Assembly (NCBI GenBank): GCA_964652235.1
Contig: CAZZDK010000009.1
Coordinates: 6,261 to 70,260, forward strand
Source of the DNA: an uncultured Rhodospirillaceae bacterium
GTDB taxonomy: Bacteria; Pseudomonadota; Alphaproteobacteria; UBA9219
DNA length: 64,000 bases
Direction of reading: 5' to 3'
In this document: positions 1 through 64,000 of the stretch, in pieces
How the letters are laid out: each line of letters begins with the position of its first letter
Position numbering within the stretch: the first letter of the stretch is position 1
Program-made: the position numbers and the translations under genes
The notes under the pieces: model-generated
The model's database searches: none
What the model was told of the DNA's origin: nothing
Seen by the model: the letters and a program-made list of their open reading frames with translations, nothing else

Positions 1-856
1 AAGTGCAAAAGTAAGACTTGATAACGCTGCCTACGCGCCCGCATAAAAGCGAAAAGATCGTAAGGCCTCCCATCGTCAAAACGATGGCGGGTCCCGCCCC
101 GATGCCCGCGTAAAAAGACAAAAGCAGCCCGGCATAGGCCGAAGCGCAGGCCAAAAACATGGCCAAAGGGAGGATCGCGTCGATGTTGCGCGCCCAAAAG
201 CGCGAAGCGATCGCGGGCAGAATCGTCAGGCCAAGAGCCAGCAAAGTGCCGAGCGCCTGAAACGCCGCGACGAGATTGATCATCAACAGGATGAAGAAAA
301 CCAGGTGCGAGACGCCGCCGCTTTCCCCCGCAACAGGAAAAAAATCGGGATCGAATCCTTCCACGATCCAACGGCGGTAAAACCAGGCGACGGTAAAAAA
401 CGTCAGACACCCCGCGCCCGCCACCAGACAAAGCGTCGGCGCGTCAAGAGCCAGAACGTTGCCGAACAAAAGATGCAGCAAGTCCGCCGCGCCGCCCCTG
501 AGGGATAAAAGCGTCACGCCCGCGCTGAGCGAAAGAAGGGACAGAACGGCGAAGACGGCATCTTCTTTCATCTGCGTCGCGCGGAGAATCCCGGTCGCCG
601 CGACGGCGATGAACGCCGCCGCGACAAACCCGCCAAAAGCCATGGCCCAAACCGAAAGCCCTGCCGCAAGAAAAGCGACCGCCACGCCGGGCAAAAGCGC
701 GTGCGAAAGAGCGTCGCCTACGAGCGTCATGCGCCTCAACGTCATAAAGACGCCCAGCGGCGCACCGGCCAGCCCCAAAATCAACGAAGCCGCGAGCGCC
801 CGGCGCATGAAGGCATAATCCGCGAAAGGAGCGGTCAAAAAATCAAGAACGGCCAT
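1..856 (-). CDS. znuB: Zinc ABC transporter permease ZnuB (5' part of gene in window; ORF runs off window start)
   Basis: Reverse-strand ORF open from 856 (ATG 856-854) to position 1. Hand translation gives a polytopic permease (MAVLDFLTAPFADYAF...), overlapping the stop of the upstream ABC ATPase. It is absent from the ORF track only because no stop falls in the window. Confidence 0.7.
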   Translation of the reverse strand, partial: MAVLDFLTAPFADYAFMRRALAASLILGLAGAPLGVFMTLRRMTLVGDALSHALLPGVAVAFLAAGLSVWAMAFGGFVAAAFIAVAATGILRATQMKEDAVFAVLSLLSLSAGVTLLSLRGGAADLLHLLFGNVLALDAPTLCLVAGAGCLTFFTVAWFYRRWIVEGFDPDFFPVAGESGGVSHLVFFILLMINLVAAFQALGTLLALGLTILPAIASRFWARNIDAILPLAMFLACASAYAGLLLSFYAGIGAGPAIVLTMGGLTIFSLLCGRVGSVIKSYFCT

Positions 857-1601
857 GTTCGCCTCCTCTTCCTTTCGGGTCCTTCAGCTCGGCCATATCG
901 AGATCGAAGGAGAGAAGTTTCTGCTCAAACAATTCATGCGTGTGGCCGCGCCCCAGACAATGTCCGGCCAAAAGGAAAGATTCCGGAAAATATTTACGGA
1001 TCAGCATCAGGTCGTGCAGCGCGCAAACGATGGTGCGTCCTTCTTTGTGCCAACGCAGAAGAAGGGCCATCAGCCTGCCCGTCGTTTCGGCGTCCACGGC
1101 GGCGAACGGCTCGTCGAGCAAAAGAAGCTGCGGATCCTGCAGAATAAGCCGCGCGAACAGAAGGCGCTGAAACTGGCCGCCGGACAAAGCGCCGATCTGT
1201 CTCTTTTCGAGTCCCGCAAGGCCGACTTCCGCCAGCGCAGCGCGGACGCGCTGACGCAGCGCCGACGTCAACCGCCCCGTATTGCCCGTTTCCGGCCACA
1301 GGCCCGCACAAGCGGCCTGCATGACGCTTAAGGGATAATCGCGCCGGATCGCGCTGGTCTGCGGCAGATAGCCGATTTTTCCCTTCAGCGAGGGATCCAG
1401 GGCGATCCGGCCCTTTTTCGGCCTCAAGATTCCCGCGATGGCTTTTAACAGCGTGCTTTTTCCTGCGCCGTTGGGTCCCGCGACGGCGGTCAGAGAACCG
1501 CGCGCAAAATGCCCCGAAACGTCGTGCAGCGCCCGAACCGCACCGTAATGAACGGAAAGAGACTCAAGCGTGACGGCGCTTTTCATCATGCCAGCGCCCA
1601 A
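843..1601 (-). CDS. znuC: Zinc/manganese ABC transporter ATP-binding protein ZnuC
   Basis: Walker A GPNGAGKST, ABC signature LSGGQFQRL, Walker B LLLLDEP. Divergent from znuA. Confidence 0.85.
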   Translation of the reverse strand: MGAGMMKSAVTLESLSVHYGAVRALHDVSGHFARGSLTAVAGPNGAGKSTLLKAIAGILRPKKGRIALDPSLKGKIGYLPQTSAIRRDYPLSVMQAACAGLWPETGNTGRLTSALRQRVRAALAEVGLAGLEKRQIGALSGGQFQRLLFARLILQDPQLLLLDEPFAAVDAETTGRLMALLLRWHKEGRTIVCALHDLMLIRKYFPESFLLAGHCLGRGHTHELFEQKLLSFDLDMAELKDPKGRGGEHGRS

Positions 1602-1705
1602 CAGACAAGCGCCAGCGCCAGCGCAGAGAAAAGCCCCGCGACAAGCAAGCGTTCCGCCAAGCCCAGATTGAACATAAACGCCCCTCCCTTTCCCGCCGGA
1701 AACGG

Positions 1706-1713
1706 GTTATAAC
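1706..1713. promoter_or_regulatory. Perfect 8-bp palindrome GTTATAAC in znuA / znuCB divergent promoter; possible Zur operator core
   Basis: Seen in sequence 42 bp upstream of the znuA start. A GTTATAAC-like core is what I recall for alphaproteobacterial Zur boxes. Confidence 0.25.
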
Positions 1714-1754
1714 ACGCCTTGTTTTTCGCGCAATCTTTCCCCGGAGATTTTGTT

Positions 1755-2681
1755 ATGCGCCGCCTCGTTTTTCCCGTCGCCCTCCTTGCTTTCTGTTTTT
1801 GCCTGGTCGCGCACGTCCGCGCCGACGACAAGCCCCTGACCGTCGTCGCGGGCTTTAGTCTTCTGGCCGACATGGTTCGCGAAATTGCGGGACCGGACGT
1901 CCTTGTCGAAACGCTGGTCGGCCCGGATCAAGACGCCCACGCCTACCAGCCCACACCGGACGACATGAAAAAGCTAGCGAACGCCGACATCATCGCGATC
2001 AACGGCCTGGGCTTTGAGGGCTGGATGGACCGTCTGATATCCGCCTCGGAAACGAAAGCCAAGCTGCTTGTCGCCTCGGCGGGCGTAAAGCTTCGCGCGT
2101 TAAACGCGGACGAAGCGCGCGATCATCGTCACAGGGGGGAACACCAGGGAGACGAAATCCCTGATCCGCACGCCTGGCAAAATCTTCGCAACGCGGAAAT
2201 CTACGCCCGCAACATCGCCGGCGCGATCATCCACGCAAGGCCCTCTCTCGCCGAGGAAACCCGCGCCCGACTGAAAGATTACGTCGCGCGGATCAAGGCG
2301 CTGGACGCGCAATTGCGCGACGCGTTCGCCGCCGTGCCGCCGGAGCGCAGGAAGATCGTCACCAGCCATGACGCGTTCGGCTATTTCGGCGACGCCTATG
2401 GCGTGACGTTCCTTTCGCCCGTGGGACTCAGCACGGAAACGGAGCCGTCAGCCGCCGACATGGCGCGCCTGGTGGAAGAAATAAAGGCCGAAGGCGTCAC
2501 AAAGCTCTTCGCCGAAAACATGGCCTCGCCCCGCCTGGTGCGCCAATTGGCCCGCGAGGCCGGCGTGACGCTCGGCGGCGAGCTCTACGCCGACGCCCTT
2601 TCCCGGCCGGACGGCCCGGCCCCGACCTACCTCGACATGATGCGGCATAATGCCCATGAAATGCTTGGGGCTATGAAATAA
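1755..2681 (+). CDS. znuA: Periplasmic zinc-binding protein ZnuA (start trimmed to signal-peptide Met)
   Basis: Signal peptide MRRLVFPVALLAF, SBP family 9 fold, His/Asp/Glu-rich loop DHRHRGEHQGDEIPDPH typical of ZnuA. Confidence 0.85.
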   Translation: MRRLVFPVALLAFCFCLVAHVRADDKPLTVVAGFSLLADMVREIAGPDVLVETLVGPDQDAHAYQPTPDDMKKLANADIIAINGLGFEGWMDRLISASETKAKLLVASAGVKLRALNADEARDHRHRGEHQGDEIPDPHAWQNLRNAEIYARNIAGAIIHARPSLAEETRARLKDYVARIKALDAQLRDAFAAVPPERRKIVTSHDAFGYFGDAYGVTFLSPVGLSTETEPSAADMARLVEEIKAEGVTKLFAENMASPRLVRQLAREAGVTLGGELYADALSRPDGPAPTYLDMMRHNAHEMLGAMK

Positions 2682-2895
2682 TCTGCGCCCGCCAGCAAAG
2701 CGGCGTCTCTTTTCGTTTCACTTTTTCGTCTTTTGTTAACCAAGCCTTTGAAAATAATTAAAAGCTCCTTAACCGTCCGGGGTGTAAAAGATAGTATGCG
2801 GGGGATTGTTTGAAAGGCGCCTTCGGGTTTGAAAAAACGCAGGCCCCGGTTTAACAAGGCGCCCTGCAAGAGAAGGCGAAAGCACCGGAGATTTT

Positions 2896-5800
2896 ATGCT
2901 GTTTTCACAGGATAAAGACAAAGAGAACAAAGCCCCCAAACGTTCGCTTTGGGGCACGTTGTTCAATCCCCGCTTCGGCGACGACATCAAGCCGCTCGCC
3001 GAGACCTCTCGTATGTTCGCCAATCTCGTCGCGATGGTTTTGGCCACCAACAATCTGTTTCCCAAAGATCACCCGGCGCTGCGCGACGCGACGGTGCGCC
3101 TTTCTCTCAGCGAGGTAATCGCCATCGCCTGGAGCCGCCTGTCTTTCACGAAAGAAGGCCTGCCCCAAATCGTCCTCTTCGCCGCCGTTATCGGCTGCAT
3201 GGTCTTTTCGGCGCTGTTCATTATCACGCTTATCTTCTCGTTCTTCATCACCCCCGCCCACGCAGCGGAAAGTTCGAGTATGTTTACGCCCGCCGATGGT
3301 GGCGCTGGCGATTGGGCTCAAAACTGGCTTAATTATATTTTTTCTGGTGAGCCTTATTCCTTGAATCTGGAGGAGTATTCCAATGTGCCAAAATCATGCG
3401 TTTGGCAATCAGCCCTTGGGAAAGCCCTTGGCTTCTACAGCGGAGGGATACTTGTCCTGGCCGGAATTATTCTCCTTTATCACTTATTTTCCATGGTTGC
3501 TGAAACGGCCCATTCCGGAAAGGTTATGGGCAATGCAAACCAAATCTGGGCGCCTATACGGCTTGTCGTGGCGATCGGTCTTTTGGTCCCCATTGGAAGC
3601 GCCTCAGCTGGAACCAATTGTTCTATATCGGGCCTGAATACCGGCCAATATCTCGTTGTGCAAGTGGCTAAGTGGGGTTCTGGACTAGCAAGCAATGTGT
3701 GGAAAGTCTTCACGGAAGCCGTTGGCGAAACAACGCCCCCTAGCGATTGTCAGAAGGGGAGCGGCTCTCCTTCCTGCATACAAGTCCCGGCCTCTGTAAA
3801 GAAACCAGCTGTCGGGATTATAAGCAATTATTTTTGCGCAGCTATGTATAATCGTTATATGTCTGAGCTTGGCCTCAAAGATTATTTTATCGAAGCGGCT
3901 ACTGATGTTTCTGCTGGGGATCATTTTTTTGGTCCCAAGTCTACTTTGGGACCAAACGGTTTTAATTTTACCGCAAGAAAATTGTGCGGGGGCTATTCCC
4001 TCCCCGCTCTCCCGGCAGACAGCCTCTATAGGTCAGTTTATGAGACCCAAAGGGCCGCGCTTGGTTCTTATCTCACCAAAGCCAAAGAAAAAGTTAATAC
4101 CTATGTTACCTATTATGTACCCGGCGGTGTCGTTCCTCACGACATCAACGAAGAAATAAAGGAATTGACGGAATCCTTTCGAGAGGACGCTGATAATAGA
4201 GTCCAATCGATCCTTCCTGCCGCCGACAAGCAGGCAAAAGAAATGGATCCTATGTTATCCAACAAGCTGGTAAAAGATGGTGGCTGGCTTATGGCGGGCG
4301 CATGGTTTAACTCTATTGCGAAAAATCAAGCAGATCGCTCGGCCAGTGTACAAAATGCCATGCCCCTGGTTTTAGAAAAGAGTTTGACGACACTAGTGGA
4401 GGAAAAATTTTCTTTCTCCAGAGAAAAAAAGAAGGGAATCTCTTCTCCAGAAGAGCGCACTTTAGCCGCGGTCAGAAAATTTGAGGAAGATATAGGTTTC
4501 TTAGGAGACGCTCCTGTTAAAGCCTCAACGGAAAAAACTGCCGAACAGGGAAAAAAATCTGACGATTCTGCGTGGGATACTCTCAAGCAGATAATAAAAT
4601 CTGCTAACCCGGCTCAGGGGCTCGTTAATCTTCTGGTAAAAATGTTAACTGACTATAATATCAGCAACACAAAGGGATTGGCCCTCAGATTCAACTCTTT
4701 TGCCAATCCTTTGGCTGAGGTGGCAGCCTTTGGCCACAGTCTTGTTAATCTATCTCTTGATCTTTTCGGTTTGGCTTTGGCTGCCTATGCGGTGGGTCTT
4801 TTGCTTTCAGGCGCTGGCCTCGTCGGGGGGCTTCTGGCAACGATAGCTTTGCCCTTCTTTACGGCCGGGGCCTTTCTTGGTTTTTTGCTTCCTCTTGTCC
4901 CCTTCTTCCGTTTCTTTTTTGGTGCCCTTACTTGGATTATAGGTCTTTTTGAGGCTGTCGTTGCCGTCCCCCTTTGGGCCCTCGCTCATATGAACCCGGA
5001 AGGAGCCGGTCTTCCAGGGGGAATGGCTAAAAGTGGCTATTTCTTTATCCTTAATACTATGCTCCGCCCAGTTTTGATGATTTTCGGATTAATTGCAGGC
5101 TATCTCCTCTTTCTTGTTTCCCTGAGTTTTCTCAACACCGCGTTCTCTATGGCGGCGCAAACAACGGGGAGCTTAAATGGGTCGACGCGCAACCTAGCGA
5201 CCCTTGTTTTTACCTTCATGTATTGTGGTACGGTTTACACTCTTGGCAACCAATGCTTTAAATCCATAGGCATGTTCCCCGAACACGCTTTGCGGTGGCT
5301 CGGCACAAGCGGTCACCAAGAGAAAATGGGCGACCCGTCCATGTCCCAACAGACAATGGGCGCTGTTGGAAGTTATGTTTTGGGACAAGGGATTGGTCAA
5401 CTCGGGGGAGCTGCTAAACAACTAGGGGACAACTTAAGGGGGAAAAAGAAGGCCGCCGCCGACCAAAGAGCCAGCGCCCTCGCGGATCAACGCCGTGATG
5501 GGATCGCCCGACAACGCCATGACGATAATATGCGCGCGCAGGGCATGAGGATGGTCACCGACAATGAAGGCAACCCTGTCTTGGGCGATGGCGGTGCGCC
5601 TACATACGAACGCGACCCCAATGCCATCCAGCAGGCTTCGGGCGGGGAGCAGATTCAGTCGGGCGGTGACGGCGGCGGACAGTCCATCGCTTCCAGCAGC
5701 CCTCCCCCGCCGCCTATACCGAAGGGCTTCCAGAAATCGGAAAGCAGCGATCTCGTCATTCCCTCGACCCTCGCTACGGAACAGAAGACCGCGAAAAACG

Positions 5801-5925
5801 AGCAACCGGCCGTGAAGGAGGAAGCCGCCGCCGCAGAGGCGAAGAGAAAGAACGACGAGCAAAGCGCAGAGAAGTCGCTTGCCGATATGCGGGCCGAACA
5901 CGCGCGGAAAAGCTGGGAGACTTAA
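2896..5925 (+). CDS. Large polytopic membrane protein with Cys-containing periplasmic domain and Gly/Pro/charged C-terminal tail; candidate DotA/TraY-like (or VirB6/TrbL-like) T4SS inner-membrane component
   Basis: 1009 aa. N-terminal TM segments, a ~380-aa AT-richer central soluble domain with paired cysteines, a cluster of 5-6 TM helices (res ~600-800), then a GGDGGG / PPPPPIP / KE-rich tail. Its length is close to what I recall for Legionella DotA (~1048 aa), and T4BSS-like genes lie 15 kb away. Confidence 0.55.
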   Translation: MLFSQDKDKENKAPKRSLWGTLFNPRFGDDIKPLAETSRMFANLVAMVLATNNLFPKDHPALRDATVRLSLSEVIAIAWSRLSFTKEGLPQIVLFAAVIGCMVFSALFIITLIFSFFITPAHAAESSSMFTPADGGAGDWAQNWLNYIFSGEPYSLNLEEYSNVPKSCVWQSALGKALGFYSGGILVLAGIILLYHLFSMVAETAHSGKVMGNANQIWAPIRLVVAIGLLVPIGSASAGTNCSISGLNTGQYLVVQVAKWGSGLASNVWKVFTEAVGETTPPSDCQKGSGSPSCIQVPASVKKPAVGIISNYFCAAMYNRYMSELGLKDYFIEAATDVSAGDHFFGPKSTLGPNGFNFTARKLCGGYSLPALPADSLYRSVYETQRAALGSYLTKAKEKVNTYVTYYVPGGVVPHDINEEIKELTESFREDADNRVQSILPAADKQAKEMDPMLSNKLVKDGGWLMAGAWFNSIAKNQADRSASVQNAMPLVLEKSLTTLVEEKFSFSREKKKGISSPEERTLAAVRKFEEDIGFLGDAPVKASTEKTAEQGKKSDDSAWDTLKQIIKSANPAQGLVNLLVKMLTDYNISNTKGLALRFNSFANPLAEVAAFGHSLVNLSLDLFGLALAAYAVGLLLSGAGLVGGLLATIALPFFTAGAFLGFLLPLVPFFRFFFGALTWIIGLFEAVVAVPLWALAHMNPEGAGLPGGMAKSGYFFILNTMLRPVLMIFGLIAGYLLFLVSLSFLNTAFSMAAQTTGSLNGSTRNLATLVFTFMYCGTVYTLGNQCFKSIGMFPEHALRWLGTSGHQEKMGDPSMSQQTMGAVGSYVLGQGIGQLGGAAKQLGDNLRGKKKAAADQRASALADQRRDGIARQRHDDNMRAQGMRMVTDNEGNPVLGDGGAPTYERDPNAIQQASGGEQIQSGGDGGGQSIASSSPPPPPIPKGFQKSESSDLVIPSTLATEQKTAKNEQPAVKEEAAAAEAKRKNDEQSAEKSLADMRAEHARKSWET

Positions 5926-6267
5926 AAGCCTAATCGACGCTTTGTTTTGCCCTCTTAAGAAGGTTGATTCTCCATGCCCCTTCCCCGCAAATCCCGCTTT
6001 TTCCTGCCTCTTAAACTCTGGCTGGCTTCGATAACGGGGGAAAGCGCCGCGCCAACCCAAACGGGCGCAGGTGGCGGCCCCGCCGCCGCGCAGAAAAACC
6101 AAAGCGCCCAGGCCGCCGCAGGCGCCAGGCCGCGCGTTCATGTTCCCAAGGCCACGCTTGAAAGCGTTCCTCGCCCGACGGAAGATTTTTTCCGCAAGGG
6201 CGGCATCTGACCCCTTTCCCCCTCTTCCAAAACAAGGCATGGTGGCCGCCTGAAAAGGTGGATAATT

Positions 6268-7326
6268 ATGCTCGTTTTAGGTTTGGAAAGCAGCTGCGAC
6301 GAAACGGCGGTGGGGATCGTAGAGGATTCCGCCGAGCTTGAATCCTCTTCCGGGGGACGCGTTTTGGCGAACGTCGTGGCCGCGCAGCTTGAGGAGCATC
6401 GGCCCTATGGCGGCGTGGTGCCGGAAATCGCGGCGCGCGCGCATCTCGATAAAATCGACGCGCTGGTGCGCGAAGCGCTTGCCCAGGCGAAAGTGGCCCT
6501 GCGGGACCTCGATGGCATCGCGGCGACCTGCGGCCCCGGCCTAATCGGCGGCGTGATGGTCGGCGCGATGACGGGCAAGGCTCTCTCCGCCGTCACGGGC
6601 AAACCCTTTATCGCCGTCAATCACCTCGAAGCTCACGCCCTCACCGCGCGACTTTCGCATGATGTTTCTTTTCCTTTTCTGCTGTTGCTTGTCTCCGGCG
6701 GTCATTGTCAGCTTGTCTGGGTGGAGGGCGTAGGCCGCTATCGCAAACTGGGAGGCACGCTCGACGACGCGGTAGGTGAATGTTTCGACAAAAGCGCCAA
6801 GCTTTTAGGTTTGGGCTATCCGGGCGGTCCGCTGATCGAGCGTGCCGCCGCGCAGGGAAACCCGAAGGCCTTCGCTCTGCCGCGCCCCATGATGGGCCGC
6901 GCAGGCTGCGATTTTTCTTTCTCCGGCCTGAAAACCGCCGTCCGGCAAGCCGTCTCTGAAGCGCCAAAGCCCCTAACCGAAACCTTCGTCGCCGATATGG
7001 CGGCTTCGTTACAGGAAGCCGTGGCCGCGATTTTAACGGACCGCACGCGCCAGGCGCTTGCGATTCTAAGGGAAGAAAGAGCAGAACCGACCGCGCTGGT
7101 CGTGGGCGGCGGCGTGGCGGCCAATCGAGCGATCCGCGAAGCCTTGACGGCGCTGGGCGCGGAATGGGGCGCGCGGTTTCTGGCCCCGCCGCCGGGACTT
7201 TGCACCGATAACGGCGTCATGATAGCCTGGGCCGGACTTGAAAGATTGAGACTCGGCCTTCAAGACGGTTTGGCTTTCGCGGCCAGACCGAGATGGCCGC
7301 TTGAAGGATTGAAGGAAACCGGATGA
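6268..7326 (+). CDS. tsaD: tRNA N6-threonylcarbamoyladenosine synthase TsaD
   Basis: N-terminal [12 protein letters not shown] and HLEAHAL metal-binding motif. Length 352 aa. Confidence 0.9.
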
Positions 7327-8330
7327 ATCTTTTTCAGCGTTTTGGGATCATCGGTGGCGGCGCGTGGGGCACGGCGCTCGGCGCGGCGCTGGTCCGCGCG
7401 GGCCGCGACGTTGTTCTTTGGGCGCGGGAAAAAGAAGTCGCCGCCTCGGTCAACGAGCGCCATGAAAACGAAATCTTTCTGCCGGGCGTCAAGCTTGACC
7501 CGAAACTAAGGGCGACGAACGAGCTGCGCGATTTGGTTTTTTGCGACGTCTGGCTTCTTGTCGCGCCGGTGCAGCATACGCGCCTTGTCTGCGCGCAAAT
7601 CGACGCCGTGGGAGCGGATAAAAACATCCCCATCGTCCTTTGCTCCAAGGGCATTGAAATGGGGACGCTTAAGCTTCCTTCCTCCATCGTGCAGGAATCG
7701 CTGCCGGGCCATCCGCTCGCGGTTTTGTCGGGGCCGAGTTTCGCCGCCGAAGTCGCCCGCGATCTGCCCACCGCGCTTACGCTCGCCTGCGCGAACGAAG
7801 AAACGGGCCTGGCGCTTGTTCGGTCGGTCGGCTCGCGCACCTTTCGCCCTTACGCCAGCGACGACGTGATCGGCACGCAAGTCGGGGGCGCGATCAAAAA
7901 CGTTCTGGCCGTCGCGACGGGAATCGCCGCCGGATGCGGCCTTGGCGAAAACGCCCGCGCCGCGCTGATCACGCGAGGACTGGCTGAAATGATGCGCCTC
8001 GGCTCGGCGCTGGGGGCCAGGCCGGAAACGCTTATGGGTCTTTCGGGCCTGGGCGATCTCACCCTCACCTGCGCCAGCACGCAATCGCGCAATATGTCTT
8101 TAGGGTTAGCGTTGGGACAAGGCCGCAAGCTGGCCGATATTCTGGCCGAACGCAAAAGCGTGGCCGAAGGCGTTCCGACCTCCGAAGCGGCGGCGGCTCT
8201 GGCCCGCGCCTGCCGGGTGGATATGCCGATCGTCGCCGCGGTGGACGCCGTTCTGAACCACGGCGCGCGCGTGGAAGACACCATCGCGGCGCTTTTGGCG
8301 AGGCCCTTTAAGGCGGAAAGGAATTCGTAA
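7323..8330 (+). CDS. gpsA: NAD(P)H-dependent glycerol-3-phosphate dehydrogenase GpsA
   Basis: [13 protein letters not shown] Rossmann motif. Overlaps tsaD stop by 4 nt. Confidence 0.9.
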
Positions 8331-8390
8331 CCGGAATCAAACCTTTCGCTAACCATAAAACAAGCTTTTCGTAACGTTTTCCAAAAAGAT

Positions 8391-8420
8391 GAAGGCCCGC
8401 TTTCGCGGGCCTTCTCTTTT
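8391..8420. terminator. Bidirectional rho-independent terminator (10-bp GC stem, tttc loop, T-runs on both strands) between gpsA and convergent small gene
   Basis: gaaggcccgc-tttc-gcgggccttc followed by tctttt; preceded by aaaaag on the other strand. Confidence 0.6.
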
Positions 8421-8463
8421 GCTGCAAGGGGTAGGCAGCGAAACGTTGAGAAGAGAGCCGGTC

Positions 8464-8703
8464 TTAGACGGCGCGTTGATGCGCCGGAAGCGTCATGCCC
8501 ACCTCGTGGACGGCGCGGACGATGCGCTCGCCGATGCTGCCCACGCGGGCGGCGGCGGCGGCGTAGCTGCCGGTCGAGCGACGGATGGCGGCCAGCGTCT
8601 TGTCGAGCGCAACCAGGTTCGTCTGGTTGGTCATCGCAATGAGGCGCTCCAACGTCTCATCGGCTGACGGGGCAAGATACTGAAACTCGAATTCCTGTGC
8701 CAT
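8464..8703 (-). CDS. Hypothetical small protein (79 aa)
   Basis: Clean ORF ending at the bidirectional terminator. No recognisable motif. Confidence 0.4.
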   Translation of the reverse strand: MAQEFEFQYLAPSADETLERLIAMTNQTNLVALDKTLAAIRRSTGSYAAAAARVGSIGERIVRAVHEVGMTLPAHQRAV

Positions 8704-9010
8704 GGTGCTTCTCTTCGGTTCGGGTTGGCCGCTTGAAGATTTTTGAAGCTTTCTTCCCGCGGTCTTTCTTCGTTTTTCCTTGCGAATCGCTTGGTTTTTT
8801 CTCGCAAAGATCGACTTTCGATACTTCCAACTTACACAGGATTGCTGAATTCCAAGTTAATACGGCGCGTTTTTTTTCGAAGAAAAACGCCTTTTTTTGG
8901 CTCAAACCTTAGGATTTTCGAAGGGTTCATTGAGAAACTATTAACCACGACTATGGTAGAATAGCCTATCCTGAGAAAAGGGACGGCTCAAAAACATAAG
9001 GAAAAAGGCC

Positions 9011-9421
9011 ATGTCCAGCGTTTTTTCGACAGCGATTTCAGGCATGAACGCCGCCGTGGCGCAAATGCTGAACGCGGCGACAAACATAGTTAACGCTTCG
9101 TCAACAGGAAAATTGCCTGCCGCCGAAAACGAAAAAGCCACGTCTTTCGCGCCGCAAGACGTCGTTATCGCTTCGAACAACGAAGGCGATCATCATCTAG
9201 GCGTGACGGCGACGCGCGTGCCGCGCGAGCCTTCTTACTATCCGATGTATGATCCCCAAGCGCCGGACGCGAACGAGCAGGGCCTCGTCGCCGCGCCGAA
9301 CGTCGATATTGCTTCCGAAATCCTGGACGTGATGACGGCAAAGATCGCCTACGAAGCCAGCGCCAAGGTCATCGCGGCCGAAAAGAAAACGCAGGAAACC
9401 CTGCTCGACACGTTAACGTAA
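9011..9421 (+). CDS. flgC: Flagellar basal-body rod protein family (FlgC-like), orphan copy
   Basis: N-terminal rod motif SGMNAAVAQMLNAATNIVNASSTG and C-terminal PNVDIASEILDVMTAKIAYEASAKVI...TLLDTL match FlgB/FlgC family ends. 136 aa. No other flagellar genes in the window. Confidence 0.65.
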   Translation: MSSVFSTAISGMNAAVAQMLNAATNIVNASSTGKLPAAENEKATSFAPQDVVIASNNEGDHHLGVTATRVPREPSYYPMYDPQAPDANEQGLVAAPNVDIASEILDVMTAKIAYEASAKVIAAEKKTQETLLDTLT

Positions 9422-9491
9422 AAAGCTTCCCCGAAACCAAAAATCCCGCTTCCTGCCGAGGCCGCGTTGAGGTAAAAGAAGGGCTTCCCGG

Positions 9492-11372
9492 TTGGAGCCT
9501 TTCATGCCTTTGTCTCGCGCCGCCAAAATCCTCGTTTTTCTGTGCCTGGTGACGGCCTCCGGCGCGGCGCAGGCGCAGCTCGCGCCGACGCCGCAAAAAG
9601 CGCCGCGCACCCCCGTGCGCCAACAACAGCTCGCCATCGCCAAACAGCCTCCCCTTCCCGCCTCGCGCACGCTGACGGGCGAGGCCGTGATTCTCGACCC
9701 CGAACGCCTTAGAATCGACAGAATTGAGATGCGCCTGTTCGGCGTCGTGCCGCCGCTTTTGTCCGCCGCCTTCGGGCCGCAGGCGCGCGCCGCGCTGGAC
9801 CAACTGGCCAAGGAACCTGTGACGTGTCGTCTGCGCGACAGGGACCGGGACGGACGTCTTTTCGCTTCCTGCCAAAACGAAAGCGGCCTCGATTTCGGCG
9901 TCGAACTTTTGCGCCGGGGCCTGGCCGTCACCGCGCGCGGTTCGCTGCACGGCACAGAGCTCGCCTTGACCTACGTCGCGGCGGAAGAGGCGGCCAAGTC
10001 GCAGCGTCTCGGCCTTTGGTCGGTGCGCGCGCCCGAAGCCGCTTCCAAGAGCAGCATCGAGATGGCCGCGCAGAAAGCGGTTTCTCCCGCCGCGCCTGCT
10101 GTCGGCGAAACGCCTGCGCAACCGGAAGCCGCGCCACAGGAAACGAAAACCGCCGCGCCCGAACAGCCGTCGCCTGCCCCGCCCGAAACGGCCGTTGCCG
10201 TTTCCAGCGCGGATAAACCGGCGACAACGGCGGGCGAATCCCTTCTCTTCGTCCAGGACGAAGCTGGGGCTGCGCCCGAATTGGTTCTGCCGGAAACGGG
10301 TTTCGTCGAAAGGTACCAGCTTTTGCTCACGGGCCTCTCTTTTCTGCTGGCGGCTCTTATCGGCGCGAGCGGATTTGCCTGGGTCCGGCGACAGGAAAAA
10401 AGGGATTCGCTTCGGGCCATCGCCGCCGCGCTGCGCGGAGAAATCATGGCCATGCGGTCGGTTTGCCTGGCGCGTCTTTCCAAGATGGAAAAGGACGGCG
10501 ACGAAAAGACGACAAGCTGGCCGCGTTTGCGCTCTACGATTTTCCAGGCCTATGTCGGCGAATTAGGCCGTCTCGGCGCGGACCTGGCGAGGCAGATCGC
10601 CTCCATCTACGGCCAGTCCAGCGATTACGCTTCCTACTACGTCGGAGCGGGGGCGCGGCCTGAGGCGGCCTCAAAAAAACAGGCGCTTCAAACGCTTGTA
10701 CACCATATTGAAGATGTTGTGCCCCGCCTGGCGGGAATCGAGCGTGACGGCTTCGCGCCGAGGCCCCCTTCCGCTTCCCTTGCCCCCTCTCTTCTTGCGC
10801 GGGTTGCGCGACAGGGCGATGCGATTAAGTCCCTTCTAAAACCGTCTCTGCTGCCCCATGGCTGGCCCGGACGTCCCGCGCCGTTGCCGCCGCCGAAGGC
10901 GGCAGAGGCGCCGCAAGAAAGACCGTCCGCGAAAGAAAAAGCGGAAGAATCGCGCCCGCCGGAAAGCCCGGAGACAAAAGAAGAGCCTGTCGCGGAAAAA
11001 ACGGCGGAGGAAAGCCCGAAAGAGGCTCCGCCGCCGACAGACCAACCGACGATCAAACAGGCGCGGCCCGGCAAAAAAGCGGCTCCCGCGTCGAAACGGG
11101 CCGCTAAAACCGAAAAGACGCGCCAGCCGCCACAGAAAAGGTACGCTTCGCTCAACCCCGAAAAAATTGCCGAGGTCACCGCCCGGCTTGGTCGAATGAA
11201 AGACTTTCTGGCCGGACAATGGGACCGCCTAAAACCCGAAACGAAAGACTTTTATAAAGACCTGCTGCCGGAATACGCTCACCTGACGGAAGAGGAGCTG
11301 GAGGCGCTGGCTTATTTCGAGGAAAATCCCTACCGGGAAGAGGAGGAAGAGGCCCCCCGGAAAACGGGTTAA
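9492..11372 (+). CDS. Signal-peptide/TM-anchored protein with staphylococcal-nuclease (SNase/thermonuclease)-like periplasmic domain, Pro/Ala/Glu-rich linker and lysine/glutamate-rich cytoplasmic tail
   Basis: Signal peptide ILVFLCLVTASGAAQAQ. SNase-like block (RLFGVVPP ... AEEAAKSQRLGLWS). Single TM LLLTGLSFLLAALIGASGFAWV mid-protein. Low-complexity KE/P-rich C-terminus. Confidence 0.6.
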   Translation: MEPFMPLSRAAKILVFLCLVTASGAAQAQLAPTPQKAPRTPVRQQQLAIAKQPPLPASRTLTGEAVILDPERLRIDRIEMRLFGVVPPLLSAAFGPQARAALDQLAKEPVTCRLRDRDRDGRLFASCQNESGLDFGVELLRRGLAVTARGSLHGTELALTYVAAEEAAKSQRLGLWSVRAPEAASKSSIEMAAQKAVSPAAPAVGETPAQPEAAPQETKTAAPEQPSPAPPETAVAVSSADKPATTAGESLLFVQDEAGAAPELVLPETGFVERYQLLLTGLSFLLAALIGASGFAWVRRQEKRDSLRAIAAALRGEIMAMRSVCLARLSKMEKDGDEKTTSWPRLRSTIFQAYVGELGRLGADLARQIASIYGQSSDYASYYVGAGARPEAASKKQALQTLVHHIEDVVPRLAGIERDGFAPRPPSASLAPSLLARVARQGDAIKSLLKPSLLPHGWPGRPAPLPPPKAAEAPQERPSAKEKAEESRPPESPETKEEPVAEKTAEESPKEAPPPTDQPTIKQARPGKKAAPASKRAAKTEKTRQPPQKRYASLNPEKIAEVTARLGRMKDFLAGQWDRLKPETKDFYKDLLPEYAHLTEEELEALAYFEENPYREEEEEAPRKTG

Positions 11373-11415
11373 CCAAGCGCGAAAACGGCGCGTTTTTCAA
11401 AGCCCTGAAAAATTG

Positions 11416-11429
11416 TTTCGTTAACGAAA
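11416..11429. repeat. Perfect 14-bp palindrome TTTCGTTAACGAAA in AT-rich intergenic region (possible operator; parS-half-like TGTTTCG)
   Basis: Seen directly. Reverse complement is identical. Confidence 0.5.
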
Positions 11430-11529
11430 ATGTCTAGCATTTTATTCATATTTTTTTAGACTTTTTGGCGAATAATAGAGGTATTCGAGGCGAAAGTTTG
11501 TCACTTTATTTCTAAAGGGGAAATACGCC

Positions 11530-11781
11530 ATGCTTTCGAAAATGACGACCTCCGTTTTGATAGATTTGGTGGAAAATAAGCTCGCCATGCTGCAGATCGA
11601 CGGACGCGAGGATTTGCGCGAAGTCCTGACCCTTCAACATTGCTTGAGCGAATTGCAGACCGCGCTGGGCATGGGCGGCGAAAAGGAAGCCTGCGCCATT
11701 CCGCACAGAGGTCGCCACCGCAAGTTGTCGGCGCTGATGGAAGACGCGCACATACCGCTCGCCCAAAGGCAGAGCGCGTAG
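11530..11781 (+). CDS. Hypothetical small protein (83 aa)
   Basis: ORF preceded by AT-rich region. No motif. Confidence 0.35.
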   Translation: MLSKMTTSVLIDLVENKLAMLQIDGREDLREVLTLQHCLSELQTALGMGGEKEACAIPHRGRHRKLSALMEDAHIPLAQRQSA

Positions 11782-11836
11782 GTCCAAGGATTGCCCCGCG
11801 GTTAGTCCGTCGCGGCGGCGATGAGGCCTGGCCGTT

Positions 11837-13291
11837 TTACCCCTTAAGCTTTTCCTTAAGCATATCGTTCAGCATGGCCGGGTTCGCTTTTCCCGCCATC
11901 GCCTTCATGGCCTGCCCGACAAAGAATCCGAACAGCTTGTCCTTGCCCGCGCGATATTCCGCGACCTTGTCCGCATTGGCCTGAAGAATCTTGTCGATGG
12001 CCTCGCCGATGGCGCCCGTATCCGTCACCTGGCGCAAGCCTTTTTCTTCGACGATCTGCGCGGCGGCTTTGCCGGTTTCGATCATTTCCGCGAAAACGTC
12101 TTTGGCGATACGGCCCGAAATCGTGTTGTCGCCGATGAGAGCGATCAGGCCTCCCAGATTTTCCGGGCTGACGGGACTGTCTTCAATCGTCCTGCCCAAA
12201 CGGTTCAGCGCGCCGAAAAGCTCGCTCGTCACCCAGTTCGCGGCCAGCTTGCCGTCGCGGCCCGTGGCTACTTTCTCGAAATAATCCGCGTTCGCTTTTT
12301 CCGCGACGAGAACCGACGCGTCGTAATCGGACAGGCCGTATTGGGAAATAAAGCGCGCCTTTTTTTCGTCCGGCAATTCAGGCAGCGTCTTTTTGATTTC
12401 CTCCACCCAGGCCGCGTCTAAAACAAGCGGCAACAGGTCGGGGTCGGGGAAATAGCGGTAATCGTGCGCCTCTTCCTTAGACCGCATGGAGCGCGTGACC
12501 CCGCGTCCGGTGTCCCACAGGCGCGTTTCCTGATGGACGCTGCCGCCGGATTCCAGAACTTCCACCTGCCGTTCGGCCTCGTATTCGATGGCCTGCATGA
12601 CAAAGCGGATGGAGTTGACGTTCTTGATCTCGCAGCGCGTGCCGAGCTTGCTCTCGCCCTTGCGGCGCATGGAAAGATTCACGTCGCAGCGCATGGACCC
12701 TTCTTCCATGTTGTCGTCGCAGGTGCCGAGATAACGCAGGATCGCGCGGAGCTTTTTGAGGTAGGCCGCCGCTTCCTCGCCTGAGCGCAGATCCGGCTCG
12801 GACACGATTTCCATCAGCGCGACGCCTGAACGATTCAAATCGACGAAGGTCTTGTCGGGACTTTGGTCGTGCAAGCTCTTGCCCGCGTCCATTTCCAAAT
12901 GCAGCCGCGTAATGCCGACGGTCCGCGACTTGCCGCCTTCAAGGTCGAGCGTAATCTCGCCCTTGCCGACGATGGGCTGCTTGAACTGGCTGATCTGATA
13001 ACCGGCGGGCAGATCGGCGTAGAAATAATTCTTGCGGTCGAACACCGAGCGCAGATTAATCTGCGCCTTAAGGCCGAGGCCCGTACGAACGGCCTGCTCG
13101 ACGCATTTCTTGTTAATGACAGGCAGCATTCCGGGGAAAGCCGCGTCAACGGGAGAAACGTTGGCGTTCGGCGCGCCGCCGAACGCGGCGCTCGCGCCCG
13201 AAAACAACTTGGCCTTGGAGGTCACCTGCGCGTGGACCTCAAGCCCGATTACCATTTCCCATTCGCCCGTCTGGCCTTGAATGTATGACAT
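11837..13291 (-). CDS. gatB: Asp-tRNA(Asn)/Glu-tRNA(Gln) amidotransferase subunit B GatB (start trimmed to MSYIQ..., ATG at 13291)
   Basis: [13 protein letters not shown], GatB/YqeY C-terminal domain. 484 aa. Confidence 0.9.
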
Positions 13292-13382
13292 TCCGTCTCC
13301 ACCGAATAAGCTTGAAAGCGGGCCTAATGTGAGGCGCGGCGGGGGCATTGTCAAATCTTCTTAAAGCGCTTAGCTTGCCGCT

Positions 13383-14054
13383 ATGCCCTTGATCTCTCAA
13401 AACCTTACCGCCGTTCAAGCTCAAATAGCCCAGGCCGCCCGGAAAGCGGGCCGCCGGGCGGAAGACGTTCGTTTGATCGCCGTGAGCAAAACGCAGCCCG
13501 CCGAGGCCGTCCGGCAAGCGCTTGAAGCCGGGCAGCGTCTTTTCGGCGAAAACCGGGTCCAGGAAGCGCAGGAAAAATTTCCCGCCTTGCGCGAAGCCTT
13601 TCCCGATCTGGAGCTGCACCTGATCGGCCCTTTGCAAACCAACAAGGCGAGCGCCGCAGTGGCCTTGTTCGACACCATCCAAACGCTCGACCGGCCCGAA
13701 TTGGCCAAAGCTCTCGCAAAAGAAATTCAAAAACAGGGCCGCGAGCCGACGCTTTATATCGAGGTCAACATAGGAAGCGAGCCGCAAAAAGCGGGGGTCC
13801 TTCCTGAAGAGGCGGAAAATTTCCTGCGCCTGTGCGAAAAGGAGTATCGTCTTCGCGTCCAGGGCTTGATGTGCCTGCCGCCTTTTGATAAAGACCCTGC
13901 GCCTTTCTTTCGCGAGCTGGCCGCGCTTGCCCAAAAACTGGGGCTGCCGAGGCTCAGCATGGGCATGAGCGCGGATTTCGAGAAGGCCATCGCCTGCGGC
14001 GCGAGCGAAGTGCGCGTCGGCACCGCGATTTTCGGGGAAAGGAAACATGGCTAG
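13383..14054 (+). CDS. yggS: YggS-family pyridoxal-phosphate homeostasis protein
   Basis: Alanine-racemase N-terminal-like fold; VRLIAVSKTQP with PLP lysine. 223 aa. Confidence 0.85.
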   Translation: MPLISQNLTAVQAQIAQAARKAGRRAEDVRLIAVSKTQPAEAVRQALEAGQRLFGENRVQEAQEKFPALREAFPDLELHLIGPLQTNKASAAVALFDTIQTLDRPELAKALAKEIQKQGREPTLYIEVNIGSEPQKAGVLPEEAENFLRLCEKEYRLRVQGLMCLPPFDKDPAPFFRELAALAQKLGLPRLSMGMSADFEKAIACGASEVRVGTAIFGERKHG

Positions 14055-14493
14055 AAATCTTGAACTTCCGCCGATGATCCCGGAGCTTTGCGTCTCGAAC
14101 GTTGATGAGAGCCTGGCTTTTTACGTAAATCTTTTGGGCTTTCGCGTCGTCTATCAGCGGCCCGAAGACCGCTTCGCCATGATCGAGAGGCAAGATTCGT
14201 TTCTTATGCTCGACGAAATCGTGCCGGGCAGCAAAAGAACCTGGATCGCGGGGCCGCTTGAAAAACCTTTCGGGAGGGGGATCAACCTTTCCATCGAAAC
14301 GGACGATGCGGCAGGTTTTTCCGCCAGGCTTCAGCGGGCGGGCGTTTTTCTCTTCCTGCCGCTGGAGGAAAAATGGTACCGCGCCGACGACGTCTATCTC
14401 GGCGTGCGGCAATTCATCGTCCTCGACCCGGACGGCTATATGCTGCGTTTCAGCGAATCCCTCGGCTCGCGCCTTAACCCCCCGGAAACCTGA
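14047..14493 (+). CDS. VOC/glyoxalase-bleomycin-resistance family protein
   Basis: beta-alpha-beta-beta-beta glyoxalase-like sequence, 148 aa, overlapping the yggS stop. Confidence 0.7.
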   Translation: MARNLELPPMIPELCVSNVDESLAFYVNLLGFRVVYQRPEDRFAMIERQDSFLMLDEIVPGSKRTWIAGPLEKPFGRGINLSIETDDAAGFSARLQRAGVFLFLPLEEKWYRADDVYLGVRQFIVLDPDGYMLRFSESLGSRLNPPET

Positions 14494-14999
14494 TGCCCGC
14501 CACGCCCGCAGAGCTTTTCGCCCGACTCGACGCGCTGGGGATCCGGTACGAAACGGTCGAACATCCCGCCTTTTTCACCGTGGAAGAGGGCCGCCAATGG
14601 CACGCCAAAATTCCGGGGCTTCATTGTAAGAACCTGTTTTTGAAAGATAAAAAAGACAAAATCTGGCTCGTCTGCCTGCCGGGCGATAAACGCGCCCAGC
14701 TGGGGCCCTTGGAAAAAACCATCGGCTCAGCCCGCTTGTCTTTCGGAAAACCAGAGCTTTTACAAGAGGTTATGGCCATATCGCCCGGTTCCGTCACCCC
14801 CTTTGCCCTGATCAACGATCATGCAAGGCGCGTAAACGTCGTCCTGGACAGCGATATGATGCAGGCCTCTTTGGTCAATTTTCACCCCCTGCACAACCAG
14901 GCTTCTACGGCGCTTGATCCTAAAGATTTGCTTAAATTTATCAAAAGCTTATCTTATGATCCCTTGATCGTGAAGGGCGGGGCGTGGGACAGGGATTGA
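14493..14999 (+). CDS. YbaK/ProX-family aminoacyl-tRNA deacylase (prolyl-tRNA editing domain protein)
   Basis: PGLHCKNLFLKDKK...SPGSVTPFAL motifs of the YbaK/ProX trans-editing family. Confidence 0.75.
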   Translation: MPATPAELFARLDALGIRYETVEHPAFFTVEEGRQWHAKIPGLHCKNLFLKDKKDKIWLVCLPGDKRAQLGPLEKTIGSARLSFGKPELLQEVMAISPGSVTPFALINDHARRVNVVLDSDMMQASLVNFHPLHNQASTALDPKDLLKFIKSLSYDPLIVKGGAWDRD

Positions 15000-15080
15000 A
15001 ACTAATATCCCGTTGGTTTTTGTTAGGACTTTCATGGTACAATCGGCCCTGAAACGAAAGCCTTTTCAGGGAATTTTATT

Positions 15081-18863
<3,783 letters not shown>

Positions 18864-18864
<1 letters not shown>

Positions 18865-19013
18865 TTCATAAGCCCTCAAGCGCCGGGCGCGAACCTGGCG
18901 GTTCGCTTGGCTTACGCGCGCATTGGCGCGCGGGCCCTCAACGGGCCATCGGCGCCCATGCCCTATGGGCGCCGAGACAACAAGCCCTATTCATAAGCCC
19001 TCAAGCGTCGGGC
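18864..19013. repeat. 25-bp imperfect direct repeat (attcataagccctcaagcgYcgggc at 18864-18888 and 18989-19013) flanking four GC-rich stem-loops (18889-18973)
   Basis: Seen directly. The second copy encodes the C-terminus of the glycosyltransferase (..RLRAYE*); the first copy abuts the gyrB stop. Stems: gcgaacc/ggttcgc, cgcgcgc/gcgcgcg, ggccc/gggcc, ggcgcccat/atgggcgcc. Confidence 0.7.
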
Positions 19014-20048
19014 AATTTTTTTGTCCTCGATCAACTTTTCATAAAGCGCGATCATCTGCTCGGTTACGGCTTTGCGCGTATAGCCTTTCTGATAGGATTC
19101 GCGACCGCCTGCCACCAGCCGTTCGCGCAAAGCCTTGTCGCCGACGGCGCGGGAAAGCGCCTGCGCCAGCGACTTTTCATCGTCGACGGGGACAAGCAGC
19201 CCGTCTTTTTCGTGCGTCACGTGGCCCGCCGGGCCCGCGCTGGCGGCAGCGACAAGAGGAACGCCCGCCGCCCAAGCCTCCAAAATTACTGTCCCGAACG
19301 GCTCATAACGCGAAGGCAAAACGCACACATCCGCCGCGCGCAAAAGCGCGCCGCGATCCGTCCGCCAACCCAGAAACCGCACCCGCGATTCGAGACCGAG
19401 CGTTCGGGTCAGTTCTTCAAGTTCGCCGCGCAAAGGGCCTTCGCCCGCGAGCCAGACATAAAGGTCCGGCAAAAGTTTCGCGGCCTTCAATAGCGTGTCC
19501 AATCCCTTTTTGGGGTGAAGCCGCGAAAGAGCCAACGCGACAGGGGCGTCCGCAGGGGTGTCCAAGCTCGCCCTGTCCACAGGCGATTCGTCCCGCACAT
19601 CGGGAAAAGTCGGAACGTAAAACGCTTTTTCTTCCGCGACGCCGTTTTTGACCATATGCGCCACAATGTCGCGCGTCACGCCGACGAAGTGCGAACAATG
19701 TTTGAACTTGCGCGGATCGTAATAGCCGCCGAACCAACCGAGAACCGGCCCCTTTTTCCAGGCCGGGACAAGGCTGGCGGCGCGGCGCATCCAGCAATGG
19801 ATCAGGTCCGGGCTTTCCCGCTCGATCAGTTTTTTAAGCCGCCATCTTTGCAAAGGCCGGAAAGGAAAGGACAGAACTTCCGGCGCCGTCCGCACCCCCG
19901 ACGCAAGAAGCTCGCCATAGCGCGGCGCGGCGGCGGGATACACCGCGCATTGGTCGATCCCCGCCGCATGGAGGCTGAGCATCATGTCGGTGGCGTAGGT
20001 CTCCGCCCCGCCGAGGCCCTTGCCCGCCATGATGTGAAGAACGCGCAT
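18987..20048 (-). CDS. Glycosyltransferase family 4 (GT-B, WaaG/LpcC-like)
   Basis: EPFGTVILEAWAAGVPLVA (E-x7-E motif), N-terminal GKGLGGAE. Its start overlaps the stop of the upstream coupling-protein gene (TAATG). Confidence 0.8.
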   Translation of the reverse strand: MRVLHIMAGKGLGGAETYATDMMLSLHAAGIDQCAVYPAAAPRYGELLASGVRTAPEVLSFPFRPLQRWRLKKLIERESPDLIHCWMRRAASLVPAWKKGPVLGWFGGYYDPRKFKHCSHFVGVTRDIVAHMVKNGVAEEKAFYVPTFPDVRDESPVDRASLDTPADAPVALALSRLHPKKGLDTLLKAAKLLPDLYVWLAGEGPLRGELEELTRTLGLESRVRFLGWRTDRGALLRAADVCVLPSRYEPFGTVILEAWAAGVPLVAAASAGPAGHVTHEKDGLLVPVDDEKSLAQALSRAVGDKALRERLVAGGRESYQKGYTRKAVTEQMIALYEKLIEDKKIARRLRAYE

Positions 20049-22405
20049 TACTCCGCCGCTTTTTCTTTCCCGCCGAGGCCCTTATTCAGCTTGCCCGCCA
20101 TGTTTTCGACCAGGGCAGCCATGTCGGCGGGAAGCTGGAGCTTGGTCACATCCGGCCCTTCTTCTTCCTCGCGCACGGACGGCACGACGCGCGTATCGAG
20201 ATCGGACGGAACGAAGCCGCGCGGCGCGGACGTCTTGCGCTCGTAAAGCGGCGGCACGTCCAAATCTTCGAAACTGGCGCGCTTTTCTTCCGGTTCTTTG
20301 TCTTCTTCCCACGAAACGGCAAGCGGCTTGGCCACTTTGCCTGTCGCCGCCGTCTGGGACGGCGCTGCCGTTTCGGTTCGCTGGCGCGGTTTTTCTGCCG
20401 GAAGCTTCGCGGCGGCGGCGACCAGCGCCATGCCCTCTTCCATGGAAGAAAGGCCGCCGCCCCGAACAAGCGCCGCCATTTCCATCAGCGCCGAGACCTC
20501 GCCCGAAGGCGCCGCCTCGCCCGCCGCAGCCGCCGTCCAGTCGGGGTCCTTGAGCCGGGCCGCGACTTCGCTGATCGCCCGCTCGCGCGAAACGGTAAGC
20601 GTCGTCGTGGCGGGCACCGGCAAAAGCCGATGGACGCGCAGGGCCGAAACCTTGTCCGGCGCCGCATAGAACATCCGCACGCGCGCGATGAACTCGGCAA
20701 AGAGCATATGCACCTCGCCTTCGCGCTGACCGCGCAACTGGTCGTAGTGCGCGCGAACGCGAACCTGCGTGCCGCCCGTTCCCAGATTGTCGTAGAAAGG
20801 CTTGTTCATGAACAAGCTGGAAATCGTGTCGGTCTTGGCCGCCATGCCGTTCGATTCATAAACGAAGTTATCGCCGACGTGTTCCGAGAAGAATTTCTTC
20901 GTATCGCCCGGGTCCTCGAGCTTGCCGAAAATTTTCAGGTTGCAGTTGGCCAGGATGGATTGAGCCTCCTGCTTGACGCGCTTTTCCATCGACGGCAAGT
21001 CCTGCGCCGCGAAAATAAGAGAGAAGCCGAGCGAACGGGCCTGCGCGGCCATGACGGCCATGCCCTGCGCCGTGTAGTAACCGACTTCGTCAAACACCGT
21101 CATGAAGGAGGAGGAAGATCGCGTCTGTTTGCTGCCGATGGCGTTTTCCCAGCTTCCCTCCACCGTGTTGCCGAGCGTCGCGCCCATCATGCCTTTCAGG
21201 CTGGCGGCCACGATTTTGCCGAGGTTGGCGGCTTCGTCGCCGGATTTCTCCAGCGAGGGGATCAGGCCGACCAGAATACGCCGGTTCAAAACCGTGTCCA
21301 AAACGTCCACGTCCGCAAGCTGCGCCTTGAAGATGTAGCCGTATTCGTCGCCGAGCGATTGCAGCGAGCGCGTGAACTGCATGGACAGATAACCGTGCTG
21401 TTGCCGCGCGACTTGCAGATCGTACATGGGCTGATCGGGCGCGGGCGGACGCTCGTTGCCTTCGTCGTCGAAGGCCGCGTCGATATAGCCCGGCAGCGTG
21501 TTCAGGTAGCCTTGCAACGCCTTGATGACGCGTTCCGGCAGCGTCGCGTCGCGCGACAGGCGAATGATGGCAGGAAGCTCGATATATTCGCGCAAAACGC
21601 CGACGTCGAGCAAAAGGCCGCCCTTGTCGCGCTTCCAGGTCAAGGCGGGCATGAGGGCGCCGAGCAAAGCGACGGCGCGTTCTTTCCACATCGCGTTGTC
21701 GCCGCCCGCGTCAGGCATCAGGTTCGTCACCATGTTGGTGAGATAGGAAGCCGAGCCGTTCGAAAACGGGTTCATCGTGTTCGAGACCGCGCCGTTGTCC
21801 GAGTTCGCAGTCATGTAGTTCAAAACCAAAAGGTCATCGTCGCGCCCGAAGCGGCGCGCCAGCGCGAATAGAGACGCCCACAGATCCGTGTCGGCCTTGC
21901 CGTCCACATAGACGAAGCCCGACCCCCAGGTCAGGGCATTGGTCACAATGGCTTTCAGTCCTTCCGTTTTGCCGGACCCTGTGGTTCCGATAAAAAGAAT
22001 ATGCGTGCGGGCGTCGGTGTTGGTCAGCCAAATCTCGCGCCCCATGTCGGGGTGGCCCGCCTCGTCCAGATTGCCCAGATACAAAATGCCCTCGGACTTG
22101 CCCGGCCCCGTCCTGCCCGGCGCTGGGTTATGGGGGTCCGGCAACGGCGCCGCGTATTTCGGCATCTTGAACGGCAGCTCGATGGGCTGCTTGAAAAACC
22201 AACGAGCATAAAGAACGAGCAGAAACAAAACCAGATCGGAAAGAAGCCCGGCTTCCGGCAGGGCGAAAACCAAGACTCCGACGCCGAGCGTGGCGGCGCA
22301 GAAAGGTTCCGTCTGGCTCCAGAAATCCTTGATGCGCACGGAGGCCGGCCGCGCGTCGCGCAGCAAGTCGCGAAGATTCAGCGCGTGTTTCTTAAGAATG
22401 GTCAT
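20048..22405 (-). CDS. dotL: Type IV secretion coupling ATPase, DotL/IcmO (TrbC of IncI)-like
   Basis: 785 aa. Two N-terminal TM helices, Walker A FIGTTGSGKTEGLK, long acidic/Ala-rich C-terminal extension. The size is about what I recall for DotL (~783 aa). It is adjacent to DotM-like and DotO-like genes. Strong SD AAGGAGGG. Confidence 0.6.
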   Translation of the reverse strand: MTILKKHALNLRDLLRDARPASVRIKDFWSQTEPFCAATLGVGVLVFALPEAGLLSDLVLFLLVLYARWFFKQPIELPFKMPKYAAPLPDPHNPAPGRTGPGKSEGILYLGNLDEAGHPDMGREIWLTNTDARTHILFIGTTGSGKTEGLKAIVTNALTWGSGFVYVDGKADTDLWASLFALARRFGRDDDLLVLNYMTANSDNGAVSNTMNPFSNGSASYLTNMVTNLMPDAGGDNAMWKERAVALLGALMPALTWKRDKGGLLLDVGVLREYIELPAIIRLSRDATLPERVIKALQGYLNTLPGYIDAAFDDEGNERPPAPDQPMYDLQVARQQHGYLSMQFTRSLQSLGDEYGYIFKAQLADVDVLDTVLNRRILVGLIPSLEKSGDEAANLGKIVAASLKGMMGATLGNTVEGSWENAIGSKQTRSSSSFMTVFDEVGYYTAQGMAVMAAQARSLGFSLIFAAQDLPSMEKRVKQEAQSILANCNLKIFGKLEDPGDTKKFFSEHVGDNFVYESNGMAAKTDTISSLFMNKPFYDNLGTGGTQVRVRAHYDQLRGQREGEVHMLFAEFIARVRMFYAAPDKVSALRVHRLLPVPATTTLTVSRERAISEVAARLKDPDWTAAAAGEAAPSGEVSALMEMAALVRGGGLSSMEEGMALVAAAAKLPAEKPRQRTETAAPSQTAATGKVAKPLAVSWEEDKEPEEKRASFEDLDVPPLYERKTSAPRGFVPSDLDTRVVPSVREEEEGPDVTKLQLPADMAALVENMAGKLNKGLGGKEKAAE

Positions 22406-22454
22406 GGCCTTCGCCCTCCTTTTCCCGCGGCTTTTGCAAAGCGGGATTTTTTCT

Positions 22455-23012
22455 TCATTCCGCTGGCGGCTCCAGCACGTCGTCGGCGGACATCGGCACG
22501 CCGTTTCGAATTTCCTTCGGCGCCAAGGGCGTCGGAACGACGGGCGCAGACGACAAACTTCCCGCTTTCGTAGGAATCGTCGAGGCGCTCTTTTGCGCCT
22601 GCGCGCGCAAAAGCGCCAATTGCTCTTCCGTAATCGGCGCGGAAAAGAACGTCATAACGAAAAACCCGATAAAAAGGACGCCCAAAAACATCAGGAGGCG
22701 CCGCCACCAATTGTTCTTAAAAGGCGACGCGTCCCGCAAAAGGGTTTTTTGAGTCGCCGCATAGGCCTCCTCGGCCTGGCGCCTTTCGTCGAAATGGGCG
22801 ATGGGCGTAAAGACGCCTTGCGGCAGCAAAAGGCCCAACTCCCACTCGCCGTCCTTTTCGCGCAACGTCACGGCGTGGCTGCCCATCTTTTCGAGATCAA
22901 ACTGCCAGACGACAGGGGGGGTGCTCTCCTTGTAAGACGCCACAAGACAGGGCGTCTGATTCCGCCGCACCAACTTGGCCTGAACGCCCGCTTTTCCCGA
23001 AAAACAAAACAT
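22455..23012 (-). CDS. Hypothetical single-TM membrane protein encoded between the DotM-like and DotL-like genes
   Basis: 185 aa. SD AGGGAG 8 nt upstream. One central TM (WWRRLLMFLGVLFIGFFVMTFF). No recognisable motif. Confidence 0.5.
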   Translation of the reverse strand: MFCFSGKAGVQAKLVRRNQTPCLVASYKESTPPVVWQFDLEKMGSHAVTLREKDGEWELGLLLPQGVFTPIAHFDERRQAEEAYAATQKTLLRDASPFKNNWWRRLLMFLGVLFIGFFVMTFFSAPITEEQLALLRAQAQKSASTIPTKAGSLSSAPVVPTPLAPKEIRNGVPMSADDVLEPPAE

Positions 23013-23028
23013 AGCCTATCTCCCTTTC

Positions 23029-24261
23029 CTATGACGCACGCACGTCCTTGCCCGCTCCCGCGAACGGCGGAAGCTCCGGCTGATTGGCCGCAAAATACTG
23101 GTTAAGCGCCACGATCGCCGTCTCAAGCCTTGGAATGGGCAAGGCCTTTCCCGCCGCTTCTTCGGCCATATAATGCGCCATCGCGCCCGCGCCTTCCATG
23201 TGAAAGGAGCGACGCCCCAGATTGTTCAGCGCGTACCACAAAGTCCGATCCGTGCCGCGCAGCCACAAAAACTGAGCGGACGCCAGCACGCCGCCCATAA
23301 ATCTGGCCCAACGCAAAACGCCAAGAAGGGCGGTCGTCCGGTAAGCGTGCTTGGCCGCTATCTCAAGCGCCTTGCCGCCGATTTCCGGGTCTTTGAGAAT
23401 TTTCTGAATCTCGGCCATGATCTCCGCCGTTGGGCGAAAACCCCCTGTTGCCGTCCAGCAGGTGGAAAGCTTGCCCAAAAACTCGTCGCTTTCTTCGCGT
23501 TTTTGCACGCCTTTAAGCGCAAACGCCGCCAGAAGGCCAAGCACATAGGGGGGCAGTCCTTTATAACCGGCCCAGCGCGGACCCAGTTGCGCGAGAAAAG
23601 CCTGTCGCGTGCGGTCCTTGTTGGGAACGCCCCCCTCGACGCCGATTTGATGGGCGGAAACCCACTCTTCGGGCGAAAGAGCTTCGGCGAACAAAGGCAG
23701 CTTTTCCGGGATCAACGAACCGGGTATCCGCGCGCTGTGCTTGGACGGGTTGAAATCCACGATCGGCTGAATCACGGGCCATATCTTCGCCTGGACCTTG
23801 ATAAAGCTTTCCAGATTGTAGCGCGTTTTGAAAGCGTCCTTCTTGAAAACGAAAAGAGCCTTATAAATGACATAGACGGCCACACCCAGAACGATCCACC
23901 GCCAATAATCCATAATATGCCTACTCACGGCGCCGACGCTGGTAGCCGTCAGCGTGTAATATTGCATGGCTTCCGCCGCGGGAAGAGGTCTCAACGTGTT
24001 AACGCCAAAGCAGTTTGCAGCGGCCAGAACCGTGCTATCCGCCGGAACGGTTTTCTCAAGCGGCACGATCCAAAGCCAATGAAAACAAGCCCGCGCTTTT
24101 TGGTCGAAGGGCATAAGCGGCACGATTTCGGCAAGCCGAAGGTACCGCATAAACTCAAGCAGTTGCGGCTCGAAGAAAAACCAAATCAGCCATCCGATCA
24201 AAAGGATAGCGCAGATAAAGATCAGCAGAATCCATGTCGGATCGTCGGTGTTGCCTGCCAT
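23029..24261 (-). CDS. dotM: Inner-membrane T4SS coupling-complex protein, DotM/IcmP (TrbA of IncI)-like
   Basis: 410 aa. N-terminal TM helices followed by ~250-aa alpha-helical cytoplasmic domain, the size and topology I recall for DotM. Position immediately upstream of the DotL-like gene. Confidence 0.5.
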   Translation of the reverse strand: MAGNTDDPTWILLIFICAILLIGWLIWFFFEPQLLEFMRYLRLAEIVPLMPFDQKARACFHWLWIVPLEKTVPADSTVLAAANCFGVNTLRPLPAAEAMQYYTLTATSVGAVSRHIMDYWRWIVLGVAVYVIYKALFVFKKDAFKTRYNLESFIKVQAKIWPVIQPIVDFNPSKHSARIPGSLIPEKLPLFAEALSPEEWVSAHQIGVEGGVPNKDRTRQAFLAQLGPRWAGYKGLPPYVLGLLAAFALKGVQKREESDEFLGKLSTCWTATGGFRPTAEIMAEIQKILKDPEIGGKALEIAAKHAYRTTALLGVLRWARFMGGVLASAQFLWLRGTDRTLWYALNNLGRRSFHMEGAGAMAHYMAEEAAGKALPIPRLETAIVALNQYFAANQPELPPFAGAGKDVRAS

Positions 24262-24390
24262 TTTCGCCCGTTCCTGCTATAGCCCCTAGAGCCCGCTTGG
24301 TTTCGATTCCAAAACGGTCGGGCATTATACGCCTAACAAAGCAGATTTGCCTTACCTTTTTACTTGCCGCAATCTCTTTCTTCGCCGCCG

Positions 24391-27381
24391 TTAACTTTTT
24401 TCCTCGACATCCCGCTGCAAGGACCGGGCATAGGCGATCATTTCTTTGGCCAGCTCGGAAATGACGACGCTGGTCGCGCCGGATTCGATCTCGCCGCGCT
24501 CGGTTCTTTGGACCACCCGGCGACGAATTTCCTGCCGCGCCGAACCGGCCGGGAAGAAATGGGCCAGAATGGACCGCCCTCTGGCAGCGCCAAGTTCTTC
24601 ATAAAGCTTGGTTCTGAGGTCCACATCTTCGGTGGAGGTCGATAAAGCCCAAAGCTCCACGGGGCCGAGCGTGTTAACCAAATGCTGCTCATATCGGCCT
24701 TCATTGGTGCTGAGAAGCAGCAAAACGGGCGCGCCGCTGGGCCGGGGGCCTGTCAAACGGTACCGCATGACCCACCGGGCGGTGTCGGACAGGCCGAAAC
24801 GATCCGCCGTTTCGCTGATGGCCCGGTCGGAAACCGCCGTGCCGCAAATCCACACGCCCGTCGCCAGGTCGATCATGTCGGCGCTGAAATCGTCCAAAAG
24901 CTGCGAGGCCAGAACGATCTGCACGCCCCATTTGCGGCCTTCGCGCACGTCGCGCACGACCTGCGCCCGAACGGCGTTCGTCTTGCTCGTGCGGTGAAAC
25001 TCGTCAAAGCACAAACGCTTCGGGCTTTCCCGAATGTCCTTAAGCCGCCCCTCGTGATAGGGCCTGTATTTTTCGGGCATATGGCGCAGGGAATCCTGCC
25101 CCAGCCACCAGGAGCGGACCAAAACGTGCCGCGCAAGCATATACATGATGGCCGTCTGGCGGTCCGCGATGTCGTCGCCCTGGGGCGCGACGTCCTGCAA
25201 ATCGACGGCGGCGATGTGCGTCTCGCCGATATCGAAGCGCGTCACCGAGGCGAGGATGGGGAACTCGCGCACGGCGGAAGCCAACATACGCTCAAAGGCA
25301 TGAATGACGGACTCGGCCGAAGCGCCGATGGCCGTTTCTTCGAGAAGAGCCCGTATCTGGGGCCTGCGTGCCGCCGTCACCGCGTCCACGAGCGTGGGCA
25401 CCGCGTGGCGCTGGGCCAGCGTGCATTCATGATAGGCGCCCGCATCGTACAGCGCGTCCACGACGTCCCACCAATAAGGATCGACGGGCAGGTGGATGTT
25501 GTAGGTCTTGATCGCCTCATCCACGTCCGGCTCGATGTTCTGCAGATAGGGCCGCGGCTCGGTGTTCGCGCCGCTGTCGTCGCGCCAACGGTACATCTCG
25601 TCCACGCAAAGGCCGACGAGCTGCGTCATGCCGTCATAGGGAACCTTCTGCCCCGGCGAGGTGCAAAGAAGGGTCAAAAGCTCCGTGAGATAGGAGCGCT
25701 CTTCAGGCAAGGGGTAGCGGCAGCCGAGCTGCGTATCGAACGGATTGACGGCATATTCAGGGGTCATGCGCAATTTGAAATGCATGGCCTCGTGGCGACG
25801 GTTAAGAGGCAATGCATCGCGGATCAGAGAGATCAATCCGGACGAAGACGGCCCAATGTCGAGAATGGCGATATAGGGCAGGCGCGCGTTGCCCGCCGAA
25901 AGAACGGTGCCGAGATTGAGGGCGTTCATCAAGACGGATTTGCCCGCGCCCGGCTGCGCGAAAATAAGATCAAACCACGTCGTCGTAAGCGAACTGCCCA
26001 TCTGATAGGGCCAGATGCGCCCGTCGGCGGTGCGGAAAATAACGGGGCCTTCCGCGAAAGGCGAAGAGGCCCTTTGCCAGGGCATAAGCTTCATGACCTC
26101 CTGAAACGGCGCGATGGCAGGCGGCGCGGTTGACGAGCAAGCGATGCCGAGCGAAGCGGACAAAGCGGTCTCGAGAGGATCGCCTCCTGCCGAAGTCGCC
26201 TGGCAATAGCCCCAGGCCTCGACCGCCTGCGTCAGGGCGGCCAAACGCGTTTCCATCAGCCTGCGATCCCGCGCCGGGGCGTAGGTCGAAAGCGAAATGC
26301 GCAGGCGCACGACCGGTTCGCTTTGCGCCAGTTCCTGCAGCGCTTTGAGCGATTCCCGTATCTGGCGATTCACTTCGTTCGTGAAAGCCAAAATCGCCGC
26401 CGTAAAGGCACGGAACATCGCACCCTGCGCGCCCGCGCTTTCGATCAGGAACGAAACGTGGAAAGGAATGTCGCCGTCGATGAGCCGCGCGAGAAGCTGC
26501 GGAAAGGGCGTCGGATCGGCGGGCGCCAGCGTCACGTCCACGCCGCCCCAAAGCAAATCGCCGATCCGCACGATGGTCGGCGAAACCGTTTCCGCATCCG
26601 CCACGCAAAGCTGCCTGCGCAGCGGCGGCCAGAGAACTTCCGAAAGATCCGTTTTCCGGTGCGGCGCGCGCGGCAAAAGGGGATCGCCGGGAACGTTCGC
26701 GCGCCAATCTTTGTTGGCAAGATAGGGGTAGAGGCTGGCCCGCACCGCGGCAAGCGCGCTGTGCACCGATTCCAAAGAAGCCCGGATCGCGACTTCTTCC
26801 AACGCCGCCGTCACCGCCGCGACGAAGCTCTTGTGCCGCGTGCGTAGAGGCTCCAGCGTCAGTTTGGGATTCTGGGCGTCGCTCGCGACGACCCACTTCT
26901 GTTCGCCGCGCAAACGGATCGCTTCCTTCAGGTCGCTTTTGTTCACGGCGCCGGGGCGCGTCCAGAGAACGAAGTAAACCTCTTCGTGCGCCAGATAGCG
27001 GGTCAGGTGTCGCTTTCGTTCTTCAAGCAAATCGCCCAGATCGAGGTCGAGAGCCCGCGCGGCGCTTCGGTTCGATTGCATGGCCCTCGCAAGGTCTTCG
27101 CCCGCCATGGCGGGGTCGCGCATGAAATAAACCTGCATGGCGTAGCCGGGACGGTCGAACCGCGCGCCGAGCTTCATCGTCGCCTGGTCCACGATCCAGC
27201 GATATTCCGCGTCACCGATGATTTGCCGTGCGCCGTGAATGCGAATAAAGGACACCATCGAACCGTCCGCGGCCACAAGCGTCGTATCGTCTTCGGCGGT
27301 CTCCAGCTGAATAAAGGATTCGATGGGCTGCTTGGCGGCCAGAAGAATGGCGGCCAGAACGTTGTCCAGAAGGTTCAGCAT
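24391..27381 (-). CDS. dotO: VirB4-family T4SS ATPase, DotO/IcmB (TraU of IncI)-like; the 27381 start (MLNLLDN) is preferred to the ORF-track start at 27522
   Basis: ~1000 aa, Walker A FAQPGAGKSVLMNAL mid-protein. The size matches what I recall for DotO (~1009 aa) rather than the shorter VirB4/TrbE (~800-850 aa). Adjacent to DotM/DotL-like genes. Confidence 0.55.
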   Translation of the reverse strand: MLNLLDNVLAAILLAAKQPIESFIQLETAEDDTTLVAADGSMVSFIRIHGARQIIGDAEYRWIVDQATMKLGARFDRPGYAMQVYFMRDPAMAGEDLARAMQSNRSAARALDLDLGDLLEERKRHLTRYLAHEEVYFVLWTRPGAVNKSDLKEAIRLRGEQKWVVASDAQNPKLTLEPLRTRHKSFVAAVTAALEEVAIRASLESVHSALAAVRASLYPYLANKDWRANVPGDPLLPRAPHRKTDLSEVLWPPLRRQLCVADAETVSPTIVRIGDLLWGGVDVTLAPADPTPFPQLLARLIDGDIPFHVSFLIESAGAQGAMFRAFTAAILAFTNEVNRQIRESLKALQELAQSEPVVRLRISLSTYAPARDRRLMETRLAALTQAVEAWGYCQATSAGGDPLETALSASLGIACSSTAPPAIAPFQEVMKLMPWQRASSPFAEGPVIFRTADGRIWPYQMGSSLTTTWFDLIFAQPGAGKSVLMNALNLGTVLSAGNARLPYIAILDIGPSSSGLISLIRDALPLNRRHEAMHFKLRMTPEYAVNPFDTQLGCRYPLPEERSYLTELLTLLCTSPGQKVPYDGMTQLVGLCVDEMYRWRDDSGANTEPRPYLQNIEPDVDEAIKTYNIHLPVDPYWWDVVDALYDAGAYHECTLAQRHAVPTLVDAVTAARRPQIRALLEETAIGASAESVIHAFERMLASAVREFPILASVTRFDIGETHIAAVDLQDVAPQGDDIADRQTAIMYMLARHVLVRSWWLGQDSLRHMPEKYRPYHEGRLKDIRESPKRLCFDEFHRTSKTNAVRAQVVRDVREGRKWGVQIVLASQLLDDFSADMIDLATGVWICGTAVSDRAISETADRFGLSDTARWVMRYRLTGPRPSGAPVLLLLSTNEGRYEQHLVNTLGPVELWALSTSTEDVDLRTKLYEELGAARGRSILAHFFPAGSARQEIRRRVVQRTERGEIESGATSVVISELAKEMIAYARSLQRDVEEKS

Positions 27382-27596
27382 GGACGAAAGACCTCCCGGC
27401 GCGAAGGGGGAGACGCAGGGACGGAGGAGAGACCGATTGGAGCCAAACGCCGAAACGCCATGCGGGACACATACCTTGCAAACGGACAACGACAAACGTC
27501 TGCCCAAGGAAGCCTCGGACATCCTTGCTGTTTTAACGGCAAGATTATGAACAATTAACTAACGCAAAAGATTTAGAAAAGCCCTTTCGTTTTCCC

Positions 27597-29189
27597 TTGA
27601 CGCTTTTGCGGGCTTCCCGCTTACTAATTCCCGTTTTCCGGGAAAAGGGGCAAATTTTGGTCGCACGTATAGGCACTTTTGCTTTTGAGGGCACGTCCGT
27701 CCTGCCGATCGACGTTCAGGTTCAAATCTCCTCCGGTCTCGTCGTCTTCAATGTCGTCGGATTGCCGGATAAGGCCGTCGCCGAAAGCCGCGAGCGCGTG
27801 CGCGGCGCCCTTCACGCCCTGGGGCTGTCTCTTCCGGCCAAAAGGATCACCGTTAACCTGGCGCCCGCCGACGTTCTTAAAGAAGGCAGTCACTTTGACC
27901 TTCCCATCGCGCTGGCGATTTTGGCGGCGATGGAGGTCTTGCCGAAAGAAGAAATCCTTCTCTATGCGGCTTTGGGAGAATTGGGGCTGGACGGCGCCCT
28001 TGCGCCCGTCGCGGGCACCTTGCCCGCCGCTGTTTCGGCAAACGAACGAAACTGCGGCCTTATTTGTCCGCTGGCGAACGGGGGCGAGGCCGTTTGGGCG
28101 AGCGAGTCTCTGGACGTGCTGGCCGCTCCTTCTCTTCTTAGCCTTATTAATCACTTCAAGGGGATTCAGGTCCTGCCCCGCCCGATGCCCCGCCTTCAGG
28201 AACAAACCGGTCCGGCCTTTGCCGACCTGCGCGACATCAAGGGCCAGGAAACGGCCAAACGCGCGTTGGAGGTCGTGGCGGCGGGAGGGCACAACCTGCT
28301 GATGATCGGCCCGCCCGGCGCAGGCAAGAGTATGCTGGCCGCGCGGCTTCCCGGCCTTTTGCCGCCCCTTGCCCCGGACGAAGCGCTTGAGGTCTCGATG
28401 ATCCATTCTCTGGCGGGCCTTTTAGAGGACGGCAAACTTTTGCGTCAAAGACCGTTCCGCGACCCCCACCATTCGGCCACGCTCGCCGCTCTGATCGGCG
28501 GAGGCACGCGCGCCAAACCCGGCGAGGTTTCCCTGGCCCATAACGGCGTCTTGTTTTTGGACGAATTGCCGGAGTTCCAGCGCGCGACGCTGGAAGCCCT
28601 GCGCCAGCCGCTCGAGACCGGTCGCGCCGTTGTCTCTCGCGCCAATCACCATGTTTCCTATCCGGCGCGCATTCAGCTTGTCGCGGCCATGAATCCCTGC
28701 CGGTGCGGCCATTTGGCCGATCCTTCCCTCGCCTGCGGGCGGGCGCCCAAATGCGCCGCCGATTATCAATCCCGCATTTCGGGCCCTCTGTTCGACCGTA
28801 TTGATTGCCATGTGGACGTGCCCGCCGTCAGCGCAAGTGATCTTTCCCTCCCGCCGCCAGCCGAAGATTCCGCCGCCGTCGCGGCCCGCGTGGCGCGTGC
28901 GCGCGCCGTTCAGACCGAACGTTACCGCGCCTTGGCGAAGACGAGCGAAAAACCCGTCCGCACCAACGCCGAAGCGGACGGCGAGCTTTTGGAAGCCGTC
29001 GCCCCTCTGGGCGAAACGGCGCGATCCCTTTTGTCGCAAGCGGCGGAAAAAATGAAATTGTCGGCCCGCGGCTATCACCGCGTTTTGCGCGTCGCGCGCA
29101 CGCTTGCCGATCTGGCGGAAAGCGAAACGGTGGAAAAACTTCACGTGGCCGAAGCGTTAAGCTACCGCCGCCTTTCCTTCGGGCGGTGA
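27597..29189 (+). CDS. comM: YifB/ComM-family Mg-chelatase-like AAA+ ATPase
   Basis: N-terminal ChlI-like domain ([11 protein letters not shown]), Walker [15 protein letters not shown]-terminal ComM domain. True start may be an internal TTG/GTG. Confidence 0.85.
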
Positions 29190-30134
29190 CGATTCGCCGC
29201 TCATTTGCGCGGCGGCGGCTCGGATTTCCTCGGTCGTCACGAGCATATGCGAAATGCCCGCCGTGACGGCGCTGGTCGCCGAGGTCGTCTCCTGCGCGCT
29301 GCGGGCTATTTCCTGCGTCGCCGCGTTTTCCTGATCCAACGCCGATTTGATGGCGACGGTAATCGCGTTGATTTGTCCGATCGTTTCTTCGATTCCCTTG
29401 ACCTGATCTTTCACGTTTTGCGAGGCGACGCGCACATCGTTGATCTGTTTTTCGATCTGCTCCGTCGCCTCGGCGGTCTGTCGGGCCAGCGACTTGACTT
29501 CTCCCGCGACGACGGAAAAGCCCTTGCCGTGTTCGCCCGCCCGCGCGGCCTCGATGGTGGCGTTGAGGGCAAGCAGATTGGTGCGCTCGGCGATCATGCG
29601 TATAAGGCCCACGATCGAAGCGATTTCGTCGCTGCGGGCCGCCAGGGTCGCGACGGCTTCGTCGGCGCCTTTAGCGTTCTTTACCGCGCCGCCCGCGATG
29701 CTCGTCGCCTCGTCCGCTTGGCGACCGATTTCGTGAATGGCGCTGTTCATTTCCTCAATGGCGCTGGCGATGCTGGTCGCGCTTTCCGTCGCGCGCGCCG
29801 CCGAAGAGGTGGAGGCTGTGGCGCGGCGCTGATGGTCTTCCGCGAGAGCTTGAAGTTTTTTGGCCTGCGCCGCTAGCTTTTGCCAGACGTCTTCACGGTC
29901 CTGAGGGCCTGTCTTATCCGGCTCTTTCGTTTCTTCGGGCCGGACGGCGGGTTCGCGGCCCAAAGGCCTCGATAGGACCGCGCTCACCGCCAGGCTGCCT
30001 AAAACGAGAAAGGCCGCCAAAAAAGCGACGGCCCTGCCGTCCGGCGCGACGCGCCAGGCCCAAAGGCCCAAGGGCGCAACAGCCCCCAGCAGAAAAGAAG
30101 CGGTGATCGCCTTTCTTATCGAAGGATCCGTCAT
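29157..30134 (-). CDS. Methyl-accepting chemotaxis protein (short, two N-terminal TM, no ligand-binding domain)
   Basis: MCP signalling-domain motifs [32 protein letters not shown]. Confidence 0.8.
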
Positions 30135-30311
30135 GTTTTTTCTCGCAAGCGGTTTGCGAAACTATGGCAACCTAAGATTTAATTTTCTTCTAACAAAGCG
30201 CAAAAACAAATGGTTACGCCTGTGTTCCGCCGCTGCCTCCTCTCCATTAATCCAGTCTTAAAGATCGGTTCGATAAAGTGGGGTCGGCTCAAATAGACAA
30301 AGGGTCTTCGC

Positions 30312-30728
30312 GTGGCTTTTCTGGATTGGAGCGACGAACTTTCCGTCGATTACCGCCTGCTGGATTCGGACCACAAGCGGTTGATCGACATTATCAACAA
30401 ATTGCACGACTCCAGCCAAAACAGCGCGGATCGAACCGCCGTTCTGACTCTTTTCGGTGAATTGATAAGTTATACGCGCACGCATTTCGTCCACGAAGAG
30501 ACCCTGATGCGCAAAACGGCTTATCCGCAATTCATCCCGCACAAAATCGCGCATGACCGCCTGATTTCCCAGATCGAAGATTTAAGCAAAAGATACGCGG
30601 CGGGGCAGATCGGCCTTTCCCAGGACACCATCGTTTATATCCGCACCTGGCTGTGCGACCATATTGTGGAGGTGGATCGGCTGCTGGGCGCCTGGCTGAA
30701 CAAATACGCGCCGCTCAACCCGGAATAG
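30312..30728 (+). CDS. Bacteriohemerythrin
   Basis: HF(x)EE and H(x3)H(x)D iron ligands: DSDHKRLIDI..HFVHEE..IAHD. 138 aa. Confidence 0.8.
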   Translation: MAFLDWSDELSVDYRLLDSDHKRLIDIINKLHDSSQNSADRTAVLTLFGELISYTRTHFVHEETLMRKTAYPQFIPHKIAHDRLISQIEDLSKRYAAGQIGLSQDTIVYIRTWLCDHIVEVDRLLGAWLNKYAPLNPE

Positions 30729-31266
30729 AGCCTTTTTCTTTGAGAAAAAGTTCTTCCTCCGGCGTGTTCGCGCGGCCCAGGACCGCGTTGCGGTGGGGAA
30801 ACCGCCCGAATCGCTCTATTGTCTCCAGCCGCCAAGCGGCGCGCGCGATCCATTCCGGATCTTTCATCCTTTCGCGGATGTAAAAGAGGGCAAGCCTTTG
30901 CTCGCCGATCCGTTCGGCGTGAAGAAACGGGAGATAGAAAAACAATTTGAAATTCTTGTCGATCCGGTCGTCGAAATGGCGAACAACGGCCTGCCGCGCC
31001 GTCTCCAGCGCCAGATCGTCCGTGGCGTAGGCCCGCGAGGTCCCCCGGAACATCCGGCGGGGGAAGGGGTCGAGCAGAAGCAGCAAGGCCAAAACGCCTT
31101 CAGGCGTTTCCTCCCAGGCCCAAAGCTCCTCCAGCGCCGCGCGTTCGTGCGTGGCAAGATAGCGGTCCCGGATGGTTTGGTCGAGCGCCGGATCGGGCGC
31201 GAACCAGCGTTCAGGCCCGACTTCGTAAAACCAGAAATTTTGAATGTCTTCGGGGTCCGTAATCAT
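30715..31266 (-). CDS. DUF924-family protein
   Basis: FWFYEVGPERWF N-terminus typical of DUF924. 183 aa. Confidence 0.7.
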   Translation of the reverse strand: MITDPEDIQNFWFYEVGPERWFAPDPALDQTIRDRYLATHERAALEELWAWEETPEGVLALLLLLDPFPRRMFRGTSRAYATDDLALETARQAVVRHFDDRIDKNFKLFFYLPFLHAERIGEQRLALFYIRERMKDPEWIARAAWRLETIERFGRFPHRNAVLGRANTPEEELFLKEKGSIPG

Positions 31267-31302
31267 GGAGCCGAAGTTTAGAGGCGGATGCTTACCGAAT
31301 CC

Positions 31303-31494
31303 TTACTTACGAAGATCAAGGCGTTGGGGGGAGGGACGCTTCACACCGAAAGAACGGGGGCCGACATAGACGATCGACTTCAGTCTTTCCCTTTCGCCTT
31401 CCGCGCAAAGGGGGTTTTGCCCGACCGTGAAAGCCATTTCTTCCCAAAGATCGCCGACACCAAGAGCTCTTGTCGTGTGTTCATCCAATTCCAT
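31303..31494 (-). CDS. Hypothetical small protein (start MELDEH with strong SD AAGGAGAG)
   Basis: ORF with good RBS spacing. No motif. Speculative. Confidence 0.3.
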   Translation of the reverse strand: MELDEHTTRALGVGDLWEEMAFTVGQNPLCAEGERERLKSIVYVGPRSFGVKRPSPQRLDLRK

Positions 31495-31576
31495 CTTTTC
31501 TCTCCTTAAAAATGCCAATCCTTTGCTTTTTTTATCTTTTTTGGCTTCAAACGACAAGATTTTCTGAATACTTTCC

Positions 31577-32155
31577 TTATTTCGTCGCCCAAGTCCTTAT
31601 ATTTCCTAAATCAACGTGAACATGGTTACTGCTGGGATAAAAGGAAACGCCCCCGCGTTGCATGGTCTTGGCAATTTCGGCGATGGCCTTGCCGTTCACG
31701 CCCGCGATGCGAAAATCAACGGCCCAGCCATGCAGATGAAAACTGTTTTTCGCCGCCTGTCCGCCGTTTGCGCGAAGCGAAGCGTTCGATTCCGGCGAGC
31801 GGTAGCCGGAGAGAATCTCGAAAACCACGCCGGAAGGCAGGCCAAGCCGCCGCCTTATATCCACCATATAATCAATCAGTTCCGGATCAATTTTCCCGAC
31901 CTCTCCCGTGCGACGATCCCGAAAAAGCTTTTCGATTTTTTTCATGGCCGCCGGATCGTAGCGCCCGTTCGCGTAATAGGTCAGGTCCAGCCGTTCGCCG
32001 CTGGGCGGATGAGAAAGAACGATCCGCCGTTCTGGCACGTCGTCGGGACGCGTTTTTTCGCCGCCATATTGCTTGACAAGCTTTCCCGCCATACCGGACG
32101 AACCGCACCCGGCCAGGAAAAAGGCCGCGCACAGGAAAAGAAGAGCTCGTTTCAT
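31577..32155 (-). CDS. DUF882/YcbK-family lipoprotein (peptidase M15A-like)
   Basis: Lipobox LAGC. Zn-ligand motifs FHLHGWAVDF and HVHVD. Confidence 0.75.
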   Translation of the reverse strand: MKRALLFLCAAFFLAGCGSSGMAGKLVKQYGGEKTRPDDVPERRIVLSHPPSGERLDLTYYANGRYDPAAMKKIEKLFRDRRTGEVGKIDPELIDYMVDIRRRLGLPSGVVFEILSGYRSPESNASLRANGGQAAKNSFHLHGWAVDFRIAGVNGKAIAEIAKTMQRGGVSFYPSSNHVHVDLGNIRTWATK

Positions 32156-32841
32156 GCGCCCCGCCAGGACGGATTTAACCGATAGCCGCCGTCTTCTGTG
32201 AAAAAAACGTCCTCGTTCGCACCCGCGCGATCCATCAGTTTCCGCCGCAGGCGGTAGATATGGGTCTCAAGCGTGTGGGTGTCGATCCGTTCGTCGTACC
32301 CCCAAATGGAGGCCAGAATCTCTTCGCGTGAGAGAGGTCCGTCCGCCGTGCAGAAGAACTCCAAAAGAGAGGCTTCTTTGTCCGTCAGTTTAACGGGATC
32401 GCCGCCTTTGGCGGGCGTTAGGGTCCGCGCGCGCGGCGCGAAAAGATAGGGGCCGACGGTAAAAGAAACGTCCGGCGCCTGGCGCAAAAGCCTCTGATAG
32501 AATTGAAGCCGCGAAAGAAGATAGCCGAGTCGCAAGGGCCGCGCGAAAAAAGCCGTCGCGCCGAAAGATTCCAGGTCCGGCGGCAAGGAACCCAAAACCA
32601 AAAGTAGGGGCGCGGGGCGCGTCTCTTCCAGTCGGGAAGCGAAGAACGCCGCGAAATCTTTCGCGGCGGGCGCCGTTTCGGCGTCCCAGAAAAGAAGGGG
32701 GGGCAAGGCGCCGCTCCAGACGCCAAGCGCTTCTTCCAAAGAGGAAAAAACCGCCAGGTGCCACCCCTCGGCATCTCTCATCTGTTCGGCGATGGCGCGA
32801 CAAAGCGCCGCGTCAGAGGAAACAAGGCCCAAAAGAAACAT
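32152..32841 (-). CDS. OmpR-family winged-helix regulator with degenerate (pseudo-)receiver domain
   Basis: C-terminal trans_reg_C (LTDKEASLLEFF...THIYRLRRKL). The N-terminal receiver lacks the canonical DD pair. Confidence 0.7.
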   Translation of the reverse strand: MFLLGLVSSDAALCRAIAEQMRDAEGWHLAVFSSLEEALGVWSGALPPLLFWDAETAPAAKDFAAFFASRLEETRPAPLLLVLGSLPPDLESFGATAFFARPLRLGYLLSRLQFYQRLLRQAPDVSFTVGPYLFAPRARTLTPAKGGDPVKLTDKEASLLEFFCTADGPLSREEILASIWGYDERIDTHTLETHIYRLRRKLMDRAGANEDVFFTEDGGYRLNPSWRGA

Positions 32842-32879
32842 GATCCCGTTATATCAAATTGCGCGGTAAAAAGCAGGTT

Positions 32880-33959
32880 TTATTGTACGCTGACCGCGGC
32901 CTGAACAGGATCGACCGTCAAGGCATAGGCTGCCTGATATTTATCCAGCGCCTTGATCATCATATCATGGACCAAAGCGGGAGAGACCTGGCCCCCGGCA
33001 GCCTTGGCCTCAGCCTGGCTTCGCATGGAAGCCGCCAGGGCCGCTCCTTCCAGAGACAGCTTTGCCGTTTCCTGGGACGCCGGCCGGACAGAGGCCGCCT
33101 GCCCCGCCGAAACCATCTTTTTCGGATAAAGCGTCTGCCCGACCCGTATTCCCTGAGACGAAGCGGTTTTGCTTATACGACGCGAGGAGGTCGAAACGGG
33201 CGTCGAAGAGGGAAGGACTGCGGCCGCGGCCCCGGAAGCCGCCCCGGACGAAACGGCGGACACGGAAGCCGGGGAAGAGAGCGCGTCCGAAGAAGCGGAC
33301 GCCACAAGAACCGGCGCCCCCGGCGCGGAAGCGGGCGTAGAGGGCTGCGCCGGAGATTGCGCCGAAGATTGCGCCGCCGTTTCCGGCGCGGCGGCAAGCT
33401 GAATCGTCCCGGCCTGCGGATCGGGCTCGCCCACCTCGTCGCCGCCGAAAAGAGCGTCGGCGATCTGGATCGTCGCCTCTTCGCCCGAATGCTCTTCATA
33501 GGCGGCGGTTAGAATGCCCGCGACCGTGCTGATAGCCAGGCTACCGGTCAGCGCGCCGAACAAGGCGTTGCCGGCGACCTGAATTTCGGGTTTGATTTTG
33601 TCGCCCGTCGCTTCGCGATACACCGTCCCGAGGATCGGGATATGCTGAAGCGGGTTGATAAGATCGACGAGATCGCCCCACTCCAAATCTTCCGCTTCGT
33701 GGACTTCTGTTGCTTTGTCCGCGCCGTCCATTCGCCAGGAACGCGCGATTTTAGGAGCCGCCGAAGCCTCTTCTTTCTCGGCGAGGTCGTCTTTTTTCTC
33801 TTTTTTTTGAACTTCGTCCAGCGTCGAGGCGAAAAGGCTCTGCGCCGCGCCTTGTGAAGAAGCAGGCGCAGCGGCAGGGGGCGGCGGCGGAAGCTCGCTC
33901 GCGATTATTTGCGGGACGGCGCTAGCGGATAGGTCCATAAACGCTCCTTGCCCTTTCAA
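32880..33959 (-). CDS. Hypothetical Pro/Ala/Ser-rich protein (359 aa), first gene of a 3-gene operon with the pseudo-receiver regulator and DUF882 protein
   Basis: ORF with low-complexity flanks around a conserved-looking central block (DLINPLQHIPILGTVYREATGDKI). Confidence 0.45.
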   Translation of the reverse strand: MKGQGAFMDLSASAVPQIIASELPPPPPAAAPASSQGAAQSLFASTLDEVQKKEKKDDLAEKEEASAAPKIARSWRMDGADKATEVHEAEDLEWGDLVDLINPLQHIPILGTVYREATGDKIKPEIQVAGNALFGALTGSLAISTVAGILTAAYEEHSGEEATIQIADALFGGDEVGEPDPQAGTIQLAAAPETAAQSSAQSPAQPSTPASAPGAPVLVASASSDALSSPASVSAVSSGAASGAAAAVLPSSTPVSTSSRRISKTASSQGIRVGQTLYPKKMVSAGQAASVRPASQETAKLSLEGAALAASMRSQAEAKAAGGQVSPALVHDMMIKALDKYQAAYALTVDPVQAAVSVQ

Positions 33960-34050
33960 GAAAGCAAGGCGCGTGCCAAAGGTTTTTCAAAACAAAATCA
34001 AACTATTATACATTTTCGTCCGCTGCGGATCGGCATTTTGTGCCGAAACT

Positions 34051-34608
34051 CTAAAAAATCGACAGCGGAAGATGAACGTACCCGCCCATCATTTCAGCGC
34101 CCGGATTGCGCTTGGTGAGTTCGGCATTGGAGATATGGCTCACATAGGCTGTGATCCGCAGCCCATTGTCGAAACGCCACCCCATCTCGCCCGTCGAGCG
34201 GAACTCCACCTGCGAGCCGAGATTCTTGCCCCCGCCCCGCGCGTAAATCCCGACCCCGATGCTGGGCGAAATCACAAGGTGAGGGATCAAGAGAAAATCG
34301 AAAATCAAACCGCCGAAGCCGTAACTGTTGCCGCGCGGCGTTCCTTCGGCCCCCACGAAGGGGCGGACTTGAAAATAAGGATCAAGCGGCGCGAAAAAGT
34401 CGCTGGCGGCGGAAAGGAGCGAAACGCCCCATCGGTATTCAAGCCGAATGTCCGCATCGTCGCGATAGGTCGTGTGCTTGAAAATCTCGAACCAGCCGGT
34501 GCCGAAGGAAATCGTGTCGGGCTGCCGCACTTCTTCGGCCCGCGCGGAAAAGGCGCTTAAGACGAGCCAAAAGAGAAAAACCGAAAGCCGCGCCTTCATG
34601 CGAATCAC
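34051..34608 (-). CDS. pagL: Lipid A 3-O-deacylase PagL-family outer-membrane beta-barrel (acyloxyacyl hydrolase)
   Basis: Signal peptide. Catalytic His-x-Ser-Asn motif VSHISNAEL. 185 aa. Confidence 0.65.
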   Translation of the reverse strand: MIRMKARLSVFLFWLVLSAFSARAEEVRQPDTISFGTGWFEIFKHTTYRDDADIRLEYRWGVSLLSAASDFFAPLDPYFQVRPFVGAEGTPRGNSYGFGGLIFDFLLIPHLVISPSIGVGIYARGGGKNLGSQVEFRSTGEMGWRFDNGLRITAYVSHISNAELTKRNPGAEMMGGYVHLPLSIF

Positions 34609-34649
34609 CCACCCTTTTTCCGACCGGCAACGGGTTTTGCTTTTTTCTC

Positions 34650-37277
34650 CTACTTTGACAAGAGGGCTTTTGAGACGACCTCGCGCACATCGGACGAAAG
34701 GTTTTTAACGGCGGCGAGCTTCTGAAGCGCTTTTTTCATGCCCTTTTGGTTCTTCGGCTCGAAGTCCCGCCAGCGCAAAAAGGACTTGGCCAATCGCGCG
34801 GCGGCGACAGGATTGATCTTGTCCTCCAGCGCCGTCACTTCGGCGATAAAGGCGTAGCCCGAACCGTCCGGCGCGTGAAAGCCCAGCGGATTGCCGATGA
34901 ACGAGCCGATCAGCGCCATGACCCGGTTGGGATTCTTGAGCGTGAACACTTTGTGTTTCATGAGTTTTTTGACAGTCTTGAGCGCGTCCGGACGCCGAGC
35001 CGACGCCAGCGCCATAAACCAATTGTCCAGAATTGTCGGCGTTTTGGCGTATGTTTTTTCAAAATGGGCGAGCGCTTTTTTCTTAAGCGGCGATTCGCTC
35101 TCGGCCAAAAGGAACAGGCCCGCGACTTTATCCGTCATGTTAAAGGAAGACGTGACCGCCGAGGCCGCAAGAGCCGCCGCATCGTCCGGCGCGACCTTGC
35201 TCAGATAGGACAGGCAGAGATTTTTGAGGCTCCGTTTGCCGCGCGAAATTCCGTCGATGGCCTTTTCGCTGAGCGTTTTCTCCAGCGTTTCGTAGGTCTC
35301 CCAGAAATCCTCCTCCAGCGCCTGCGCTATCGCGCGAACGACGCGCTGCCTTTGATGATAGAGCTTAATCGGGTCGATCTTTTTGCCCTTGGCCGTGACG
35401 AAAAGACCCAGTTCCGTTTCGCTCGGCAACGACAACATCGCCGTTTTCGTTCCCGCGTCCAGCTTCTTGTCGCGCAGGATGTTGCGCAGTCCCCCGATAA
35501 ACGCTTCCGGAAGCTCTTTCTCTTCCAGAATGATCTTGACGAACATCTTCTGCCCGGCGTCCCAGCGGTTGAACGGATCGCTGTCATGCGCCATGAGCAG
35601 CAGAAGCTCTTCGTCCGTATAGGGATAATCGACGCGCACGGGCGCGGAAAAGTCGCGCAAGAGCGAAGGCACGGGCTTGCTTTCGACGTTCAGAAACGTG
35701 ATTTTGTCCTTCGCGAGCGAAAGATCGATCACGAAGGTTCCCTTCATGTCGCGCCCTTTTTCGTCGAGGAGCCCGACGCTGAAAGGCATATAGAAGGGCT
35801 TTTTCTTCGGCTGGCCGGGCGTGGGCGGCGTTTTTTGCTCCACCGTCAGCGTGTATTCCTTTTTCTTCGCGTCGTAACGAGACCGGACTTTCAAGACCGG
35901 CGTTCCGGCCTGGCTGTACCAACGCATGAATTGATCGAGATCGATCTTGTTCACTTCCGCCATCGCGGCGACGAAATCCTCGCACGTCGCGGCCTGGCCG
36001 TCGTGTTTTTTCAAATAATGCCGCAAGCCTTTGCGGAATCCCTCGCGCCCGACGAGCGTCTGGATCATGCGGACGACCTCTTGCCCCTTGTCGTACACCG
36101 TCCGCGTATAGAAATTGTCGATGGCCTGATAGGTCGCGGGCCTTATGGGATGCGCCATGGCGCCCGCGTCCTCGGCGAACTGAAAGCTTCTAAGCTTCGA
36201 GACCGCGCCGATCCGCTCCAGCGCGCGCCCGTTCATGTCGCCGCAGAACTCGCGCTCGCGGAAAACGGTGAGGCCTTCTTTCAAGCTCAGCTGAAACCAA
36301 TCGCGGCAGGTCACGCGGTCGCCCGTGTAATTGTGGAAATATTCGTGCCCGACCACCCGCTCAAAGAAAGAGATGGACGAATCCACCGCCGTATCGGCGC
36401 GGCCCAGAACGCAGGCGTCGTTGAAGATGTTGAGGCCTTTGTTCTCCATCGCGCCGTAGTTGAAGTGGCTGACGGCTACGATCATGAACCGATCGAGATC
36501 ATATTCAAGCCCATAGGTGTCTTCGTCCCACTTCATCGCCTTCTTGATCGATTCCATCGCGATGGCGGTCTCGTCCTTGCGGCCCGGCTCGACGTAGATT
36601 TCAAGCAAAATCTTGCGGCCCGATTTCGTAGTAAAAGCGCTGGCAACGCGATCCAGCCTGCCCGCCACAAGCGCGAAAAGATAGCAAGGCTTGCGGAAGG
36701 GGTCGTCCCATACGACATAATGCCGCCCGCCTTTTTCCGAGCCTTTTTTGATCAGATTGCCGTTTGCGAGGAGAACGGGGAACTTCTTTTTATCCGCATG
36801 GATCGTGACGCGGAATTTGGATAGAACGTCCGGCCTGTCCGGAAAATAGGTAAAGCGGCGAAAGCCCAAGGCCTCGCATTGCGTGGTCAAAATCGGTCCC
36901 GCGAAATAAAGGCCCAAAAGCGCCGTGTTTTTAGCCGGGTCGTTTTCGCTTTCGATTTCGAGAACGGCCCTATCCGGAAAAGCGGGGATCGTCAGCGTCT
37001 TTTCGTCCAGAATGTAGGAGCGGTCCGAAAGCTCCACGCCGTTCACGCGCACGCGCAGCAATTTTTGATTCTCGCCGTTTAAGACAAGCGGTAGGTTTTT
37101 CCCCTTGGCCGCCGGATTGCGCCGGACGGAAAGGCGCGACGCGACGCGCGTGGCTTTGTCCCGAATGTCGAAGTCGAGCAACGTCTCGTCCACAAGATAG
37201 GCGGGCGGCGCGTAATCGGCCAAACGAACTTCGTTGTTTGTTTTCAGTTTGGTTTTCTTCATGGCTTTCTCTTTCAA
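34650..37277 (-). CDS. pepN: Aminopeptidase N
   Basis: GAMEN motif and zinc motif HEYFHNYTGDRVTCRDWFQLSLKEG. 875 aa. Confidence 0.9.
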   Translation of the reverse strand: MKEKAMKKTKLKTNNEVRLADYAPPAYLVDETLLDFDIRDKATRVASRLSVRRNPAAKGKNLPLVLNGENQKLLRVRVNGVELSDRSYILDEKTLTIPAFPDRAVLEIESENDPAKNTALLGLYFAGPILTTQCEALGFRRFTYFPDRPDVLSKFRVTIHADKKKFPVLLANGNLIKKGSEKGGRHYVVWDDPFRKPCYLFALVAGRLDRVASAFTTKSGRKILLEIYVEPGRKDETAIAMESIKKAMKWDEDTYGLEYDLDRFMIVAVSHFNYGAMENKGLNIFNDACVLGRADTAVDSSISFFERVVGHEYFHNYTGDRVTCRDWFQLSLKEGLTVFREREFCGDMNGRALERIGAVSKLRSFQFAEDAGAMAHPIRPATYQAIDNFYTRTVYDKGQEVVRMIQTLVGREGFRKGLRHYLKKHDGQAATCEDFVAAMAEVNKIDLDQFMRWYSQAGTPVLKVRSRYDAKKKEYTLTVEQKTPPTPGQPKKKPFYMPFSVGLLDEKGRDMKGTFVIDLSLAKDKITFLNVESKPVPSLLRDFSAPVRVDYPYTDEELLLLMAHDSDPFNRWDAGQKMFVKIILEEKELPEAFIGGLRNILRDKKLDAGTKTAMLSLPSETELGLFVTAKGKKIDPIKLYHQRQRVVRAIAQALEEDFWETYETLEKTLSEKAIDGISRGKRSLKNLCLSYLSKVAPDDAAALAASAVTSSFNMTDKVAGLFLLAESESPLKKKALAHFEKTYAKTPTILDNWFMALASARRPDALKTVKKLMKHKVFTLKNPNRVMALIGSFIGNPLGFHAPDGSGYAFIAEVTALEDKINPVAAARLAKSFLRWRDFEPKNQKGMKKALQKLAAVKNLSSDVREVVSKALLSK

Positions 37278-37597
37278 AACATATCCAGCGCGAGCCGCGC
37301 GTCCTCCGACATTTTAGAGGGGTCCCACGGCGGGTCCCAGGTTAGCTCGACCGTGACGGCTTCAACATCCTCTATTTTTGCTAAGGAATCGTGAACCCAG
37401 CCGGGGATCGCGCCGGCCATGGGGCAATCGGGGGCCGTGAGCGTCATGGTCACGGCGAGTTTCCACCCGCCCGCCTTGCCGGGCGCCGTCTCGATTTTAT
37501 AAATCAGCCCCAAATCATAAACGTTAACGGGGATTTCGGGATCATAACCCGTTTTCAACCTTTCGACGGCTTTTTCTATGATGGTCGCGTCGTTCAT
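37274..37597 (-). CDS. sufT: SUF system Fe-S assembly protein (DUF59/SufT-like); start trimmed to MNDATI (ATG at 37597)
   Basis: DUF59 motif VYDLGLIYKIE...TAPDCP. ATGA overlap with sufU stop. Confidence 0.75.
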   Translation of the reverse strand: MNDATIIEKAVERLKTGYDPEIPVNVYDLGLIYKIETAPGKAGGWKLAVTMTLTAPDCPMAGAIPGWVHDSLAKIEDVEAVTVELTWDPPWDPSKMSEDARLALDMF

Positions 37598-38079
37598 TCC
37601 GTCCCTACTTTTTTGGCCGCCGCCGGATCGAGCGCCGCCTCGAGGGTCCGCCAGGCGAGCGTCGCGCATTTAACCCGCATGGGGTAACTTTTGACGCCCG
37701 CCAGGGCGGCCAGGCGGTCGCGGTCCTCTTCGCCGATCTTTTCTTTTTCCTCTTCCGGAAAAGCCGTCCCCATCGTGAGGGATTGAAAATACGCCCAAAG
37801 AAGCCGCGCCTGCGCCGCGCTCTTGCCGCGCAGCATATCCGTCATAAGAGAGGCCGAAGCGACGGAAATCGCGCAGCCCTCGCCCTGAAAAGCCGCGTCC
37901 GCGATGCGCCCGTCCGCTCCGACCGTCAAATACAAAACCAGCTTGTCGCCGCACAGCGGGTTATGCCCGACCGCCTCGCAATCCGCGTTTTCGATGGCAT
38001 GAAAATGGCGCGGACGCTTGCCGTGATCGAGAATCAAATCCTGGTACAGGTCGCGCAAAGCGTCTTCGCTTTCTGTCAT
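37594..38079 (-). CDS. sufU: SUF system NifU-family Fe-S scaffold/sulfur-transfer protein SufU; start trimmed (ATG 38079)
   Basis: LYQDLILDHGKRPRHF...CGD...GEGCAIS cysteine ligands. ATGA overlap with sufS stop. Confidence 0.8.
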   Translation of the reverse strand: MTESEDALRDLYQDLILDHGKRPRHFHAIENADCEAVGHNPLCGDKLVLYLTVGADGRIADAAFQGEGCAISVASASLMTDMLRGKSAAQARLLWAYFQSLTMGTAFPEEEKEKIGEEDRDRLAALAGVKSYPMRVKCATLAWRTLEAALDPAAAKKVGTE

Positions 38080-39293
38080 CCGAACAGCTCCCGCGCTTTT
38101 TTCACGCCTTCGATGAGGGCCTCGACGTCTTCGCTTGTGTTGTAAAGTCCGAACGAAGCTCGCGCCGTTGCTGCAAGGCCCAGGGCCTCCATCGCGGGCT
38201 GGGCGCAATGATGGCCCGCGCGGATCGCCACGCCGCAGGAATCTAAAACCGTGCCGATGTCATGCGAATGAAGGCCCTTTATCACAAAGGACAAAATCGC
38301 GCTTTTGTGCGGCGCTGTCCCGATGATCCGCACGTCCGGAATCGCCGCAAGCGCCTTCGTCGCCTCGTCAAGCAAGGCTTTTTCATGCGCTTCGATGCGA
38401 TCGAATCCGATTCCCGAAACGTAATCGATCGCCGCGTGAAGTCCGACGACCTCGGCGATGGCGGGCGTCCCGGCTTCGAAGCGGGCGGGCGGATCTTGAA
38501 ACGTCGTCTCCTCGAACGACACCGAGGCGATCATATCGCCGCCGCCCTGATAGGGAGGCATGGCCTTAAGAATTTCCCGCTTGCCGTAAAGAACGCCGAT
38601 GCCCGTGGGGCCGTAAAGCTTATGGCCGGAAAAGACGTAAAAGTCGGCCCCCATCGCCCGCACGTCCACCGCGCCGTGGCTGACGGCCTGCGCGCCGTCG
38701 ATGAGCGCGAGGGCCCCGCGCTCATGGGCCAGCTTCACGATCTCCGCCACGGGCAAAACGGTCCCAAGCGCGTTGGAGACGTGCGCGACGGAAACGAGTT
38801 TTGTTCTAGGCCCCATCGCCGCCGCCATATCTCGCAGCAGAATCTCGCCGCTCGGCTGAAAGGGCACAACGCGCAGAACGACCCCTTTTTCTTTTTGCAA
38901 CAGCTGCCAGGGCACGATGTTCGCGTGATGCTCAAGGCGCGTCAGGACGATCTCGTCGCCTTCTTTCAAAAAGGCGCGGCCCCAGCTCGCCGCTACGAGA
39001 TTGATCGCCTCGGTCGCGCCGCGCGTGAAGACGATCTCGTCTTCGTGCGCCGCGTTCAGAAAGCGCTGAACCGCGCGCCGCCCTTCGTCGTAGCGGCGCG
39101 TGGACCGCATGGAAAGCTCGTGCACGCCCCGATGGATGTTGCCGTAATCCGTTTCGTAAAAACGGCTCATGGCGTCGATGACGCGGCGCGGCTTTTGGGC
39201 GCTGGCGCCGCTATCGAGATAGGCGAGCCGACGGCCGCGGATTTTCTGGGCCAGCGCGGGAAAGTCGGCCACGACGTTCAAATCTTGAGCCAT
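38076..39293 (-). CDS. sufS: Cysteine desulfurase SufS
   Basis: Class V aminotransferase, active-site RAGHHCAQP. 405 aa. Confidence 0.9.
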   Translation of the reverse strand: MAQDLNVVADFPALAQKIRGRRLAYLDSGASAQKPRRVIDAMSRFYETDYGNIHRGVHELSMRSTRRYDEGRRAVQRFLNAAHEDEIVFTRGATEAINLVAASWGRAFLKEGDEIVLTRLEHHANIVPWQLLQKEKGVVLRVVPFQPSGEILLRDMAAAMGPRTKLVSVAHVSNALGTVLPVAEIVKLAHERGALALIDGAQAVSHGAVDVRAMGADFYVFSGHKLYGPTGIGVLYGKREILKAMPPYQGGGDMIASVSFEETTFQDPPARFEAGTPAIAEVVGLHAAIDYVSGIGFDRIEAHEKALLDEATKALAAIPDVRIIGTAPHKSAILSFVIKGLHSHDIGTVLDSCGVAIRAGHHCAQPAMEALGLAATARASFGLYNTSEDVEALIEGVKKARELFG

Positions 39294-40360
39294 TGTCCCA
39301 CCTCCGTCCGCGCCGCGGCGGCGATTTCTTCGGCGCCTATTTTTTCGATTCCCTCGTTCACGAAAGCCTCAATCAGCAGCGCCCGCGCCTCTTTTTCGCC
39401 GATGCCGCGCGAGCGCAGATAGAAAAGCTCCCTCTCGTCCAAATCGCCGATGGCGCTGCCGTGCGAGCATTTCACGTCGTCGGCGTAAATCTCCAGTTCC
39501 GGGGTCGCGTCCATCTCGGCCTTGTCGGAGAGCAAAAGCGCCCGGCTCAATTGATGGCCGTCCGTTTTCTGCGCCTCCGGCGCGACGTAAATCTTGCCCT
39601 GAAAAACCCCGCGCGCGGCCTCGTCCAAAACGGCGCGGAACGTCTGGCGGCTTTGGCCGTGCGGGGCGGCGTGATGAACGCGCACCAAGGCGTCGCCGTG
39701 AGAACGGCCCCGCAAAAGCGCCGCGCCGGAAACGTTCGCGGCGGCCAGCTCGCCCGTCAAAAAAACGTCCGTCTCGCAGCGTGTCAGGCCGCCGTCCGCG
39801 ATCAGGGAGAAATGCTCGTAGAAGGCGCCCGCCGCGACATTGACTCGTGCGCGCGAAACGTGCAGGCCGGCGCCGCCGGAGACGATCTTGCCGTGAACCA
39901 GCTTGGCCTGCTCGGCCAGGGAAATCTCGAAATGCGGCAAAAGCGCGAAAAGACCCTCGCCGTCGCAAATGTGCCGCTCGATCAGCGTGAGTCGGCTGTT
40001 TGCGCCAAGCGAAAGACGCAAGCCAACCTCGTTTTCCCAAGGGTCCGCGTCCGCAACGTTCAGAAAAAGAATTTCCAACGGCTGAAGAGCCAGACACGTC
40101 TGCGCTCCCACTTCCATCCAGCACAGGCCCGTCTCGTCCTGAGAAAAGAAAGCTTCGGGCAAAGCGGGGAGAGAGGACAAATCCGCCCGGTAACGCCCGT
40201 TCACGAAGACGACGCGCGCGAAAGCGAGCGGCGCGGGCGCCGTCACAAAGGCACGCGCGGGCGGCGCCGCAAAGACGGTTTCGGCGTAGGGCCAGAGCGA
40301 CGTGTGCCGCCAAGTTTCCCTGTCGGTCCGGCTTTGCTCTAAGAGAGAAGCGACGCTCAT
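39278..40360 (-). CDS. sufD: Fe-S cluster assembly protein SufD
   Basis: SufB/D beta-helix family; position within the suf operon. Confidence 0.8.
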   Translation of the reverse strand: MSVASLLEQSRTDRETWRHTSLWPYAETVFAAPPARAFVTAPAPLAFARVVFVNGRYRADLSSLPALPEAFFSQDETGLCWMEVGAQTCLALQPLEILFLNVADADPWENEVGLRLSLGANSRLTLIERHICDGEGLFALLPHFEISLAEQAKLVHGKIVSGGAGLHVSRARVNVAAGAFYEHFSLIADGGLTRCETDVFLTGELAAANVSGAALLRGRSHGDALVRVHHAAPHGQSRQTFRAVLDEAARGVFQGKIYVAPEAQKTDGHQLSRALLLSDKAEMDATPELEIYADDVKCSHGSAIGDLDERELFYLRSRGIGEKEARALLIEAFVNEGIEKIGAEEIAAAARTEVGQWLKI

Positions 40361-41043
40361 CTTCCTCTCCCCTTAAAAACTTCGTCCGCAATAGCGGGCA
40401 AATCTTCGAGCGCATGGACCAGAAAGTCCGGCTTTTCGGCGACCAGCCTTTCCTCGCTCGCGAAGCCGCCCGTCACGGCCACGCTGACAAGGCCGAGCTC
40501 GTGGCCTATGCGCACCTCTTCGGGCGTGTCGCCGACGATCAAAGCGCGACCTTCGCCTTTCCGTCCGGCCAGGTGCCGGATCAATCTTTCCTTCTTCGGC
40601 TTGCAATCAATGTGATCCTCGATCCCCTTATTCGCCAACGTGCCGTGAATATAGGGCGCAATTTCATGTTTCGCGCAAAGGCCCGCGATTTTCTCTTCAA
40701 AATGATTGCTTAGGATCAGACATTCGACGGGCCCCTCGCAAAGCGAGGCCAAAACTTTTCGGGCGCCTTTGCGCAAAGGCATTTCTTTTTCGAGCGGCGC
40801 GTAGGTTTCATGAAAAGACTCCCACATTTCCCTCTTGTTTTTTTCCAGCTCGTCGGTTGAAAAACCCAGTTTTAGATAAAGAGACTCGAACGGCACGTCG
40901 AAATATTCTCTGAAAAGGTCGAAGGAGCTTTGTTTTTTCCCATAGCGGACCTGCACGGCGAGAAAACTTTGATGGACGGCCCGCGCATCGTCCAGCAGCG
41001 TCCCGTTCCAGTCGAAAATAACGGTGTTTCGGTCCGGCCTCAT
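40357..41043 (-). CDS. HAD-superfamily hydrolase embedded in the suf operon
   Basis: HAD motif I VIFDWNGTLLDD. 228 aa. ATGA overlaps with both neighbours. Confidence 0.75.
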   Translation of the reverse strand: MRPDRNTVIFDWNGTLLDDARAVHQSFLAVQVRYGKKQSSFDLFREYFDVPFESLYLKLGFSTDELEKNKREMWESFHETYAPLEKEMPLRKGARKVLASLCEGPVECLILSNHFEEKIAGLCAKHEIAPYIHGTLANKGIEDHIDCKPKKERLIRHLAGRKGEGRALIVGDTPEEVRIGHELGLVSVAVTGGFASEERLVAEKPDFLVHALEDLPAIADEVFKGRGR

Positions 41044-41789
41044 GCGCGCACCCGCGAGGCCTCGCCGTAGCCTTTTTCCTCGAGTTCAAGGGCCAGTTCC
41101 GGCCCGCCCGAACGCTCAATGCGCCCGGCGGCCAAGACGTGCACGCGGTCCGGCCTGATGTAATCGAGCAGGCGCTGATAATGCGTGATGACCAGCATGG
41201 CGCGATCCGGCGAACGCAAGGCATTCACGCCGTCCGCCACGACGCGCAGCGCGTCGATGTCGAGGCCGCTGTCCGTCTCGTCGAGAATGCAAAAGCGCGG
41301 CTCAAGCACAGCCATCTGCAAAACTTCGTTGCGTTTTTTCTCGCCGCCCGAAAAACCGGCATTGACGGGGCGGCGCAACATTTCTTCGCCCATGCCCAGC
41401 GCCTTGGCTTTTTCTTTAAGCGCTTTCAGCGCCTGCATCGCGTCAAGCTCGTTTTGCCCCCGCGCGCGCCGAACGGCGTTCAGCGCGGTCTTAAGGAACG
41501 TCATGTTCGTCACGCCGGAAATTTCGACGGGATATTGGAAAGCCAAAAACAGGCCTGCCGCGGCGCGCGCTTCGGGAGGAAGGGACAAAAGGTCCCGCCC
41601 ATCCAAAAGAACTTTGCCCGCCGTCACTTGATAGCCGGGCCTTCCCGCCAGAACGTAGGACAACGTGCTTTTGCCCGCGCCGTTCGGCCCCATGATCGCG
41701 TGAACGGCCCCGGCGGGCACCTCCAGGGAGAGGCCTTTGAGGATTTCCTTGCCCTCGATCTCGGCATGAAGGTTTTCGATCTTGAGCAT
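41040..41789 (-). CDS. sufC: Fe-S cluster assembly ATPase SufC
   Basis: Walker A GPNGAGKSTL, ABC signature FSGGEKKRNE. Confidence 0.9.
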   Translation of the reverse strand: MLKIENLHAEIEGKEILKGLSLEVPAGAVHAIMGPNGAGKSTLSYVLAGRPGYQVTAGKVLLDGRDLLSLPPEARAAAGLFLAFQYPVEISGVTNMTFLKTALNAVRRARGQNELDAMQALKALKEKAKALGMGEEMLRRPVNAGFSGGEKKRNEVLQMAVLEPRFCILDETDSGLDIDALRVVADGVNALRSPDRAMLVITHYQRLLDYIRPDRVHVLAAGRIERSGGPELALELEEKGYGEASRVRA

Positions 41790-41792
41790 TCC

Positions 41793-43253
41793 CTACCCCA
41801 CGCTTCCTTCCAAACTCACGCCGATAAGCTTTTGCGCCTCGACGGCGAACTCCATCGGCAATTCCTTCATGACTTCGCGGCAAAAGCCGTTCACGATCAG
41901 CGCCATCGCCTCCTCGGTCGTCAGGCCGCGCTGATGGCAATAAAACAACTGGTCCTCGCCGATCTTGGAGGTCGTCGCCTCATGCTCGATCCGCGCGGTC
42001 GGGTTGCGCGATTCAAGAACGGGGAACGTATGCGCGCCGCAAGCGTCGCCGATCAGCAAGCTGTCGCATTGCGTCTTGTTGCGCGCGCCATGCGCCGTCC
42101 TCGCCATGCGAACCAGGCCGCGATAGGCGTTTTGGGCGCGGCCCGCGCTGATTCCCTTTGAGATGATCGTCGAGCGCGTGTTTTTTCCCAAATGGATCAT
42201 CTTCGTGCCCGTATCGGCCTGCTGAAAATGATTCGCGATGGCCACGGAATGGAAAGCGCCGGAAGAATGGTCTCCCAGCAAGACGCAGCTCGGGTATTTC
42301 CAAGTGATCGCCGAACCGGTTTCAACCTGCGTCCAGGAAATTTTCGAATGAGCTCCTTTGCACAGGCCGCGCTTGGTTACGAAGTTATAAATCCCGCCGC
42401 GGCCTTCCTTGTCGCCCGGATACCAGTTCTGCACCGTGGCGTATTTGATCTCCGCCCGGTCCAGCGCCACAAGCTCTACCACGGCGGCGTGAAGTTGGTT
42501 CTCGTCGCGGCGCGGCGCCGTGCAGCCCTCCAGATAGCTCACATAAGAATCTTCGTCCGCGACGATCAGCGTCCGCTCGAACTGGCCTGTTCCCGCGGCG
42601 TTAATGCGGAAATAGGTCGAAAGCTCCATGGGGCAACGGACGCCCTTGGGGATATAGACGAACGATCCGTCCGTAAAAACGGCGGCGTTCAAAGCGGCGA
42701 AGAAATTGTCCCCTGCGGGAACGACGGCGCCGAGGTATTTTTTCACCAGCTCCGGATAGAGCCGCACGGCGTCGCCGAGGGAGCAAAAAAGGATGCCCTG
42801 TTTTTCCAGCTCTTTTTTATAGGTCGTCGCGACGGACACGCTGTCGAATACGGCGTCCACCGCGACCCGCGGCGCGACGCCCGCCAGGATTTCCTGTTCC
42901 TTCAAAGGAATGCCCAGCTTTTCGTAGGTCTTGAGAATTTGCGGATCGACCTCTTCAAGGCTTTTCGGCCCTTCTTTTTTCTTCGGCGCCGCGTAATAGC
43001 AAATGTCCTGATAATCGATGGCGGGGTAATCGGCCTTGGCCCAATGAGGCTCTTCCCTTTTTTTCCAAAGCGCGAACGCTTCGAGCCGCCGATCAAGCAG
43101 CCAGTCCGGTTCGTTCTTTTTTTTCGAGATGAAGCGGATCGTTTCTTCAGACAAACCTTTGGGCGCCGTTTCCGTTTCCACTTCCGTGACGAAGCCGTGC
43201 TTATAGACGGAAGCCGAAAGCGCCGTCTCCGGCAAAAAAATCCGCTGAGCCAT
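41793..43253 (-). CDS. sufB: Fe-S cluster assembly protein SufB
   Basis: 486 aa SufB family. Adjacent to sufC. Confidence 0.9.
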
Positions 43254-43262
43254 GCGCCGTTC

Positions 43263-43691
43263 CTATGCCGTTCCCTGAGAAACGGCGAATTCCGAAAGCT
43301 TGACCTTTTCGAGCGATTCCATGACGGACCCGTTGACCCTTTTCCAGTTTTCCTGGATGGGACATACGCCGCCCACGGCGCAATCGCACGTTTTTTTTCC
43401 GACCGCCTTTCCCGCGCATTCGGTCAAAGAGATGGGGCCGTCCACGGCTTCGATGATCTGAACGATGGAAAGCGCCGAAGGATCTTTGATGAACGCATAG
43501 CCGCCCGCCGCGCCGCGCTGCGCGCCGACAATGCCGCCGCGCGCCAGAAGCTTCATGAGTTTCGCAACCGTCGGTAGAGGCAAGGAAGTCGAGGAGGCCA
43601 AAGAGGAGGCCGACCAGTTTTCGCTCGGCGATTCCATCATGTGCGAAAGAATAACAAAGGCGTAATCGGCTAATTTGCTCATGCGCAACAT
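43263..43691 (-). CDS. Rrf2-family transcriptional regulator (IscR/suf regulator type, 3-Cys)
   Basis: wHTH plus CAGKAVGKKTCDCAVGGVCP cysteine cluster. First gene of the suf operon. Confidence 0.8.
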   Translation of the reverse strand: MLRMSKLADYAFVILSHMMESPSENWSASSLASSTSLPLPTVAKLMKLLARGGIVGAQRGAAGGYAFIKDPSALSIVQIIEAVDGPISLTECAGKAVGKKTCDCAVGGVCPIQENWKRVNGSVMESLEKVKLSEFAVSQGTA

Positions 43692-43752
43692 AGGCTTTGC
43701 CCCAAATGGTATTTGTTTGGTCCTTTATGCTTAAGCGCTTCGCGCCTTGCGG

Positions 43753-44901
43753 TCAAGGGATCAAATAAACCAAAAGAGCGTTCAGCTTCCGCCGCCCTTC
43801 CGCTGTGGCGCGTAAAAAAGCGGCGCCCTCTTCCAAGAGCCCCTCCTCCAGGAGAGGTTGTCGTTTTTCTCTCGGTAAAAAGGATTCCATCTCTTCTCCG
43901 AACAAAGCCTTCCATCGGGCCTTTTCTATCCCTTGCGTCAAACGAAGCCCCATCATCAAGGCCTCGATCCGGGCGGCCTGGCCGTCCAGCCTTTCCTCTG
44001 CCATCGCCCCGCGACCTGTCCGTCGCGTTTCCTCCAGCCATTGTTGCGGCTTTTGAATGTTTTCCGTCGCTCGGCGGCCTTCCGGCAGGAAAAAGCGCCC
44101 CTGCGCCCCGGGACCGACGCCGATGTAGTCCCCGTAGGTCCAGTAAGTCAGGTTGTGGCGGCTCTCCTGCCCCGGCGCGGCATGGTTCGAGATTTCATAG
44201 GCGGGCAGTCCGGCTTTTTCGAGGACGGCCTGCGTCTCCTGAAACATTTCCGCCGCCGCTTTTTCTTCCAGATTAAGCGGCTCCTTTTGCGTTTTTTTAT
44301 GAAACGGTGTCCCCGGCTCGATCGTCAATTGATAGAGAGAAAGATGGCGCGGTGCGAAGGAAAGCGCCTCGTTCAGCTCTTCGCGCCAGGCATCGAGCGT
44401 TTGCCCGCGCCACGCGTAAATCAGATCGAAGGAAAAGCGAGCGAAGGTCTCCGCCGCCGCTTCAAGCGCCCGCCGCGCGGCAGACGCGTCGTGCGCGCGG
44501 CCCAGAAAGCGCAACGCCTCGTCGTCGAAAGACTGGACGCCCAAAGAAAGCCGGTTCACTCCCGCAGCCCGAAAAACCCGGAATTTTTCTCTTTCCGAGG
44601 AAGAGGGGTTCGCTTCGAGCGTTATCTCGCAAGCTCTCGCAAGCGGCCAAAGCGTTTTTATCTTTTCAAGAATCGCAGCCACGCTTTCCGGCTTCATAAG
44701 CGAAGGCGTGCCGCCGCCGAAATAAACGGATGTTATTTTCCTGTCCGGCAAAAGAGCGGCATAAAAAGACAGCTCTTTTTGATAGGCCTCGACCCATGTT
44801 TTTTCGTCAAGCGCGTCCGGCAAGGGCTTTGAGTTGAAATCGCAGTACGGGCATTTCGAAACGCAGAAGGGCCAATGGATATAAACGGCGAGCGAGGTCA
44901 T
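43753..44901 (-). CDS. hemW: Radical SAM heme chaperone HemW (HemN-like)
   Basis: [16 protein letters not shown] CxxxCxxC motif. 382 aa. Confidence 0.85.
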
Positions 44902-45482
44902 GTCTCAAGCCGCTTTTTCAGCGCTCGCACGGCGCGGCCCCTGTGGCTCTGCGCGTCTTTTTCGGCGGCTTTCATTTCGGCGAAGGTCCGCGTTTCGCCC
45001 GCGGGCTGAAAACAGGGATCGTAACCGTGGCCCTTATCGCCGCGCGGCGGCCAGACGATTGTTCCCTCGCACCGTCCTTCGAAAAGCTCCTCGCGCCCGT
45101 CGGGCCAGACTAAAGCCAAAGCGGCGATGAAAAAGGCCGAGCGATCTTCGTTTTCCGCCAATTCTTCGTGAATCCGGCGCATGGCCTTCATAAAATCTTT
45201 ACCCGGCCCGGCCCACCTCGCGGAATAAATCCCCGGCTCGCCGGAAAGCGCCTTGACGCACAGGCCGCTATCGTCGGCGAGCGCGGGCAGCCTTGAAGCC
45301 TTCGCGGCGGCGCGGGCCTTGATCAGCGCGTTTTCCTGAAACGTCGTTCCCGTCTCTTCCGGCTCCGGCAAGCCCAGCTCGCCCGCCGAGACCATTTCCC
45401 CGACAAAGGGCGACAGCAGGGCCTGAAACTCCCTGAGCTTGCCTTTGTTGTGCGTGGCGATGACAAGGCGCGGAATTTTCAT
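44898..45482 (-). CDS. rdgB: Non-canonical purine NTP pyrophosphatase RdgB/HAM1 (start trimmed to [15 protein letters not shown])
   Basis: [12 protein letters not shown] motif. TGATG overlap with rph stop verified in sequence. Confidence 0.85.
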
Positions 45483-46201
45483 CAGGCGTTCTCGATGACC
45501 GCCTTTTGGATCGCGGCCAGTTCGCCCGCCCCCTTGCGGGCCAGCGTCAGCAGGGCTTGAAACTGCTCTTCTTCGAAGGGGGCCTGTTCCGCCGTCCCTT
45601 GGATTTCGACGATCTTGCCCGCGCCCGTCAAAACGAAATTCGCGTCCGCCTGGGCCGAGGAATCTTCGGCGTAATCCAAATCCAAAAAGGGCTTTCCCTC
45701 GCAAAGCCCGCAGGAGACGGCCGCCACGCTGTCCAAAAGGGGCAAAGCCGCCAGCCTGCCCGTTTTCCGAAGGTGCTTAAGGGCCAAAGCCAGCGCCACA
45801 TAGCCGCCCGTGATGGAGGCGGTGCGCGTGCCGCCGTCGGCCTGCAACACGTCGCAATCAATCTTGATTTGGATCTCGCCCATGGCCTTGCGATCCACGA
45901 CGGCGCGAAGCGACCGCCCGATGAGGCGCTGAATTTCCTGCGTGCGGCCCGTTTGTTTGCCGCGCGCAGCTTCCCGGTCGGTGCGGTCCTGCGTCGCGCG
46001 AGGCAGCATTCCATATTCGGCCGTTACCCAGCCTAGGCCGCTGCCGCGCATAAAGGGAGGAACTTTTTCGCAAATCGTCGCGGCGCAAAGAACGTGCGTG
46101 TCGCCGCATTTGATAAGACAGGAGCCTTCGGCGTATTTGGCGAAGCCCGGCTCAAGGGAAAGAGAGCGCAATTGATCGAAGGCGCGGCCTGAGGAGCGCA
46201 T
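45482..46201 (-). CDS. rph: Ribonuclease PH (start trimmed to [12 protein letters not shown])
   Basis: RNase PH family. Classic alphaproteobacterial rph-rdgB-hemW order. Confidence 0.9.
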
Positions 46202-46668
46202 AAAAAATCCTTTCTTCCGGAAGAACGACGCCCCCCTATAGCACGTCCAGACCTTTTGCGCGAAAAAGTGAAGGGAAACGGAAAGTTTCTTTTTTCGCAC
46301 CTTCTTTTTTTGCCTATAAAGGAAAGCTTAACCTTTTTTAATCATTGAATCTCTTGCAAATATTTTAGCCTTTTGTTTTTGCTTCTTTTTATTGCTTTCA
46401 TGCCGAAATCCTCTTAACATCCTCCTTGGAAATTGGTAGGAACCCAATCGCTTTTGAAGGAATCGTCACAACAAAGGTTTTTTGAGAGGTTTTTATGCTA
46501 GCCCCCCGTCCTGTCAATCCGACCGAATGTTTAGCCGCCTTTGTCGGCGAGGGCATCGTGGCTGTCGTTCTTTTGCATCCAGAGCCGCACCATCCTGATT
46601 CCGTGCAGTTTTTCCGGGATCTTTTCCCGACGCCGAATCCGGCCTGATTTTTATGGCTTTCTCCCAAA

Positions 46669-46700
46669 CGCGCCCCTCCCCCCGGGGGGCGCGTTTTTGT
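46669..46700 (+). terminator. Strong rho-independent terminator (cgcgcccc ... ggggcgcg + TTTTT) in a large AT-rich intergenic region; may end a small ORF (46495-46647, 50 aa) or an sRNA
   Basis: 8-bp GC stem and T-run seen directly. Confidence 0.65.
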
Positions 46701-46789
46701 TCGTTTTTTTCCGATAGATAAAATTTGTCTTAAATGCCCCGGATTCTTGAGAGGATCTTAGGCTTTTTAGGCTTTAATGGGAGCATAGT

Positions 46790-47095
46790 TTGAGGCTTTG
46801 TTTGAGGTGTTTCATGCGACCCCAGCCCCTTGTCCTTCGCGCCCTCGGCGCCGCCAAAGAGGCGACTTTTTCGCGCGGCGGTCTTTTGGGAGAGAATTGG
46901 CCAGACCGCGCCGTTCGTCTTCAAACGGCGGTCCGGCTTGAAGGAAGGTCTTCTTATGCCGATCTGTCGGCCGCATCGGGCGACGCCTTTGCTCTCGCGG
47001 CCAAAGGAGAACTTCCCTCTTACGCGGCGTCAAGGCCGCAAAAGGCCTCTTTTGCTTCCGCGCTTCTCGCCAGGCTGGGGCCGTCGAGAAACTAA
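46790..47095 (+). CDS. Hypothetical protein (101 aa), speculative
   Basis: ORF only. Ends convergent with the HIT gene stop. Confidence 0.2.
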   Translation: MRLCLRCFMRPQPLVLRALGAAKEATFSRGGLLGENWPDRAVRLQTAVRLEGRSSYADLSAASGDAFALAAKGELPSYAASRPQKASFASALLARLGPSRN

Positions 47096-47454
47096 CGTTT
47101 CTCGACCATCCGCCCCAGCGCCGCGCCGCCGAGAATATGCACGTGGTAGTGCGGCACTTCCTGTCCGCCGTTTACGCCGCAGTTTGAGATGAGGCGATAG
47201 CCGCTTTCCTGCAAGCCCAGCATTTCCACCACCTCGCCGAGCGCGCGCATGAACCCGGCGATTTCCTTGTCGCTGGCCTCCCGCGTGAAGGCGAGCTGGT
47301 TTTCGTAGTCGCCCTTGGGAATCACGAGCGCGTGGATCGGCGCCAGCGGGTGAATATCGTGAAACGCGAGGGCAAAATCATCCTCGTAAATTTTCTTGCA
47401 CGGGATTTCCGAGCGCAGAATTTTAGCGAAGATATTATCGGGATCGTAAGCCAT
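47092..47454 (-). CDS. HIT-family (histidine triad) protein
   Basis: HYHVHILGG histidine triad. 120 aa. Confidence 0.85.
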   Translation of the reverse strand: MAYDPDNIFAKILRSEIPCKKIYEDDFALAFHDIHPLAPIHALVIPKGDYENQLAFTREASDKEIAGFMRALGEVVEMLGLQESGYRLISNCGVNGGQEVPHYHVHILGGAALGRMVEKR

Positions 47455-47469
47455 GGCGAAAAGCTCCTT

Positions 47470-47973
47470 TCATTTCGGTTTTTTCAGCAACACATAATAC
47501 GCCCCCTCGCCGCCGTGATGGGGCGCGGCGAAACGAACGGCCCGAACAGCTTCGGCTAAAGGCGACGCTTCGCACCAACGCGGCAGATTGGCCCGAAGAA
47601 CAGATCCGCCGTCCTGGCCTCTGCCCGTGATGACCAGCACGAGTCGCCGGTGAAGTTTTTGTTGTTTTTCGACAAAGGCGGCCAAGGTTTCGTGCGCCTG
47701 CGCTTCGGTTTTGCCGTGAAGGTCCAGCCGGGCCTCGATCACGACGTCGCCCAGGCTTAAATTGCGCTCGACTCGCAAATCGAGCGGCTCGGACTTGGCT
47801 GGCGCGGCGCCGCGCGGCGGAGAAGCCACAGAAATTTGTTCTTTTTCTTCTCTTTCCGGTTTTAACAGGGGCTGCGGCGCTTGGGTCTTTGCGGGGACAA
47901 GCGTTTTTTCTTCGGCCCCTAATTTCCGTACGCCTTTCGTATAGCTTTTCCAAACGTCGTCGTCTTTGGTCAT
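47470..47973 (-). CDS. Smr-domain protein (start trimmed to MTKDDDV; ATGA overlap with mltA stop)
   Basis: Smr motif IEARLDLHGKT...LVLVITGRG. Confidence 0.7.
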   Translation of the reverse strand: MTKDDDVWKSYTKGVRKLGAEEKTLVPAKTQAPQPLLKPEREEKEQISVASPPRGAAPAKSEPLDLRVERNLSLGDVVIEARLDLHGKTEAQAHETLAAFVEKQQKLHRRLVLVITGRGQDGGSVLRANLPRWCEASPLAEAVRAVRFAAPHHGGEGAYYVLLKKPK

Positions 47974-49022
47974 GGGCGGCCCTTCGGCAAAAAAACATAC
48001 CATGTCCCGCGCTCCTGCATAGCGCCCGCTTTTTCCTCGGCCTGGCCGCCCGCGCCCCAGAACAGATCGCCGCGCAAGGGGCCTTTGATCGCCCCGCCCG
48101 CATCCTGCGCGACGGCCAAACGGCGATGTTTTTCCCCCGCGATCCAAACAGGCGCGCCGAACGGAATAAAGGCCGGATCGACGGCCAAAGAACGCCCCGG
48201 CGTCAAAGCGACGCCCTGCGCGCCGACAAGCTCGCCCTCCGGCCTGATTTTGAAAAAGACGACTGAGGGATTGAGGTTCATCGTCTCTTGCTGCCGTGAA
48301 GGATATTTCTCAAGCCATTCGATCATAGCCCCCATCGTCACAGGCCTTTCCAATTCGCCCGTCCGCAGCAGAAAGGCGCCGATATGGCGATAGGGATGGC
48401 CGTTGCGCCCGCCGTAACCGACATGGATCGCGCGTCCGTCCGGCAATAAAATGCGCCCCGACCCCTGCGTTTCGAGGAAAAAGGCCTCCATGGGGGAAGC
48501 GACCCAGGCGACGGGTGTCGCCCTTCCCTTCAGCGATCCGGCGGCGATTTCTTCGCGCGTATCGTAGGGAACGAGTTTGCCTTTCTCGATTTTGCCGAAA
48601 AGTTTTTGGTTTGTTTTGTTTTTGTCAAAAGCGCCGAGATCGACTTCGACCAAATCCTTAGGCCGCCCCCAAAGCGGCGTGCGAAACGGCCCTTCTTTTT
48701 TCAAAGAGCCCTGCAACGTCGCCTCGTAGTAACCCGTGAAAAGGCCGTCACCGATAATTTCATAGGGCGTAAATTGCTTTTCAAGCGCTTCGCGCACGCC
48801 TTTCTCGTCGCCCTCCTTAAGCCCGATCAAAGCGCGGCAGGCCTCGCTTTTTCGAGGGGCGTCCTTCCCGCAGGATTTTTTGAGCGCGGGCAGCGCCTCG
48901 CTGACCTTATCCTCTCTCCAGCCGGGCAGGTCGGCGAAGCTTCGCGCCTCCAGCCCTTCCGGCTCCCCCGCCCCCTGGCACGCGGCCAGAAAAAAGCAGA
49001 CGAGGGCCAAAGCCCCTCTCAT
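47970..49022 (-). CDS. mltA: Murein transglycosylase A (lipoprotein; start trimmed to MRGALALV...LAAC)
   Basis: MltA domain plus C-terminal 3D domain (AQDAGGAIKGPLRGDLFWGAG). Lipobox LAAC. Confidence 0.8.
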   Translation of the reverse strand: MRGALALVCFFLAACQGAGEPEGLEARSFADLPGWREDKVSEALPALKKSCGKDAPRKSEACRALIGLKEGDEKGVREALEKQFTPYEIIGDGLFTGYYEATLQGSLKKEGPFRTPLWGRPKDLVEVDLGAFDKNKTNQKLFGKIEKGKLVPYDTREEIAAGSLKGRATPVAWVASPMEAFFLETQGSGRILLPDGRAIHVGYGGRNGHPYRHIGAFLLRTGELERPVTMGAMIEWLEKYPSRQQETMNLNPSVVFFKIRPEGELVGAQGVALTPGRSLAVDPAFIPFGAPVWIAGEKHRRLAVAQDAGGAIKGPLRGDLFWGAGGQAEEKAGAMQERGTWYVFLPKGRP

Positions 49023-49744
49023 GAACGCGTCTCGACCAATTGCCAGTTGGGATCGGGCGAACGCAGATCGCGCCGGAAAGTCCACAGATCGCGCACTTCC
49101 TCGGCGCGCCCCGGATCGCCGTCGAGAATTTGGCCCGAAGCGTCGCGCAGCACGTTGACCTGATGGCTTACGAACTCGACGGACAGCGTGGCGACGGTAT
49201 TTTCGATTCTGGCCGCGACGATATCCGCCGCCGCAAGCCGCTCCATGCGGTTTTCAAGCGTCTGGCCCGCCGCCTTGCGCGCCTCGATGGCTTTTTCGAA
49301 CGGCCCCCGAACGGCGGGGCCGAGGAAACGGACGACGGGCGATAAATCGCCCGCCGCGAAACATTCCACGATTTTCGCGAAAACGAGCTTCGCGCCGTCT
49401 AGGAATTTTTTCTCATCAAACGTGTGGTCCACCAGCCGGAATTGGTCGAGCGTCCCCGCCAGGGACATCGGCGCATGGCCCTGCGGCGTCAAGACGGAAG
49501 CCGTCGGCGCTGGCCGCGCGCGCCCTTCCAGAATCATCACGTCTTCCTCGTCCGTCGCGGACGGCTTGGTCTCTTTGGGAGAGGCGAACGGATCGGGCCG
49601 CGACGTGTCGTCGGCCTCATCCTCGTCCCTGCGGCCCAGAACGGAGCGCAGCCGCGCGATCACCAAAATCGCGACGACCGCGTAAATGAAAATGTCGAAG
49701 TTTTCCATGAAACGAAGCATAGCCGGGCCCGTCGTAAAGCGCAA
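49019..49744 (-). CDS. Tim44-like domain membrane protein
   Basis: N-terminal TM (IFIYAVVAILVIARL), charged linker, C-terminal Tim44-like fold. ATGA overlap with mltA start. Confidence 0.7.
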   Translation of the reverse strand: MRFTTGPAMLRFMENFDIFIYAVVAILVIARLRSVLGRRDEDEADDTSRPDPFASPKETKPSATDEEDVMILEGRARPAPTASVLTPQGHAPMSLAGTLDQFRLVDHTFDEKKFLDGAKLVFAKIVECFAAGDLSPVVRFLGPAVRGPFEKAIEARKAAGQTLENRMERLAAADIVAARIENTVATLSVEFVSHQVNVLRDASGQILDGDPGRAEEVRDLWTFRRDLRSPDPNWQLVETRS

Positions 49745-49760
49745 TTGGGTCGATGAAGGG

Positions 49761-50423
49761 TTAGGCCGCCATCGCGCGCTTATAATACGCCGTCAGGCTG
49801 TAATTTTCCTTCTGTCCGAACGACCAAGACGCCAAGAATTGATCGATGGGCACGGCCTGTTCCGGTAAAGGCGGCAGTCCCGGATTTTGAAGATAGATGT
49901 TTTGTCCGTCCATGCCGTAAATCAAAACGAAATGCGTGCGCGTCCCCTCGGCCTTGCGCAAAGAGGGTCCGTTCACAAGAACGCTTACATACGCGCCCTC
50001 TTCCAAATGGTTTGCAATATCTCCAAGAACGGCGGGCCGCACTTCTTTTGTGATGTTTTCGTTGCCTTCCGCCCAGCGCATGGCTTCAAGAAGAACGTCA
50101 AGGCTCGGGCTATGTGCCAGCTGATCTTGCATGAACGCCTCGCCGCCGCGCTCGCGCATGTAATCCCAGCCTCGTTCGATAAAAGCGCGATTGTTCCACG
50201 TTGAAACCAAATGCAACCGGCAGCCCGCTTCGATCAGGCTTCGCCAGAACATCAAGCCCCACGTGTATTTGCCCTCTTCTTTATGGACAACACGGTCAAT
50301 GGTCTCGAACGGCCAGTTTTGCTCGGGGAAAAACGTCTCAAGCACCATGCGCCAGCAAGCGGGGCCGCAGCGCGTATCGTCCTCGCTATTGGCGACAAAG
50401 CGAGGAAGAGGCAACCGAACCAT
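49761..50423 (-). CDS. Papain-like cysteine peptidase, C39-like family
   Basis: Catalytic Cys context DTRCGPACWRMVL and His THFVLIYGMDGQNIY. 220 aa. Confidence 0.55.
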   Translation of the reverse strand: MVRLPLPRFVANSEDDTRCGPACWRMVLETFFPEQNWPFETIDRVVHKEEGKYTWGLMFWRSLIEAGCRLHLVSTWNNRAFIERGWDYMRERGGEAFMQDQLAHSPSLDVLLEAMRWAEGNENITKEVRPAVLGDIANHLEEGAYVSVLVNGPSLRKAEGTRTHFVLIYGMDGQNIYLQNPGLPPLPEQAVPIDQFLASWSFGQKENYSLTAYYKRAMAA

Positions 50424-50439
50424 GGGCTGCGCGCTCCCC

Positions 50440-51348
50440 TTATCCCTGCAGCTTCCTGAGCAGCGCGTCGAGTTGATCGAGGTCCGAGTAAAAGACCGTG
50501 AGCGAGCCGGAGGATCCCATTGAGGTGATTTTGACGCGCAGGCCGACGGCGCGCTCCAGTGCGCGCTCCAGCGCCAAAATGTCGGGGTCCGTATTTTGCG
50601 AGGCGCGCGGCTTTTTGGCGAACCGCCCGTCGGACAATTTTTTCGCGAGCGCCTCCGCCTGTCGGACGCTCAGGCCCTTTCGCACGATCTCGCGGGCCAG
50701 CGCTTCGGGGTCCTTCGCCGTCACGATGCAGCGCGCGTGGCCCATCGTAAGCTCGCCTGCGTTGATCATGTTTTTCACGGGTTCGGGCAGCGTCAAAAGA
50801 CGCAAAAGGTTCGTGATATGCGGACGGCTTTTGCCCACGACCTTCGCGAGGCCGTCTTGCGTATGGTGAAACTCTTCCAAAAGCCGCTTATAGCCTTCCG
50901 CCTCTTCGAGCGGCGAAAGATCCTGTCGCTGCACGTTTTCGATAAGGCCGATTTCCATCGCCTCGCGGTCGGAAAAATGGCGCAAAAGAACGGGGACTTC
51001 GTGCAGCCCCGCGATTTGCGCGGCGCGCCAGCGCCGCTCGCCCGCAAGAATTTCGTAGCTGTTTTCTTCGCCCGCGATGGGCCTCACCATGATCGGCAAA
51101 ATAACGCCGCGCTCTTTGATAGAGCGGGCGAGGTCCTGAATGCCTTCTTCGTCGAAACGGCGGCGCGGCTGGTAGGCGCCGGGCTGAATCCATTCGATCG
51201 GAAGCGTCTTCGTCTCTTCCTCGCTTCGCGCGGATCGCGCTTCGGCCCGGACGGGGACCGCGCGTCCGTAGGAAGAATCGGCGTCGCCGAAAAGGGCCGA
51301 AAGACCGCGCCCTAAAGGCGCCGGTTTGCCTGGTGTTTTCACGTTCAT
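50440..51348 (-). CDS. parB: Chromosome partitioning protein ParB
   Basis: ParB box GLIENVQRQDLSPLEEAEGYKRL; HTH. Confidence 0.9.
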   Translation of the reverse strand: MNVKTPGKPAPLGRGLSALFGDADSSYGRAVPVRAEARSARSEEETKTLPIEWIQPGAYQPRRRFDEEGIQDLARSIKERGVILPIMVRPIAGEENSYEILAGERRWRAAQIAGLHEVPVLLRHFSDREAMEIGLIENVQRQDLSPLEEAEGYKRLLEEFHHTQDGLAKVVGKSRPHITNLLRLLTLPEPVKNMINAGELTMGHARCIVTAKDPEALAREIVRKGLSVRQAEALAKKLSDGRFAKKPRASQNTDPDILALERALERAVGLRVKITSMGSSGSLTVFYSDLDQLDALLRKLQG

Positions 51349-52214
51349 GCGTCCGTCCCCGTTTGTTTCATGCTTATTTTGATCCCTTCGCTTCGCAATT
51401 CCTCACGGCGCAAAACCTCGCTCGCCAAATGCAGATAGGCGTTGCTGCCCGAACATTTCAGGTCGTAAAGCAAAACCGGTTTCCCGTGGGACGGCGCCTC
51501 GGAAACACGCACATTGCGCGGAATGGACGTCTCATAAACTAAGTCGCCGAAAAAGGCGCGAACGTCTTGAGCGACAGCGTCCGACAAGCTATTGCGTTTA
51601 TCGAACATGGTAAGCACAACACCTTGTATTTCTAGCGAGGGATTGAATCGTGCCCGAACCGCGTCGATCGTCTGCAAAAGGCTGCTCATGCCCTCCAGCG
51701 CATAGAACTCGACCTGCAAGGGCACGAGCAATCCGTCCGCCGCCACCAGTGCGTTGAGCGTAATGAGGTTGAGCGAGGGCGGACAGTCGATCAAAATAAA
51801 ATCGTAATCCTTGGCGCTGCGCTCCAACGCGTCGCGCATACGGGATTCGCGGCGCTCGGTATTGACAAGCTGAATTTCCGCGCCCGCAAGGTCCGCCGAC
51901 GAGGTGATGATCGAAAGATTGGGAATGGGCGTCGCGCGAACCACGTCTTCGACGGACAGGCCGTCGAACATCAATTCATAAGCCCCCGCGCCGCGCTCGG
52001 CGCGGGAAATGCCGAACCCCGTCGAAGCGTTGCCCTGCGGGTCGGCGTCCACGATCAAAACGCGCTTGCCGACCGCCGCCATGGCGGTGGCGAGATTCAC
52101 GGCGGTGGTGGTTTTGCCCACGCCGCCTTTCTGGTTCACGATGGCGATGACGCGGCACCCGCAGGCGTAGCCGCCGGAGGGGGGAGGATTATTTATGTTT
52201 TCGTTTGGCGTCAT
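51345..52214 (-). CDS. parA: Chromosome partitioning ATPase ParA
   Basis: Deviant Walker A IAIVNQKGGVGKTTTAVNLA. Confidence 0.9.
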   Translation of the reverse strand: MTPNENINNPPPSGGYACGCRVIAIVNQKGGVGKTTTAVNLATAMAAVGKRVLIVDADPQGNASTGFGISRAERGAGAYELMFDGLSVEDVVRATPIPNLSIITSSADLAGAEIQLVNTERRESRMRDALERSAKDYDFILIDCPPSLNLITLNALVAADGLLVPLQVEFYALEGMSSLLQTIDAVRARFNPSLEIQGVVLTMFDKRNSLSDAVAQDVRAFFGDLVYETSIPRNVRVSEAPSHGKPVLLYDLKCSGSNAYLHLASEVLRREELRSEGIKISMKQTGTDA

Positions 52215-52306
52215 GCCGAACCTTTATGCGCGGGGAATTGGAGAATCCCCAATGCTGCTTGACTTCACTCGCTCCGCGCCTCGCGTTTCGTTTGCCGGAC
52301 TTCGCC

Positions 52307-53008
52307 TTAGTCTTTTAAGCCTTTATTCCGTCCGGCGAACGAACCGCTCCTCGCGACCGCTCGTGACCTAAACGAATTTCCTTTTCGCACCCTCTGTCTT
52401 AGATCACGAATAAGCAAAACCGCCCCGGACGGGTCGGTCCGGCTCTCTCTTTTTTCCGCGCTGAATGTCCAATATTTACGCGCCTCTGTCAATTCCGCAT
52501 CGGCCTTTTGGCCCTTCAAAAACAAACAAACCCCGTCCGACTTCAAAAAAGGCTTGGCCAAGGATAAAAGCTCGGCCAAAGGGGCCACAGCCCGCGCCGT
52601 CACGACATCGGCCCTTAAATTCCTGATTTTTTCCGCCCTCTCTTGATGAACCGTGACGTTCGGGGCCAGTTCGGCGGCCACTTTTTCCAAAAACCTGGCC
52701 TTTTTGCCGATACTTTCTATGAGGTGAACCTCTAAACCCCCCATGATGGCCAAAACCAGACCCGGAAAACCTGCCCCGCTGCCCAGATCGACCAGACAGG
52801 TTGTTTCCCGTGGTAAAAGGGCGAAAAGTTGGGCCGAATCCCAAAAATGCCTTTTCCAAAGATCCGGAATCGTGCTGGCGGCCACGAGGTTGATTTTTTC
52901 GTTCTCTTCAACCAAAAGCGTCGCGTAACGTTCTAATTTTATTCGCGTTTCACGAGGAACTTGATTTTCCTCGAAAAATTTTTCTTTGTTTTGAGTGGGT
53001 TGCGCCAT
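52307..53008 (-). CDS. rsmG: 16S rRNA (guanine527-N7)-methyltransferase RsmG
   Basis: SAM motif VDLGSGAGFPGLVLAI. Confidence 0.85.
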   Translation of the reverse strand: MAQPTQNKEKFFEENQVPRETRIKLERYATLLVEENEKINLVAASTIPDLWKRHFWDSAQLFALLPRETTCLVDLGSGAGFPGLVLAIMGGLEVHLIESIGKKARFLEKVAAELAPNVTVHQERAEKIRNLRADVVTARAVAPLAELLSLAKPFLKSDGVCLFLKGQKADAELTEARKYWTFSAEKRESRTDPSGAVLLIRDLRQRVRKGNSFRSRAVARSGSFAGRNKGLKD

Positions 53009-53009
53009 G

Positions 53010-54863
53010 TCAGCGTCTCTTGGCGTAACGCAAAAGAGCGATGGTCGCGGCAGGCGTCACGCCGGGAATTCGGGCCGCCGCGCCGAGGGTTTCCGGCTTG
53101 ATTTGCTTGAGTTTTTGGCGAATTTCGTTCGACAGACTGCCCACGGAATCGTAATCCAGATCAGCGGGCAGAATTAGGTTTTCGTCCCGCCGGAAAGCCT
53201 TAATGTCCGATTCCTGCCTTTCCTTATAGCCTTCATAGGCATTTTCGATCCGCATTTGCTCGAAAATCGCCGCCTCTATAGCGCCGATTTCCGGCCAAAG
53301 GGTCGAAAGATTCTCAAAAGTCGTTTCCGGATAAGCCAAAAGCTGCGCGGCGGTACGGCGCAGGCCGTCCTGATTCACGCGAAACCCCGCCTTGGCCAGT
53401 TCGGACGGCGAAGCCGTCAGATTTGATAAAAGAAGGCGGGCTTTTTCCAGTTTTTCCTTTTTGGCCTGAAAGGCCCTTTTTCTCGCCTCGCCGACGCACC
53501 CGATGGCGATCCCTTTATCCGTCAGGCGCTGATCGGCATTGTCGGCCCGAAGAGTCAGGCGATATTCCGCCCGCGAAGTGAACATCCGGTAAGGCTCGTT
53601 CGTGCCTTTGGTGATCAGATCGTCGATCATCACGCCGATATAGGCCTCGTCGCGCCCAAAGCTCACCGGCGGCGATCCTGCAAGCTTCAGGGCGGCGTTC
53701 AGGCCCGCCACCAGGCCTTGCGCCGCCGCTTCTTCATAGCCCGTCGTGGCGTTGATCTGCCCGGCGAAGTAAAGACCCGGCACAAGCTTGGTTTCCAGCG
53801 TCGCGCGCAAGCCGCGCGGATCGCAAAAATCGTACTCTACGGCATAGCCGTGGCGCAAAATCCGAACCTCTTCCAGGCCCGGAATGGAGTGGATCATAGC
53901 GTCCTGCACGTCGCGGGGCAGGGAGGTTGAGATGCCGTTGGGATAAACGGTGTCGTCATTCAGTCCCTCAGGCTCCAGGAAAATCTGGTGCCGCTCGCGA
54001 CCCGCGAAACGCACGATTTTATCTTCGATGGAGGGGCAATAGCGCGGTCCGATGCCCTGAATTTGGCCCGAAAAAAGAGGAGCGCGATGAAAGTTCGCGC
54101 GGATAATCTCATGCGTTTGCGGCGTGGTATGCGTGATGGCGCAGGCGATTTGCGGGTTTGTAACGGCCTCCGTTAGCGTCGAAAAAGGTTCCGGTGGAAC
54201 GTCGCCTTCCTGCCGCGCCAGATCCTTCCATTTGATGGTATTCCCATCGAGCCGCGCGGGCGTGCCCGTCTTAAGCCGCCCAAGCTCAAAGCCCAATGAT
54301 TTCAAAGAATTAGACAGACCCACCGACGGCGGCTCGCCGATCCTTCCGCCGACGATCTTTTCCTCGCCGATATGCATGAGCCCGTTCAAAAACGTGCCCG
54401 TGGTGACGATGGCGGCGCGGCCCCGAAAAGAAACGCCGTCCGCGCCGATGACGGTAAAAAAGCTGTTTTCGTCGCGTTCCAGCGCCTCGACCCGCATCGC
54501 GCGAAGCGTTAGGTTCGGCTGTTTTTCGAGCGCTTCGCGCATGAACTTGCGATAAAGCTGGCGGTCCGCCTGGCAGCGCGGGCCGCGCACCGCCGGACCT
54601 TTGCTGCGATTGAGGACGCGGAATTGAATGCCCGCCGCGTCGGCCACGCGGCCCATCAGCCCGTCGAGCGCGTCGATCTCACGCACCATCTGTCCCTTGC
54701 CGAGACCGCCGATGGCCGGATTGCAAGACATTTCGCCCAAGGTTTCGAGGGAAAGCGTGGCTAAAAGGGTCTTGGCTCCCAGCCGCGCGGACGCGGCGGC
54801 GGCCTCGGCGCCCGCATGGCCGCCGCCGATCACGATGACATCGAAAGTTTCCTGAACGCCCAT
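53010..54863 (-). CDS. mnmG: tRNA uridine 5-carboxymethylaminomethyl modification enzyme MnmG (start trimmed to [15 protein letters not shown])
   Basis: FAD motif [16 protein letters not shown]. 617 aa. Confidence 0.9.
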
Positions 54864-55008
54864 CTTTTCCTGCTTTTCCGGAGCCGAAAGGGTATAGAGC
54901 GGAAAAGGGGGTGAAAGCAAATGGGGAGTGAGGGGCTGGACTTCGCGGAGAGGCTTGGTCCTTTTTGAAAAAGAGCGGTTATCCGGTTTGGCGCGAAAGG
55001 GGCGTTTC

Positions 55009-55635
55009 ATGAAATTTCTTGTCGAGGAAGCGCTGCGAGAGAAAAGCGCCGTCTGTCGAAAGATATTGGGCCTTTTGCCGCAATGGTTCGAGCTTCCTGA
55101 AGCCAGGAAACGCTATATTCAAGGCGTAGAGACAAAACCCATGTTTTGTTGTCGCCTGAACGAAACAAAAGAGATTGTCGGCTTTCTTTCTCTGCATGAC
55201 ACATCGGATTCTGCCGCAGAAATATACGTTATGGGGGTCATGCCCGATTATCATCATCAAGGCATCGGCACCGCTCTTGTGGAAGCGGCTTCGTCTTATG
55301 CCGCCGAAATGGGGCGTGTTTATTTAACCGTGAAAACTCTGTCCCCGGAACATCCCGATCCTCATTATGCCGTCACGCGACGTTTTTATGAAAAAGTCGG
55401 ATTCATGCCACTTGAAACATTTCCGACCCTATGGGGGCCGGAAAATCCGTGCCTTCTGATGAGAAAGATTCTGCGCGAGGGACAGGTTCCTCCCGGTCCC
55501 AAAAAACGGCGGAAAATAACAAGGACCCCCTGCAACGCCCCTGGATTGCCACGGCGCTTCGCGCCTCGCAACGACAGAAATGGGTGGGGGGAGCGGGTTT
55601 TACAGTTCTTCACTTCCCTATACAAAACTCGCTGA
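55009..55635 (+). CDS. GNAT-family N-acetyltransferase (start MKFLVEE; convergent 26-nt overlap with mnmE 3' end)
   Basis: Acetyl-CoA motif [13 protein letters not shown]. Confidence 0.6.
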
Positions 55636-56944
55636 AGATGACGTCGAGGAGGTCTTCGACGTCCACGCGGCCCGTGATGCGGCCCAAAGAGCGCAGGGCC
55701 AGGCGTAAATCTTCCGCGCAGAGCTCCGCGCCGTCCGCGATCAATGCGCGGCGCAGATGGGAAAGCGTTTCCTCCAGCGCCGTGCGGTGGCGTTGGCGCG
55801 TGAGGGCGGGGGCGGCTTCGCCCACGAAGCGGCGGTCGATTTCCTCGATGAGCCGCGCGGTCAGCGCGGCAAGGCCGTCGCCCGTCGTGTTGGAAACAAG
55901 GCTGGCGCCGGAAGCCAGGATTTCAGCCTTTTTCGCCTCGGCCAGCGCGTCTTTGCGCGTGACGACGACCAGCGCGTTTTCGTCTTCCAGCGCCGCCGTT
56001 TCCGCGTCTTTTTCGGGCCAGCGCGTTCCGTCAAACAAAAGCAGCTTGAAATCCGCCTGCTCAGCCCGCGCTCGCGCGCGGCGCACGCCTTCGGTTTCGA
56101 TCACGTCTTTCGTCTCGCGCAGCCCCGCCGTGTCCACAAGCGTCACGGGATAGCCGCCCAAATCCAAATGCACCTCGATCGCGTCGCGCGTCGTGCCGGG
56201 CGTTTCCGCGACAATGGCGGCTTCGCGCTTCGAAAGGGCGTTGAGCAAGCTTGATTTCCCCGCGTTCGGCGCGCCCAAAAGGGCCACGAAAAAGCCTTCG
56301 CGAATTTTCTCCCCGCGGCGGGCATCGTTCAAATGCGCGGCGATTTCCTTTTCCAAAAGCCGCGCGGCCTCCAGTCTCTCGGCTGCGATTTCCGGCGGCA
56401 ACTCTTCGTCGGCAAAGTCGATTTCAGCTTCGATAAAAGCCAACGCTTTTTTAAGCCGCTCCGCCCAGTCCCCGTAAAGACGGCCCAAAGCACCGTCCAT
56501 CTGCCGCAAAGCCTGGCGGCGCTGTGCCGTCGTTTCCGCGTCGATAAGGTCGGCCAGGCCTTCCGCTTCGGTCAAATCCATCTTGCCGTTTTCAAAGGCG
56601 CGGCGCGTATATTCGCCCGGCTCGGCAGGCCTAAAATCGTCGAGGGAACACAAAGCAGCCAGCGCCGCAGCCACCGTCGCCCGCCCGCCATGCAGGTGAA
56701 GCTCGGCCATGTCCTCGCCCGTAAAACTACGCGGCGCGGGGAACCAGAGGACCAGCGCCCGGTCGATTAGTTCGCCCGTTTTCGGGTCTTTCAGGGCGCG
56801 AAGGACGGCTCGGCGCGGCTCCGGCGGCTCGGCCTGGCGGCAAATTTCGGGGAAAACCGCCCGCGCATCGGGACCGGACACGCGCAAAACCGCCACGCCC
56901 GAACGGCCCGGCGCGGAAGCGAGCGCGACGATCGTTTTCTTCAT
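55610..56944 (-). CDS. mnmE: tRNA modification GTPase MnmE
   Basis: G1 GAPNAGKSSLLNAL, C-terminal CIGK. Confidence 0.9.
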   Translation of the reverse strand: MKKTIVALASAPGRSGVAVLRVSGPDARAVFPEICRQAEPPEPRRAVLRALKDPKTGELIDRALVLWFPAPRSFTGEDMAELHLHGGRATVAAALAALCSLDDFRPAEPGEYTRRAFENGKMDLTEAEGLADLIDAETTAQRRQALRQMDGALGRLYGDWAERLKKALAFIEAEIDFADEELPPEIAAERLEAARLLEKEIAAHLNDARRGEKIREGFFVALLGAPNAGKSSLLNALSKREAAIVAETPGTTRDAIEVHLDLGGYPVTLVDTAGLRETKDVIETEGVRRARARAEQADFKLLLFDGTRWPEKDAETAALEDENALVVVTRKDALAEAKKAEILASGASLVSNTTGDGLAALTARLIEEIDRRFVGEAAPALTRQRHRTALEETLSHLRRALIADGAELCAEDLRLALRSLGRITGRVDVEDLLDVIFSEFCIGK

Positions 56945-57228
56945 GCTTTCTTGTCGTTCAGCGTCATCATGGCCCCGGTCGTGCCGACCACGCCGGAAAC
57001 CATCTGTTGCAACTGGCCCCAGAACATTTTCTGCAACTGGTCCGCGCCCTGTATGCCGGCGGGCAGCCAGGTTTTGACCAGGCTTTCCGGGCTCATGGCC
57101 TGGATGTTCTGGCGCAGGCGGGCTTCAAGCTCGGCCATCAGGGCTTCCTGCATGGGCTTCACGTCAGGCAGGCCCATGAAAGTCCGCGCCTCTTCGGGCG
57201 TGCATTCGACGTTGATGGTAACTTTCAT
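56941..57228 (-). CDS. Hypothetical small protein translationally coupled to mnmE
   Basis: 95-aa ORF; ATGA overlap with mnmE start. Confidence 0.5.
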   Translation of the reverse strand: MKVTINVECTPEEARTFMGLPDVKPMQEALMAELEARLRQNIQAMSPESLVKTWLPAGIQGADQLQKMFWGQLQQMVSGVVGTTGAMMTLNDKKA

Positions 57229-57296
57229 GAAGCGGCCTTTCGAAAAGAGGGCGGGAGCGGCATTTTAGAAGGCCGGGGGGACGGGAGCAAGATGAA

Positions 57297-59342
57297 TTGT
57301 CTTGCACGACGCTTGCCGTTAGTCTCCTCTCCATGAAAAAAACCCTTTCCTTTTTCATTCCCTTCGCCCTTCTCCTTCTCGCCCAGGCCGGGTTCGTCGC
57401 GTTGTTCCTTTTCAAGGAAAAGGCCCTCCCCTTTTGGGATTACGCCATGTATGCCGATATGGCGCAAAGCTGGTTTTCGCAAAGCGATCCGTTTCGATCT
57501 TTCTGGCAAAGCTTCGATGAAAATTACAATCTGCTTTTCGCCCTGCCTTCTTTTCTGACTTTCTCCCTTTTCGGGCCGTCGCGTCTCGTTTTCATCGAAA
57601 CCAACTTTTTCTTTTTCGCGGCGCAGGAAGCGGCTCTGGCCTTTTGCCTTGTTTCCCTGTTCGGTTTTTCCTGGAGAAAAGCTCTTTGGTGGGCCTTCGG
57701 CCTTTGTTCCCTTCTGCCGTTTTTCTGGCACCCGCTTCTTCACGGCTATCCGGATCACGCGGCGGGGGCCTGCCTGACCTTCGCTTTAGGGTGGGGACTC
57801 AAAGATCGTCGTTCCTGGCGCGCGGCTGTTTATGCGGGGTTGTTTTTGGGGTTTGCGATCGTTTTTCGCCGTCATTTTGCTTATCCGGCCCTGGCCTTGA
57901 CGGCGGTTTTCGCCGCAACGGACGTTTGGCGGCGCTCCCCCCTTTTAAGTCTGGTCCGTTTTTACGTCCCGCTCGGCGCGACGGCTTTGGCTGTTTTGCT
58001 TCTCCTGGAGCCGGGATATTTGCAAACCATGCTTTTGACGGATTTTCAGGCGCTTTATAAAGCCTACGAAAAAACTCCCTCGGCTTTCGCCTTTTTTCTC
58101 GCCGGCCGTTTGGGGCTGCTTGTTCTTCTGCCTGCTTTGGCCGGTTATGTTTTAGGCTTTTCTTCCTGGCCGGAGCGCCGGGAAGGGTTGGCGGTCGTTT
58201 TTCTTTTCGGCCTCGTCTGGTTCGGCCTGTGGGGCTTCGGGCCGGGCCAGGCCAGCGAGCATTATCTTTTGTCCGCGCCGCCCGTTTTTTGCCTTGTGGG
58301 TCTTGTCTGCTTTTTCGGCCTTTTGAGAAACCGCGCCTGGGCCGTCGCTTTCGGCCTTGTTTTGGCGGCGAACGCGGCGAACGCCCTGTGGTTTGCCGAA
58401 AATTTCCCTTTGCCGAGCGATCCGCCCGCCTTATCTTTTCTAAGCTCGCCGCACCCGCCGTGGGTCCGCGCAGACCGGGAAGAGCTTTCGCGCCTCGCGC
58501 TTTATCTTGAGCAAACCACGTGGGAGACTGACCGGATCGCCATCGTGGCCTCGTCCTTTATTCTCAACCAGGATCTTCTGGGCCGCGTTTTCAGGGACGT
58601 TTTGAAAAAGCCGTCGCTTTTGCGGCGCCTCCTTTTCGTTTCGGAGGTGGACTTCGTTCAGCCGCCTTCTTTCGACGCTTTCGCGGGGGCCAACGTTTAC
58701 GTGGTTCCTGAGCCGACGCAGTATCATCTCGCCCCCGAAGGGCAAAAGGTTCTCGGCGCGTTCGCTTCTCTGTTTCCGCCGCCGCCCGCGTTGGCGCCTT
58801 TCTTCAAAAAAGATTCCGAAACCTTCGCGCTGGAAAGGGGCGTGGTCGTCCACGTCTGGCGGCGCGAGGCGTTTCCACCGCCCGTCCTTCACGCCGGTCT
58901 TTCCCTTATGCGGCAAAAGGCGGACGCGCCGATTGATTGGGTCGTTTTGCGGCGCGGGCCTTTCGCCGCGCTGGAGCCGGGGCATGGCGGAACGACGCAT
59001 TCGCGTCTCGGCTTCGCGCCGAAGGCCCATGAAGCCTGGCTGTTTTTTGATCGGCCTTTGCCGCCGGGCGCTTACCGCTTAAGCGCGGAAGTCGCGGCGC
59101 AGCCTGTTTGTCTCGATCCGCGCTTGACGGTGCGCGTTTGGGGCGAGAAGAACGGTGTTTTTTACGAACATACGGGCCAGCCCGTTCAAAATCCCGGCCT
59201 TTATTTCGCGCCTTTCGTTTTGCCGAATACAGAGGGCGGTCGCTTTTTTCTTTCTCTTGGGGTATCCTCGCGCGCGCTTGGCTTTTGTTCCGTTTTCCTG
59301 CGGGGCCTTCGCCTGGAAGCTCCTTCTACGTTCTTTCCTTAA
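57297..59342 (+). CDS. Polytopic membrane protein with C-terminal soluble domain; putative ArnT/PMT/GT39-83-like glycosyltransferase or DUF2079-like
   Basis: ~12 predicted TM helices in the first 400 aa, C-terminal 250-aa soluble domain. Function inferred from architecture only. Confidence 0.55.
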   Translation: MSCTTLAVSLLSMKKTLSFFIPFALLLLAQAGFVALFLFKEKALPFWDYAMYADMAQSWFSQSDPFRSFWQSFDENYNLLFALPSFLTFSLFGPSRLVFIETNFFFFAAQEAALAFCLVSLFGFSWRKALWWAFGLCSLLPFFWHPLLHGYPDHAAGACLTFALGWGLKDRRSWRAAVYAGLFLGFAIVFRRHFAYPALALTAVFAATDVWRRSPLLSLVRFYVPLGATALAVLLLLEPGYLQTMLLTDFQALYKAYEKTPSAFAFFLAGRLGLLVLLPALAGYVLGFSSWPERREGLAVVFLFGLVWFGLWGFGPGQASEHYLLSAPPVFCLVGLVCFFGLLRNRAWAVAFGLVLAANAANALWFAENFPLPSDPPALSFLSSPHPPWVRADREELSRLALYLEQTTWETDRIAIVASSFILNQDLLGRVFRDVLKKPSLLRRLLFVSEVDFVQPPSFDAFAGANVYVVPEPTQYHLAPEGQKVLGAFASLFPPPPALAPFFKKDSETFALERGVVVHVWRREAFPPPVLHAGLSLMRQKADAPIDWVVLRRGPFAALEPGHGGTTHSRLGFAPKAHEAWLFFDRPLPPGAYRLSAEVAAQPVCLDPRLTVRVWGEKNGVFYEHTGQPVQNPGLYFAPFVLPNTEGGRFFLSLGVSSRALGFCSVFLRGLRLEAPSTFFP

Positions 59343-59351
59343 GTCCGCCTC

Positions 59352-60041
59352 ATGCCTGATATTCAAATCGCCTCTCTCGACGGCTCTTCTCTTTCCGCCT
59401 ATGTCGCGCCGCCTCCCGGCGGCAACGGGCCGGGCCTGCTTTTCGTTCACGAAATTTTCGGCCTGAACCCCGCTATGAGAAAAACCTGCGACGCTTTCGC
59501 GGCCAAGGGATTCATTTCTCTTTGCCCCGACCTGTTCGGTCGCCAGGGCGGCCAGCTTTTTTCCGCAGAGCCGGATTGGGAGCAAGCTTCGCGCCTTTAT
59601 AAAAACTTCGACATCGAGGCCGCGTTGCGCGATCTGCTCGCCGCCCTCGCGCATCTGAGGCAAATGCCGGGCTGCGCGGGAAAAGTCGGGGTCGTCGGGT
59701 CTTGCCTCGGCGCAAGACTGGCTTTTTTGATGGCGGCGCGCAGCGATGTTGATTGCTCCGTCTGTTACGACGGCGTGGGGATTGATTCCCTCCTCGACGA
59801 GGCCTACGACATTCGCAAGCCCCTTTTGCTTCATGTCGGCGAAAAGGACAAATTGTTTCCCCCGGCGGCGCAGAAAAAGGTTCTGCACGTTCTTTCGCGA
59901 AATCCCGCTTTATGCGTGCATATTTATCCCCGCGTGGAACACGGCTTCGCGCGGCGCGGCGGGGCCTCCTTTCATCCCGAAGCGGCGGCGTTGGCGTTGG
60001 CGCGGACAGAATCTTTCCTGAAAGATCATTTGCTGAAATAA
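59352..60041 (+). CDS. Dienelactone hydrolase family protein
   Basis: GPGLLFVHEIFGL and nucleophile context VGSCLGA. Confidence 0.8.
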   Translation: MPDIQIASLDGSSLSAYVAPPPGGNGPGLLFVHEIFGLNPAMRKTCDAFAAKGFISLCPDLFGRQGGQLFSAEPDWEQASRLYKNFDIEAALRDLLAALAHLRQMPGCAGKVGVVGSCLGARLAFLMAARSDVDCSVCYDGVGIDSLLDEAYDIRKPLLLHVGEKDKLFPPAAQKKVLHVLSRNPALCVHIYPRVEHGFARRGGASFHPEAAALALARTESFLKDHLLK

Positions 60042-60725
60042 TCAGCTCGCCTTTTTCCATAGCGCGTTTTTGATCTTTTCCAGAAAGGCTTCATGGGCCT
60101 TTCTTTCTTCTTCGCTGGGCGCATGGGGCCGCGGTTCCCGCCGCGCGCGAAGAACGGTTTTTTCTTCGCTTCCCCTTGCCCGCGTTTTCTCTCGGTCTAT
60201 GTCCAAGCCCGGTTGGCGGCCGCCGCAAAGCTCCAGATAGACGTCGGCCAAAAGCCGCGCGTCGAGAAGGGCGCCGTGAAAATCCCTTTCCGAAAGATCG
60301 ACGCCGAATCTCCTACATAAGGCGTCGAGCGAAGCGGGCGCGCCGGGAAATTGGCGGCGCGCCATTGCCAGCGTATCCGTCACGCGCGCCATCGGTAAGG
60401 GGGGAAAGCCAAGCCGCGCCAGTTCCGCGTTGATAAAGCCCATATCGAAAGGCGCGTTATGAATGACCAGCGGATCTCCGGCGATGAATTCCAAAAAACC
60501 GTCCGCTTCCGCGGCAAAGACGGGCTTGTCCGCGAGAAAATCGTTCGTCAGTCCGTGAATCTGTGCCGCTTCGTCCGGCATATCGCGTTCCGGGTTGAAA
60601 TAGCGGTGATAGGTCCGGCCCGTCGGCAAACGGCCTTCAAGCTCGACGCAGCCTATCTCGACCAGCCGATCCCCCTGCAGGGGGTTAAGTCCGGTTGTTT
60701 CCGTATCAATAACGATTTCTCTCAT
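60042..60725 (-). CDS. dnaQ: DNA polymerase III epsilon subunit (3'-5' exonuclease)
   Basis: Exo I motif VIDTETTGL. Confidence 0.85.
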   Translation of the reverse strand: MREIVIDTETTGLNPLQGDRLVEIGCVELEGRLPTGRTYHRYFNPERDMPDEAAQIHGLTNDFLADKPVFAAEADGFLEFIAGDPLVIHNAPFDMGFINAELARLGFPPLPMARVTDTLAMARRQFPGAPASLDALCRRFGVDLSERDFHGALLDARLLADVYLELCGGRQPGLDIDREKTRARGSEEKTVLRARREPRPHAPSEEERKAHEAFLEKIKNALWKKAS

Positions 60726-61332
60726 TTTTTTTCCTCGACAAAAGGGCGGCCCAAACGGCGCGCGTTTGTTTTTTCGCGGCGGAGAAGCCTTCGTCCGTTT
60801 CGATCACGAAATCCGCGCGGCGACGTTTTTCGGCGTCCGGCATTTGGCCTGCGCAAATAGCGCGGAATTTCGCCTGGGTCATGTTTTTGCGTTTCAAAAC
60901 GCGTTTTTTTTGAAGCGCGGGGCGTGTCGTTACGCAAATCGTCGTATCGACGTTTTTGTCTTCGCCCGTTTCGAATAAAAGAGGGATTTCGAGAAGAACG
61001 ACGGGGGCTTTTTCTTCTCCGGCCTTTTTGAGAAAAGCGCGGCGTTCGGCCCAAACAAGCGGATGAATTATTTTTTCAAGCGCCCGGCGTTCTTCAGGAT
61101 TTTGAAAAACGATGGCACCGAGCCGTTTTCGACTGATTTTGCCCCCAACCAAGGCCTGCGGGAACCGTCGCGCCACGGCGGCAAAGGCCTTGCCTTCGGG
61201 TCGCAAAAGGGCGTGGACCGTTTGGTCCGCATCGAAAAGGCGCGCCCCCAAACGAACGAACTGTCGTGCCGTCACGCTTTTTCCCGCGCCGATAGAGCCG
61301 GTTAGGCCGATTATAAGAGGGCGGCGGCTCAT
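60706..61332 (-). CDS. coaE: Dephospho-CoA kinase
   Basis: P-loop GLTGSIGAGKS. Confidence 0.85.
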   Translation of the reverse strand: MSRRPLIIGLTGSIGAGKSVTARQFVRLGARLFDADQTVHALLRPEGKAFAAVARRFPQALVGGKISRKRLGAIVFQNPEERRALEKIIHPLVWAERRAFLKKAGEEKAPVVLLEIPLLFETGEDKNVDTTICVTTRPALQKKRVLKRKNMTQAKFRAICAGQMPDAEKRRRADFVIETDEGFSAAKKQTRAVWAALLSRKKNERNRY

Positions 61333-62192
61333 GCTTGCCCCAAGACGAAGGCGCGAAGCGCCGGGGTGACTTCGGGGTCTTTTCCGAACCAGGCGGCAAA
61401 GCCTGCGCGCGCCTGATGAAGCAACATACCGAGACCGTCCACGCTTTTAAGGCCCCTTTCCCGCGCCTGTTTCAAAAGGGGCGTCTCAAGCGGCGCGTAA
61501 ACGACATCTGTAACCCAGGCGTCCGGGGCCAAGGGAAAAAGATCGACGGGAAGGGGCGGGTTTCCCTTCATGCCGAGAGAGGTGGCGTTGATAAAGAGGC
61601 TTGCTTCTTCCAGCGCCCGCGGAGCTTCTTTTTCCGCAAATATTCTGACGGTTCCGAAGTCGCTCAAATCTTCGGCCAGTTTTTCGGCCCTCGCTCTGTT
61701 TCTGTTGATCAGCCTGATATCTTGAAAGCCCATGGATTGAAGCGCCGCCAGGACCGCCCGCCCCGCGCCGCCCGCACCCCAAAGGGCGGCGATAGGCCGC
61801 GAAGCGCTCAAAGAAAACCCGGCTTCCTTTAAATTTTCGGCAAAGCCGAAAACATCCGTGTTGCTTCCCCTTATTCTGCCGTTCGCGAGGACCTCCAGCG
61901 TATTGACGGCGCCTATTTTCGCTGCCTGCGGATCCAGGTCGTCAACAAAGGCGAGGGCTTTTTCCTTATGCGGGATTGTGAGGTTGCATCCCCTGAATCC
62001 GAAAGCCGTCAAGGCCCGAACCGCTTCTTCAAGCCGTTCAGGCGGGACCGGCATGGGGATGTACGTCCCGTCTATGCCGTAAAGGCGAAGCCAATAGCCA
62101 TGAAGCTTCGGCGACAGCGTATGGCTGACGGGCCAACCCATCACGCCCGCGACAAGGGCTTTCCCGGTTAATGGTCCTTTCTGTTCCTTCAT
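61329..62192 (-). CDS. aroE: Shikimate dehydrogenase
   Basis: Substrate-binding GWPVSHTLSPKLH, NADP motif GAGGAGRAV. Confidence 0.85.
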   Translation of the reverse strand: MKEQKGPLTGKALVAGVMGWPVSHTLSPKLHGYWLRLYGIDGTYIPMPVPPERLEEAVRALTAFGFRGCNLTIPHKEKALAFVDDLDPQAAKIGAVNTLEVLANGRIRGSNTDVFGFAENLKEAGFSLSASRPIAALWGAGGAGRAVLAALQSMGFQDIRLINRNRARAEKLAEDLSDFGTVRIFAEKEAPRALEEASLFINATSLGMKGNPPLPVDLFPLAPDAWVTDVVYAPLETPLLKQARERGLKSVDGLGMLLHQARAGFAAWFGKDPEVTPALRAFVLGQA

Positions 62193-63049
62193 GTGCTTTC
62201 CCTCTCTTTTTCTCTTATCTCTCTTTCGAGTATCTTTTTATTCAAAAGCATCATGACTTCAGCCGCCGTTTCTTCGATGGAGCGGCGGGAAACGTCGATT
62301 ACGGGGCAACCGAGGCGGGCGAAAAATCTTTTGGCTTCTTGAACTTCCTCTCTCACTTTTTCAAGATTGGTGTAGTCGCTTTCTTCCTTTCCCGAAAGGA
62401 CCTTGAGTCGCGAGAGCCTCGTCTCCACGAGGGATTCCGCGTCCTTCGTCAGGCCGACGATCAAGGGTTTCGTCAAGGTCGAAAAATCGATACCCAAAGG
62501 AACCCCGGGAACGAGCGGAACGTTGGCGGCCTTAATTCCCCTATGGGAAAGATAAATACAGGTCGGCGTTTTGGACGTCCGGGAAACGCCCAATATTACG
62601 ACATCAGCTTCATCCAGTTTTTCAATCTTGTTTCCGTCGTCCAATGAAAGAGCGTAATCCATCGCCTCAATGCGCGCGAAATAATCTTCGTCCAAAGCGT
62701 GCTGTTTTCCCGGATCCCTGGCCGCCTTTTCTCCGAAAAAGGCGCTCATGGCCAGTAAAACGGGATCGAGAACGGCATGGTTCGGCAGATCGTTTTTACG
62801 GCAAAACTGAATAAGCTCAGCGCGAAGCGTTTCATCTATAAAGGTAAAGAGGACAAGGCCCGGCCATTGGCGAAGCCCCTCCTTGACAAGATCCAGTTGC
62901 CTTTTGGTGCGAATGAGACTCCAAAAATGCTCTTGAATCTCAAGCGTTTTGAACTGAACGAGGCAAGCGCGCGCGATGCTGTTGATCGTTTCCCCTGTCG
63001 CATCGGATACGAGATGAACGTGGAAAGTCTTTTTTTCGGTTTCATTCAC
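62189..63049 (-). CDS. Pyruvate, phosphate dikinase / PEP synthase regulatory protein (DUF299 kinase-pyrophosphorylase)
   Basis: N-terminal FHVHLVSDATGET, P-loop ILGVSRTSKTP. Confidence 0.8.
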   Translation of the reverse strand: MNETEKKTFHVHLVSDATGETINSIARACLVQFKTLEIQEHFWSLIRTKRQLDLVKEGLRQWPGLVLFTFIDETLRAELIQFCRKNDLPNHAVLDPVLLAMSAFFGEKAARDPGKQHALDEDYFARIEAMDYALSLDDGNKIEKLDEADVVILGVSRTSKTPTCIYLSHRGIKAANVPLVPGVPLGIDFSTLTKPLIVGLTKDAESLVETRLSRLKVLSGKEESDYTNLEKVREEVQEAKRFFARLGCPVIDVSRRSIEETAAEVMMLLNKKILEREIREKEREST

Positions 63050-63411
63050 TATTTTTTAACTCGCGTCGGGTTATGGGGATAAGTCGATCAAGCGAAGGTC
63101 TCTTGGCTTTTCGCTCCGCCTTTGCTCGATTTTATCCACGAAACAGGATTCCGTGGACTCTTTTTTCTACCCCCCTGTGAAAAGAGTGGATCGTTCAGTC
63201 CGGGATTATGCCCGTTATCCACATTTTTGTCCCCTCTTGATTTTGATGATTTTTAATCTTTTTTTCACACTTTTATCCTCGAAAGACAATCGGGGATTCA
63301 AAGGAATGTCTGGGGGAAAAATCGGCATTAAAAAAATCCCCAATCTTCCCAAAATCAACTACTCTCCACCAATCTTTATATTAAAGATAAGGGACGAGAA
63401 GCGTGGACAGA
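63050..63411. other. Candidate chromosomal replication origin (oriC): AT-rich divergent intergenic region with DnaA boxes TTATCCACA (63215-63223, perfect), TTATCCACG (63132-63140), TTATCCTCG (63273-63281) and a T-rich DUE-like tract
   Basis: Boxes seen directly. Location next to hemE and 8-13 kb from parAB-rsmG-mnmG matches the alphaproteobacterial (Caulobacter Cori-type) origin context. Confidence 0.45.
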
Positions 63412-64000
63412 ATGCCAGCCGTTTTGCTTGATCTGCTTAAGGGGCGTGACGTCGAAACGATGCCTGTATGGCTCATGCGGCAAGCCGGACGTTATCTGCC
63501 GGAATATCGGGCGCTTCGTGCGCGTGCCGGGTCGTTTTTAGACCTTTGTTTGACGCCTGAACTTGCGGCGGAGATCACGCTTCAACCTGTCAGGCGCTTT
63601 TCTCTGGACGGCGCTATTCTTTTCGCGGACATCCTTCTTATGCCTTATGCGCTGGGACAAGGGCTTTCTTTTAAGGAAGATTACGGGCCCGTTTTAAGCC
63701 CCCTGCCCCCGAAGCTTGAATGGCATGAAGAGCGGTTAGAGCCTGTTTTTGAGACCATCCGAAGGGTTAAAAAGGAACTATCGCCCTCAGCAGCTTTTCT
63801 GGGTTTTTGCGGCGGTTTTTGGACGCTTGCTTGTTATATGATCCAGGAGAACAGAAAAGCCGGATTTGAAAAGCCTCTGGCCTTGGCTTTGAGCGGCGAT
63901 GCGCGCTTGGATCGGCTGATAGATGAACTGGTCGAAGCAAGCCTTGCCTATGCTAGAAGGCAGATCAAAGAAGGGATCGACGTCTTTAAGATATTCGACA
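63412..64000 (+). CDS. hemE: Uroporphyrinogen decarboxylase (N-terminal part; runs off window)
   Basis: PVWLMRQAGRYLPEY signature at the N-terminus. Confidence 0.9.
   Translation, partial: MPAVLLDLLKGRDVETMPVWLMRQAGRYLPEYRALRARAGSFLDLCLTPELAAEITLQPVRRFSLDGAILFADILLMPYALGQGLSFKEDYGPVLSPLPPKLEWHEERLEPVFETIRRVKKELSPSAAFLGFCGGFWTLACYMIQENRKAGFEKPLALALSGDARLDRLIDELVEASLAYARRQIKEGIDVFKIFD

What the first reader, a model, noticed from the sequence alone, without database searches (positions are those of the whole stretch)
2896..5925. 1009-aa polytopic membrane protein with AT-rich, cysteine-paired periplasmic domain: candidate DotA/TraY-like T4BSS component located apart from the ATPase operon
The architecture has four parts: N-terminal TMs, a ~380-aa soluble Cys-containing domain, a cluster of 5-6 TMs, and a Gly/Pro/Lys/Glu-rich tail. 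The length is close to what I remember for DotA (~1048 aa); large VirB6/TrbL proteins have a similar layout. The central third (about 3300-5300) is visibly lower in GC than the surrounding genome. That argues for a separate or more recent horizontal origin than the ameliorated T4BSS-like operon at 20-27 kb.
Basis: partly seen in the sequence, partly recalled or inferred. Interest (0 to 1): 0.6.

Follow-up and report, generated by a model that had tools for sequence, protein, structure and literature searches.

The report
Mosaic DotA channel gene, type IVB secretion
This gene encodes the DotA channel subunit of a Legionella-type (type IVB) secretion machine in an uncultured alphaproteobacterium; the gene has sat at this chromosomal spot for a long time, but its AT-richer middle appears to be swapped between lineages while its unusual long leader stays with the genome.

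Summary
Window 2896-5925(+) is an intact 1009-aa ORF with the four-part architecture described and a real GC trough.

The family call is right. NCBIfam DotA_TraY scores 266.6 bits against a cutoff of 100. A clade profile hits Legionella DotA (PDB 9ngy) at E 7e-56. An AlphaFold model (pLDDT 77.8) has that chain as its only significant Foldseek hit. IcmB/DotO, DotM and DotL lie 14-21.5 kb downstream among housekeeping genes.

The "recently inserted gene" inference is not supported.
- dotA follows znuA in five related contigs, whose neighbours are mostly 52-86% identical.
- No tRNA or terminal repeats flank it.
- The orthologues show the same GC3 trough.

A modified version of the horizontal-origin idea does hold: the gene is mosaic.
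- GC3 steps from 0.73 to 0.47 at codon 122, an invariant AxA leader-cleavage site, and back at codon 842.
- Residues 1-122 are closest to the syntenic genomes.
- The core is closest to alleles from other genomic contexts (maximum chi-square p 0.0005-0.0085).
- Two contigs from one metagenome share near-identical flanks but carry very different dotA interiors.

DotA is also the most divergent of 17 genes shared with a syntenic contig (35% against 86% for IcmB).

The family is known. The variant features are the conserved N-terminal extension of about 100 residues and the shorter periplasmic domain.

The parts
2896..5925 (+). dotA: a 1009-aa DotA/TraY-family protein, the inner-membrane channel subunit of a T4BSS
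   Evidence: ORF. TIGR04346 at 266.6 bits against a cutoff of 100. PDB DotA 9ngy at E 2.6e-15 with the single sequence and 7.3e-56 with the clade profile. 9ngy_FP1 is the only significant Foldseek hit, E 1.8e-11.
2896..3264 (+). Leader module, codons 1-123. It has a conserved cytoplasmic N-terminal extension (aa 1-85), hydrophobic TM0 (86-117) and an invariant AxA site (A121, A123). Its GC3 is 0.67-0.83, which is genome-like.
   Evidence: TM0 and AHA|A align with the Legionella DotA leader ...ALALA|ENG. The extension occurs only at the N-terminus of DotA-length proteins, with 153 hits in 1.84 billion representatives.
3400..3600 (+). TM1 and TM2 (aa 169-235) with a short cytoplasmic loop. This is the best-conserved segment of the protein.
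   Evidence: Aligns to Legionella DotA residues 56-120. It is 63-83% identical among orthologues yet has low GC3. Helices in the AF2 model.
3601..4707 (+). Periplasmic extended domain (aa 236-604) carrying Cys 242, 285, 294, 314 and 364. It is the fastest-evolving folded part and has the lowest GC3 (0.39-0.47).
   Evidence: It is partly alignable to the Legionella extended domain, including the GW..AG motif at aa 463-467. Confident helical/beta model.
4708..5298 (+). Hydrophobic helix cluster (aa 605-801), equivalent to HH1-HH5, which line the pentameric chamber in Legionella DotA
   Evidence: Aligns to Legionella DotA 682-843 and from residue 910. Helices at 605-634, 640-697, 709-756, 765-787 and 790-801 in the model. 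Architecture taken from Yue et al. 2025.
5299..5925 (+). C-terminal tail (aa 802-1009): a long helix, then a disordered G/P/S/Q/E/K-rich segment, then a terminal helix. GC3 returns to genome level after codon 842.
   Evidence: Only 16-26% identical among orthologues.
24391..27381 (-). icmB/dotO, the VirB4-type T4BSS ATPase. It is 996 aa from the start used in the public record; the longest ORF extends to 27522.
   Evidence: Exact match to P0121. Homologues are 70-89% identical and are named IcmB by NCBI and JGI. Walker A motif GAGKS seen in the sequence.
23029..24261 (-). dotM/icmP, a coupling-complex subunit
   Evidence: NF033890 at E 5.1e-50, 170.6 bits, below the equivalog cutoff of 230. 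The orthologue carries PF23127 DotM_C.
22455..23012 (-). 185-aa membrane-anchored protein of unknown family between dotM and dotL
   Evidence: No family or PDB hit. A 49.5% identical orthologue sits in the same position in L049.
20048..22405 (-). dotL/icmO (TrbC-type), the type IV coupling protein
   Evidence: NF041447 TrbC at E 2.4e-105, with weaker TraD and VirD4-like hits. 79.8% identical orthologue in L049.
1719..2681 (+). aztC/znuA-type metal-binding protein, the conserved upstream neighbour of dotA
   Evidence: NF040870 at E 1.1e-84. Adjacent to dotA in L007, L008, L012, L047 and L048.
6268..7326 (+). tsaD, the downstream neighbour of dotA
   Evidence: TIGR03723 at 405 bits. Follows dotA in L006, L007 and L008, but not in L047.

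Best explanation
The gene encodes the DotA subunit of a chromosomal, vertically inherited Dot/Icm-like type IVB secretion system in an uncultured alphaproteobacterium.

How it most likely works, by homology with Legionella DotA:
- The hydrophobic TM0 segment targets the protein to the inner membrane.
- Signal peptidase probably cuts at the invariant AHA|A site after residue 123.
- TM1 and TM2 anchor the mature protein.
- The disulfide-stabilised periplasmic domain and five long hydrophobic helices assemble, probably as a pentamer, into the central inner-membrane and periplasmic chamber. This is the VirB6-equivalent position.
- Substrates handed over by DotL-DotM and powered by IcmB/DotO pass through that chamber.

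Two features set this clade apart. First, a conserved cytoplasmic extension of about 100 residues sits in front of the ancestral signal peptide. Second, the periplasmic domain is shorter, about 370 residues against about 530.

The GC trough does not mark a recent gene insertion. The locus is old. The core, codons about 123-842, evolves much faster than its neighbours and appears to be exchanged between lineages by homologous replacement, as reported for Legionella dotA. It keeps an AT-shifted third-position composition, while the leader module and the far C-terminus track the host genome.

Shown: family membership, fold, architecture, neighbourhood, conserved position, the GC3 steps, discordant similarity along the gene, and one allelic replacement in relatives.

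Inferred: cleavage, pentamer formation, channel function, protein rather than DNA substrates, and the cause of the AT shift.
For: Family and fold:
- TIGR04346 at 266.6 bits against a cutoff of 100, covering aa 172-803.
- phmmer against PDB DotA 9ngy gives E 2.6e-15. A profile of 62 relatives gives E 7.3e-56 and aligns leader to leader, TM1/2, part of the extended domain and the HH helices.
- The AF2 model has pLDDT 77.8 and pTM 0.69. Its only significant Foldseek PDB hit is 9ngy_FP1, E 1.8e-11, probability 1.0, 927 aligned columns.
- The Legionella architecture and the DotA-IcmX protochannel come from Yue et al. 2025.

System context: icmB, dotM and dotL are in the window. They sit among origin-proximal core genes: gyrB, gatB, the suf genes, parAB and mnmEG.

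Old locus:
- znuCA|dotA adjacency occurs in L007, L008, L012, L047 and L048. dotA|tsaD-gpsA occurs in L006 to L008.
- No tRNA or flanking repeats.

Fast evolution: against the syntenic contig JAIVPI010000088.1, DotA is 34.6% identical. The comparison values are IcmB 85.7, GatB 86.4, GyrB 85.2, DotL 79.8, DotM 68.0, ZnuC 74.3 and ZnuA 58.5. DotA is the lowest of 17 shared genes.

Mosaicism:
- GC3 steps at codons 122 and 842.
- aa 1-122 is closest to the syntenic genomes (61-66%). aa 123-240 is closest to non-syntenic alleles: P0003 at 71%, and L003, P0005 and P0010 at 64%. Syntenic L008 and L047 reach only 52% there.
- The maximum chi-square breakpoint falls at aa 118-133 in 6 of 9 triplets and at aa 88/89 in a seventh. 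Permutation p is 0.0005-0.0085 for those seven.
- All cores are about equally distant from the outgroups (41-46%), so lineage rate differences do not explain the pattern.
- In an exhaustive search, the extension's best match is P0027 from the syntenic genome (65%). P0027 ranks only 27th (35%) for the whole protein.
- L006 and L008 come from one metagenome. They are 99.987% identical over 7,850 bp downstream and 96-99% identical over 300 nt upstream. Codons about 10-915 of dotA are only 36-86% identical, and both alleles are intact ORFs.

Precedent: Legionella DotA averages 60% identity between species, shows recombination in 20 species, and gives a tree that disagrees with the core genome (PMC6761968).
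Against: - The score against the Legionella/Coxiella-type equivalog model NF033886 is 179 bits against a cutoff of 500. This is a separate subfamily, and function is extrapolated across about 15% structural-alignment identity.
- The global TM-score to 9ngy is only 0.35-0.41, rmsd 17 A. That may reflect a monomer model compared with an in-situ pentamer conformation, but the extended domains could differ substantially.
- No IcmX-like partner was found in the 64 kb window. Only one unknown ORF was tested against PDB sequences.
- The same GC3 trough occurs in at least 8 related lineages. No allele more than 45% identical exists in 5.8 billion proteins. The AT shift may therefore be maintained in place rather than imported.
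- The similarity ranks of the second half of the periplasmic domain (aa 401-600) do correlate with those of the extension, rho 0.65. The mosaic pattern is not a single clean block.
- The L006/L008 pair comes from a metagenome assembly, so mis-joining at shared k-mers cannot be excluded.
Confidence: 0.85

Rival explanations
1. One reading: the whole gene is a separate, more recent horizontal insertion between znuA and tsaD. On this view it arrived later than the GC-ameliorated icmB-dotM-dotL cluster.
For: GC3 of dotA is 0.541, against 0.754 for icmB, 0.667 for dotM and 0.784 for dotL. dotA lies 14-21.5 kb away from those genes. In the closest full-length relatives (P0002 and P0004) dotA sits in a different context, Aminotran_4|dotA|M16.
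Against: - znuA|dotA adjacency is conserved in five contigs whose flanking genes are mostly 52-86% identical to the window's. The insertion therefore predates those splits.
- The first 122 and last 167 codons have genome-typical GC3.
- No tRNA or flanking direct repeats were found, and no integrase or relaxase among the ORFs scanned.
- Orthologues show the same trough.
Confidence: 0.04
2. The GC3 trough and the high divergence arise in place, without horizontal exchange. Possible causes are weak selection on codon usage, low expression or reduced GC-biased gene conversion in a fast-evolving gene. Another is selection for AT-rich DNA, for example as a target of a MucR/H-NS-like silencer. On this view the discordant similarities are noise or uneven rates.
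For: The trough recurs in at least 8 related lineages. It is absent from low-GC relatives, where dotA matches its flanks. No close donor allele exists in the databases; the best is 45% identical. The most divergent domain has the lowest GC3.
Against: - The step from GC3 0.83 to 0.43 occurs within 30 codons.
- The highly conserved TM1/TM2 segment has low GC3, while the poorly conserved tail has high GC3. GC3 therefore does not track constraint.
- An independent protein-similarity breakpoint falls at the same place, p down to 0.0005.
- The relative-rate control is flat.
- L006 and L008 show an actual allele replacement.
Confidence: 0.25
3. It is TraY of an integrated IncI-like conjugative element that moves DNA. 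On this view it is not part of an effector-translocating Dot/Icm-type system.
For: The family model covers both DotA and TraY. The DotL homologue scores best against the TrbC conjugation model. 2,070 plasmids carry detectable TraY relatives.
Against: - Plasmid TraY proteins match only 15-45% of the query at 23-35% identity, and none covers 80% or more of the query.
- T4BSS genes are scattered among core genes close to the parAB-gidAB region, and the order is conserved across genomes.
- No relaxase or integrase was found among the ORFs scanned in the window.
- IcmB is 70-89% identical across more than 100 MAG-derived clusters, which fits vertical inheritance.
Confidence: 0.08
4. It is an unrelated polytopic transporter or permease, or a true VirB6/TrbL-family protein.
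For: Weak Foldseek matches to MATE and PPase folds (E 0.05-0.5) and to TrwI/VirB6 8rt9_F (E 1.8, TMt 0.28).
Against: No Pfam hit at E up to 10, including TrbL. All such fold matches have probability 0.25 or lower, against 1.00 for DotA. Sequence matches to DotA are strong.
Confidence: 0.01

Closest known systems
Legionella pneumophila DotA (1048 aa; PDB 9ngy/9nh0, the DotA-IcmX protochannel of the Dot/Icm T4BSS)
   Same: - Same order of parts: cleavable leader with an AxA site, TM1, TM2, a large Cys-containing periplasmic domain, five hydrophobic helices and a C-terminal tail.
- It is the only significant structural match.
- The gene is encoded away from the main ATPase/coupling cluster.
- It is the fast-evolving, recombining component of the system.
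   Different: - About 15% identity in the structural alignment, and below the NF033886 equivalog cutoff, 179 against 500 bits.
- The leader is 123 aa with a conserved cytoplasmic domain, against 19 aa in Legionella.
- The periplasmic domain is about 370 aa against about 530, with at most 3 possible disulfides against 5.
- The tail is longer and low in complexity.
- There are no adjacent icmV, icmW or icmX genes. dotA sits alone between znuA and tsaD.
TraY of IncI-type conjugative plasmids and the 'DotA/TraY family protein' of alphaproteobacterial plasmids (for example Bosea, Methylorubrum, Gluconobacter)
   Same: Same NCBIfam family, TIGR04346. The TM1/TM2 and hydrophobic-helix segments are conserved.
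   Different: Only 23-35% identical over 15-45% of the query. These proteins lack the N-terminal extension, since matches begin at aa 120-195. They sit on plasmids, 85% of which are predicted to be conjugative. The window gene is chromosomal and syntenic across genomes.
VirB6/TrwI/TrbL, the inner-membrane stalk base of type IVA systems
   Same: It occupies the equivalent position in the machine. It is a pentameric polytopic protein beneath a VirB5 or IcmX pentamer, according to Yue et al. 2025.
   Different: No detectable sequence homology, with no Pfam TrbL hit. Fold similarity is not significant, E 1.8. This is an analogue and not the same family.

Membership tests
DotA/TraY family (NCBIfam TIGR04346) | HMM score above the curated cutoff | tested here: met
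   266.6 bits against a cutoff of 100, E 4.9e-79, aa 172-803 matching profile positions 24-656 of 656.
DotA/TraY family | DotA fold and order of parts: leader, TM1, TM2, periplasmic extended domain, five hydrophobic helices | tested here: met
   Foldseek gives 9ngy_FP1 at E 1.8e-11, probability 1.0, the only hit with E <= 0.001. The profile alignment covers the leader, TM1/2, part of the extended domain and the HH helices. The global TM-score is only 0.35-0.41.
DotA/TraY family | Encoded together with other T4BSS components | tested here: met
   IcmB/DotO, DotM and DotL are in the same 64 kb. The same arrangement occurs in JAIVPI010000088.1.
T4SS DotA equivalog (NCBIfam NF033886, Legionella/Coxiella type) | HMM score above the equivalog cutoff | tested here: not met
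   179 bits against a cutoff of 500. This is a distinct alphaproteobacterial subfamily. The nearest public relative is 45% identical or less.
Dot/Icm DotA (functional definition) | Forms a pentameric protochannel with an IcmX partner | not testable with these tools
   No IcmX-like gene was recognised in the window. One unknown ORF was tested against PDB sequences and no IcmX family appeared in the family scans. The rest of the genome is unavailable, and no multimer prediction was possible.
Dot/Icm DotA (functional definition) | Leader peptide cleaved by signal peptidase | tested here: inconclusive
   A121 and A123 (AxA) are invariant in 62/62 relatives and align with the Legionella leader end ALALA|ENG. 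However, about 85 cytoplasmic residues precede the hydrophobic segment, so cleavage is inferred only.
Dot/Icm DotA (functional definition) | Periplasmic domain stabilised by disulfides | tested here: inconclusive
   C314 and C364 are invariant. Periplasmic Cys counts are even in 55/62 relatives.
Conjugative IncI-type TraY | Part of a mobile element with a relaxase and plasmid or ICE boundaries | tested here: not met
   No relaxase or integrase among the ORFs scanned. No tRNA or flanking repeats. Chromosomal core-gene context is conserved between genomes. The test is limited to the 64 kb window.
VirB6/TrbL (Pfam PF04610) | Match to the TrbL/VirB6 model or fold | tested here: not met
   No Pfam hit at E up to 10. 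TrwI 8rt9_F scores E 1.8, probability 0.13.
Recently acquired genomic island | Variable presence at the site, insertion scars, and atypical composition across the whole insert | tested here: not met
   The znuA|dotA junction is conserved in five contigs. No scars were found. Atypical composition is confined to codons 123-842.

The most novel reading that the evidence does not exclude
In a large, uncultured alphaproteobacterial clade, the chromosomal Dot/Icm-like machine has a two-module DotA.
- The first module is a 123-residue 'long leader'. Its conserved cytoplasmic domain is released at an invariant AxA site and stays behind as a separate membrane-anchored subunit. Distant relatives of this module exist as standalone 121-aa proteins.
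- The second module is the channel-forming core. It behaves as a recombining, AT-shifted cassette exchanged between lineages, presumably because it is exposed to eukaryotic or bacterial targets.

If so, these widespread environmental bacteria would be host-interacting, and DotA would be their diversifying contact component.
Probability: 0.25. Interest if true: 0.65.

Novelty: new variant of a known kind. Interest (0 to 1): 0.45.

Why it matters
DotA was recently shown to be the central gate of the Legionella effector-injection machine. Effector-type T4BSS are discussed in the papers read here almost entirely for Legionellales and related Gammaproteobacteria.

This window shows that a distinct DotA subfamily belongs to a vertically inherited chromosomal T4BSS. 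Its IcmB has more than 100 relatives at 70-89% identity in MAGs labelled Alphaproteobacteria.

Three features are worth a specialist's attention:
- A conserved cytoplasmic extension in front of the signal peptide. It is found nowhere else except as rare standalone small proteins.
- The same fast, recombining evolution of DotA that in Legionella is read as host exposure.
- A sharp intragenic composition boundary that coincides with the leader cleavage site.

Together they offer a natural dissection of which parts of DotA are tied to the machine and which to the target. They also flag this clade as probably interacting with other cells.

For genome scanning, this is a cautionary case. A GC trough inside a gene at a conserved locus signalled allelic mosaicism and not island insertion.

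Tried and rejected
- Pfam on the full protein gave no hit at E up to 10. Only NCBIfam recognises the family.
- The genome-contig scan returned a single distant locus, L001.
- An exact look-up of the window protein's contig found no record, and the cluster look-up gave no accession or organism. The organism remains 'uncultured alphaproteobacterium', judged from the labels on relatives.
- Repeat, promoter, terminator, tRNA and Rfam scans around dotA gave nothing pointing to mobility or RNA elements.
- The IcmX search was limited. ORF 32880-33959 has no PDB match, and none of the scanned window proteins hit an IcmX or other Dot/Icm model apart from DotL, DotM and IcmB.
- The L003 against L004 comparison was uninformative for dotA. 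Those loci were retrieved by exact DotA identity, so dotA is identical by construction, and the differences cluster in pilus genes.
- The literature searches found no description of this alphaproteobacterial T4BSS clade in the held library. That is not proof that none exists.
- The idea that lineage rate differences explain the crossover in similarity was rejected after the outgroup control.
- The idea that low GC3 simply tracks weak protein constraint was rejected. TM1/TM2 is conserved with low GC3, and the tail is unconserved with high GC3.

Full report
**1. Observation**

Window 2896..5925(+) is an uninterrupted ATG-initiated ORF of 1009 aa. The start MLFSQ... is conserved in orthologues.

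Hydropathy, the AlphaFold model and charge counts give the following layout:
- A polar N-terminal segment, aa 1-85.
- A hydrophobic helix TM0 at 86-117, ending in AHA|A at 121-123.
- TM1 at 169-207 and TM2 at 215-235.
- A 369-aa soluble domain at 236-604 with five cysteines, plus C168 upstream.
- A block of long hydrophobic helices at 605-801.
- A tail at 802-1009 rich in A, G, Q, S, E, K, D and P.

The GC trough is real.
- Gene GC is 0.514 and GC3 is 0.541, against a window GC of 0.586 and a mean GC3 of 0.693 for 37 other long ORFs.
- The seven interior 100-codon blocks have GC3 of 0.39-0.55. Among 150 such blocks from other genes (mean 0.71, sd 0.071), only two are at or below 0.56.
- A two-change-point fit places the steps at codons 122 and 842, with GC3 of 0.728 outside and 0.465 inside, LLR 29.6.

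**2. What it is**

Pfam finds nothing. NCBIfam TIGR04346 (DotA/TraY family) scores 266.6 bits against a cutoff of 100, over aa 172-803. The Legionella-type equivalog NF033886 reaches only 179 of the 500 bits required.

The single sequence matches PDB DotA (9ngy, 1048 aa) at E 2.6e-15. A profile of 62 relatives matches it at E 7.3e-56. That profile aligns leader with leader (...sAhA|a against ...ALALA|ENG), TM1/TM2, part of the periplasmic domain and the hydrophobic helices.

An AlphaFold2 model built on that alignment has pLDDT 77.8 and pTM 0.69. Its only significant Foldseek PDB hit is 9ngy_FP1, at E 1.8e-11, probability 1.00 and 927 aligned columns. The TM-score is 0.35-0.41. MATE, PPase and VirB6 folds are not significant.

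According to Yue et al. 2025, Legionella DotA has a signal peptide, TM1 and TM2, an extended periplasmic domain with five disulfides, and five hydrophobic helices. It forms a pentameric inner-membrane chamber that, together with IcmX, makes the closed protochannel of the machine. The window protein has the same order of parts.

**3. Context**

The '20-27 kb operon' on the minus strand consists of four genes:
- icmB/dotO. It matches the 996-aa public protein P0121 exactly, and its relatives are 70-89% identical and named IcmB.
- dotM/icmP.
- A 185-aa unknown gene.
- dotL/TrbC-type coupling protein.

A GT4 glycosyltransferase gene follows and overlaps the dotL gene by one base.

Everything else in the window is housekeeping: znuCA-like transporter genes, tsaD, gpsA, gatB, gyrB, yifB, pepN, the suf operon, parAB, rsmG, mnmG and mnmE. 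This is origin-proximal chromosome and not a plasmid or an island. No tRNA, Rfam family or flanking repeats occur.

**4. Testing the horizontal-origin inference**

(a) Position. dotA directly follows the znuA-like gene in L007, L008, L012, L047 and L048. It is followed by tsaD-gpsA in L006, L007 and L008.

NCBI contig JAIVPI010000088.1 (L047 and L049) reproduces most of the window's layout: znuBCA|dotA ... gyrB ... yggS-gatB ... GT4-dotL-x-dotM-icmB-yifB. The locus is therefore old.

In the relatives with the highest full-length identity (P0002 and P0004, 44-45%), dotA also sits alone, but in another context.

(b) Composition. The trough recurs in relatives. dotA GC3 minus the mean GC3 of flanking ORFs is:
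- -0.19 in L001
- -0.175 in L002
- -0.08 in L003
- -0.11 in L006
- -0.17 in L008
- -0.22 in L009
- -0.09 in L011

In L047, dotA GC3 is 0.51 against 0.62-0.72 for five neighbouring genes. More distant or lower-GC relatives show no dip.

(c) Rate. Against the syntenic contig, DotA is 34.6% identical, the lowest of 17 shared genes. The comparison values are:
- IcmB 85.7
- GatB 86.4
- GyrB 85.2
- YifB 83.0
- DotL 79.8
- ZnuC 74.3
- DotM 68.0
- ZnuA 58.5

Within DotA, identity to orthologues varies by region:
- Extension (aa 1-90): 46-62%.
- TM1/TM2: 63-83%.
- Periplasmic domain: 23-39%.
- Hydrophobic helices: 44-57%.
- Tail: 16-26%.

GC3 does not follow constraint. TM1/TM2 is conserved with low GC3, while the tail is unconserved with high GC3.

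(d) Mosaicism. Five lines of evidence point the same way.
- Similarity switches along the gene. For aa 1-122 the closest sequences are those of the syntenic genomes: L008 66%, L047 64%, L006 62% and L012 61%. For aa 123-240 the closest are P0003 at 71%, and L003, P0005 and P0010 at 64%, with L008 and L047 at only 52%. The rank correlation between the two regions is -0.22.
- Maximum chi-square tests on informative sites put the breakpoint at aa 118-133 in 6 of 9 triplets and at aa 88/89 in a seventh. Permutation p is 0.0005-0.0085 for those seven. This coincides with the GC3 step and with the AxA site.
- An outgroup control shows all cores equally distant, at 41-46%. That argues against lineage rate differences as the cause.
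- An exhaustive search of 1.84 billion representatives with aa 1-105 returns P0027, from the syntenic genome, as the best match at 65%. P0027 ranks only 27th (35%) for the full protein.
- L006 and L008 come from the same metagenome. They are 99.987% identical over 7,850 bp downstream of dotA codon about 915, and 96-99% identical over the 300 nt that span the start codon. Between those points they are 36-86% identical, and both alleles are intact ORFs of 1003 and 966 aa. This is the signature of an allelic replacement.

Legionella shows the same behaviour. DotA averages 60% identity between species, recombination is detected in 20 species, and its phylogeny disagrees with the core genome. The authors interpret this as host exposure (PMC6761968).

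**5.

The family assignment and 'apart from the ATPase operon' are correct. 'Recent or separate acquisition of the gene' is contradicted by synteny.

The idea that the AT-shifted part has its own horizontal history is supported in a modified form: exchange of the core at a fixed locus.

Whether the AT shift is imported or maintained in place is not settled. It recurs in many lineages and no close donor is known, which is why the in-place rival keeps about 0.25.

**6. Clade-specific features**

The N-terminal extension (aa 1 to about 100) is present in 56 of 61 aligned relatives, at a median 52% identity.
- It lies outside the TIGR04346 match, which begins at aa 172.
- It is absent from Legionella DotA, whose leader is 19 aa.
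- It is absent from plasmid TraY, where matches start at aa 120-195.
- It is found only at the N-terminus of DotA-length proteins.
- Distant standalone relatives of about 121 aa exist. P0331 sits in an SLT-DUF1491-x-leuA context with no dotA nearby.

A121 and A123 are invariant. Cleavage that releases a membrane-anchored 123-aa fragment is therefore plausible but untested.

The periplasmic domain is about 160 residues shorter than in Legionella. It has two invariant cysteines, and Cys counts are mostly even across relatives.

**7. Mechanism**

Shown: family membership, fold, topology-compatible architecture, and co-occurrence with IcmB, DotM and DotL.

Inferred from Legionella:
- Sec targeting through TM0.
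- Cleavage at the AxA site.
- Pentameric chamber formation by the helices at 605-801.
- A periplasmic domain that docks an IcmX-like partner.
- Gating of substrates delivered by DotL-DotM and powered by IcmB.

Protein rather than DNA substrates are inferred from three observations: the vertically conserved chromosomal arrangement, the absence of a relaxase among the ORFs scanned in the window, and the distance from plasmid TraY.

**8. Novelty and score**

The family is known, and automatic pipelines already label relatives 'DotA/TraY family protein'. The new elements are the long conserved leader, the shorter extended domain and the documented intragenic mosaic in an alphaproteobacterial chromosomal T4BSS.

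I rate this as a new variant of a known kind, with interest 0.45.

Noticed in passing
window 18987-20048 (-): A GT4-family glycosyltransferase gene overlaps the dotL gene by one base at 20048. It is also adjacent to dotL in JAIVPI010000088.1 (L049 17330-18367, 73% identical). This looks like a conserved glycosyltransferase coupled to the T4BSS coupling-protein operon.
   Followed up: partly
window 22455-23012 (-): A 185-aa protein with a C-terminal hydrophobic helix lies between dotM and dotL. It has no Pfam, NCBIfam or PDB match. A 49.5% identical orthologue occupies the same position in L049. It may be a clade-specific T4BSS accessory subunit, and it does not resemble DotN.
   Followed up: partly
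L051 6001-6366 and L052 2072-2437 (protein P0331): A standalone 121-aa membrane protein is distantly related to the DotA N-terminal extension (E 1.5e-4, 27% identity). It sits in an SLT-DUF1491-[121 aa]-leuA context with no dotA nearby. This suggests the extension derives from, or is related to, an independent small-protein family.
   Followed up: partly
L006 nt 300-3018 against L008 nt 3910-6518: Two contigs from metagenome Ga0209467 have near-identical flanks, with one mismatch in 7.85 kb downstream. They carry highly divergent but intact dotA alleles of 1003 and 966 aa.
   Followed up: yes
window 24391-27522 (-) and its homologues: IcmB/DotO gets no NCBIfam or Pfam hit better than E 0.01. 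Even so, it has more than 100 relatives at 70-89% identity in MAGs labelled Alphaproteobacteria, Rhodospirillaceae and 'Bdellovibrionales'. This is a large uncultured clade with a chromosomal Dot/Icm-like system that current profile libraries barely cover.
   Followed up: partly
window 50440-56944 (-): parB, parA, rsmG (gidB), mnmG (gidA) and mnmE lie together. The window is therefore probably close to the chromosomal replication origin. The T4BSS genes are embedded in this core region.
   Followed up: no
window 9011-9421 (+) and 9492-11372 (+): A solitary flgC-like rod-protein gene is followed by a 626-aa protein with a staphylococcal-nuclease domain. Both are conserved downstream of tsaD-gpsA in L006, L007 and L008.
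   Followed up: no
window 57297-59342 (+): A 681-aa polytopic membrane protein has no Pfam or NCBIfam hit. It has an N-terminal multi-TM region and a C-terminal soluble domain.
   Followed up: no
window 459-818 (+): This 119-aa ORF is a reverse-strand shadow of the znuB (ABC-3 permease) gene that runs off the window start. Its 'conservation' in relatives reflects znuB on the opposite strand.
   Followed up: partly

Follow-up and report, generated by a model that had tools for sequence, protein, structure and literature searches.

A divergent gene pair encoding a chemoreceptor-tip-like hairpin and a FlgC paralogue in uncultured Alphaproteobacteria

Layout and setting of the locus

The locus lies between gpsA and gatB in a 64-kb stretch of DNA from an uncultured Rhodospirillaceae bacterium (this whole stretch is referred to as the window). 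A G+C-rich palindrome (8391..8414), which with its 10-bp stem (8 GC pairs) and its T-runs on both strands looks like a bidirectional intrinsic terminator, sits between the 3' ends of gpsA (plus strand) and of a small minus-strand gene (8464..8703). The latter encodes p79, a protein of 79 aa that is predicted to form a free-standing helical hairpin with homology to the hairpin tip, or protein-interaction region, of methyl-accepting chemotaxis proteins (MCPs). A divergent promoter region common to both genes (8704..9010) separates p79 from the rod-like gene (9011..9421, plus strand), an orphan FlgC paralogue of 136 aa according to HMM matches and FlgC alignments. Downstream of it follows a SNase-like gene (9504..11372, plus strand), recognised by a domain match and encoding a secreted, single-TM protein of 622 aa, which is a lineage-specific neighbour outside the conserved pair. 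The window also contains an MCP gene of its own (29157..30134, minus strand; 325 aa), of which residues 173-233 are the hairpin tip and are aligned by the p79 family profile.

An earlier note on this DNA placed its left border at 8704, which is the start codon of the p79 gene, and described an AT-flanked islet. The rod-like gene that it reported is real, but it overlooked the extremely conserved minus-strand gene at 8464-8703, which is the rod-like gene's actual partner. The AT-rich leader of about 300 bp was borne out (8704-9010; 307 bp, 42.7% GC versus 58.6% for the window), whereas the islet was not: the DNA is AT-rich only between the genes (GC 0.427 and 0.517), and the genes themselves are ordinary (0.567 and 0.637), with a coding GC of 0.567-0.658 overall versus 0.586 for the whole 64-kb window. 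What looked like AT-rich edges is, on one side, the conserved divergent promoter region and, on the other, unremarkable intergenic DNA separating gatB from the SNase-like gene. The synteny of gpsA and gatB also speaks against an insertion, as the order tsaD-gpsA-…-gatB is old and many relatives have the same arrangement beside tsaD-gpsA. The 64-kb window contains no tRNA, and no integrase was found among the ORFs scanned (most of those of at least 150 aa); PADLOC gave zero matches and PHROG only one weak match, to a family of unknown function. The normal coding GC, the lack of a tRNA and, in the scanned ORFs, of an integrase, and the clade-wide conservation of the site speak against a genomic island; the pair locus is probably vertically inherited.

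The downstream SNase-like membrane protein

The protein encoded downstream of the rod-like gene is built as the earlier note had described it, with a signal-peptide-like N-terminus, a SNase-like domain, one TM helix, a cytoplasmic domain and a K/E/P-rich tail. The SNase domain (PF00565) scores 39.9 bits against a gathering threshold of 21, over residues 91-177 of the 626-aa ORF, and is followed by a P/A/E-rich linker and the TM helix (residues 271-294 of the 622-aa form). The start at ATG 9504, which gives the 622-aa form identical to the NCBI protein (P0391), is likelier than the TTG at 9492. As in the staphylococcal nuclease family, the domain score is above threshold and R35 is conserved, with R87 retained in about half of the 60 members compared. 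However, in the numbering of the S. aureus reference sequence, D40 is V in 58 of the 60 members, T41 is P in all 60, E43 has become Q or L, D21 has become E, Y113 R, and Y115 S or T, so that D40, T41, E43, Y113 and Y115 are replaced throughout the family. Unlike staphylococcal nuclease, the domain of the 622-aa protein is moreover fused to a TM helix, an untyped cytoplasmic domain and the K/E/P-rich tail. Judging from these residues, the SNase-like protein is probably not a nuclease.

This bears directly on the idea that the rod-like protein works with a membrane-anchored nuclease in an acquired islet, which was the reading of the earlier note. The rod-like and SNase-like genes do lie on the same strand, only 70-82 nt apart, and this adjacency is kept within the subclade of the window (the window itself, L001, L010, L011, L018 and L053-L057). 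It is absent, however, from all other pair-bearing loci, and in two pair-bearing genomes the SNase-like orthologue lies about 180 kb and about 230 kb off on the same contig; the SNase-like family is a clade-wide gene with contexts of its own. Together with the replaced catalytic and Ca-binding residues, the normal coding GC, the old tsaD-gpsA synteny and the near absence of PADLOC and PHROG matches, this largely refutes a rod/nuclease module, which we regard as highly improbable. The SNase-like gene is unrelated to the pair and is adjacent by chance in the window subclade.

A conserved divergent pair

The conserved unit is instead the divergent pair of p79 and the rod-like gene, which was found at 75 fetched loci in uncultured alphaproteobacterial MAGs, in several different outer contexts. 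The two genes are adjacent at 24 of the 32 evaluable loci from species-representative genomes and at 41 of about 51 evaluable metagenome loci, the carrier MAGs being labelled 'Rhodospirillaceae', 'Alphaproteobacteria' or 'Bdellovibrionales bacterium'. Over 60 distinct pairs, the mean pairwise identity is 77% for p79 versus 43% for the rod-like protein, with p79 the better conserved partner each time; where the rod-like partners share only 56-71% identity, the p79 orthologues share 82-99%. Each gene also occurs without the other: p79 stands without the rod-like gene at 8 loci from genomes and at about 10 from metagenomes, and Azospirillum and Bradyrhizobium-type genomes carry rod-like orphans with no p79. 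Since the genes are separable, an obligate complex of their products is unlikely.

Flagellar or che genes lie less than 10 kb away at five loci (L002-L004, L010 and L026), and flagellar genes are nearby in only a few pair loci; in the 64-kb window there is the MCP gene mentioned above. A two-gene, motility-related pair of this kind appears to be undescribed.

The rod-like protein as a FlgC paralogue

The rod-like protein belongs to the same length class as FlgC (134-137 aa) and is colinear with it in N-helix, central domain and C-helix. It aligns with the solved Salmonella FlgC (7bin chain V, 7bin_V) over residues 4-126 (E=1.4e-6) and end to end with the FlgC model TIGR01395, at 66.9 bits, which is under the cut-off of 102.1. 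The earlier note had claimed clear rod motifs at both termini, of which the C-terminal one stood when checked against Pfam (Flg_bbr_C, 31.7 bits against a gathering threshold of 23, residues 90-133), whereas for the N-terminal one Flg_bb_rod (PF00460) does not match the rod-like protein of the window even at E<=1. Precomputed Flg_bb_rod matches occur only in Bradyrhizobium-type relatives, where they are weak or faint, although the N-helix of the rod-like protein does align to FlgC models. That the gene (9011-9421) is a FlgC-like orphan was confirmed: no flgB, fliE or other flagellar structural gene was found among the scanned window ORFs (most of those of at least 150 aa), and within about 10 kb the fetched loci contain no second rod-family match except FlgF/FlgG in L010 and L026.

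Could the 136-aa gene nevertheless be a genuine FlgC that became displaced from flgB and fliE, with p79 as an unrelated conserved neighbour? Its full-length, colinear alignment to FlgC models and to a solved FlgC would fit, as would the name 'FlgC' that some sources give to homologues and the fact that relatives are flagellated, since flagellar genes lie 2.5-4 kb from the pair in L010 and L026. On the other hand, every family member tested stays under the equivalog cut-off: eight relatives score 32-74 bits with TIGR01395, the seven of 136 aa among them 58-74 bits, and the forms of 72 and 98 aa give no match at all. Orthologues at the same locus measure 136, 132, 109, 98, 83 or 72 aa, with shortening in at least three separate clusters, and in the shortest the whole central domain is gone while the N- and C-terminal rod helices are both retained, which is hard to square with a structural rod subunit. 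Because the central domain was deleted several times, it seems that only the terminal (D0-type) helices are under selection, and its loss in orthologues argues against a stoichiometric role in the proximal rod, as far as can be judged from sequence.

The nearest outgroup points the same way. It consists of 136-aa orphans in Azospirillum (including cultured strains, on the chromid) and in Bradyrhizobium-labelled MAGs, annotated in RefSeq as 'flagellar basal body rod C-terminal domain-containing protein', which are 41-47% identical to each other or to the window protein. They belong to the same paralogue family, scoring 78-99 bits on the family HMM versus 36-38 bits for FlgG, and share the C-terminal …LLD(T/I)… ending and non-flagellar settings. 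They differ in lacking both the 79-aa partner and the TTGA-N7-TTAA box described below, in having different neighbours (in Azospirillum, for instance, a PP2C phosphatase and TPR proteins), and in that no shortened forms were seen. The genera of the Bradyrhizobium-type orphans have been described with flgB-flgC-fliE in their flagellar clusters (PMC6406911), which is a further point against a displaced FlgC. So is the non-coding architecture that the rod-like gene shares with p79, a small non-flagellar gene. A genuine FlgC thus seems a poor prospect, and from profile scores, alignments and gene context the rod-like protein is best described as a FlgC paralogue, not the FlgC equivalog. In terms of annotation, calling such orphans 'FlgC' is an over-assignment, and the 79-aa gene carries the label 'hypothetical' throughout.

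p79 and the chemoreceptor hairpin tip

The p79 family yielded 263 word-index matches, with 151 representatives at 50% identity; among the matches listed, nearly all are 50-130 aa long, and the named sources give no functional name. No Pfam family is assigned. An AF2 model based on 139 sequences (pLDDT 88.8) predicts a helical hairpin, with helices at residues 14-42 and 47-69 around a turn at 43-46. When the family profile was compared with the PDB, the 13 best matches were all chemoreceptor chains (E down to 4.7e-4), including the receptor fragments 4jpb_B and 3ur1_C (85-90 aa), and all matches with mapped coordinates aligned on the receptor tip. Profile alignment by hhalign gave a probability of 88% with Tsr (E 3.1e-6) and 83.9% with the window's own MCP (E 7.7e-6), versus at most 0.2% for the controls (reversed, shuffled, GreA, Rop and rod). 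Pfam MCPsignal (PF00015) matches 5 of 139 family members at E<=0.01 (best 1.7e-5); the window p79 itself, below the PF00015 gathering threshold, had no match in the Pfam search.

Like the tip of the MCP signalling domain (Tsr about 360-420; T. maritima 3ur1_C and 4jpb_B), p79 would be an antiparallel two-helix hairpin, matching the crystallised tip fragments in length, and it shares with MCP tips the pattern QTNL(L/V)AL…(F/Y)A…ER on both arms as well as the extreme sequence conservation that is typical of them. In contrast to MCPs, it is a natural stand-alone protein of 79 aa, in which the ligand-binding, HAMP and methylation regions, the long four-helix-bundle arms and the flexible-bundle regions are all absent, and its turn is two residues shorter (a 2-residue gap in both hhalign alignments). 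MCPs bind CheA/CheW and form trimers of dimers; for p79, CheA/CheW binding is a prediction.

The likeness is remote, with PDB E-values around 1e-3 to 1e-4, and p79 might instead be a generic antiparallel coiled-coil hairpin that came to resemble MCPs by convergence and has another target, e.g. the secondary channel of RNA polymerase (as in the Gre/HelD type), or that serves as a small regulator. The best Foldseek matches of the p79 model are indeed to the N-terminal hairpin coiled coil of HelD (probability up to 0.75), yet these are non-significant (E>=1.6) and simple hairpins are not discriminated by Foldseek. Some family members also sit in phage-like contexts; two distant ones lie within phage-like gene arrays, which means that the family is not tied exclusively to motility loci. 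Against such convergence, the profile matches fall specifically on MCP tips, with the turn at their centre, the hallmark pattern is present on both arms, GreA, Rop and the shuffled and reversed controls fail, and Pfam MCPsignal matches five members independently. We therefore rate a generic hairpin with another target, and likewise a small regulator, as distinctly unlikely, and conclude from the profile comparisons that p79 derives from, or closely mimics, the chemoreceptor hairpin tip.

The common promoter region

The promoter blocks can be aligned in every pair-bearing locus, in 64 unique versions. On the side of p79 lies the CtrA-box-like sequence TGAATTCCAAGTTAA (8846..8860, minus strand), which read towards p79 is TTAA-N7-TTCA and which, as T[GT]AA-N7-TTAA, is found in 57 of the 64 unique intergenic regions; loci without the rod-like gene keep a related block, TTAAC-N6-ATTCAGCAA, upstream of p79. 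On the rod side, the box TTGAGAAACTATTAACCAC (8930..8948, plus strand; TTGA-N7-TTAAC, containing TTAACCAC) is located 63-81 nt upstream of the rod-like ATG. TTGA-N7-TTAA recurs in 63 of the 64 regions, 39-132 nt (mostly 71-83) upstream of the rod-like start, and besides this box the 64 kb contain just three other TTRA-N7-TTAA sites. It is followed by a candidate -10 element, TAGAAT (8957..8962, plus strand), proposed from the aligned block G(G/C)TA(G/T)A(A/T)T that is conserved around it across loci. Between the two boxes, a T-tract/A-tract palindrome (8867..8890) appears terminator-like by scan. Its T-tract is conserved, but the stability of the hairpin (mean -5.9 versus -4.3 kcal/mol when shuffled) is not clearly above that of shuffled sequences, and it was therefore treated as an A/T tract rather than as an RNA element.

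The full CtrA site is TTAA-N7-TTAAC and the half site TTAACCAT, and motility is considered to have been under CtrA control ancestrally in Alphaproteobacteria (PMC3692519). According to PMC11264516, most CtrA-activated promoters have one site, at -35. Both boxes of the pair are one position off the CtrA consensus in nearly all loci. The window holds only two perfect TTAA-N7-TTAA sites, one upstream of dotA and one at 30247-30261, which precedes the start of the MCP gene by 113-127 nt. CtrA may regulate the pair, given these motifs; with two CtrA-box-like sites, the pair would fall in the alphaproteobacterial motility regulon.

Possible function of the pair

The reading we prefer, at about even odds, is that the two genes form an accessory module of the flagellar and chemotaxis machinery and are regulated together. 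In receptors, it is through the hairpin tip that CheA and CheW are contacted and that trimers of dimers form. By analogy, p79 would dock on CheA/CheW or on receptor trimers and thereby modulate chemosensory arrays, and its very slow evolution would follow from binding to a surface that is itself highly conserved. The rod-like protein would act through its terminal helices, possibly as a minor axial subunit or one that binds the export gate, or alternatively as a small protein exported by the flagellar type III apparatus. Both genes would be co-regulated from the intergenic region with its two CtrA-box-like sites.

A more specific possibility, which we consider unlikely, is a secretion-coupled checkpoint, in which the helices-only rod-like protein would hold p79 in the cytoplasm (e.g. 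in a heteromeric helical bundle) until the basal body is competent; the type III apparatus would then export the rod-like protein and free p79 onto CheA/CheW, tying array activity to flagellar assembly. This would agree with the tight divergent linkage of the genes and their similar boxes, with the minimal products both being of two-helix hairpin size (72 and 79 aa), and with the constraint on the rod-like protein being confined to its terminal helices. It would also agree with the fact that FlgM/sigma-28 is not known from most Alphaproteobacteria. The likeness to the FlgM/sigma-28 checkpoint would lie in the proposed logic only (a small export substrate encoded with the factor it restrains), as there is no sequence relationship and the target here would be the chemosensory kinase complex, not a sigma factor. 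What tells against it is that each gene is found without the other in some lineages, and that rapid evolution of the rod-like protein beside an almost invariant p79 is not what a tight complex usually shows.

Significance

Few bacterial machines have been studied as thoroughly as chemoreceptor arrays and the flagellar rod, and yet a literature search retrieved no description of a natural protein consisting of a receptor tip only, nor of a rod-family protein cut down to its two terminal helices. Since CheA and CheW are recruited and controlled through the tip, a free and highly conserved copy of this surface makes an obvious candidate for a modulator, scaffold or inhibitor of signalling. Taken at its most ambitious, and with little likelihood in our view, the combination of a tip-only chemoreceptor and a helices-only rod protein would represent an unknown link from flagellar assembly or export to array activity, whether as a checkpoint or as decoys; in the latter version, a dominant-negative pair could shut down motility and signalling together. 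In the same unlikely reading, phages may have acquired members of the tip-mimic family as a means of manipulating the chemotaxis of their hosts. In practical terms, p79 is a ready-made minimal tool for structural work on the core complex, and from the repeated shrinkage of the FlgC paralogue one can read which portion of a rod protein is able to function alone. For the Alphaproteobacteria, the pairing of the two genes and their common promoter logic suggest that flagellar assembly and chemotaxis are linked through regulation.

Results

According to the ORF map, tsaD (6268-7326, +) and gpsA (7323-8330, +) are followed by a 79-aa gene (p79; 8464-8703, −), a gap of 307 bp (8704-9010), a 136-aa gene encoding a FlgC-like, i.e. 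rod-like, protein (9011-9421, +; Pfam Flg_bbr_C), an SNase-like gene (to 11372, +; 626 aa from TTG 9492 or 622 aa from ATG 9504), an 83-aa ORF of doubtful reality (11530-11781, +) and gatB (11837-13354, −), with gpsA and gatB confirmed by Pfam. An earlier note had taken this stretch for an AT-flanked islet carrying an orphan FlgC-like protein and an SNase-like membrane protein, and its physical description is accurate, as the ORF map, Pfam and composition agree with it. The low GC content of the edges is also real (0.427 in the left intergenic region and 0.517 in the right one, toward gatB, at 0.586 for the whole window), but it is restricted to non-coding DNA, the genes themselves having a normal GC content (0.658 for p79, 0.567 for the rod-like gene and 0.637 for the SNase-like gene). 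An islet is not what emerges, since coding composition is normal and the site beside tsaD-gpsA is common to many relatives (fetched contig loci L008, L010, L015, L016, L020, L029, L046, L048, L053-L056, L070, L073, L075, L081, L084, L089, L097 and L098). No tRNA was found in the window and no mobility genes among the window ORFs scanned. Furthermore, p79 adjoins gpsA even in lineages that lack the rod-like gene (L040-L043, L058). In L053-L056, ~2.1 kb of extra DNA, absent from the window, lies between gpsA and p79. The 83-aa ORF, which has a weak, sub-threshold TilS_C match (18.7 bits, E=0.0011) and lies before gatB in a moderately AT-rich gap, is not conserved beside gatB in relatives and could be a chance ORF or a gene remnant. 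An Rfam scan of 8300-11900 gave sub-threshold chance matches only.

Among the fetched contigs, all close relatives of the rod-like gene are accompanied by a gene of 79-80 aa that lies 240-310 bp upstream and on the other strand, and this pairing holds whatever the outer neighbours: acetyltransferase, cobS, dnaJ-like genes, cheY, cheZ and fliM (L002), the rpoN-hpf-ptsN region (L005), tsaD-gpsA and, at the opposite end, pgi (L008), or tsaD-gpsA, the SNase-like gene and then fliM-fliL-flgF-flgG-flgA (L010). A p79 scan of one genome per species yielded at least 33 loci, all from uncultured alphaproteobacterial MAGs among the matches listed, and (with the same scope) a rod-family gene occupies the divergent position at 24 of 32 evaluable genome loci. 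Scanning metagenomes with a p79 profile, for which a 32-sequence subset served as query since all 139 aligned sequences together were too diverse, added 56 loci, with the pair present in 41 of ~51 that were evaluable. Overall, the pair occurs in at least 75 loci with 64 distinct intergenic regions, and all of its carriers are MAGs; those labelled 'Bdellovibrionales bacterium' may reflect a Micavibrio-like placement, since Micavibrio is placed in Bdellovibrionales by NCBI. The p79 proteins are 82-99% identical where their rod-like partners are only 56-71% identical, and mean pairwise identity is 77% for p79 versus 43% for the rod-like proteins, p79 being higher in every pairwise comparison.

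The SNase-like gene, which the earlier note had joined with the rod-like gene into a module, turns out to be a bystander, their adjacency being limited to a few loci: among pair loci it is found 3' of the rod-like gene only in the window, L001, L010, L011, L018 and L053-L057. In contig JAEMOK010000006.1 of GCA_017973835.1 the pair is located at 199-216 kb and the SNase-like orthologue at 22-36 kb, in Ga0302251_1000002 the pair is at 275-291 kb and the orthologue at 509-523 kb, and in both genomes the neighbours of the orthologue are unrelated (cobW, dut and glmM-type genes). The family is large and clade-wide (174 matches, the best 120 of 174 all at E<=1.6e-92) with a variable tail. The 626-aa protein matches PF00565 SNase at 39.9 bits. 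It begins with a hydrophobic stretch that ends in AQA, a single TM segment spans residues 271-294 of the 622-aa form, and P, A, E and K are abundant in the tail; the SNase-like domain lies at about residues 60-175 of the 9504-11372 protein. This architecture (470-790 aa) is conserved across the clade and comprises a signal peptide, the SNase-like domain, a TM segment, a cytoplasmic domain and a variable charged tail. In an alignment of 60 members with S. aureus nuclease, D40 is replaced by V in 58 and T41 by P in all 60, E43 by Q or L, Y113 by R and Y115 by S or T, and R35 alone is kept. Judged by these residues, the domain is a relic of the SNase fold, in which Ca-dependent nuclease activity is unlikely. 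A defence-system or phage-cargo role of the three genes was rejected, PADLOC giving no match and PHROGs a single weak one, to the SNase-like protein only.

As to the rod-like gene, the rod-family assignment made in the earlier note holds for Flg_bbr_C (31.7 bits, gathering 23), but not for Flg_bb_rod, to which the 136-aa protein has no match in Pfam. The protein aligns over its whole length with the FlgC equivalog model TIGR01395, yet at 66.9 bits it stays below the cut-off of 102.1, and it aligns with the solved Salmonella FlgC 7bin_V over residues 4-126 (E=1.4e-6), taking in the central '…yePg.PlAd..GyV..PNVD…' stretch. Seven 136-aa members tested against TIGR01395 score 58-74 bits and a 109-aa form 32 bits, and the 72- and 98-aa forms have no NCBIfam match. 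Proteins of 136 aa with 41-44% identity to the window protein make up the nearest outgroup; they include those of Bradyrhizobium-labelled MAGs (L006/L007) and of other contigs (L103, L104). Cultured Azospirillum also encodes related 136-aa proteins on its chromids (L108, L109), which share 42-47% identity with the L006 protein and are named 'flagellar basal body rod C-terminal domain-containing protein' in RefSeq. Every context of these outgroup and Azospirillum genes is non-flagellar. A search of the fetched loci for a canonical flgC gave FlgF/FlgG only. In Bradyrhizobium diazoefficiens each flagellar cluster contains a canonical flgB-flgC-fliE (PMC6406911), so that the orphan FlgC-like genes would be additional paralogues. 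In reply to the main question of the earlier note, the TIGR01395 scores and the non-flagellar contexts of the outgroup place the gene in a family of orphan FlgC-like paralogues, which is already annotated and uncharacterised. That the gene is a displaced genuine FlgC is unlikely. The Azospirillum copies (L108 4992-5402, L109 4998-5402) lie near genes for a PP2C-type phosphatase and TPR proteins, a context that recurs in both Azospirillum species examined and is unlike that in the window's clade.

The partners aligned at the locus form a nested length series (136, 132, 109, 98, 83 and 72 aa), in which the 72-aa forms lack the central domain altogether, their N-terminal rod helix (…A.sGl..Av.R…a.NivNASSTGk) running straight into the C-terminal one (NvD..lV…A…Y.AnAavIk…km.k.LLDi). 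Among 60 distinct pairs the length distribution is bimodal, with 19 proteins of 72 aa and 21 of 136 aa alongside intermediate lengths, and by clustering the reduced forms fall into at least three separate clusters, including isolated reductions within the full-length group. The terminal (D0-type) helices are thus the sole constrained part of the rod-like protein in the window's clade. At four loci with a shortened rod-like gene (L020 9038-9478, L026 9048-9473, L029 8976-9446 and L044 5751-6182) a putative truncated HprK-type kinase was seen by eye directly downstream, judged from the pattern MLIHA.CV…G.SG.GKSD.ALRLID.GA.LV.DD, the four copies sharing 60-65% mutual identity.

The part of chemoreceptors that p79 resembles is the protein-interaction region, through which they bind CheA-P5 and CheW and pack as trimers of dimers. 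The protein itself has no match in Pfam, NCBIfam, PHROG or PADLOC models, and its homologues with a source name are all 'hypothetical' among the matches listed. At 50% identity, an exhaustive profile search gave 151 family representatives, and almost all of the 150 listed have a length of 50-130 aa. When all PDB sequences were searched with the p79 profile, the 13 best matches were chemoreceptor chains (best E 4.7e-4), including Tsr (1qu7, 3zx6, 8c5v), the Thermotoga chemoreceptor (2ch7, 3ja6) and 85-90-aa receptor chains (3ur1_C, 4jpb_B), and where coordinates could be mapped (Tsr, window MCP) the alignment fell on the cytoplasmic hairpin tip. With hhalign, the family profile matched residues 173-233 of the window MCP (29157-30134, −; 325 aa, with MCPsignal as its only Pfam match) at 83.9% (E=7.7e-6) and the Tsr cytoplasmic domain at 88% (E=3.1e-6), versus at most 0.2% (E=0.31-0.83) for the controls (reversed and shuffled MCPs, GreA, Rop and the rod-like family). 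By eye, the p79 pattern …MTNQTNLVALDKTLAAIRRS--TGSYAAAAARVGSIGERIVRA… matches an MCP stretch of 43 residues, and Pfam MCPsignal matches 5 of 139 individual members. From the 139-sequence alignment, AlphaFold predicts with confidence (pLDDT 88.8) a hairpin of two antiparallel helices (14-42 and 47-69) joined by a turn at 43-46; this model superseded a poor AF2 model (pLDDT 69.8) from 51 sequences with at least 73% identity to the query. Foldseek of both models against PDB returned nothing significant; a two-helix hairpin is too simple and generic for a fold search, which can therefore neither confirm nor deny tip identity. In contrast to a chemoreceptor, p79 corresponds to the protein-interaction region alone, with nothing else of the receptor, and its turn is two residues shorter than that of the MCP tip. 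The slow evolution of p79 is as expected for a mimic of the receptors' most conserved surface.

Two distant members of the p79 family (L051 4986-5201, L087 1491-1715) lie inside dense co-directional small-ORF arrays with phage-type neighbours (PHROG endonuclease V at E=6.6e-42, phrog_21015, an overlapping N6/N4 DNA methylase and phrog_1081), so that phages may carry some of its members. P0267, another distant member, was found on contigs <1 kb only. p79 itself was not found in GenBank phages and PLSDB plasmids (tblastn) or in IMG/VR (pattern scan), where a single 27-residue match was seen (L107).

The intergenic regions between p79 and the rod-like gene can be aligned across all loci. Of the 64 regions, 63 carry a TTGA-N7-TTAA box at 39-132 nt (mostly 71-83) before the rod-like start codon (8930-8944 in the window, extended as TTGAGAAACTATTAACCAC), and 57 carry a T[GT]AA-N7-TTAA box (TTAA-N7-TTCA when read toward p79; 8846-8860 in the window). 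The stretch between the two boxes (8861-8929 in the window, compared with its counterpart in 56 loci) has a nearly constant length, namely 59 nt within the main 72-aa clade and mostly 68-70 nt elsewhere, and a T-tract of 7-9 nt always begins ~10 nt past the first box, a pattern that points to helical phasing or a bend rather than to an RNA structure. The conserved T/A palindrome was rejected as an RNA hairpin (mean -5.9 versus -4.3 kcal/mol for shuffles, with inconsistent structures), as was a sigma-54 promoter, GG-N10-GC not being seen by eye. Neither is the TTGAGA/TTGACG hexamer an ordinary -35, since 20-21 nt separate it from a conserved -10-like block, so that the box straddles the -35 position. 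Loci with p79 but without the rod-like gene keep the p79-side block, TTAAC-N6-ATTCAGCAA.

The recognition sequences of CtrA are TTAA-N7-TTAAC and TTAACCAT, with degenerate sites tolerated, and control of motility by CtrA is considered an ancestral trait of Alphaproteobacteria (PMC3692519); most CtrA-activated promoters have one site at -35 (PMC11264516). Both boxes of the pair differ from the CtrA consensus by one mismatch each. TTRA-N7-TTAA occurs at only four sites in the whole window, and the only two perfect TTAA-N7-TTAA sites lie upstream of the MCP gene (30247-30261, 113-127 nt upstream; TTAAGACTGGATTAA on the MCP strand) and of dotA (2758-2772, 124-138 nt upstream). Taken together, the conserved boxes, the cited CtrA sites and the perfect sites of the window suggest that a motility regulon of the CtrA type includes the pair, with CtrA as candidate regulator. 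The 229-aa OmpR-family regulator at 32152-32841 (−) is not CtrA by NCBIfam; its Trans_reg_C is clear (61 bits), and its receiver is degenerate (no Response_reg match at E<=1e-5). Type IVB (Dot/Icm) secretion genes also occur in the window, dispersed between housekeeping genes (2896-5925, +; 20048-22405, −; 23029-24261, −; 24391-27522, −); their products are DotA/TraY (TIGR04346, 266.6 bits), a DotL-like coupling protein and DotM_C, and an adjoining 1043-aa ORF has no Pfam or NCBIfam match.

Discussion

Following these results, p79 may form a bundle like that of a receptor tip and engage CheA/CheW or trimers of receptors; it could thereby tune, nucleate or damp chemosensory arrays. The rod-like protein would act via its D0-type helices, either at the axial structure or export gate or by being exported itself as a small substrate, and both genes would be turned on with the motility regulon. 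Since each gene is also found without the other, co-regulated accessory functions are favoured over an obligate complex, a reading that has about an even chance of being right. The most interesting remaining alternative, in which the two genes would provide a secretion-coupled checkpoint, seems unlikely.

Searches of Pfam, NCBIfam and the literature turned up no helices-only rod derivatives, no protein made of a receptor tip alone and no pairing of the two. The locus is not categorically new, being made up of variants of the chemoreceptor signalling domain and of the flagellar rod family. What the pair offers is a directly testable handle on array control, as well as on what the terminal helices of rod proteins do alone.

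Follow-up and report, generated by a model that had tools for sequence, protein, structure and literature searches.

A chromosomal icmB-dotM-orf185-dotL locus, probably part of a Dot/Icm-like type IVB secretion system with dispersed genes, in a Micavibrio-related alphaproteobacterial lineage

Four co-oriented, intact genes on the minus strand lie between gyrB (about 16411-18864, plus strand) and comM (27597-29189, plus strand) in the 64-kb window (the whole stretch of DNA that was analysed). They encode a VirB4-family ATPase of the TraU/DotO type (icmB/dotO, 24391-27381, 996 aa), a coupling-complex membrane protein (dotM/icmP, 23029-24261, 410 aa), a small conserved membrane protein (orf185, 22455-23012, 185 aa), and a type IVB coupling ATPase homologous to TrbC (dotL/icmO, 20048-22405, 785 aa). 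The original prediction, made from the sequence without database searches, described these ORFs correctly but counted four genes in the range 18987-27522, which holds five, the fifth being a minus-strand gene for a 353-aa GT4 glycosyltransferase (18987-20048) whose ATG shares one base with the stop codon of dotL. The divergent intergenic region between icmB and comM (27382-27596) is presumed, from the gene arrangement alone, to hold the operon promoter; a consensus sigma-70 scan of this region gave nothing above chance, and promoter and terminator scans of the locus were likewise at chance level.

The four type IVB genes match the housekeeping genes of the window in both GC and GC3 (GC3, 0.67 to 0.78), as expected from the ameliorated composition that had been proposed for them. 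The locus had also been placed near the replication origin, which fits the presence of parAB, rsmG (gidB), mnmG (gidA), and mnmE at 50 to 57 kb of the window; however, GC skew does not change sign within the 64 kb, so the origin itself is out of view.

The longest ORF for the large ATPase runs from 24391 to 27522 (1,043 aa) and includes Walker A (FAQPGAGKS) and Walker B (CFDEFH) motifs. A ribosome-binding site, GGGAGG, precedes an ATG at 27381, and initiation there gives a product of 996 aa, compared with 990 to 1,001 aa for its homologues. The true start is therefore almost certainly at 27381, and the VirB4-like protein of ~1,000 aa that had been predicted keeps its size and its AQPGAGKS motif but not its start at 27522. 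Homologues in relatives are 70 to 89% identical and are labelled IcmB by both NCBI and JGI. Against an annotated IncI1 TraU, the protein gave a full-length tblastn match (27.6% identity, 94% coverage, E about 1e-82), whereas the VirB4/TraC models of Pfam and NCBIfam gave no significant match and one marginal one, to a TraC-F-type model (E 0.01), bearing out the proposed identification as DotO/IcmB.

For the two coupling proteins, profile searches and the sequences in PDB 6sz9 agreed. DotM matched Pfam DotM_C (PF23127; E 1e-47, 163 bits, cutoff 27), the whole of the NCBIfam profile DotM_IcmP_IVB (170.5 bits, below the equivalog cutoff of 230), and Legionella DotM (6sz9_B; E 1.2e-26) in both the cytoplasmic domain and the membrane part; at the positions aligned with Arg196 and Arg197 of Legionella DotM it has Pro and Asn, with other basic residues close by. 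DotL, which has two N-terminal hydrophobic segments, a Walker A motif (GTTGSGKT), a Walker B motif (VFDE), and an acidic tail, aligned over residues 5-622 with residues 7-616 of Legionella IcmO(DotL) (6sz9_A; 433 bits, E 1.9e-128) and scored 353 bits against NCBIfam TrbC_conju, below the equivalog cutoff of 800, the next coupling-protein model reaching 73 bits. The alignment to Legionella DotL ends at residue 622 and leaves out a C-terminal tail of ~160 aa; this tail carries motifs conserved in the lineage, LYE..PRGF.P.DLD..VVP and DVTK..LP...MA.KLNKGLGG. The product of orf185 is a PH-like membrane protein whose gene is conserved between dotM and dotL, and it had no match to any named family. 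The profile and structure-sequence searches confirmed each of the family assignments (DotO, DotM, DotL, TraU, TrbA, and TrbC) that had been proposed for the locus.

The rest of the secretion machine had been predicted to lie out of view, and no gene for DotB, DotC, DotD, DotG, DotH, DotI, or IcmS/W was found by Pfam and/or NCBIfam models among the window ORFs scanned (all but a few short or overlapping ones); DotF, DotK, DotN, and DotJ were likewise absent from the window. One further component is nevertheless present. A plus-strand gene at 2896-5925, a separate locus on the same contig 13 kb from the icmB-dotL arm, encodes a polytopic inner-membrane protein of the DotA/TraY family (1,009 aa) that matched TIGR04346 (DotA_TraY) over profile positions 24-656 of 656 (E 4.9e-79, 266.6 bits, cutoff 100) and NF033886 (T4SS_DotA) with 179 bits, below the cutoff of that model. 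Its GC3 of 0.54 is atypical, the other measured window genes ranging from 0.64 to 0.78. Pfam alone overlooks both DotO and DotA.

The GT4 gene matched Pfam Glycos_transf_1 (E 1.3e-35) and Glyco_transf_4, and it lies directly downstream of dotL in six loci of relatives (L001, L004, L006, L010, L028, and L029); in L001 it is followed by genes of the lipopolysaccharide type (GT25 and Wzy_C). A match of the glycosyltransferase to the Pfam GT4-conflict model was weaker than the generic GT4 matches, and a defence-system reading was rejected.

The loci of relatives, taken from related metagenome-assembled genomes and metagenome contigs, show where other parts of the machine lie. The contiguous order is two dotI paralogues-dotH-dotG-(dotF-like)-(dotE-like)-x-dotN-icmB-dotM-orf185-(dotL-GT4), and it was found in L001, L009, L011, L012, L022, L026, L031 to L034, L039, and L041; in L003, the same order runs through orf185, with no dotL adjoining. 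The gene immediately upstream of icmB in these clusters encodes DotN, as judged by a profile comparison with PDB entries 5x42 and 6sz9 (E 1e-30) and by a conserved CxxC...CxxC pattern. Other loci hold one arm only: icmB-dotL in L004, L006/7, L010, L028, and L029, as in the window, and dotI-dotN, followed by groEL, tyrS, or proB, in L013, L014, L015, L017, L020, and L044. The dotI-dotN block of L020 has a homologue of dotA (TIGR04346, 210 bits) about 4 kb away. A 430-aa protein of the dotI-dotN arm gave only coiled-coil noise in a profile search against the PDB. No T2SSE-family gene of the DotB/TraJ type was seen in the window or in the retrieved flanks of relatives, and IcmQ/R and DotK were not detected. 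Since DotB, DotC, DotD, IcmT, and IcmS/W were found in no readable sequence, whether of the window or of the relatives' loci, a full machine in the host genome is something that we infer.

Within the clade of the window, icmB-dotL has comM and gyrB as its neighbours, and the dotI-dotN block lies at another site. The gene maps suggest that an ancestral rearrangement in this clade parted the two arms; the system there is probably split into at least three loci. That the arms belong to the same genome is indicated by dotA in the window and by co-occurrence and tetranucleotide similarity in one metagenome only: the metagenome that is the source of the icmB-dotL contig L006 also contains contigs of the dotI-dotN arm, among them L036, whose tetranucleotide usage correlates with that of L006 at 0.96. 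A scan of a genome collection based on the DotG alignment, limited to two short peptide patterns, returned 16 loci, none of them from the assemblies with a split icmB arm (JAIVSC01, JAIVPI01, JAIVRA01, and CAYMGM01). For annotation, the lesson is that a type IVB locus that looks "partial" can belong to a system whose genes are dispersed.

Sequence conservation indicates long retention of the genes. Across relatives, IcmB is 70 to 89% identical and GyrB 72 to 86%. For icmB, dotL, and dotM, pN is 0.10 to 0.26 and pS 0.68 to 0.81; pN/pS for icmB is about 0.14, its dN is below that of comM, and its dN/dS is about 0.03 to 0.06, figures that are rough because dS is saturated. Housekeeping synteny is conserved at the flanks (gyrB, comM, gltX, and groEL). 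The records of relatives are named "Micavibrio sp.," a "Micavibrio aeruginosavorus" metagenome-assembled genome, or "Bdellovibrionales bacterium," NCBI placing Micavibrio in Bdellovibrionales, and the host of the window carries flagellar and chemotaxis genes. The best reading of these comparisons is that the system is chromosomal, vertically inherited, and long kept in an uncultured Micavibrio-related alphaproteobacterial lineage. A type IVB-like system in such a chromosome had been thought unusual, but this novelty was overstated, as relaxase-less type I type IV secretion systems (pT4SSi) have already been listed for Micavibrionales, where TXSScan found them in seven genomes of marine members (Needham et al. 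2022, PMC9418006). In the 2011 genome paper on cultured M. aeruginosavorus, no type IV secretion system was reported (PMC3189940), so some members of the group may lack the system.

Taken together, these results make it likely that the locus encodes the cytoplasmic and inner-membrane arm, supplying energy and recruiting substrates, of a Dot/Icm-like type IVB system that is chromosomal, dispersed, and vertically inherited in a Micavibrio-related lineage. The system is real and probably working, and it is best read as a relaxase-less effector translocator and not as a remnant. Between the two possibilities originally raised, an arm of a split system and a domesticated remnant, the comparisons favour the first. 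The remnant would be an orphan that had lost its outer-membrane machine and kept DotO-DotM-DotL, with DotA, for some other inner-membrane role, such as export of protein or DNA to the periplasm or uptake. A 64-kb window with no envelope-complex genes would fit such an orphan, both arms have not been placed on contigs of one named assembly, and strong purifying selection is also what a co-opted function would leave. We nevertheless consider it quite unlikely, because related genomes hold dotI-dotN arms without icmB, forming a clade about as deep as the icmB clade of the window; because the metagenome of the icmB-dotL contig contains a dotI-dotN contig of matching tetranucleotide signature; and because no sequence change sets the split versions apart from the contiguous ones, the DotL core being nearly invariant across both. 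What was found is intact genes under strong purifying selection, with dotA in the window and dotI, dotH, dotG, and dotN in relatives, and not pseudogenes standing apart from every other MPF-I component.

A chromosome-integrated, IncI-like (MPF-I) conjugative element that moves DNA rather than protein has still less to recommend it, and we regard it as highly improbable. All four large proteins do have IncI counterparts (TraU, TrbA, TrbC, and TraY), the order dotM-x-dotL parallels trbA-trbB-trbC, and 3,783 plasmid records, mostly of conjugative plasmids, match IcmB. Yet plasmid TraU is only ~28% identical to IcmB, compared with 70 to 89% among the chromosomal relatives, and DotL is nearer to Legionella DotL than to the TrbC model. 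The flanking genes are syntenic housekeeping genes, the composition is native, and divergence tracks that of GyrB; in addition, the scanned window ORFs and the relatives' loci with gene and Pfam tables showed no gene for a relaxase, an integrase, or a tRNA, nor any repeat boundary in the scanned loci. A remnant of an integrative conjugative element or of a plasmid was considered and rejected. To the idea that a type IVA (VirB/D4) or F-type system has been mistaken for type IVB we give practically no credence, since the matches that point to it (for DotL, T4SS-DNA_transf with 31 bits at residues 123-252 and TrwB_AAD_bind with 37 bits; for the ATPase, the marginal TraC-F-type match) cover the P-loop region only, type IVA systems have no counterpart of DotM or DotA, and the full-length matches, which refute this reading, are to DotL, DotM, TraU, and DotA/TraY.

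In Legionella, the coupling complex of DotL, DotM, and DotN binds protein substrates (PDB 6SZ9). By analogy, a dispersed Dot/Icm-like system of the kind favoured here would have DotL hexamers, anchored by two transmembrane segments, that bind protein substrates together with DotM and with DotN, the latter encoded at another locus. The conserved motifs of the DotL tail would perhaps recruit adaptors or substrates, and the orf185 protein would perhaps be an accessory subunit of the coupling complex that is peculiar to the lineage. DotO would dock beneath the inner-membrane complex and, with DotB (not seen here), would power translocation, and the path of the substrate would be a DotC/D/H/G envelope complex encoded at other loci. 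Because no relaxase or mobile-element context was found, the substrates are most likely protein effectors delivered into another cell, which may be a protist or bacterial prey. Micavibrio, to which the lineage is related, is an epibiotic bacterial predator, and the machine is conserved as tightly as GyrB, which raises the more specific idea that the system is a device for injecting effectors into Gram-negative bacterial prey, in which orf185 and the divergent DotL tail form a new recruitment module replacing IcmS/IcmW. We put this forward tentatively, as unlikely; if true, a type IVB system would here serve to prey on bacteria and not to manipulate eukaryotic hosts.

To our knowledge, work on Dot/Icm systems has been confined almost entirely to Legionellales, which use them to inject effectors into eukaryotic cells. 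The version described here would be a slowly evolving, core-genome one, and the alphaproteobacterial lineage that has it is widespread, uncultured, flagellated, and allied to a bacterial predator. It offers a second, independent case for asking what such bacteria attack and which parts of the coupling complex are universal and which invented. DotL, DotM, and DotN appear to be universal parts; examples of lineage inventions would be IcmS/W in Legionellales and orf185 here.

Compared with Legionella Dot/Icm, the window encodes homologues of DotL (over residues 5-622), DotM, DotO, and DotA, its relatives add DotN, DotI, DotH, and DotG, and the genes are chromosomal with no relaxase nearby. The relatives' order dotI pair-dotH-dotG-(dotF-like)-(dotE-like)-x-dotN-icmB also matches the Legionella order icmM-L-K-E-G-C-D-J-B. 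The differences are that dotM-orf185-dotL comes after icmB and not, as dotM and dotL do in Legionella, upstream of dotK/dotJ/dotI, that the DotL tail gives no alignment with the IcmSW/LvgA-binding tail, that IcmS, IcmW, IcmQ/R, and DotK were not detected in the sequences scanned here, that an extra conserved, PH-like membrane protein of 185 aa is encoded between dotM and dotL, and that the host is an alphaproteobacterium outside the Legionellales whose system is split into at least three loci. The IncI1 (R64-type) Tra/Trb system shares counterparts of the four large proteins (TraU, TrbA, TrbC, and TraY) and a small gene between the DotM and DotL homologues. In R64, the product of that gene, TrbB, is a thioredoxin-fold disulfide isomerase, whereas orf185 matches no named family; moreover, TraU identity is ~28%, and the system here is vertical and chromosomal, with no relaxase, oriT, or plasmid context. 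The best IcmB match in the plasmid database is to the alphaproteobacterial Methylorubrum extorquens AM1 megaplasmid (NC_012811.1; MPF_I by MOB-suite), which has 44% identity over the full length and a DotL homologue at 39%; it is far more distant than the chromosomal relatives, has a GC content of 70%, and has no other components recognisable by tblastn. For the pT4SSi of Micavibrionales (PMC9418006), the detection was listed with no description of how the genes are ordered, split, or conserved, or of the orf185 family; the system described here is of the same kind, a further case of what was already listed there, and its host very probably belongs to the same order.

The interval between gyrB (about 16411-18864, plus strand) and comM (27597-29189, plus strand) carries five tightly packed ORFs on the minus strand: icmB/dotO, encoding the large ATPase (24391-27522; longest ORF, 1043 aa), dotM/icmP (23029-24261; 410 aa), the membrane-protein gene orf185 (22455-23012; 185 aa), dotL/icmO (20048-22405; 785 aa) and a GT4 glycosyltransferase gene recognized by Pfam (18987-20048; 353 aa). 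The original prediction described four co-oriented genes here, all of which exist, and left the GT4 gene uncounted. Because the intergenic gaps are 129, 16 and 49 nt and the GT4 start codon (ATG) shares one base with the dotL stop codon, the five-gene block looks like a single operon. The most likely icmB start is the ATG at 27381, which has GGGAGG upstream and gives a protein of 996 aa, in agreement with the 990 to 1001 aa of all homologues. The motifs quoted in the original prediction for the large protein (AQPGAGKS) and for the 785-aa protein (GTTGSGKT) are present, the former accompanied by DEFH and the latter by VFDE; the 785-aa protein also has a pair of hydrophobic segments near its N terminus and an acidic tail.

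Three of the five products belong to the Dot/Icm (type IVB) family. The 785-aa protein aligned with Legionella IcmO/DotL (PDB 6sz9_A) over residues 5-622 (E = 1.9e-128), and its top NCBIfam model was TrbC_conju (353 bits, with the next T4CP model at 73 bits); TrbC is the IncI counterpart of DotL. The 410-aa protein matched Pfam DotM_C (163 bits; cutoff, 27) and the Legionella DotM structures (E = 1e-26). Pfam and PDB sequence searches gave no match for the large ATPase; its homologues carry the name IcmB at NCBI and JGI, and a tblastn search of plasmids gave a full-length match to an annotated IncI1 TraU (27.6% identity, 94% coverage, E about 1e-82). These DotL, DotM and TraU matches bear out the predicted DotO/DotM/DotL assignment. 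A type IVA or F-type identity was rejected, since the Pfam and NCBIfam matches of that kind were marginal and local to the P-loop. The closest plasmid match of the large ATPase (44%) lies on the Methylorubrum extorquens AM1 megaplasmid, typed MPF_I by MOB-suite, where IcmB (44%) and DotL (39%) homologues are about 17 kb apart (L027; NC_012811.1 446834-489791); PLSDB gives no annotation for this region, and the record, although typed MPF_I, is called "non-mobilizable."

The product of orf185 matched nothing in Pfam, NCBIfam or the PDB sequences; the family that it defines has no name and comprises 681 representatives at 50% identity. Every locus that shows the dotM-dotL interval has the gene there, including that of P0402, the weakest among the 150 best representatives listed, which lies on a distant soil or root metagenome contig (L046, 835-1374) beside neighbors 56% and 60% identical to the window DotM and DotL. 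In the AlphaFold model (pLDDT 81 overall, over 90 in the N-terminal domain), residues 10-93 are predicted to form a putatively PH-like domain of six β-strands and one helix, followed by a single predicted transmembrane helix (residues 98-123) and a variable tail rich in Pro and Ala; at the C terminus, the motif GVPxxADDVL is invariant.

Hundreds of metagenome contigs and MAGs encode IcmB homologues (70-89% identity); they are labeled "Alphaproteobacteria bacterium," "Rhodospirillaceae bacterium" or "Bdellovibrionales bacterium," and a genome scan added the labels "Micavibrio sp." and "Micavibrio aeruginosavorus" (a MAG). The labels, from which the lineage was placed, are mixed because NCBI files Micavibrio under Bdellovibrionales. 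In many related loci (L001, L009, L011, L012, L022, L026, L031-34, L039 and L041), a longer cluster ends downstream in icmB-dotM-orf-dotL(-GT4); it runs from a 150-aa gene through DotI and a DotI paralogue, DotH, DotG (TrbI domain), a coiled-coil protein with only a faint DotF match, a TraQ/DotE-like protein, a small membrane protein and a 230-aa protein to icmB. The 230-aa family profile matched Legionella DotN/IcmJ (E = 1e-30), with the CxxC...CxxC pattern kept, and we take the gene order to be that of Legionella icmM-L-K-E-G-C-D-J-B. On the 342-kb contig L003, the order is kept through the small orf, which is followed (14805-17129) by a 249- to 273-aa protein and a 491-aa protein with a Peptidase_S74 domain (intramolecular chaperone or tail-fiber-like); dotL is not adjacent and must have another location, so within the lineage the cluster has been split at more than one site. 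In L022, too, the small gene is followed by a homologue of the 249- to 273-aa protein.

A divergent comM instead precedes icmB in the window and in the relatives nearest to it (IcmB identity, 85-89%; L004/GCA_053526855.1, L028/GCA_053528475.1, L029/GCA_053527515.1 and JGI contigs L006/L007), and L029 repeats the entire arrangement gyrB/GT4-dotL-orf-dotM-icmB/comM; L010 has a different icmB-first arrangement. Conversely, six loci carry only the dotI-dotN block: housekeeping genes follow it, and icmB is absent over 4-6 kb; the flanks include gltX and groEL, or tyrS after the block, in L013, L014, L015, L017 and L020, and proB in L044. L020 also has a dotA homologue, about 4 kb past the block, and an ATPase encoded in between (16879-18168) has weak similarity (E about 1e-9) to the PtuA and MADS3 models of anti-phage ATPases. 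Most of these loci (L013, L015, L017 and L020), with the truncated L016 and L018, group into one clade when DotI and DotN are compared, and this clade resembles the window's IcmB clade in depth. The source metagenome of L006 also contains dotI-dotN contigs; one of them, L036, correlates with L006 in tetranucleotide composition (0.96) more strongly than any other contig from a different origin. A genome scan with weak patterns found no named assembly with both arms on its contigs.

The GT4 gene directly follows dotL in the window and in six related loci with that side visible (L001, L004, L006, L010, L028 and L029), with a gap of 2 nt in L010; in L001, GT25 and O-antigen-ligase-like genes come after it. 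It may be an LPS gene merely traveling with the operon or may reflect a real functional link.

We scanned nearly all window ORFs of at least 150 aa and the main gap ORFs with Pfam and/or NCBIfam. The original prediction saw no other part of the machine; among these ORFs, this holds except for a plus-strand gene between znuA and tsaD, 13 kb from the operon (2896-5925; 1009 aa), which matched the DotA/TraY model TIGR04346 over the full profile (266.6 bits; cutoff, 100) and went unrecognized by Pfam. Thus, another T4BSS component lies on the operon's own contig. This dotA is a single-gene low-GC patch (GC, 0.51; GC3, 0.54, versus GC3 of 0.64-0.78 in the other window genes measured, including icmB, dotL and other T4BSS genes), which could reflect unusual constraints on dotA or its recent replacement by a copy transferred from a relative with lower GC. 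Otherwise, the window is housekeeping chromosome (znuA/znuC-like genes, tsaD, gpsA, gatB, gyrB, comM, pepN, the suf operon, hemN, rph, mltA, parAB, rsmG [gidB], mnmG [gidA] and mnmE), with no tRNA genes in its 64 kb and no relaxase or integrase among the ORFs scanned. Despite the presence of parAB, rsmG, mnmG, mnmE and gyrB, the replication origin lies outside the window, as cumulative GC skew falls steadily throughout with no turning point. Other plus-strand genes encode a 626-aa candidate secreted nuclease (9492-11372) whose sole domain is a staphylococcal nuclease (residues 91-177, E = 6e-10), the remaining ~450 aa being unmatched, and a very hydrophobic 681-aa polytopic membrane protein (57297-59342) that lacks Pfam and NCBIfam matches, accounts for a local AT skew down to -0.38 (strong T over A) and, by eye only, resembles ArnT/PMT-type large membrane glycosyltransferases in its N-terminal half. 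A small FlgC-like flagellar rod gene (9011-9421, plus strand; E = 2e-18, under the model's cutoff) and MCP genes at 29157-30134 and in related loci indicate that the organism is motile and chemotactic.

Sequence comparisons indicate that the gene set is old, vertically inherited and functional. It is not a decaying remnant: between the window and L004 or L006, pN was 0.10 for icmB, 0.15 for dotL and 0.21-0.23 for dotM against a pS of 0.68-0.81 (dN/dS ratios are approximate only, because dS is saturated), and IcmB dN was below that of ComM. A recent island is contradicted by native base composition and by GyrB, whose identity to the same MAG lineages (72-86%) falls in the IcmB range; several of the gyrB homologues lie on the same contigs as icmB homologues. 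The predicted old acquisition, based on ameliorated GC, fits these observations. Together, the split arms and the dotA gene in the window favor a system that is dispersed but retained over the domesticated remnant that the original prediction also considered.

By analogy with Legionella, substrate proteins would be selected at the inner membrane by hexamers of DotL acting with DotM and with the DotN of the other arm; DotO would energize the channel together with a DotB, DotA would contribute to the inner-membrane channel, and DotC, DotD, DotH and DotG would span the envelope. DotB, DotC and DotD were never seen in the window or the relatives' sequences examined. With neither a relaxase nor any mobile-element context found, protein secretion is favored over conjugation. 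Whereas the tail of Legionella DotL binds IcmS/IcmW/LvgA, the tail here (residues about 623-785) does not align with it and has its own motifs, conserved across the lineage. For M. aeruginosavorus ARL-13, which is cultured, the genome paper (PMC3189940) reported neither a type III nor a type IV system, and our literature search found one paper connecting Micavibrio with Dot/Icm terms: using TXSScan on marine genomes, Needham et al. (2022; PMC9418006) listed, without further analysis, a relaxase-less type I T4SS ("pT4SSi") in seven Micavibrionales. This kind of system is therefore already known in Micavibrionales, and the present locus is described in more detail; the dotM-orf185-dotL triplet, the conserved dotL-GT4 linkage and the recurrent splitting of the cluster seem to be three previously undescribed details.

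What the first reader, a model, noticed from the sequence alone, without database searches (positions are those of the whole stretch)
22455..23012. Uncharacterised single-TM protein inserted between the DotM-like and DotL-like genes
In the canonical icm order as I recall it, icmP (dotM) is followed directly by icmO (dotL). Here a 185-aa ORF with its own strong SD (AGGGAG) and a central TM helix sits between them. Known coupling-complex partners (DotN, IcmS, IcmW, LvgA) are soluble and have no TM, so this may be a lineage-specific subunit of the coupling complex.
Basis: inference. Interest (0 to 1): 0.55.

Follow-up and report, generated by a model that had tools for sequence, protein, structure and literature searches.

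The report
TrbB-slot membrane protein of T4BSS
The small ORF between the DotM-like and DotL-like genes is a real, conserved, unnamed single-pass inner-membrane protein of a chromosomal alphaproteobacterial type IVB secretion system, and it fills the slot that trbB fills in IncI-type conjugative plasmids, so it is an uncharacterised variant of a known arrangement, not a one-off insertion.

Summary
Window 22455-23012 (-) encodes a 185-aa protein with an AGGGAG Shine-Dalgarno 7 nt upstream. It lies 16 nt after a DotM gene and 49 nt before a DotL gene.

The gene is real. Its codon-position GC matches its neighbours, dN/dS is about 0.1-0.3, and a profile search finds 671 clusters. In every related locus with enough flank it follows DotM. 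DotL follows in all but one.

Its architecture is constant:
- a cytoplasmic PH-like domain (about residues 1-95, pLDDT above 90);
- one TM helix at about residue 102, oriented N-in/C-out;
- an Ala/Pro/Ser-rich periplasmic linker of 14-100 residues;
- a C-terminal GVPxSADDVLxPP peptide.

It matches no Pfam, NCBIfam or PDB entry.

In 13 of 14 MPF_I plasmid loci surveyed an ORF occupies the DotM-DotL slot, including IncI1 TrbB. The family HMM ranks these slot ORFs top among 731 plasmid ORFs.

I read it as a TrbB-slot accessory subunit without the thioredoxin domain. It probably sits with the DotL-DotM-DotN coupling complex and docks a periplasmic partner through its tail. Physical association is inferred, not shown.

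The parts
22455..23012 (-). Gene X: 185-aa bitopic inner-membrane protein, the TrbB-slot protein of this T4BSS
   Evidence: ORF. Homologues and family size. Conserved position. Codon-position GC. dN/dS.
23020..23025 (-). Shine-Dalgarno AGGGAG, 7 nt upstream of the ATG, inside the 16-nt DotM-X spacer
   Evidence: Read directly from the sequence.
22728..23012 (-). Residues 1-95: cytoplasmic N-terminal domain of six beta-strands and one helix, PH-like fold
   Evidence: AF2 pLDDT is 91-98 over residues 11-90. Foldseek hits are all to PH, FERM-F3 or Rtt106 domains (prob up to 0.93, E 0.04-0.3). This is the most conserved part of the family.
22638..22706 (-). Residues 103-125: single transmembrane helix, N-in/C-out
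   Evidence: Hydropathy and AF2 helix 99-123. 159 of 168 family members have one TM, starting at about residue 102. Mean K+R count is 2.9 on the N-flank and 1.0 on the C-flank; the N-flank is richer in 126 members and poorer in 8.
22503..22637 (-). Residues 126-170: variable periplasmic linker rich in Ala, Pro, Ser and Gly
   Evidence: Low pLDDT. Composition. Length is 14-100 residues across the family, median 35.
22473..22502 (-). Residues 171-180: conserved C-terminal peptide GVPMSADDVL (followed by EPPAE), the presumed periplasmic docking motif
   Evidence: Nearly invariant G171, P173, A176, D177, L180. The motif occurs only in X ORFs across the window and all loci. It starts about 14 residues from the C-terminus in 123 of 168 members.
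23029..24261 (-). DotM/IcmP homologue (410 aa), immediately upstream
   Evidence: PF23127 at 1e-47. NF033890 at 5e-50. 6sz9_B at 1.2e-26.
20048..22405 (-). DotL/IcmO type IV coupling protein homologue (785 aa), immediately downstream
   Evidence: 6sz9_A at 1.9e-128. TraG-D_C and TrwB_AAD_bind domains. TrbC model at 2.5e-105.
24391..27522 (-). DotO/IcmB (IncI TraU)-like ATPase (1043 aa), first gene of the four-gene block
   Evidence: tblastn matches IncI1 traU at about 28% identity over 90% of the query, E 1e-82. Weak VirB4/TraC hits. 66-89% identical in related loci.
2896..5925 (+). DotA/TraY family protein (1009 aa). A further T4BSS gene in the window, separated from the block by housekeeping genes.
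   Evidence: TIGR04346 at 4.9e-79 and 266.6 bits, against a cut-off of 100.

Best explanation
Gene X encodes an accessory inner-membrane subunit of a chromosomal Dot/Icm-type (T4BSS, MPF_I) secretion system. It is co-transcribed in a dotO-dotM-X-dotL block.

The protein is bitopic, N-in/C-out. A roughly 95-residue PH-like domain sits in the cytoplasm directly under the membrane. One TM helix follows, then a flexible Ala/Pro-rich tether in the periplasm, which ends in a short conserved acidic peptide, GVPxSADDVLxPP.

It is the positional and architectural counterpart, and probably a remote homologue, of the ORFs found between trbA/dotM and trbC/dotL in MPF_I conjugative plasmids. That group includes IncI/L/M TrbB. 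X has a short docking peptide where TrbB has a thioredoxin domain.

The most likely mechanism has two parts. The TM helix and cytoplasmic domain associate with the membrane-embedded part of the DotL-DotM(-DotN) coupling complex. The tail binds a periplasmic T4BSS partner, linking the coupling complex to the periplasmic machinery.

Shown here: the gene is real, the architecture, the topology prediction, the conserved synteny, and the relation to plasmid slot proteins. Inferred: physical association with DotM/DotL and the existence of a periplasmic partner.
For: Synteny:
- Homologues at 22-49% identity lie directly after a DotM gene in every locus that has upstream flank.
- They lie directly before DotL in all loci with downstream flank except L034.
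- The chromosomal flanks differ between loci: ComM plus a GT4 glycosyltransferase, PheRS, or ArgRS. The linkage is therefore to the T4BSS genes and not to the neighbourhood.
- L001 shows the block continuing a DotH-DotG-(DotF-like)-TraQ/DotE-like-128 aa-DotN-DotO array.

Operon coupling:
- The DotM-to-X gap is -4 to 76 nt and the X-to-DotL gap is 21-141 nt.
- No intergenic terminator-like site lies inside the block, and such sites are not more frequent than in shuffles.

Architecture and topology.

Relation to plasmid slot proteins:
- The family HMM was searched against all 731 six-frame ORFs of at least 80 aa from 14 MPF_I plasmid loci. The top four hits are exactly the DotM-DotL intervening ORFs: Acidovorax 1.8e-6, Xanthomonas 1e-4, Methylibium 6e-4, Methylocapsa 0.03. 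IncI1 TrbB ranks 6th.
- The aligned segment is the last strand and helix of the N-domain plus the TM, in register.

Functional precedent:
- Deleting trbB abolishes pCTX-M3 conjugation.
- trbB is needed for efficient R64 transfer (PMC6112013).
- TrbB is listed among the components critical for pOXA-48 transfer, with an unresolved role (PMC12365149).
Against: - No direct evidence of protein-protein contact.
- X evolves much faster (26-49% identity) than DotO, DotL or DotM (37-89%) in the same loci. This fits a peripheral component as well as an integral one.
- In L034, DotM-X is followed by pilin-like genes and not DotL. The linkage is therefore tighter to DotM than to DotL.
- Similarity to IncI1 TrbB itself is not significant (E 0.22; hhalign probability 0.3%).
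- The PH-like fold assignment rests on weak Foldseek scores (best E 0.04).
- Legionella-type systems work without any such protein.
Confidence: 0.6

Rival explanations
1. X is a T4BSS component that does not belong to the coupling complex. It could be an assembly factor or tether working with DotO, the DotI/DotJ-type inner-membrane scaffold, the core complex or peptidoglycan. On this view it sits next to dotM only through operon history.
For: - The block begins with DotO, so the operon is not purely 'coupling complex'.
- The tail is periplasmic, whereas the known coupling-complex partners are cytoplasmic.
- X evolves fast.
- In plasmids the same block carries a lytic transglycosylase upstream and DUF882/DsbG genes downstream.
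Against: - X stays with DotM even where DotL is absent (L034).
- X is often within 11-16 nt of the DotM stop codon or overlaps it.
- The slot between the two coupling-complex genes is conserved across very distant MPF_I systems.
Confidence: 0.25
2. X is a membrane-anchored substrate receptor or adaptor. Its cytoplasmic PH-like domain would bind effectors or a relaxosome and hand them to DotL/DotM.
For: - The N-domain is the best-conserved part of the protein, is cytoplasmic and lies next to the membrane.
- PH-like folds are common peptide- and ligand-binding modules.
- Precedent, from my own knowledge and not tested here: the cytoplasmic part of DotF/IcmG has been reported to bind effectors.
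Against: - This does not explain the conserved periplasmic peptide and tether.
- No candidate substrates were identified.
- The fold match is weak.
Confidence: 0.1
3. X is a true TrbB-type periplasmic thiol-disulfide oxidoreductase or isomerase.
For: It has the same gene slot and the same N-domain-plus-TM layout as IncI1 TrbB, which is annotated 'DsbC family'.
Against: - No thioredoxin or DsbC hit in Pfam or NCBIfam, even at E<=1.
- The periplasmic part is only about 60 residues.
- 1 of 159 family members has any Cys there, and none has CxxC.
Confidence: 0.02
4. The ORF is a chance open frame, or an unrelated membrane protein, entry-exclusion factor or immunity factor with no role in the secretion machine.
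For: It has no annotation anywhere. Small inner-membrane exclusion proteins do occur in tra operons (own knowledge).
Against: - Coding signal and purifying selection are present.
- The family has 671 clusters with constant architecture.
- Its position is invariant inside scattered chromosomal T4BSS genes, in loci where no relaxase or other conjugative gene was noted.
Confidence: 0.03

Closest known systems
TrbB of IncI1/IncL/IncM conjugative plasmids (R64, pCTX-M3, pOXA-48), the MPF_I 'TrbB' component
   Same: - The gene lies between trbA (DotM) and trbC (DotL).
- The N-terminal domain is about 95-100 residues and ends in a helix. A single TM follows at about residue 100-125, then a low-complexity periplasmic linker.
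- It is needed for conjugation, and its role is unresolved (PMC6112013, PMC12365149).
   Different: - TrbB carries a C-terminal DsbC/TraF-like thioredoxin domain with CxxC (PMC4027160).
- X has only a short peptide motif and no periplasmic Cys.
- Sequence similarity is not significant.
Unnamed 'hypothetical proteins' between icmP/dotM and the T4CP gene in MPF_I plasmids: Acidovorax pACP3.1 (202 aa), Methylibium RPME01 (185 aa), Xanthomonas pXCV183-type (259 aa) and Pseudomonas pND6-2 (263 aa)
   Same: - Same slot, similar size, and the same layout of N-domain, one TM and a Pro/Ala-rich tail.
- Homology to the X family is detectable for the Acidovorax, Xanthomonas and Methylibium ORFs, over the last strand and helix plus the TM (E 1.8e-6 to 6e-4 among 731 ORFs).
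- The pND6-2 ORF scored only E 0.81 (rank 11). Its link is the shared slot, its architecture, and a C-terminal peptide like that of the Xanthomonas ORF.
   Different: - The C-terminal peptides differ: P[AE]L[NS]CAT[NQ] or GPGCDPxLAFxVxE, against GVPxSADDVL in X.
- They are plasmid-borne and conjugative, whereas X is chromosomal.
- tblastn with X finds nothing in 72,556 plasmids.
Legionella Dot/Icm coupling-complex accessory subunits (DotN, IcmS, IcmW, LvgA, DotY, DotZ)
   Same: X would likewise be a lineage-restricted partner of DotL-DotM. DotY and DotZ are a precedent for such additions (own knowledge; PDB 6sz9/7ovb matched by the neighbouring genes).
   Different: - All of these are soluble cytoplasmic proteins. 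X is membrane-anchored with a periplasmic tail.
- No sequence match. No Dot/Icm chain appears among the 50 best Foldseek PDB hits.
- A separate DotN homologue exists in the related locus L001.
DotF/IcmG (IncI TraP)
   Same: It is also a bitopic inner-membrane T4BSS protein with a cytoplasmic N-terminus and a periplasmic C-terminus (own knowledge).
   Different: - X does not match NF038218.
- L001 has a separate, weakly DotF-like 430-aa gene in the expected position after DotG.
- X has no folded periplasmic domain.

Membership tests
IncI/L/M TrbB (MPF_I TrbB) | Encoded between the DotM homologue (trbA) and the DotL homologue (trbC) | tested here: met
   Window gene order. The IncI1 locus has trbA, then a DsbC-family protein, then trbC.
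IncI/L/M TrbB (MPF_I TrbB) | Single TM helix after an N-terminal domain of about 100 residues | tested here: met
   X has its TM at about 103-125. IncI1 TrbB has its TM at 101-119. pCTX-M3 TrbB has one TMH (PMC6112013).
IncI/L/M TrbB (MPF_I TrbB) | Periplasmic thioredoxin-like (DsbC/TraF-like) domain with CxxC | tested here: not met
   No thioredoxin or DsbC hit at E<=1. None of 159 family members has CxxC, and 1 of 159 has any periplasmic Cys.
IncI/L/M TrbB (MPF_I TrbB) | Significant sequence similarity to TrbB | tested here: inconclusive
   hhalign gives probability 0.3% but aligns in register. The X HMM ranks IncI1 TrbB 6th of 731 ORFs at E 0.22.
Wider 'DotM-DotL slot' bitopic proteins of MPF_I plasmids (unnamed) | Slot position, plus N-domain, one TM and a low-complexity tail, plus detectable homology | tested here: met
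   13 of 14 plasmid loci have a slot ORF. 10 have one TM by hydropathy, and Methylibium has one by eye. The top four HMM hits are slot ORFs, with E from 1.8e-6 to 0.03.
Legionella T4CC accessory subunits (DotN, IcmS, IcmW, LvgA, DotY, DotZ) | Sequence or fold similarity to one of these proteins | tested here: not met
   NCBIfam gives 0 hits at E<=1. The PDB profile search returns only designed proteins, at E about 5. The 50 best Foldseek PDB hits include no Dot/Icm chain.
Legionella T4CC accessory subunits (DotN, IcmS, IcmW, LvgA, DotY, DotZ) | Physical association with DotL/DotM | not testable with these tools
No experimental data are available.
PH-like fold superfamily (N-terminal domain only) | Beta-sandwich of 6-7 strands capped by a C-terminal helix | tested here: inconclusive
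DotF/IcmG | Match to the IcmG_DotF model, and position after DotG | tested here: not met
   No NF038218 hit for X. A different gene holds that position and gives a weak hit in L001.

The most novel reading that the evidence does not exclude
The DotM-DotL slot protein is an ancestral, stoichiometric membrane subunit of all MPF_I/T4BSS coupling complexes that Legionellales have lost. Its N-domain and TM helix would pack against the unresolved transmembrane region of DotL-DotM. Its lineage-specific periplasmic C-terminal module would couple the coupling complex mechanically or functionally to the periplasmic channel. That module is a short docking peptide here and a thioredoxin domain in TrbB. 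If so, this family gives a minimal, domain-free version in which to dissect that link.
Probability: 0.3. Interest if true: 0.6.

Novelty: new variant of a known kind. Interest (0 to 1): 0.4.

Why it matters
The membrane-embedded part of the T4BSS coupling complex was not resolved in the Legionella cryo-EM structure (PMC12365149). How it connects to the periplasmic machine I take, from my own knowledge, to be still open.

A conserved bitopic protein is encoded between dotM and dotL in hundreds of environmental alphaproteobacterial lineages. It is related to slot ORFs of conjugative MPF_I plasmids, a group that includes clinically important IncI/L/M types. That makes it a concrete candidate for the missing link.

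It also recasts the poorly understood TrbB as one member of a broader modular family with a common N-domain and TM and a variable periplasmic module.

In practice, the family has no Pfam or NCBIfam model. It could serve as a marker for this chromosomal T4BSS lineage.

Tried and rejected
- Pfam, NCBIfam and PDB sequence searches of X and of 35 family members found no meaningful hit.
- tblastn of X against 72,556 plasmids found nothing.
- The genome-contig scan returned a single locus, an alphaproteobacterial MAG, so taxonomy stays coarse. The first attempt with alignment A1 failed for lack of a conserved stretch.
- An exact look-up of the window's own protein found no contig on record. The cluster look-up gave no names.
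- A homologue search with the Methylibium slot protein, meant to build a bridging profile, found only the query itself.
- The best DotO hit, on the Methylorubrum extorquens AM1 megaplasmid, has no DotM-X-DotL nearby.
- Considered and rejected:
  - X as a split-off piece of DotM or DotL. Both align end to end with the Legionella proteins.
  - X as a thioredoxin-type TrbB.
  - The antisense ORF 22290-23105 (+) as the real gene. Its GC3 of 0.596 is lower than its GC1, which is atypical here.

Full report
**1. The observation**

The ORF at 22455-23012 (-) is 185 aa and starts with ATG. The 16-nt spacer upstream reads GAAAGGGAGATAGGCT, so AGGGAG lies 7 nt before the start codon.

The gene upstream, 23029-24261 (-), is a DotM homologue. 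It matches PF23127 DotM_C at 1e-47, NF033890 at 5e-50, and Legionella DotM chain 6sz9_B at 1.2e-26.

The gene downstream, 20048-22405 (-), is a DotL homologue. It matches Legionella IcmO/DotL chain 6sz9_A at 1.9e-128, aligned over residues 5-622 against 7-616.

The 1043-aa gene further upstream, 24391-27522 (-), resembles IncI1 TraU, the DotO/IcmB counterpart. It is about 28% identical over 90% of its length at E about 1e-82.

Both DotM and DotL align with the Legionella proteins from near their N-termini. The ORF is therefore not a split fragment of either.

A central TM helix is present. The hydropathy peak is at residues 106-124 and the AF2 helix spans 99-123.

**2. Is it a real gene?**

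Codon-position GC is 0.575/0.457/0.72. This matches the neighbours, which show GC3 0.67-0.78 and GC2 0.44-0.47. The overlapping antisense ORF does not show this pattern.

A first search found 19 homologues at 31-49% identity, none with a Pfam domain or a name. A profile search of 1.84 billion cluster representatives found 671 clusters at E<=1e-3, 214 at E<=1e-10 and 72 at E<=1e-30. Of the 150 best listed, nearly all are 140-230 aa.

Among the closest pairs available, dN/dS is 0.11-0.28, although dS is near saturation.

**3. Anatomy**

The family alignments show four parts:
- a conserved N-terminal region of about 95 residues, with nearly invariant F27, W36, D39, F74, A80 and A83;
- a hydrophobic helix;
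- a variable low-complexity segment;
- a conserved C-terminal peptide GVP[LMV][ST/P]ADDVLxPP.

Numbers from the 168 sequences collected:
- 159 have exactly one predicted TM helix, starting at a median of residue 102.
- The mean K+R count is 2.9 on the N-flank and 1.0 on the C-flank. The N-flank is richer in 126 members and poorer in 8. This predicts an N-in/C-out topology.
- The linker is rich in Ala, Pro, Ser and Gly. It is 14-100 residues long, median 35.
- The motif starts about 14 residues from the C-terminus.
- Only 1 of 159 members has any Cys in the periplasmic part, and none has CxxC.
- The motif occurs nowhere else in six-frame translations of the window or the fetched loci.
- A few members carry two copies of the motif.

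AF2 on the 19-sequence alignment gave a mean pLDDT of 80.6. Residues 11-90 score 91-98 and fold into six beta-strands followed by a helix.

The best Foldseek PDB matches are all PH-like modules: FERM F3, the USP37 PH domain, the Sin1 PH domain, Rtt106, OCRL and TFIIH p62. Scores are weak, with E 0.04-0.3 and probability up to 0.93. No Dot/Icm chain appears among the 50 best hits. I call the fold PH-like with moderate confidence.

**4. Context elsewhere**

Every homologue whose contig could be read sits directly after a DotM_C gene. This includes members only 22-32% identical to X.

A metagenome scan added 16 loci. tblastn with the four window proteins shows DotM upstream in every locus that has flank. 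DotL lies downstream in every such locus except L034. In L034, DotM and X overlap by ATGA and are followed by type IV prepilin-like genes.

The chromosomal flanks differ:
- ComM and a GT4 glycosyltransferase in the window, L003 and L006;
- a methyltransferase and PheRS in L007 and L008;
- ArgRS in L010.

The constant unit is therefore dotO-dotM-X-dotL.

In L001 the block continues a Legionella-like array: DotH, DotG, a weakly DotF-like gene, a TraQ/DotE-like gene, a 128-aa gene, DotN/IcmJ (4.9e-24), and DotO. The lineage thus has a DotN and hence a DotL-DotM-DotN module.

Intergenic gaps are -4 to 76 nt between DotM and X, and 21-141 nt between X and DotL. No intergenic terminator-like site lies inside the window's block, and such sites are no more frequent than in shuffles.

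Identities to the window proteins are 66-89% for DotO, 35-77% for DotL (the lowest values come from loci that hold only partial DotL genes), 37-76% for DotM and 26-49% for X. X is the fastest-evolving member.

The only named genome is an alphaproteobacterial MAG.

The window also carries a DotA/TraY gene at 2896-5925. It is separated from the block by tsaD, gpsA, gatB and gyrB. The T4BSS genes are thus scattered among housekeeping genes on the chromosome.

**5. Comparison with known systems**

That holds for Legionella-type loci (my own knowledge) but not for the wider T4BSS/MPF_I class.

In IncI1 plasmids the order is trbA, then a 372-aa 'DsbC family protein' (TrbB), then trbC. TrbB has an N-terminal region of about 95 residues, a TM at 101-119, a linker and a CxxC thioredoxin domain.

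pCTX-M3 TrbB has one TM helix and a thioredoxin-like domain, and its deletion abolishes conjugation. R64 trbB is needed for efficient transfer (PMC6112013). TrbB is listed among the components critical for pOXA-48 transfer, and its role is unresolved (PMC12365149). The thioredoxin part is related to F-type TraF (PMC4027160).

I surveyed 14 MPF_I plasmid loci found with the window's DotM. Thirteen have an annotated ORF in the slot, and most of these have an N-domain, one TM and a Pro/Ala-rich tail.

Each plasmid group ends in its own conserved C-terminal peptide:
- [AP]FGL[DEN] in Acetobacteraceae and Beijerinckiaceae plasmids;
- GPGCDPxLAFxVxE in Xanthomonas and Pseudomonas plasmids;
- P[AE]L[NS]CAT[NQ] in Methylibium and Acidovorax plasmids.

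I searched the X-family HMM against all 731 six-frame ORFs of at least 80 aa from these loci. The top four hits are exactly the slot ORFs:
- Acidovorax, E 1.8e-6;
- Xanthomonas, E 1e-4;
- Methylibium, E 6e-4;
- Methylocapsa, E 0.03.

IncI1 TrbB ranks sixth. The aligned segment is the last strand and helix of the N-domain plus the TM helix, for example TPMAHFKTQDAAEAAHALLSKAY against TPIAHFDERRQAEEAYAATQKTLL.

X is therefore a remote homologue of at least some plasmid slot proteins. It is the positional and architectural equivalent of TrbB, but it fails TrbB's defining thioredoxin test.

**6. Mechanism**

Shown:
- X is a bitopic protein predicted to be N-in/C-out.
- It is co-encoded with DotM and DotL.
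- It has a folded cytoplasmic domain, a flexible periplasmic tether and a conserved terminal peptide.

Inferred:
- It sits with the membrane part of the DotL-DotM(-DotN) complex.
- It uses its tail to dock a periplasmic partner.

The modular pattern across MPF_I supports a role that links the cytoplasmic-membrane coupling module to something in the periplasm. That pattern is a common N-domain and TM with a lineage-specific C-terminal peptide or a thioredoxin domain.

I could not test contacts.

The main rival is that X serves another part of the machine, such as DotO, the scaffold or the core complex, and not the coupling complex. A substrate-adaptor role for the PH-like domain is also possible. 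A redox role, a chance ORF and an exclusion factor are effectively excluded.

**7. Verdict**

This is an unannotated, widespread family that represents a thioredoxin-less variant of the TrbB-slot component of T4BSS. It is of moderate interest.

Noticed in passing
window 2896-5925 (+): A 1009-aa DotA/TraY family protein (TIGR04346, 4.9e-79) with lower GC (0.51-0.55) than its surroundings. It lies about 14 kb from the dotO-dotM-X-dotL block (2896-5925 against 20048-27522), with tsaD, gpsA, gatB and gyrB in between. The T4BSS genes are therefore scattered among housekeeping genes on the chromosome.
   Followed up: partly
L034 1-4000: DotM and X overlap by ATGA. They are followed by type IV prepilin-like ORFs with a GFTLIELAIVLAV N-terminus, not by DotL. 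This is the only locus where DotL is not immediately downstream.
   Followed up: partly
L033 1023-3296: The contig carries two inverted copies of the X C-terminal region and of DotL fragments. This is probably a palindromic assembly artefact.
   Followed up: no
L016, L019, L037, L038, L039; L013, L015; L011, L036; L017, L040 (ORFs between DotM and DotL): Each group of plasmid slot proteins ends in its own conserved C-terminal peptide after a Pro/Ala-rich linker: [AP]FGL[DEN], GPGCDPxLAFxVxE, P[AE]L[NS]CAT[NQ], or DLKTFHL[QE]P. This suggests lineage-specific periplasmic docking motifs.
   Followed up: partly
L011, L013, L015 (downstream of DotL); window 31577-32155 (-): In three MPF_I plasmids DotL is followed by a DUF882 (peptidase M15-like) gene. 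In two of them dsbG comes next, and a lytic transglycosylase precedes DotM. The window has a MepK-like L,D-endopeptidase about 9 kb away, and L003 has a Peptidase_M15 gene nearby.
   Followed up: no
window 57297-59342 (+): A 681-aa polytopic membrane protein with no Pfam or NCBIfam match. It lies in a region of strongly negative AT skew (-0.22 to -0.33 over 56-60 kb).
   Followed up: no
L014 3917-5554: The Thalassospira plasmid DotM homologue is 545 aa, with a large internal insertion. It has no separate slot ORF before its 1276-aa coupling protein.
   Followed up: no
window 50440-56944 (-): mnmG (53010-55010) and mnmE (55610-56944) were identified. Together with gyrB at 15937-18864 they suggest the window may lie near the chromosomal replication origin. 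The ORFs at 50440-52214 next to them were not scanned, so I cannot say whether they are parAB.
   Followed up: no
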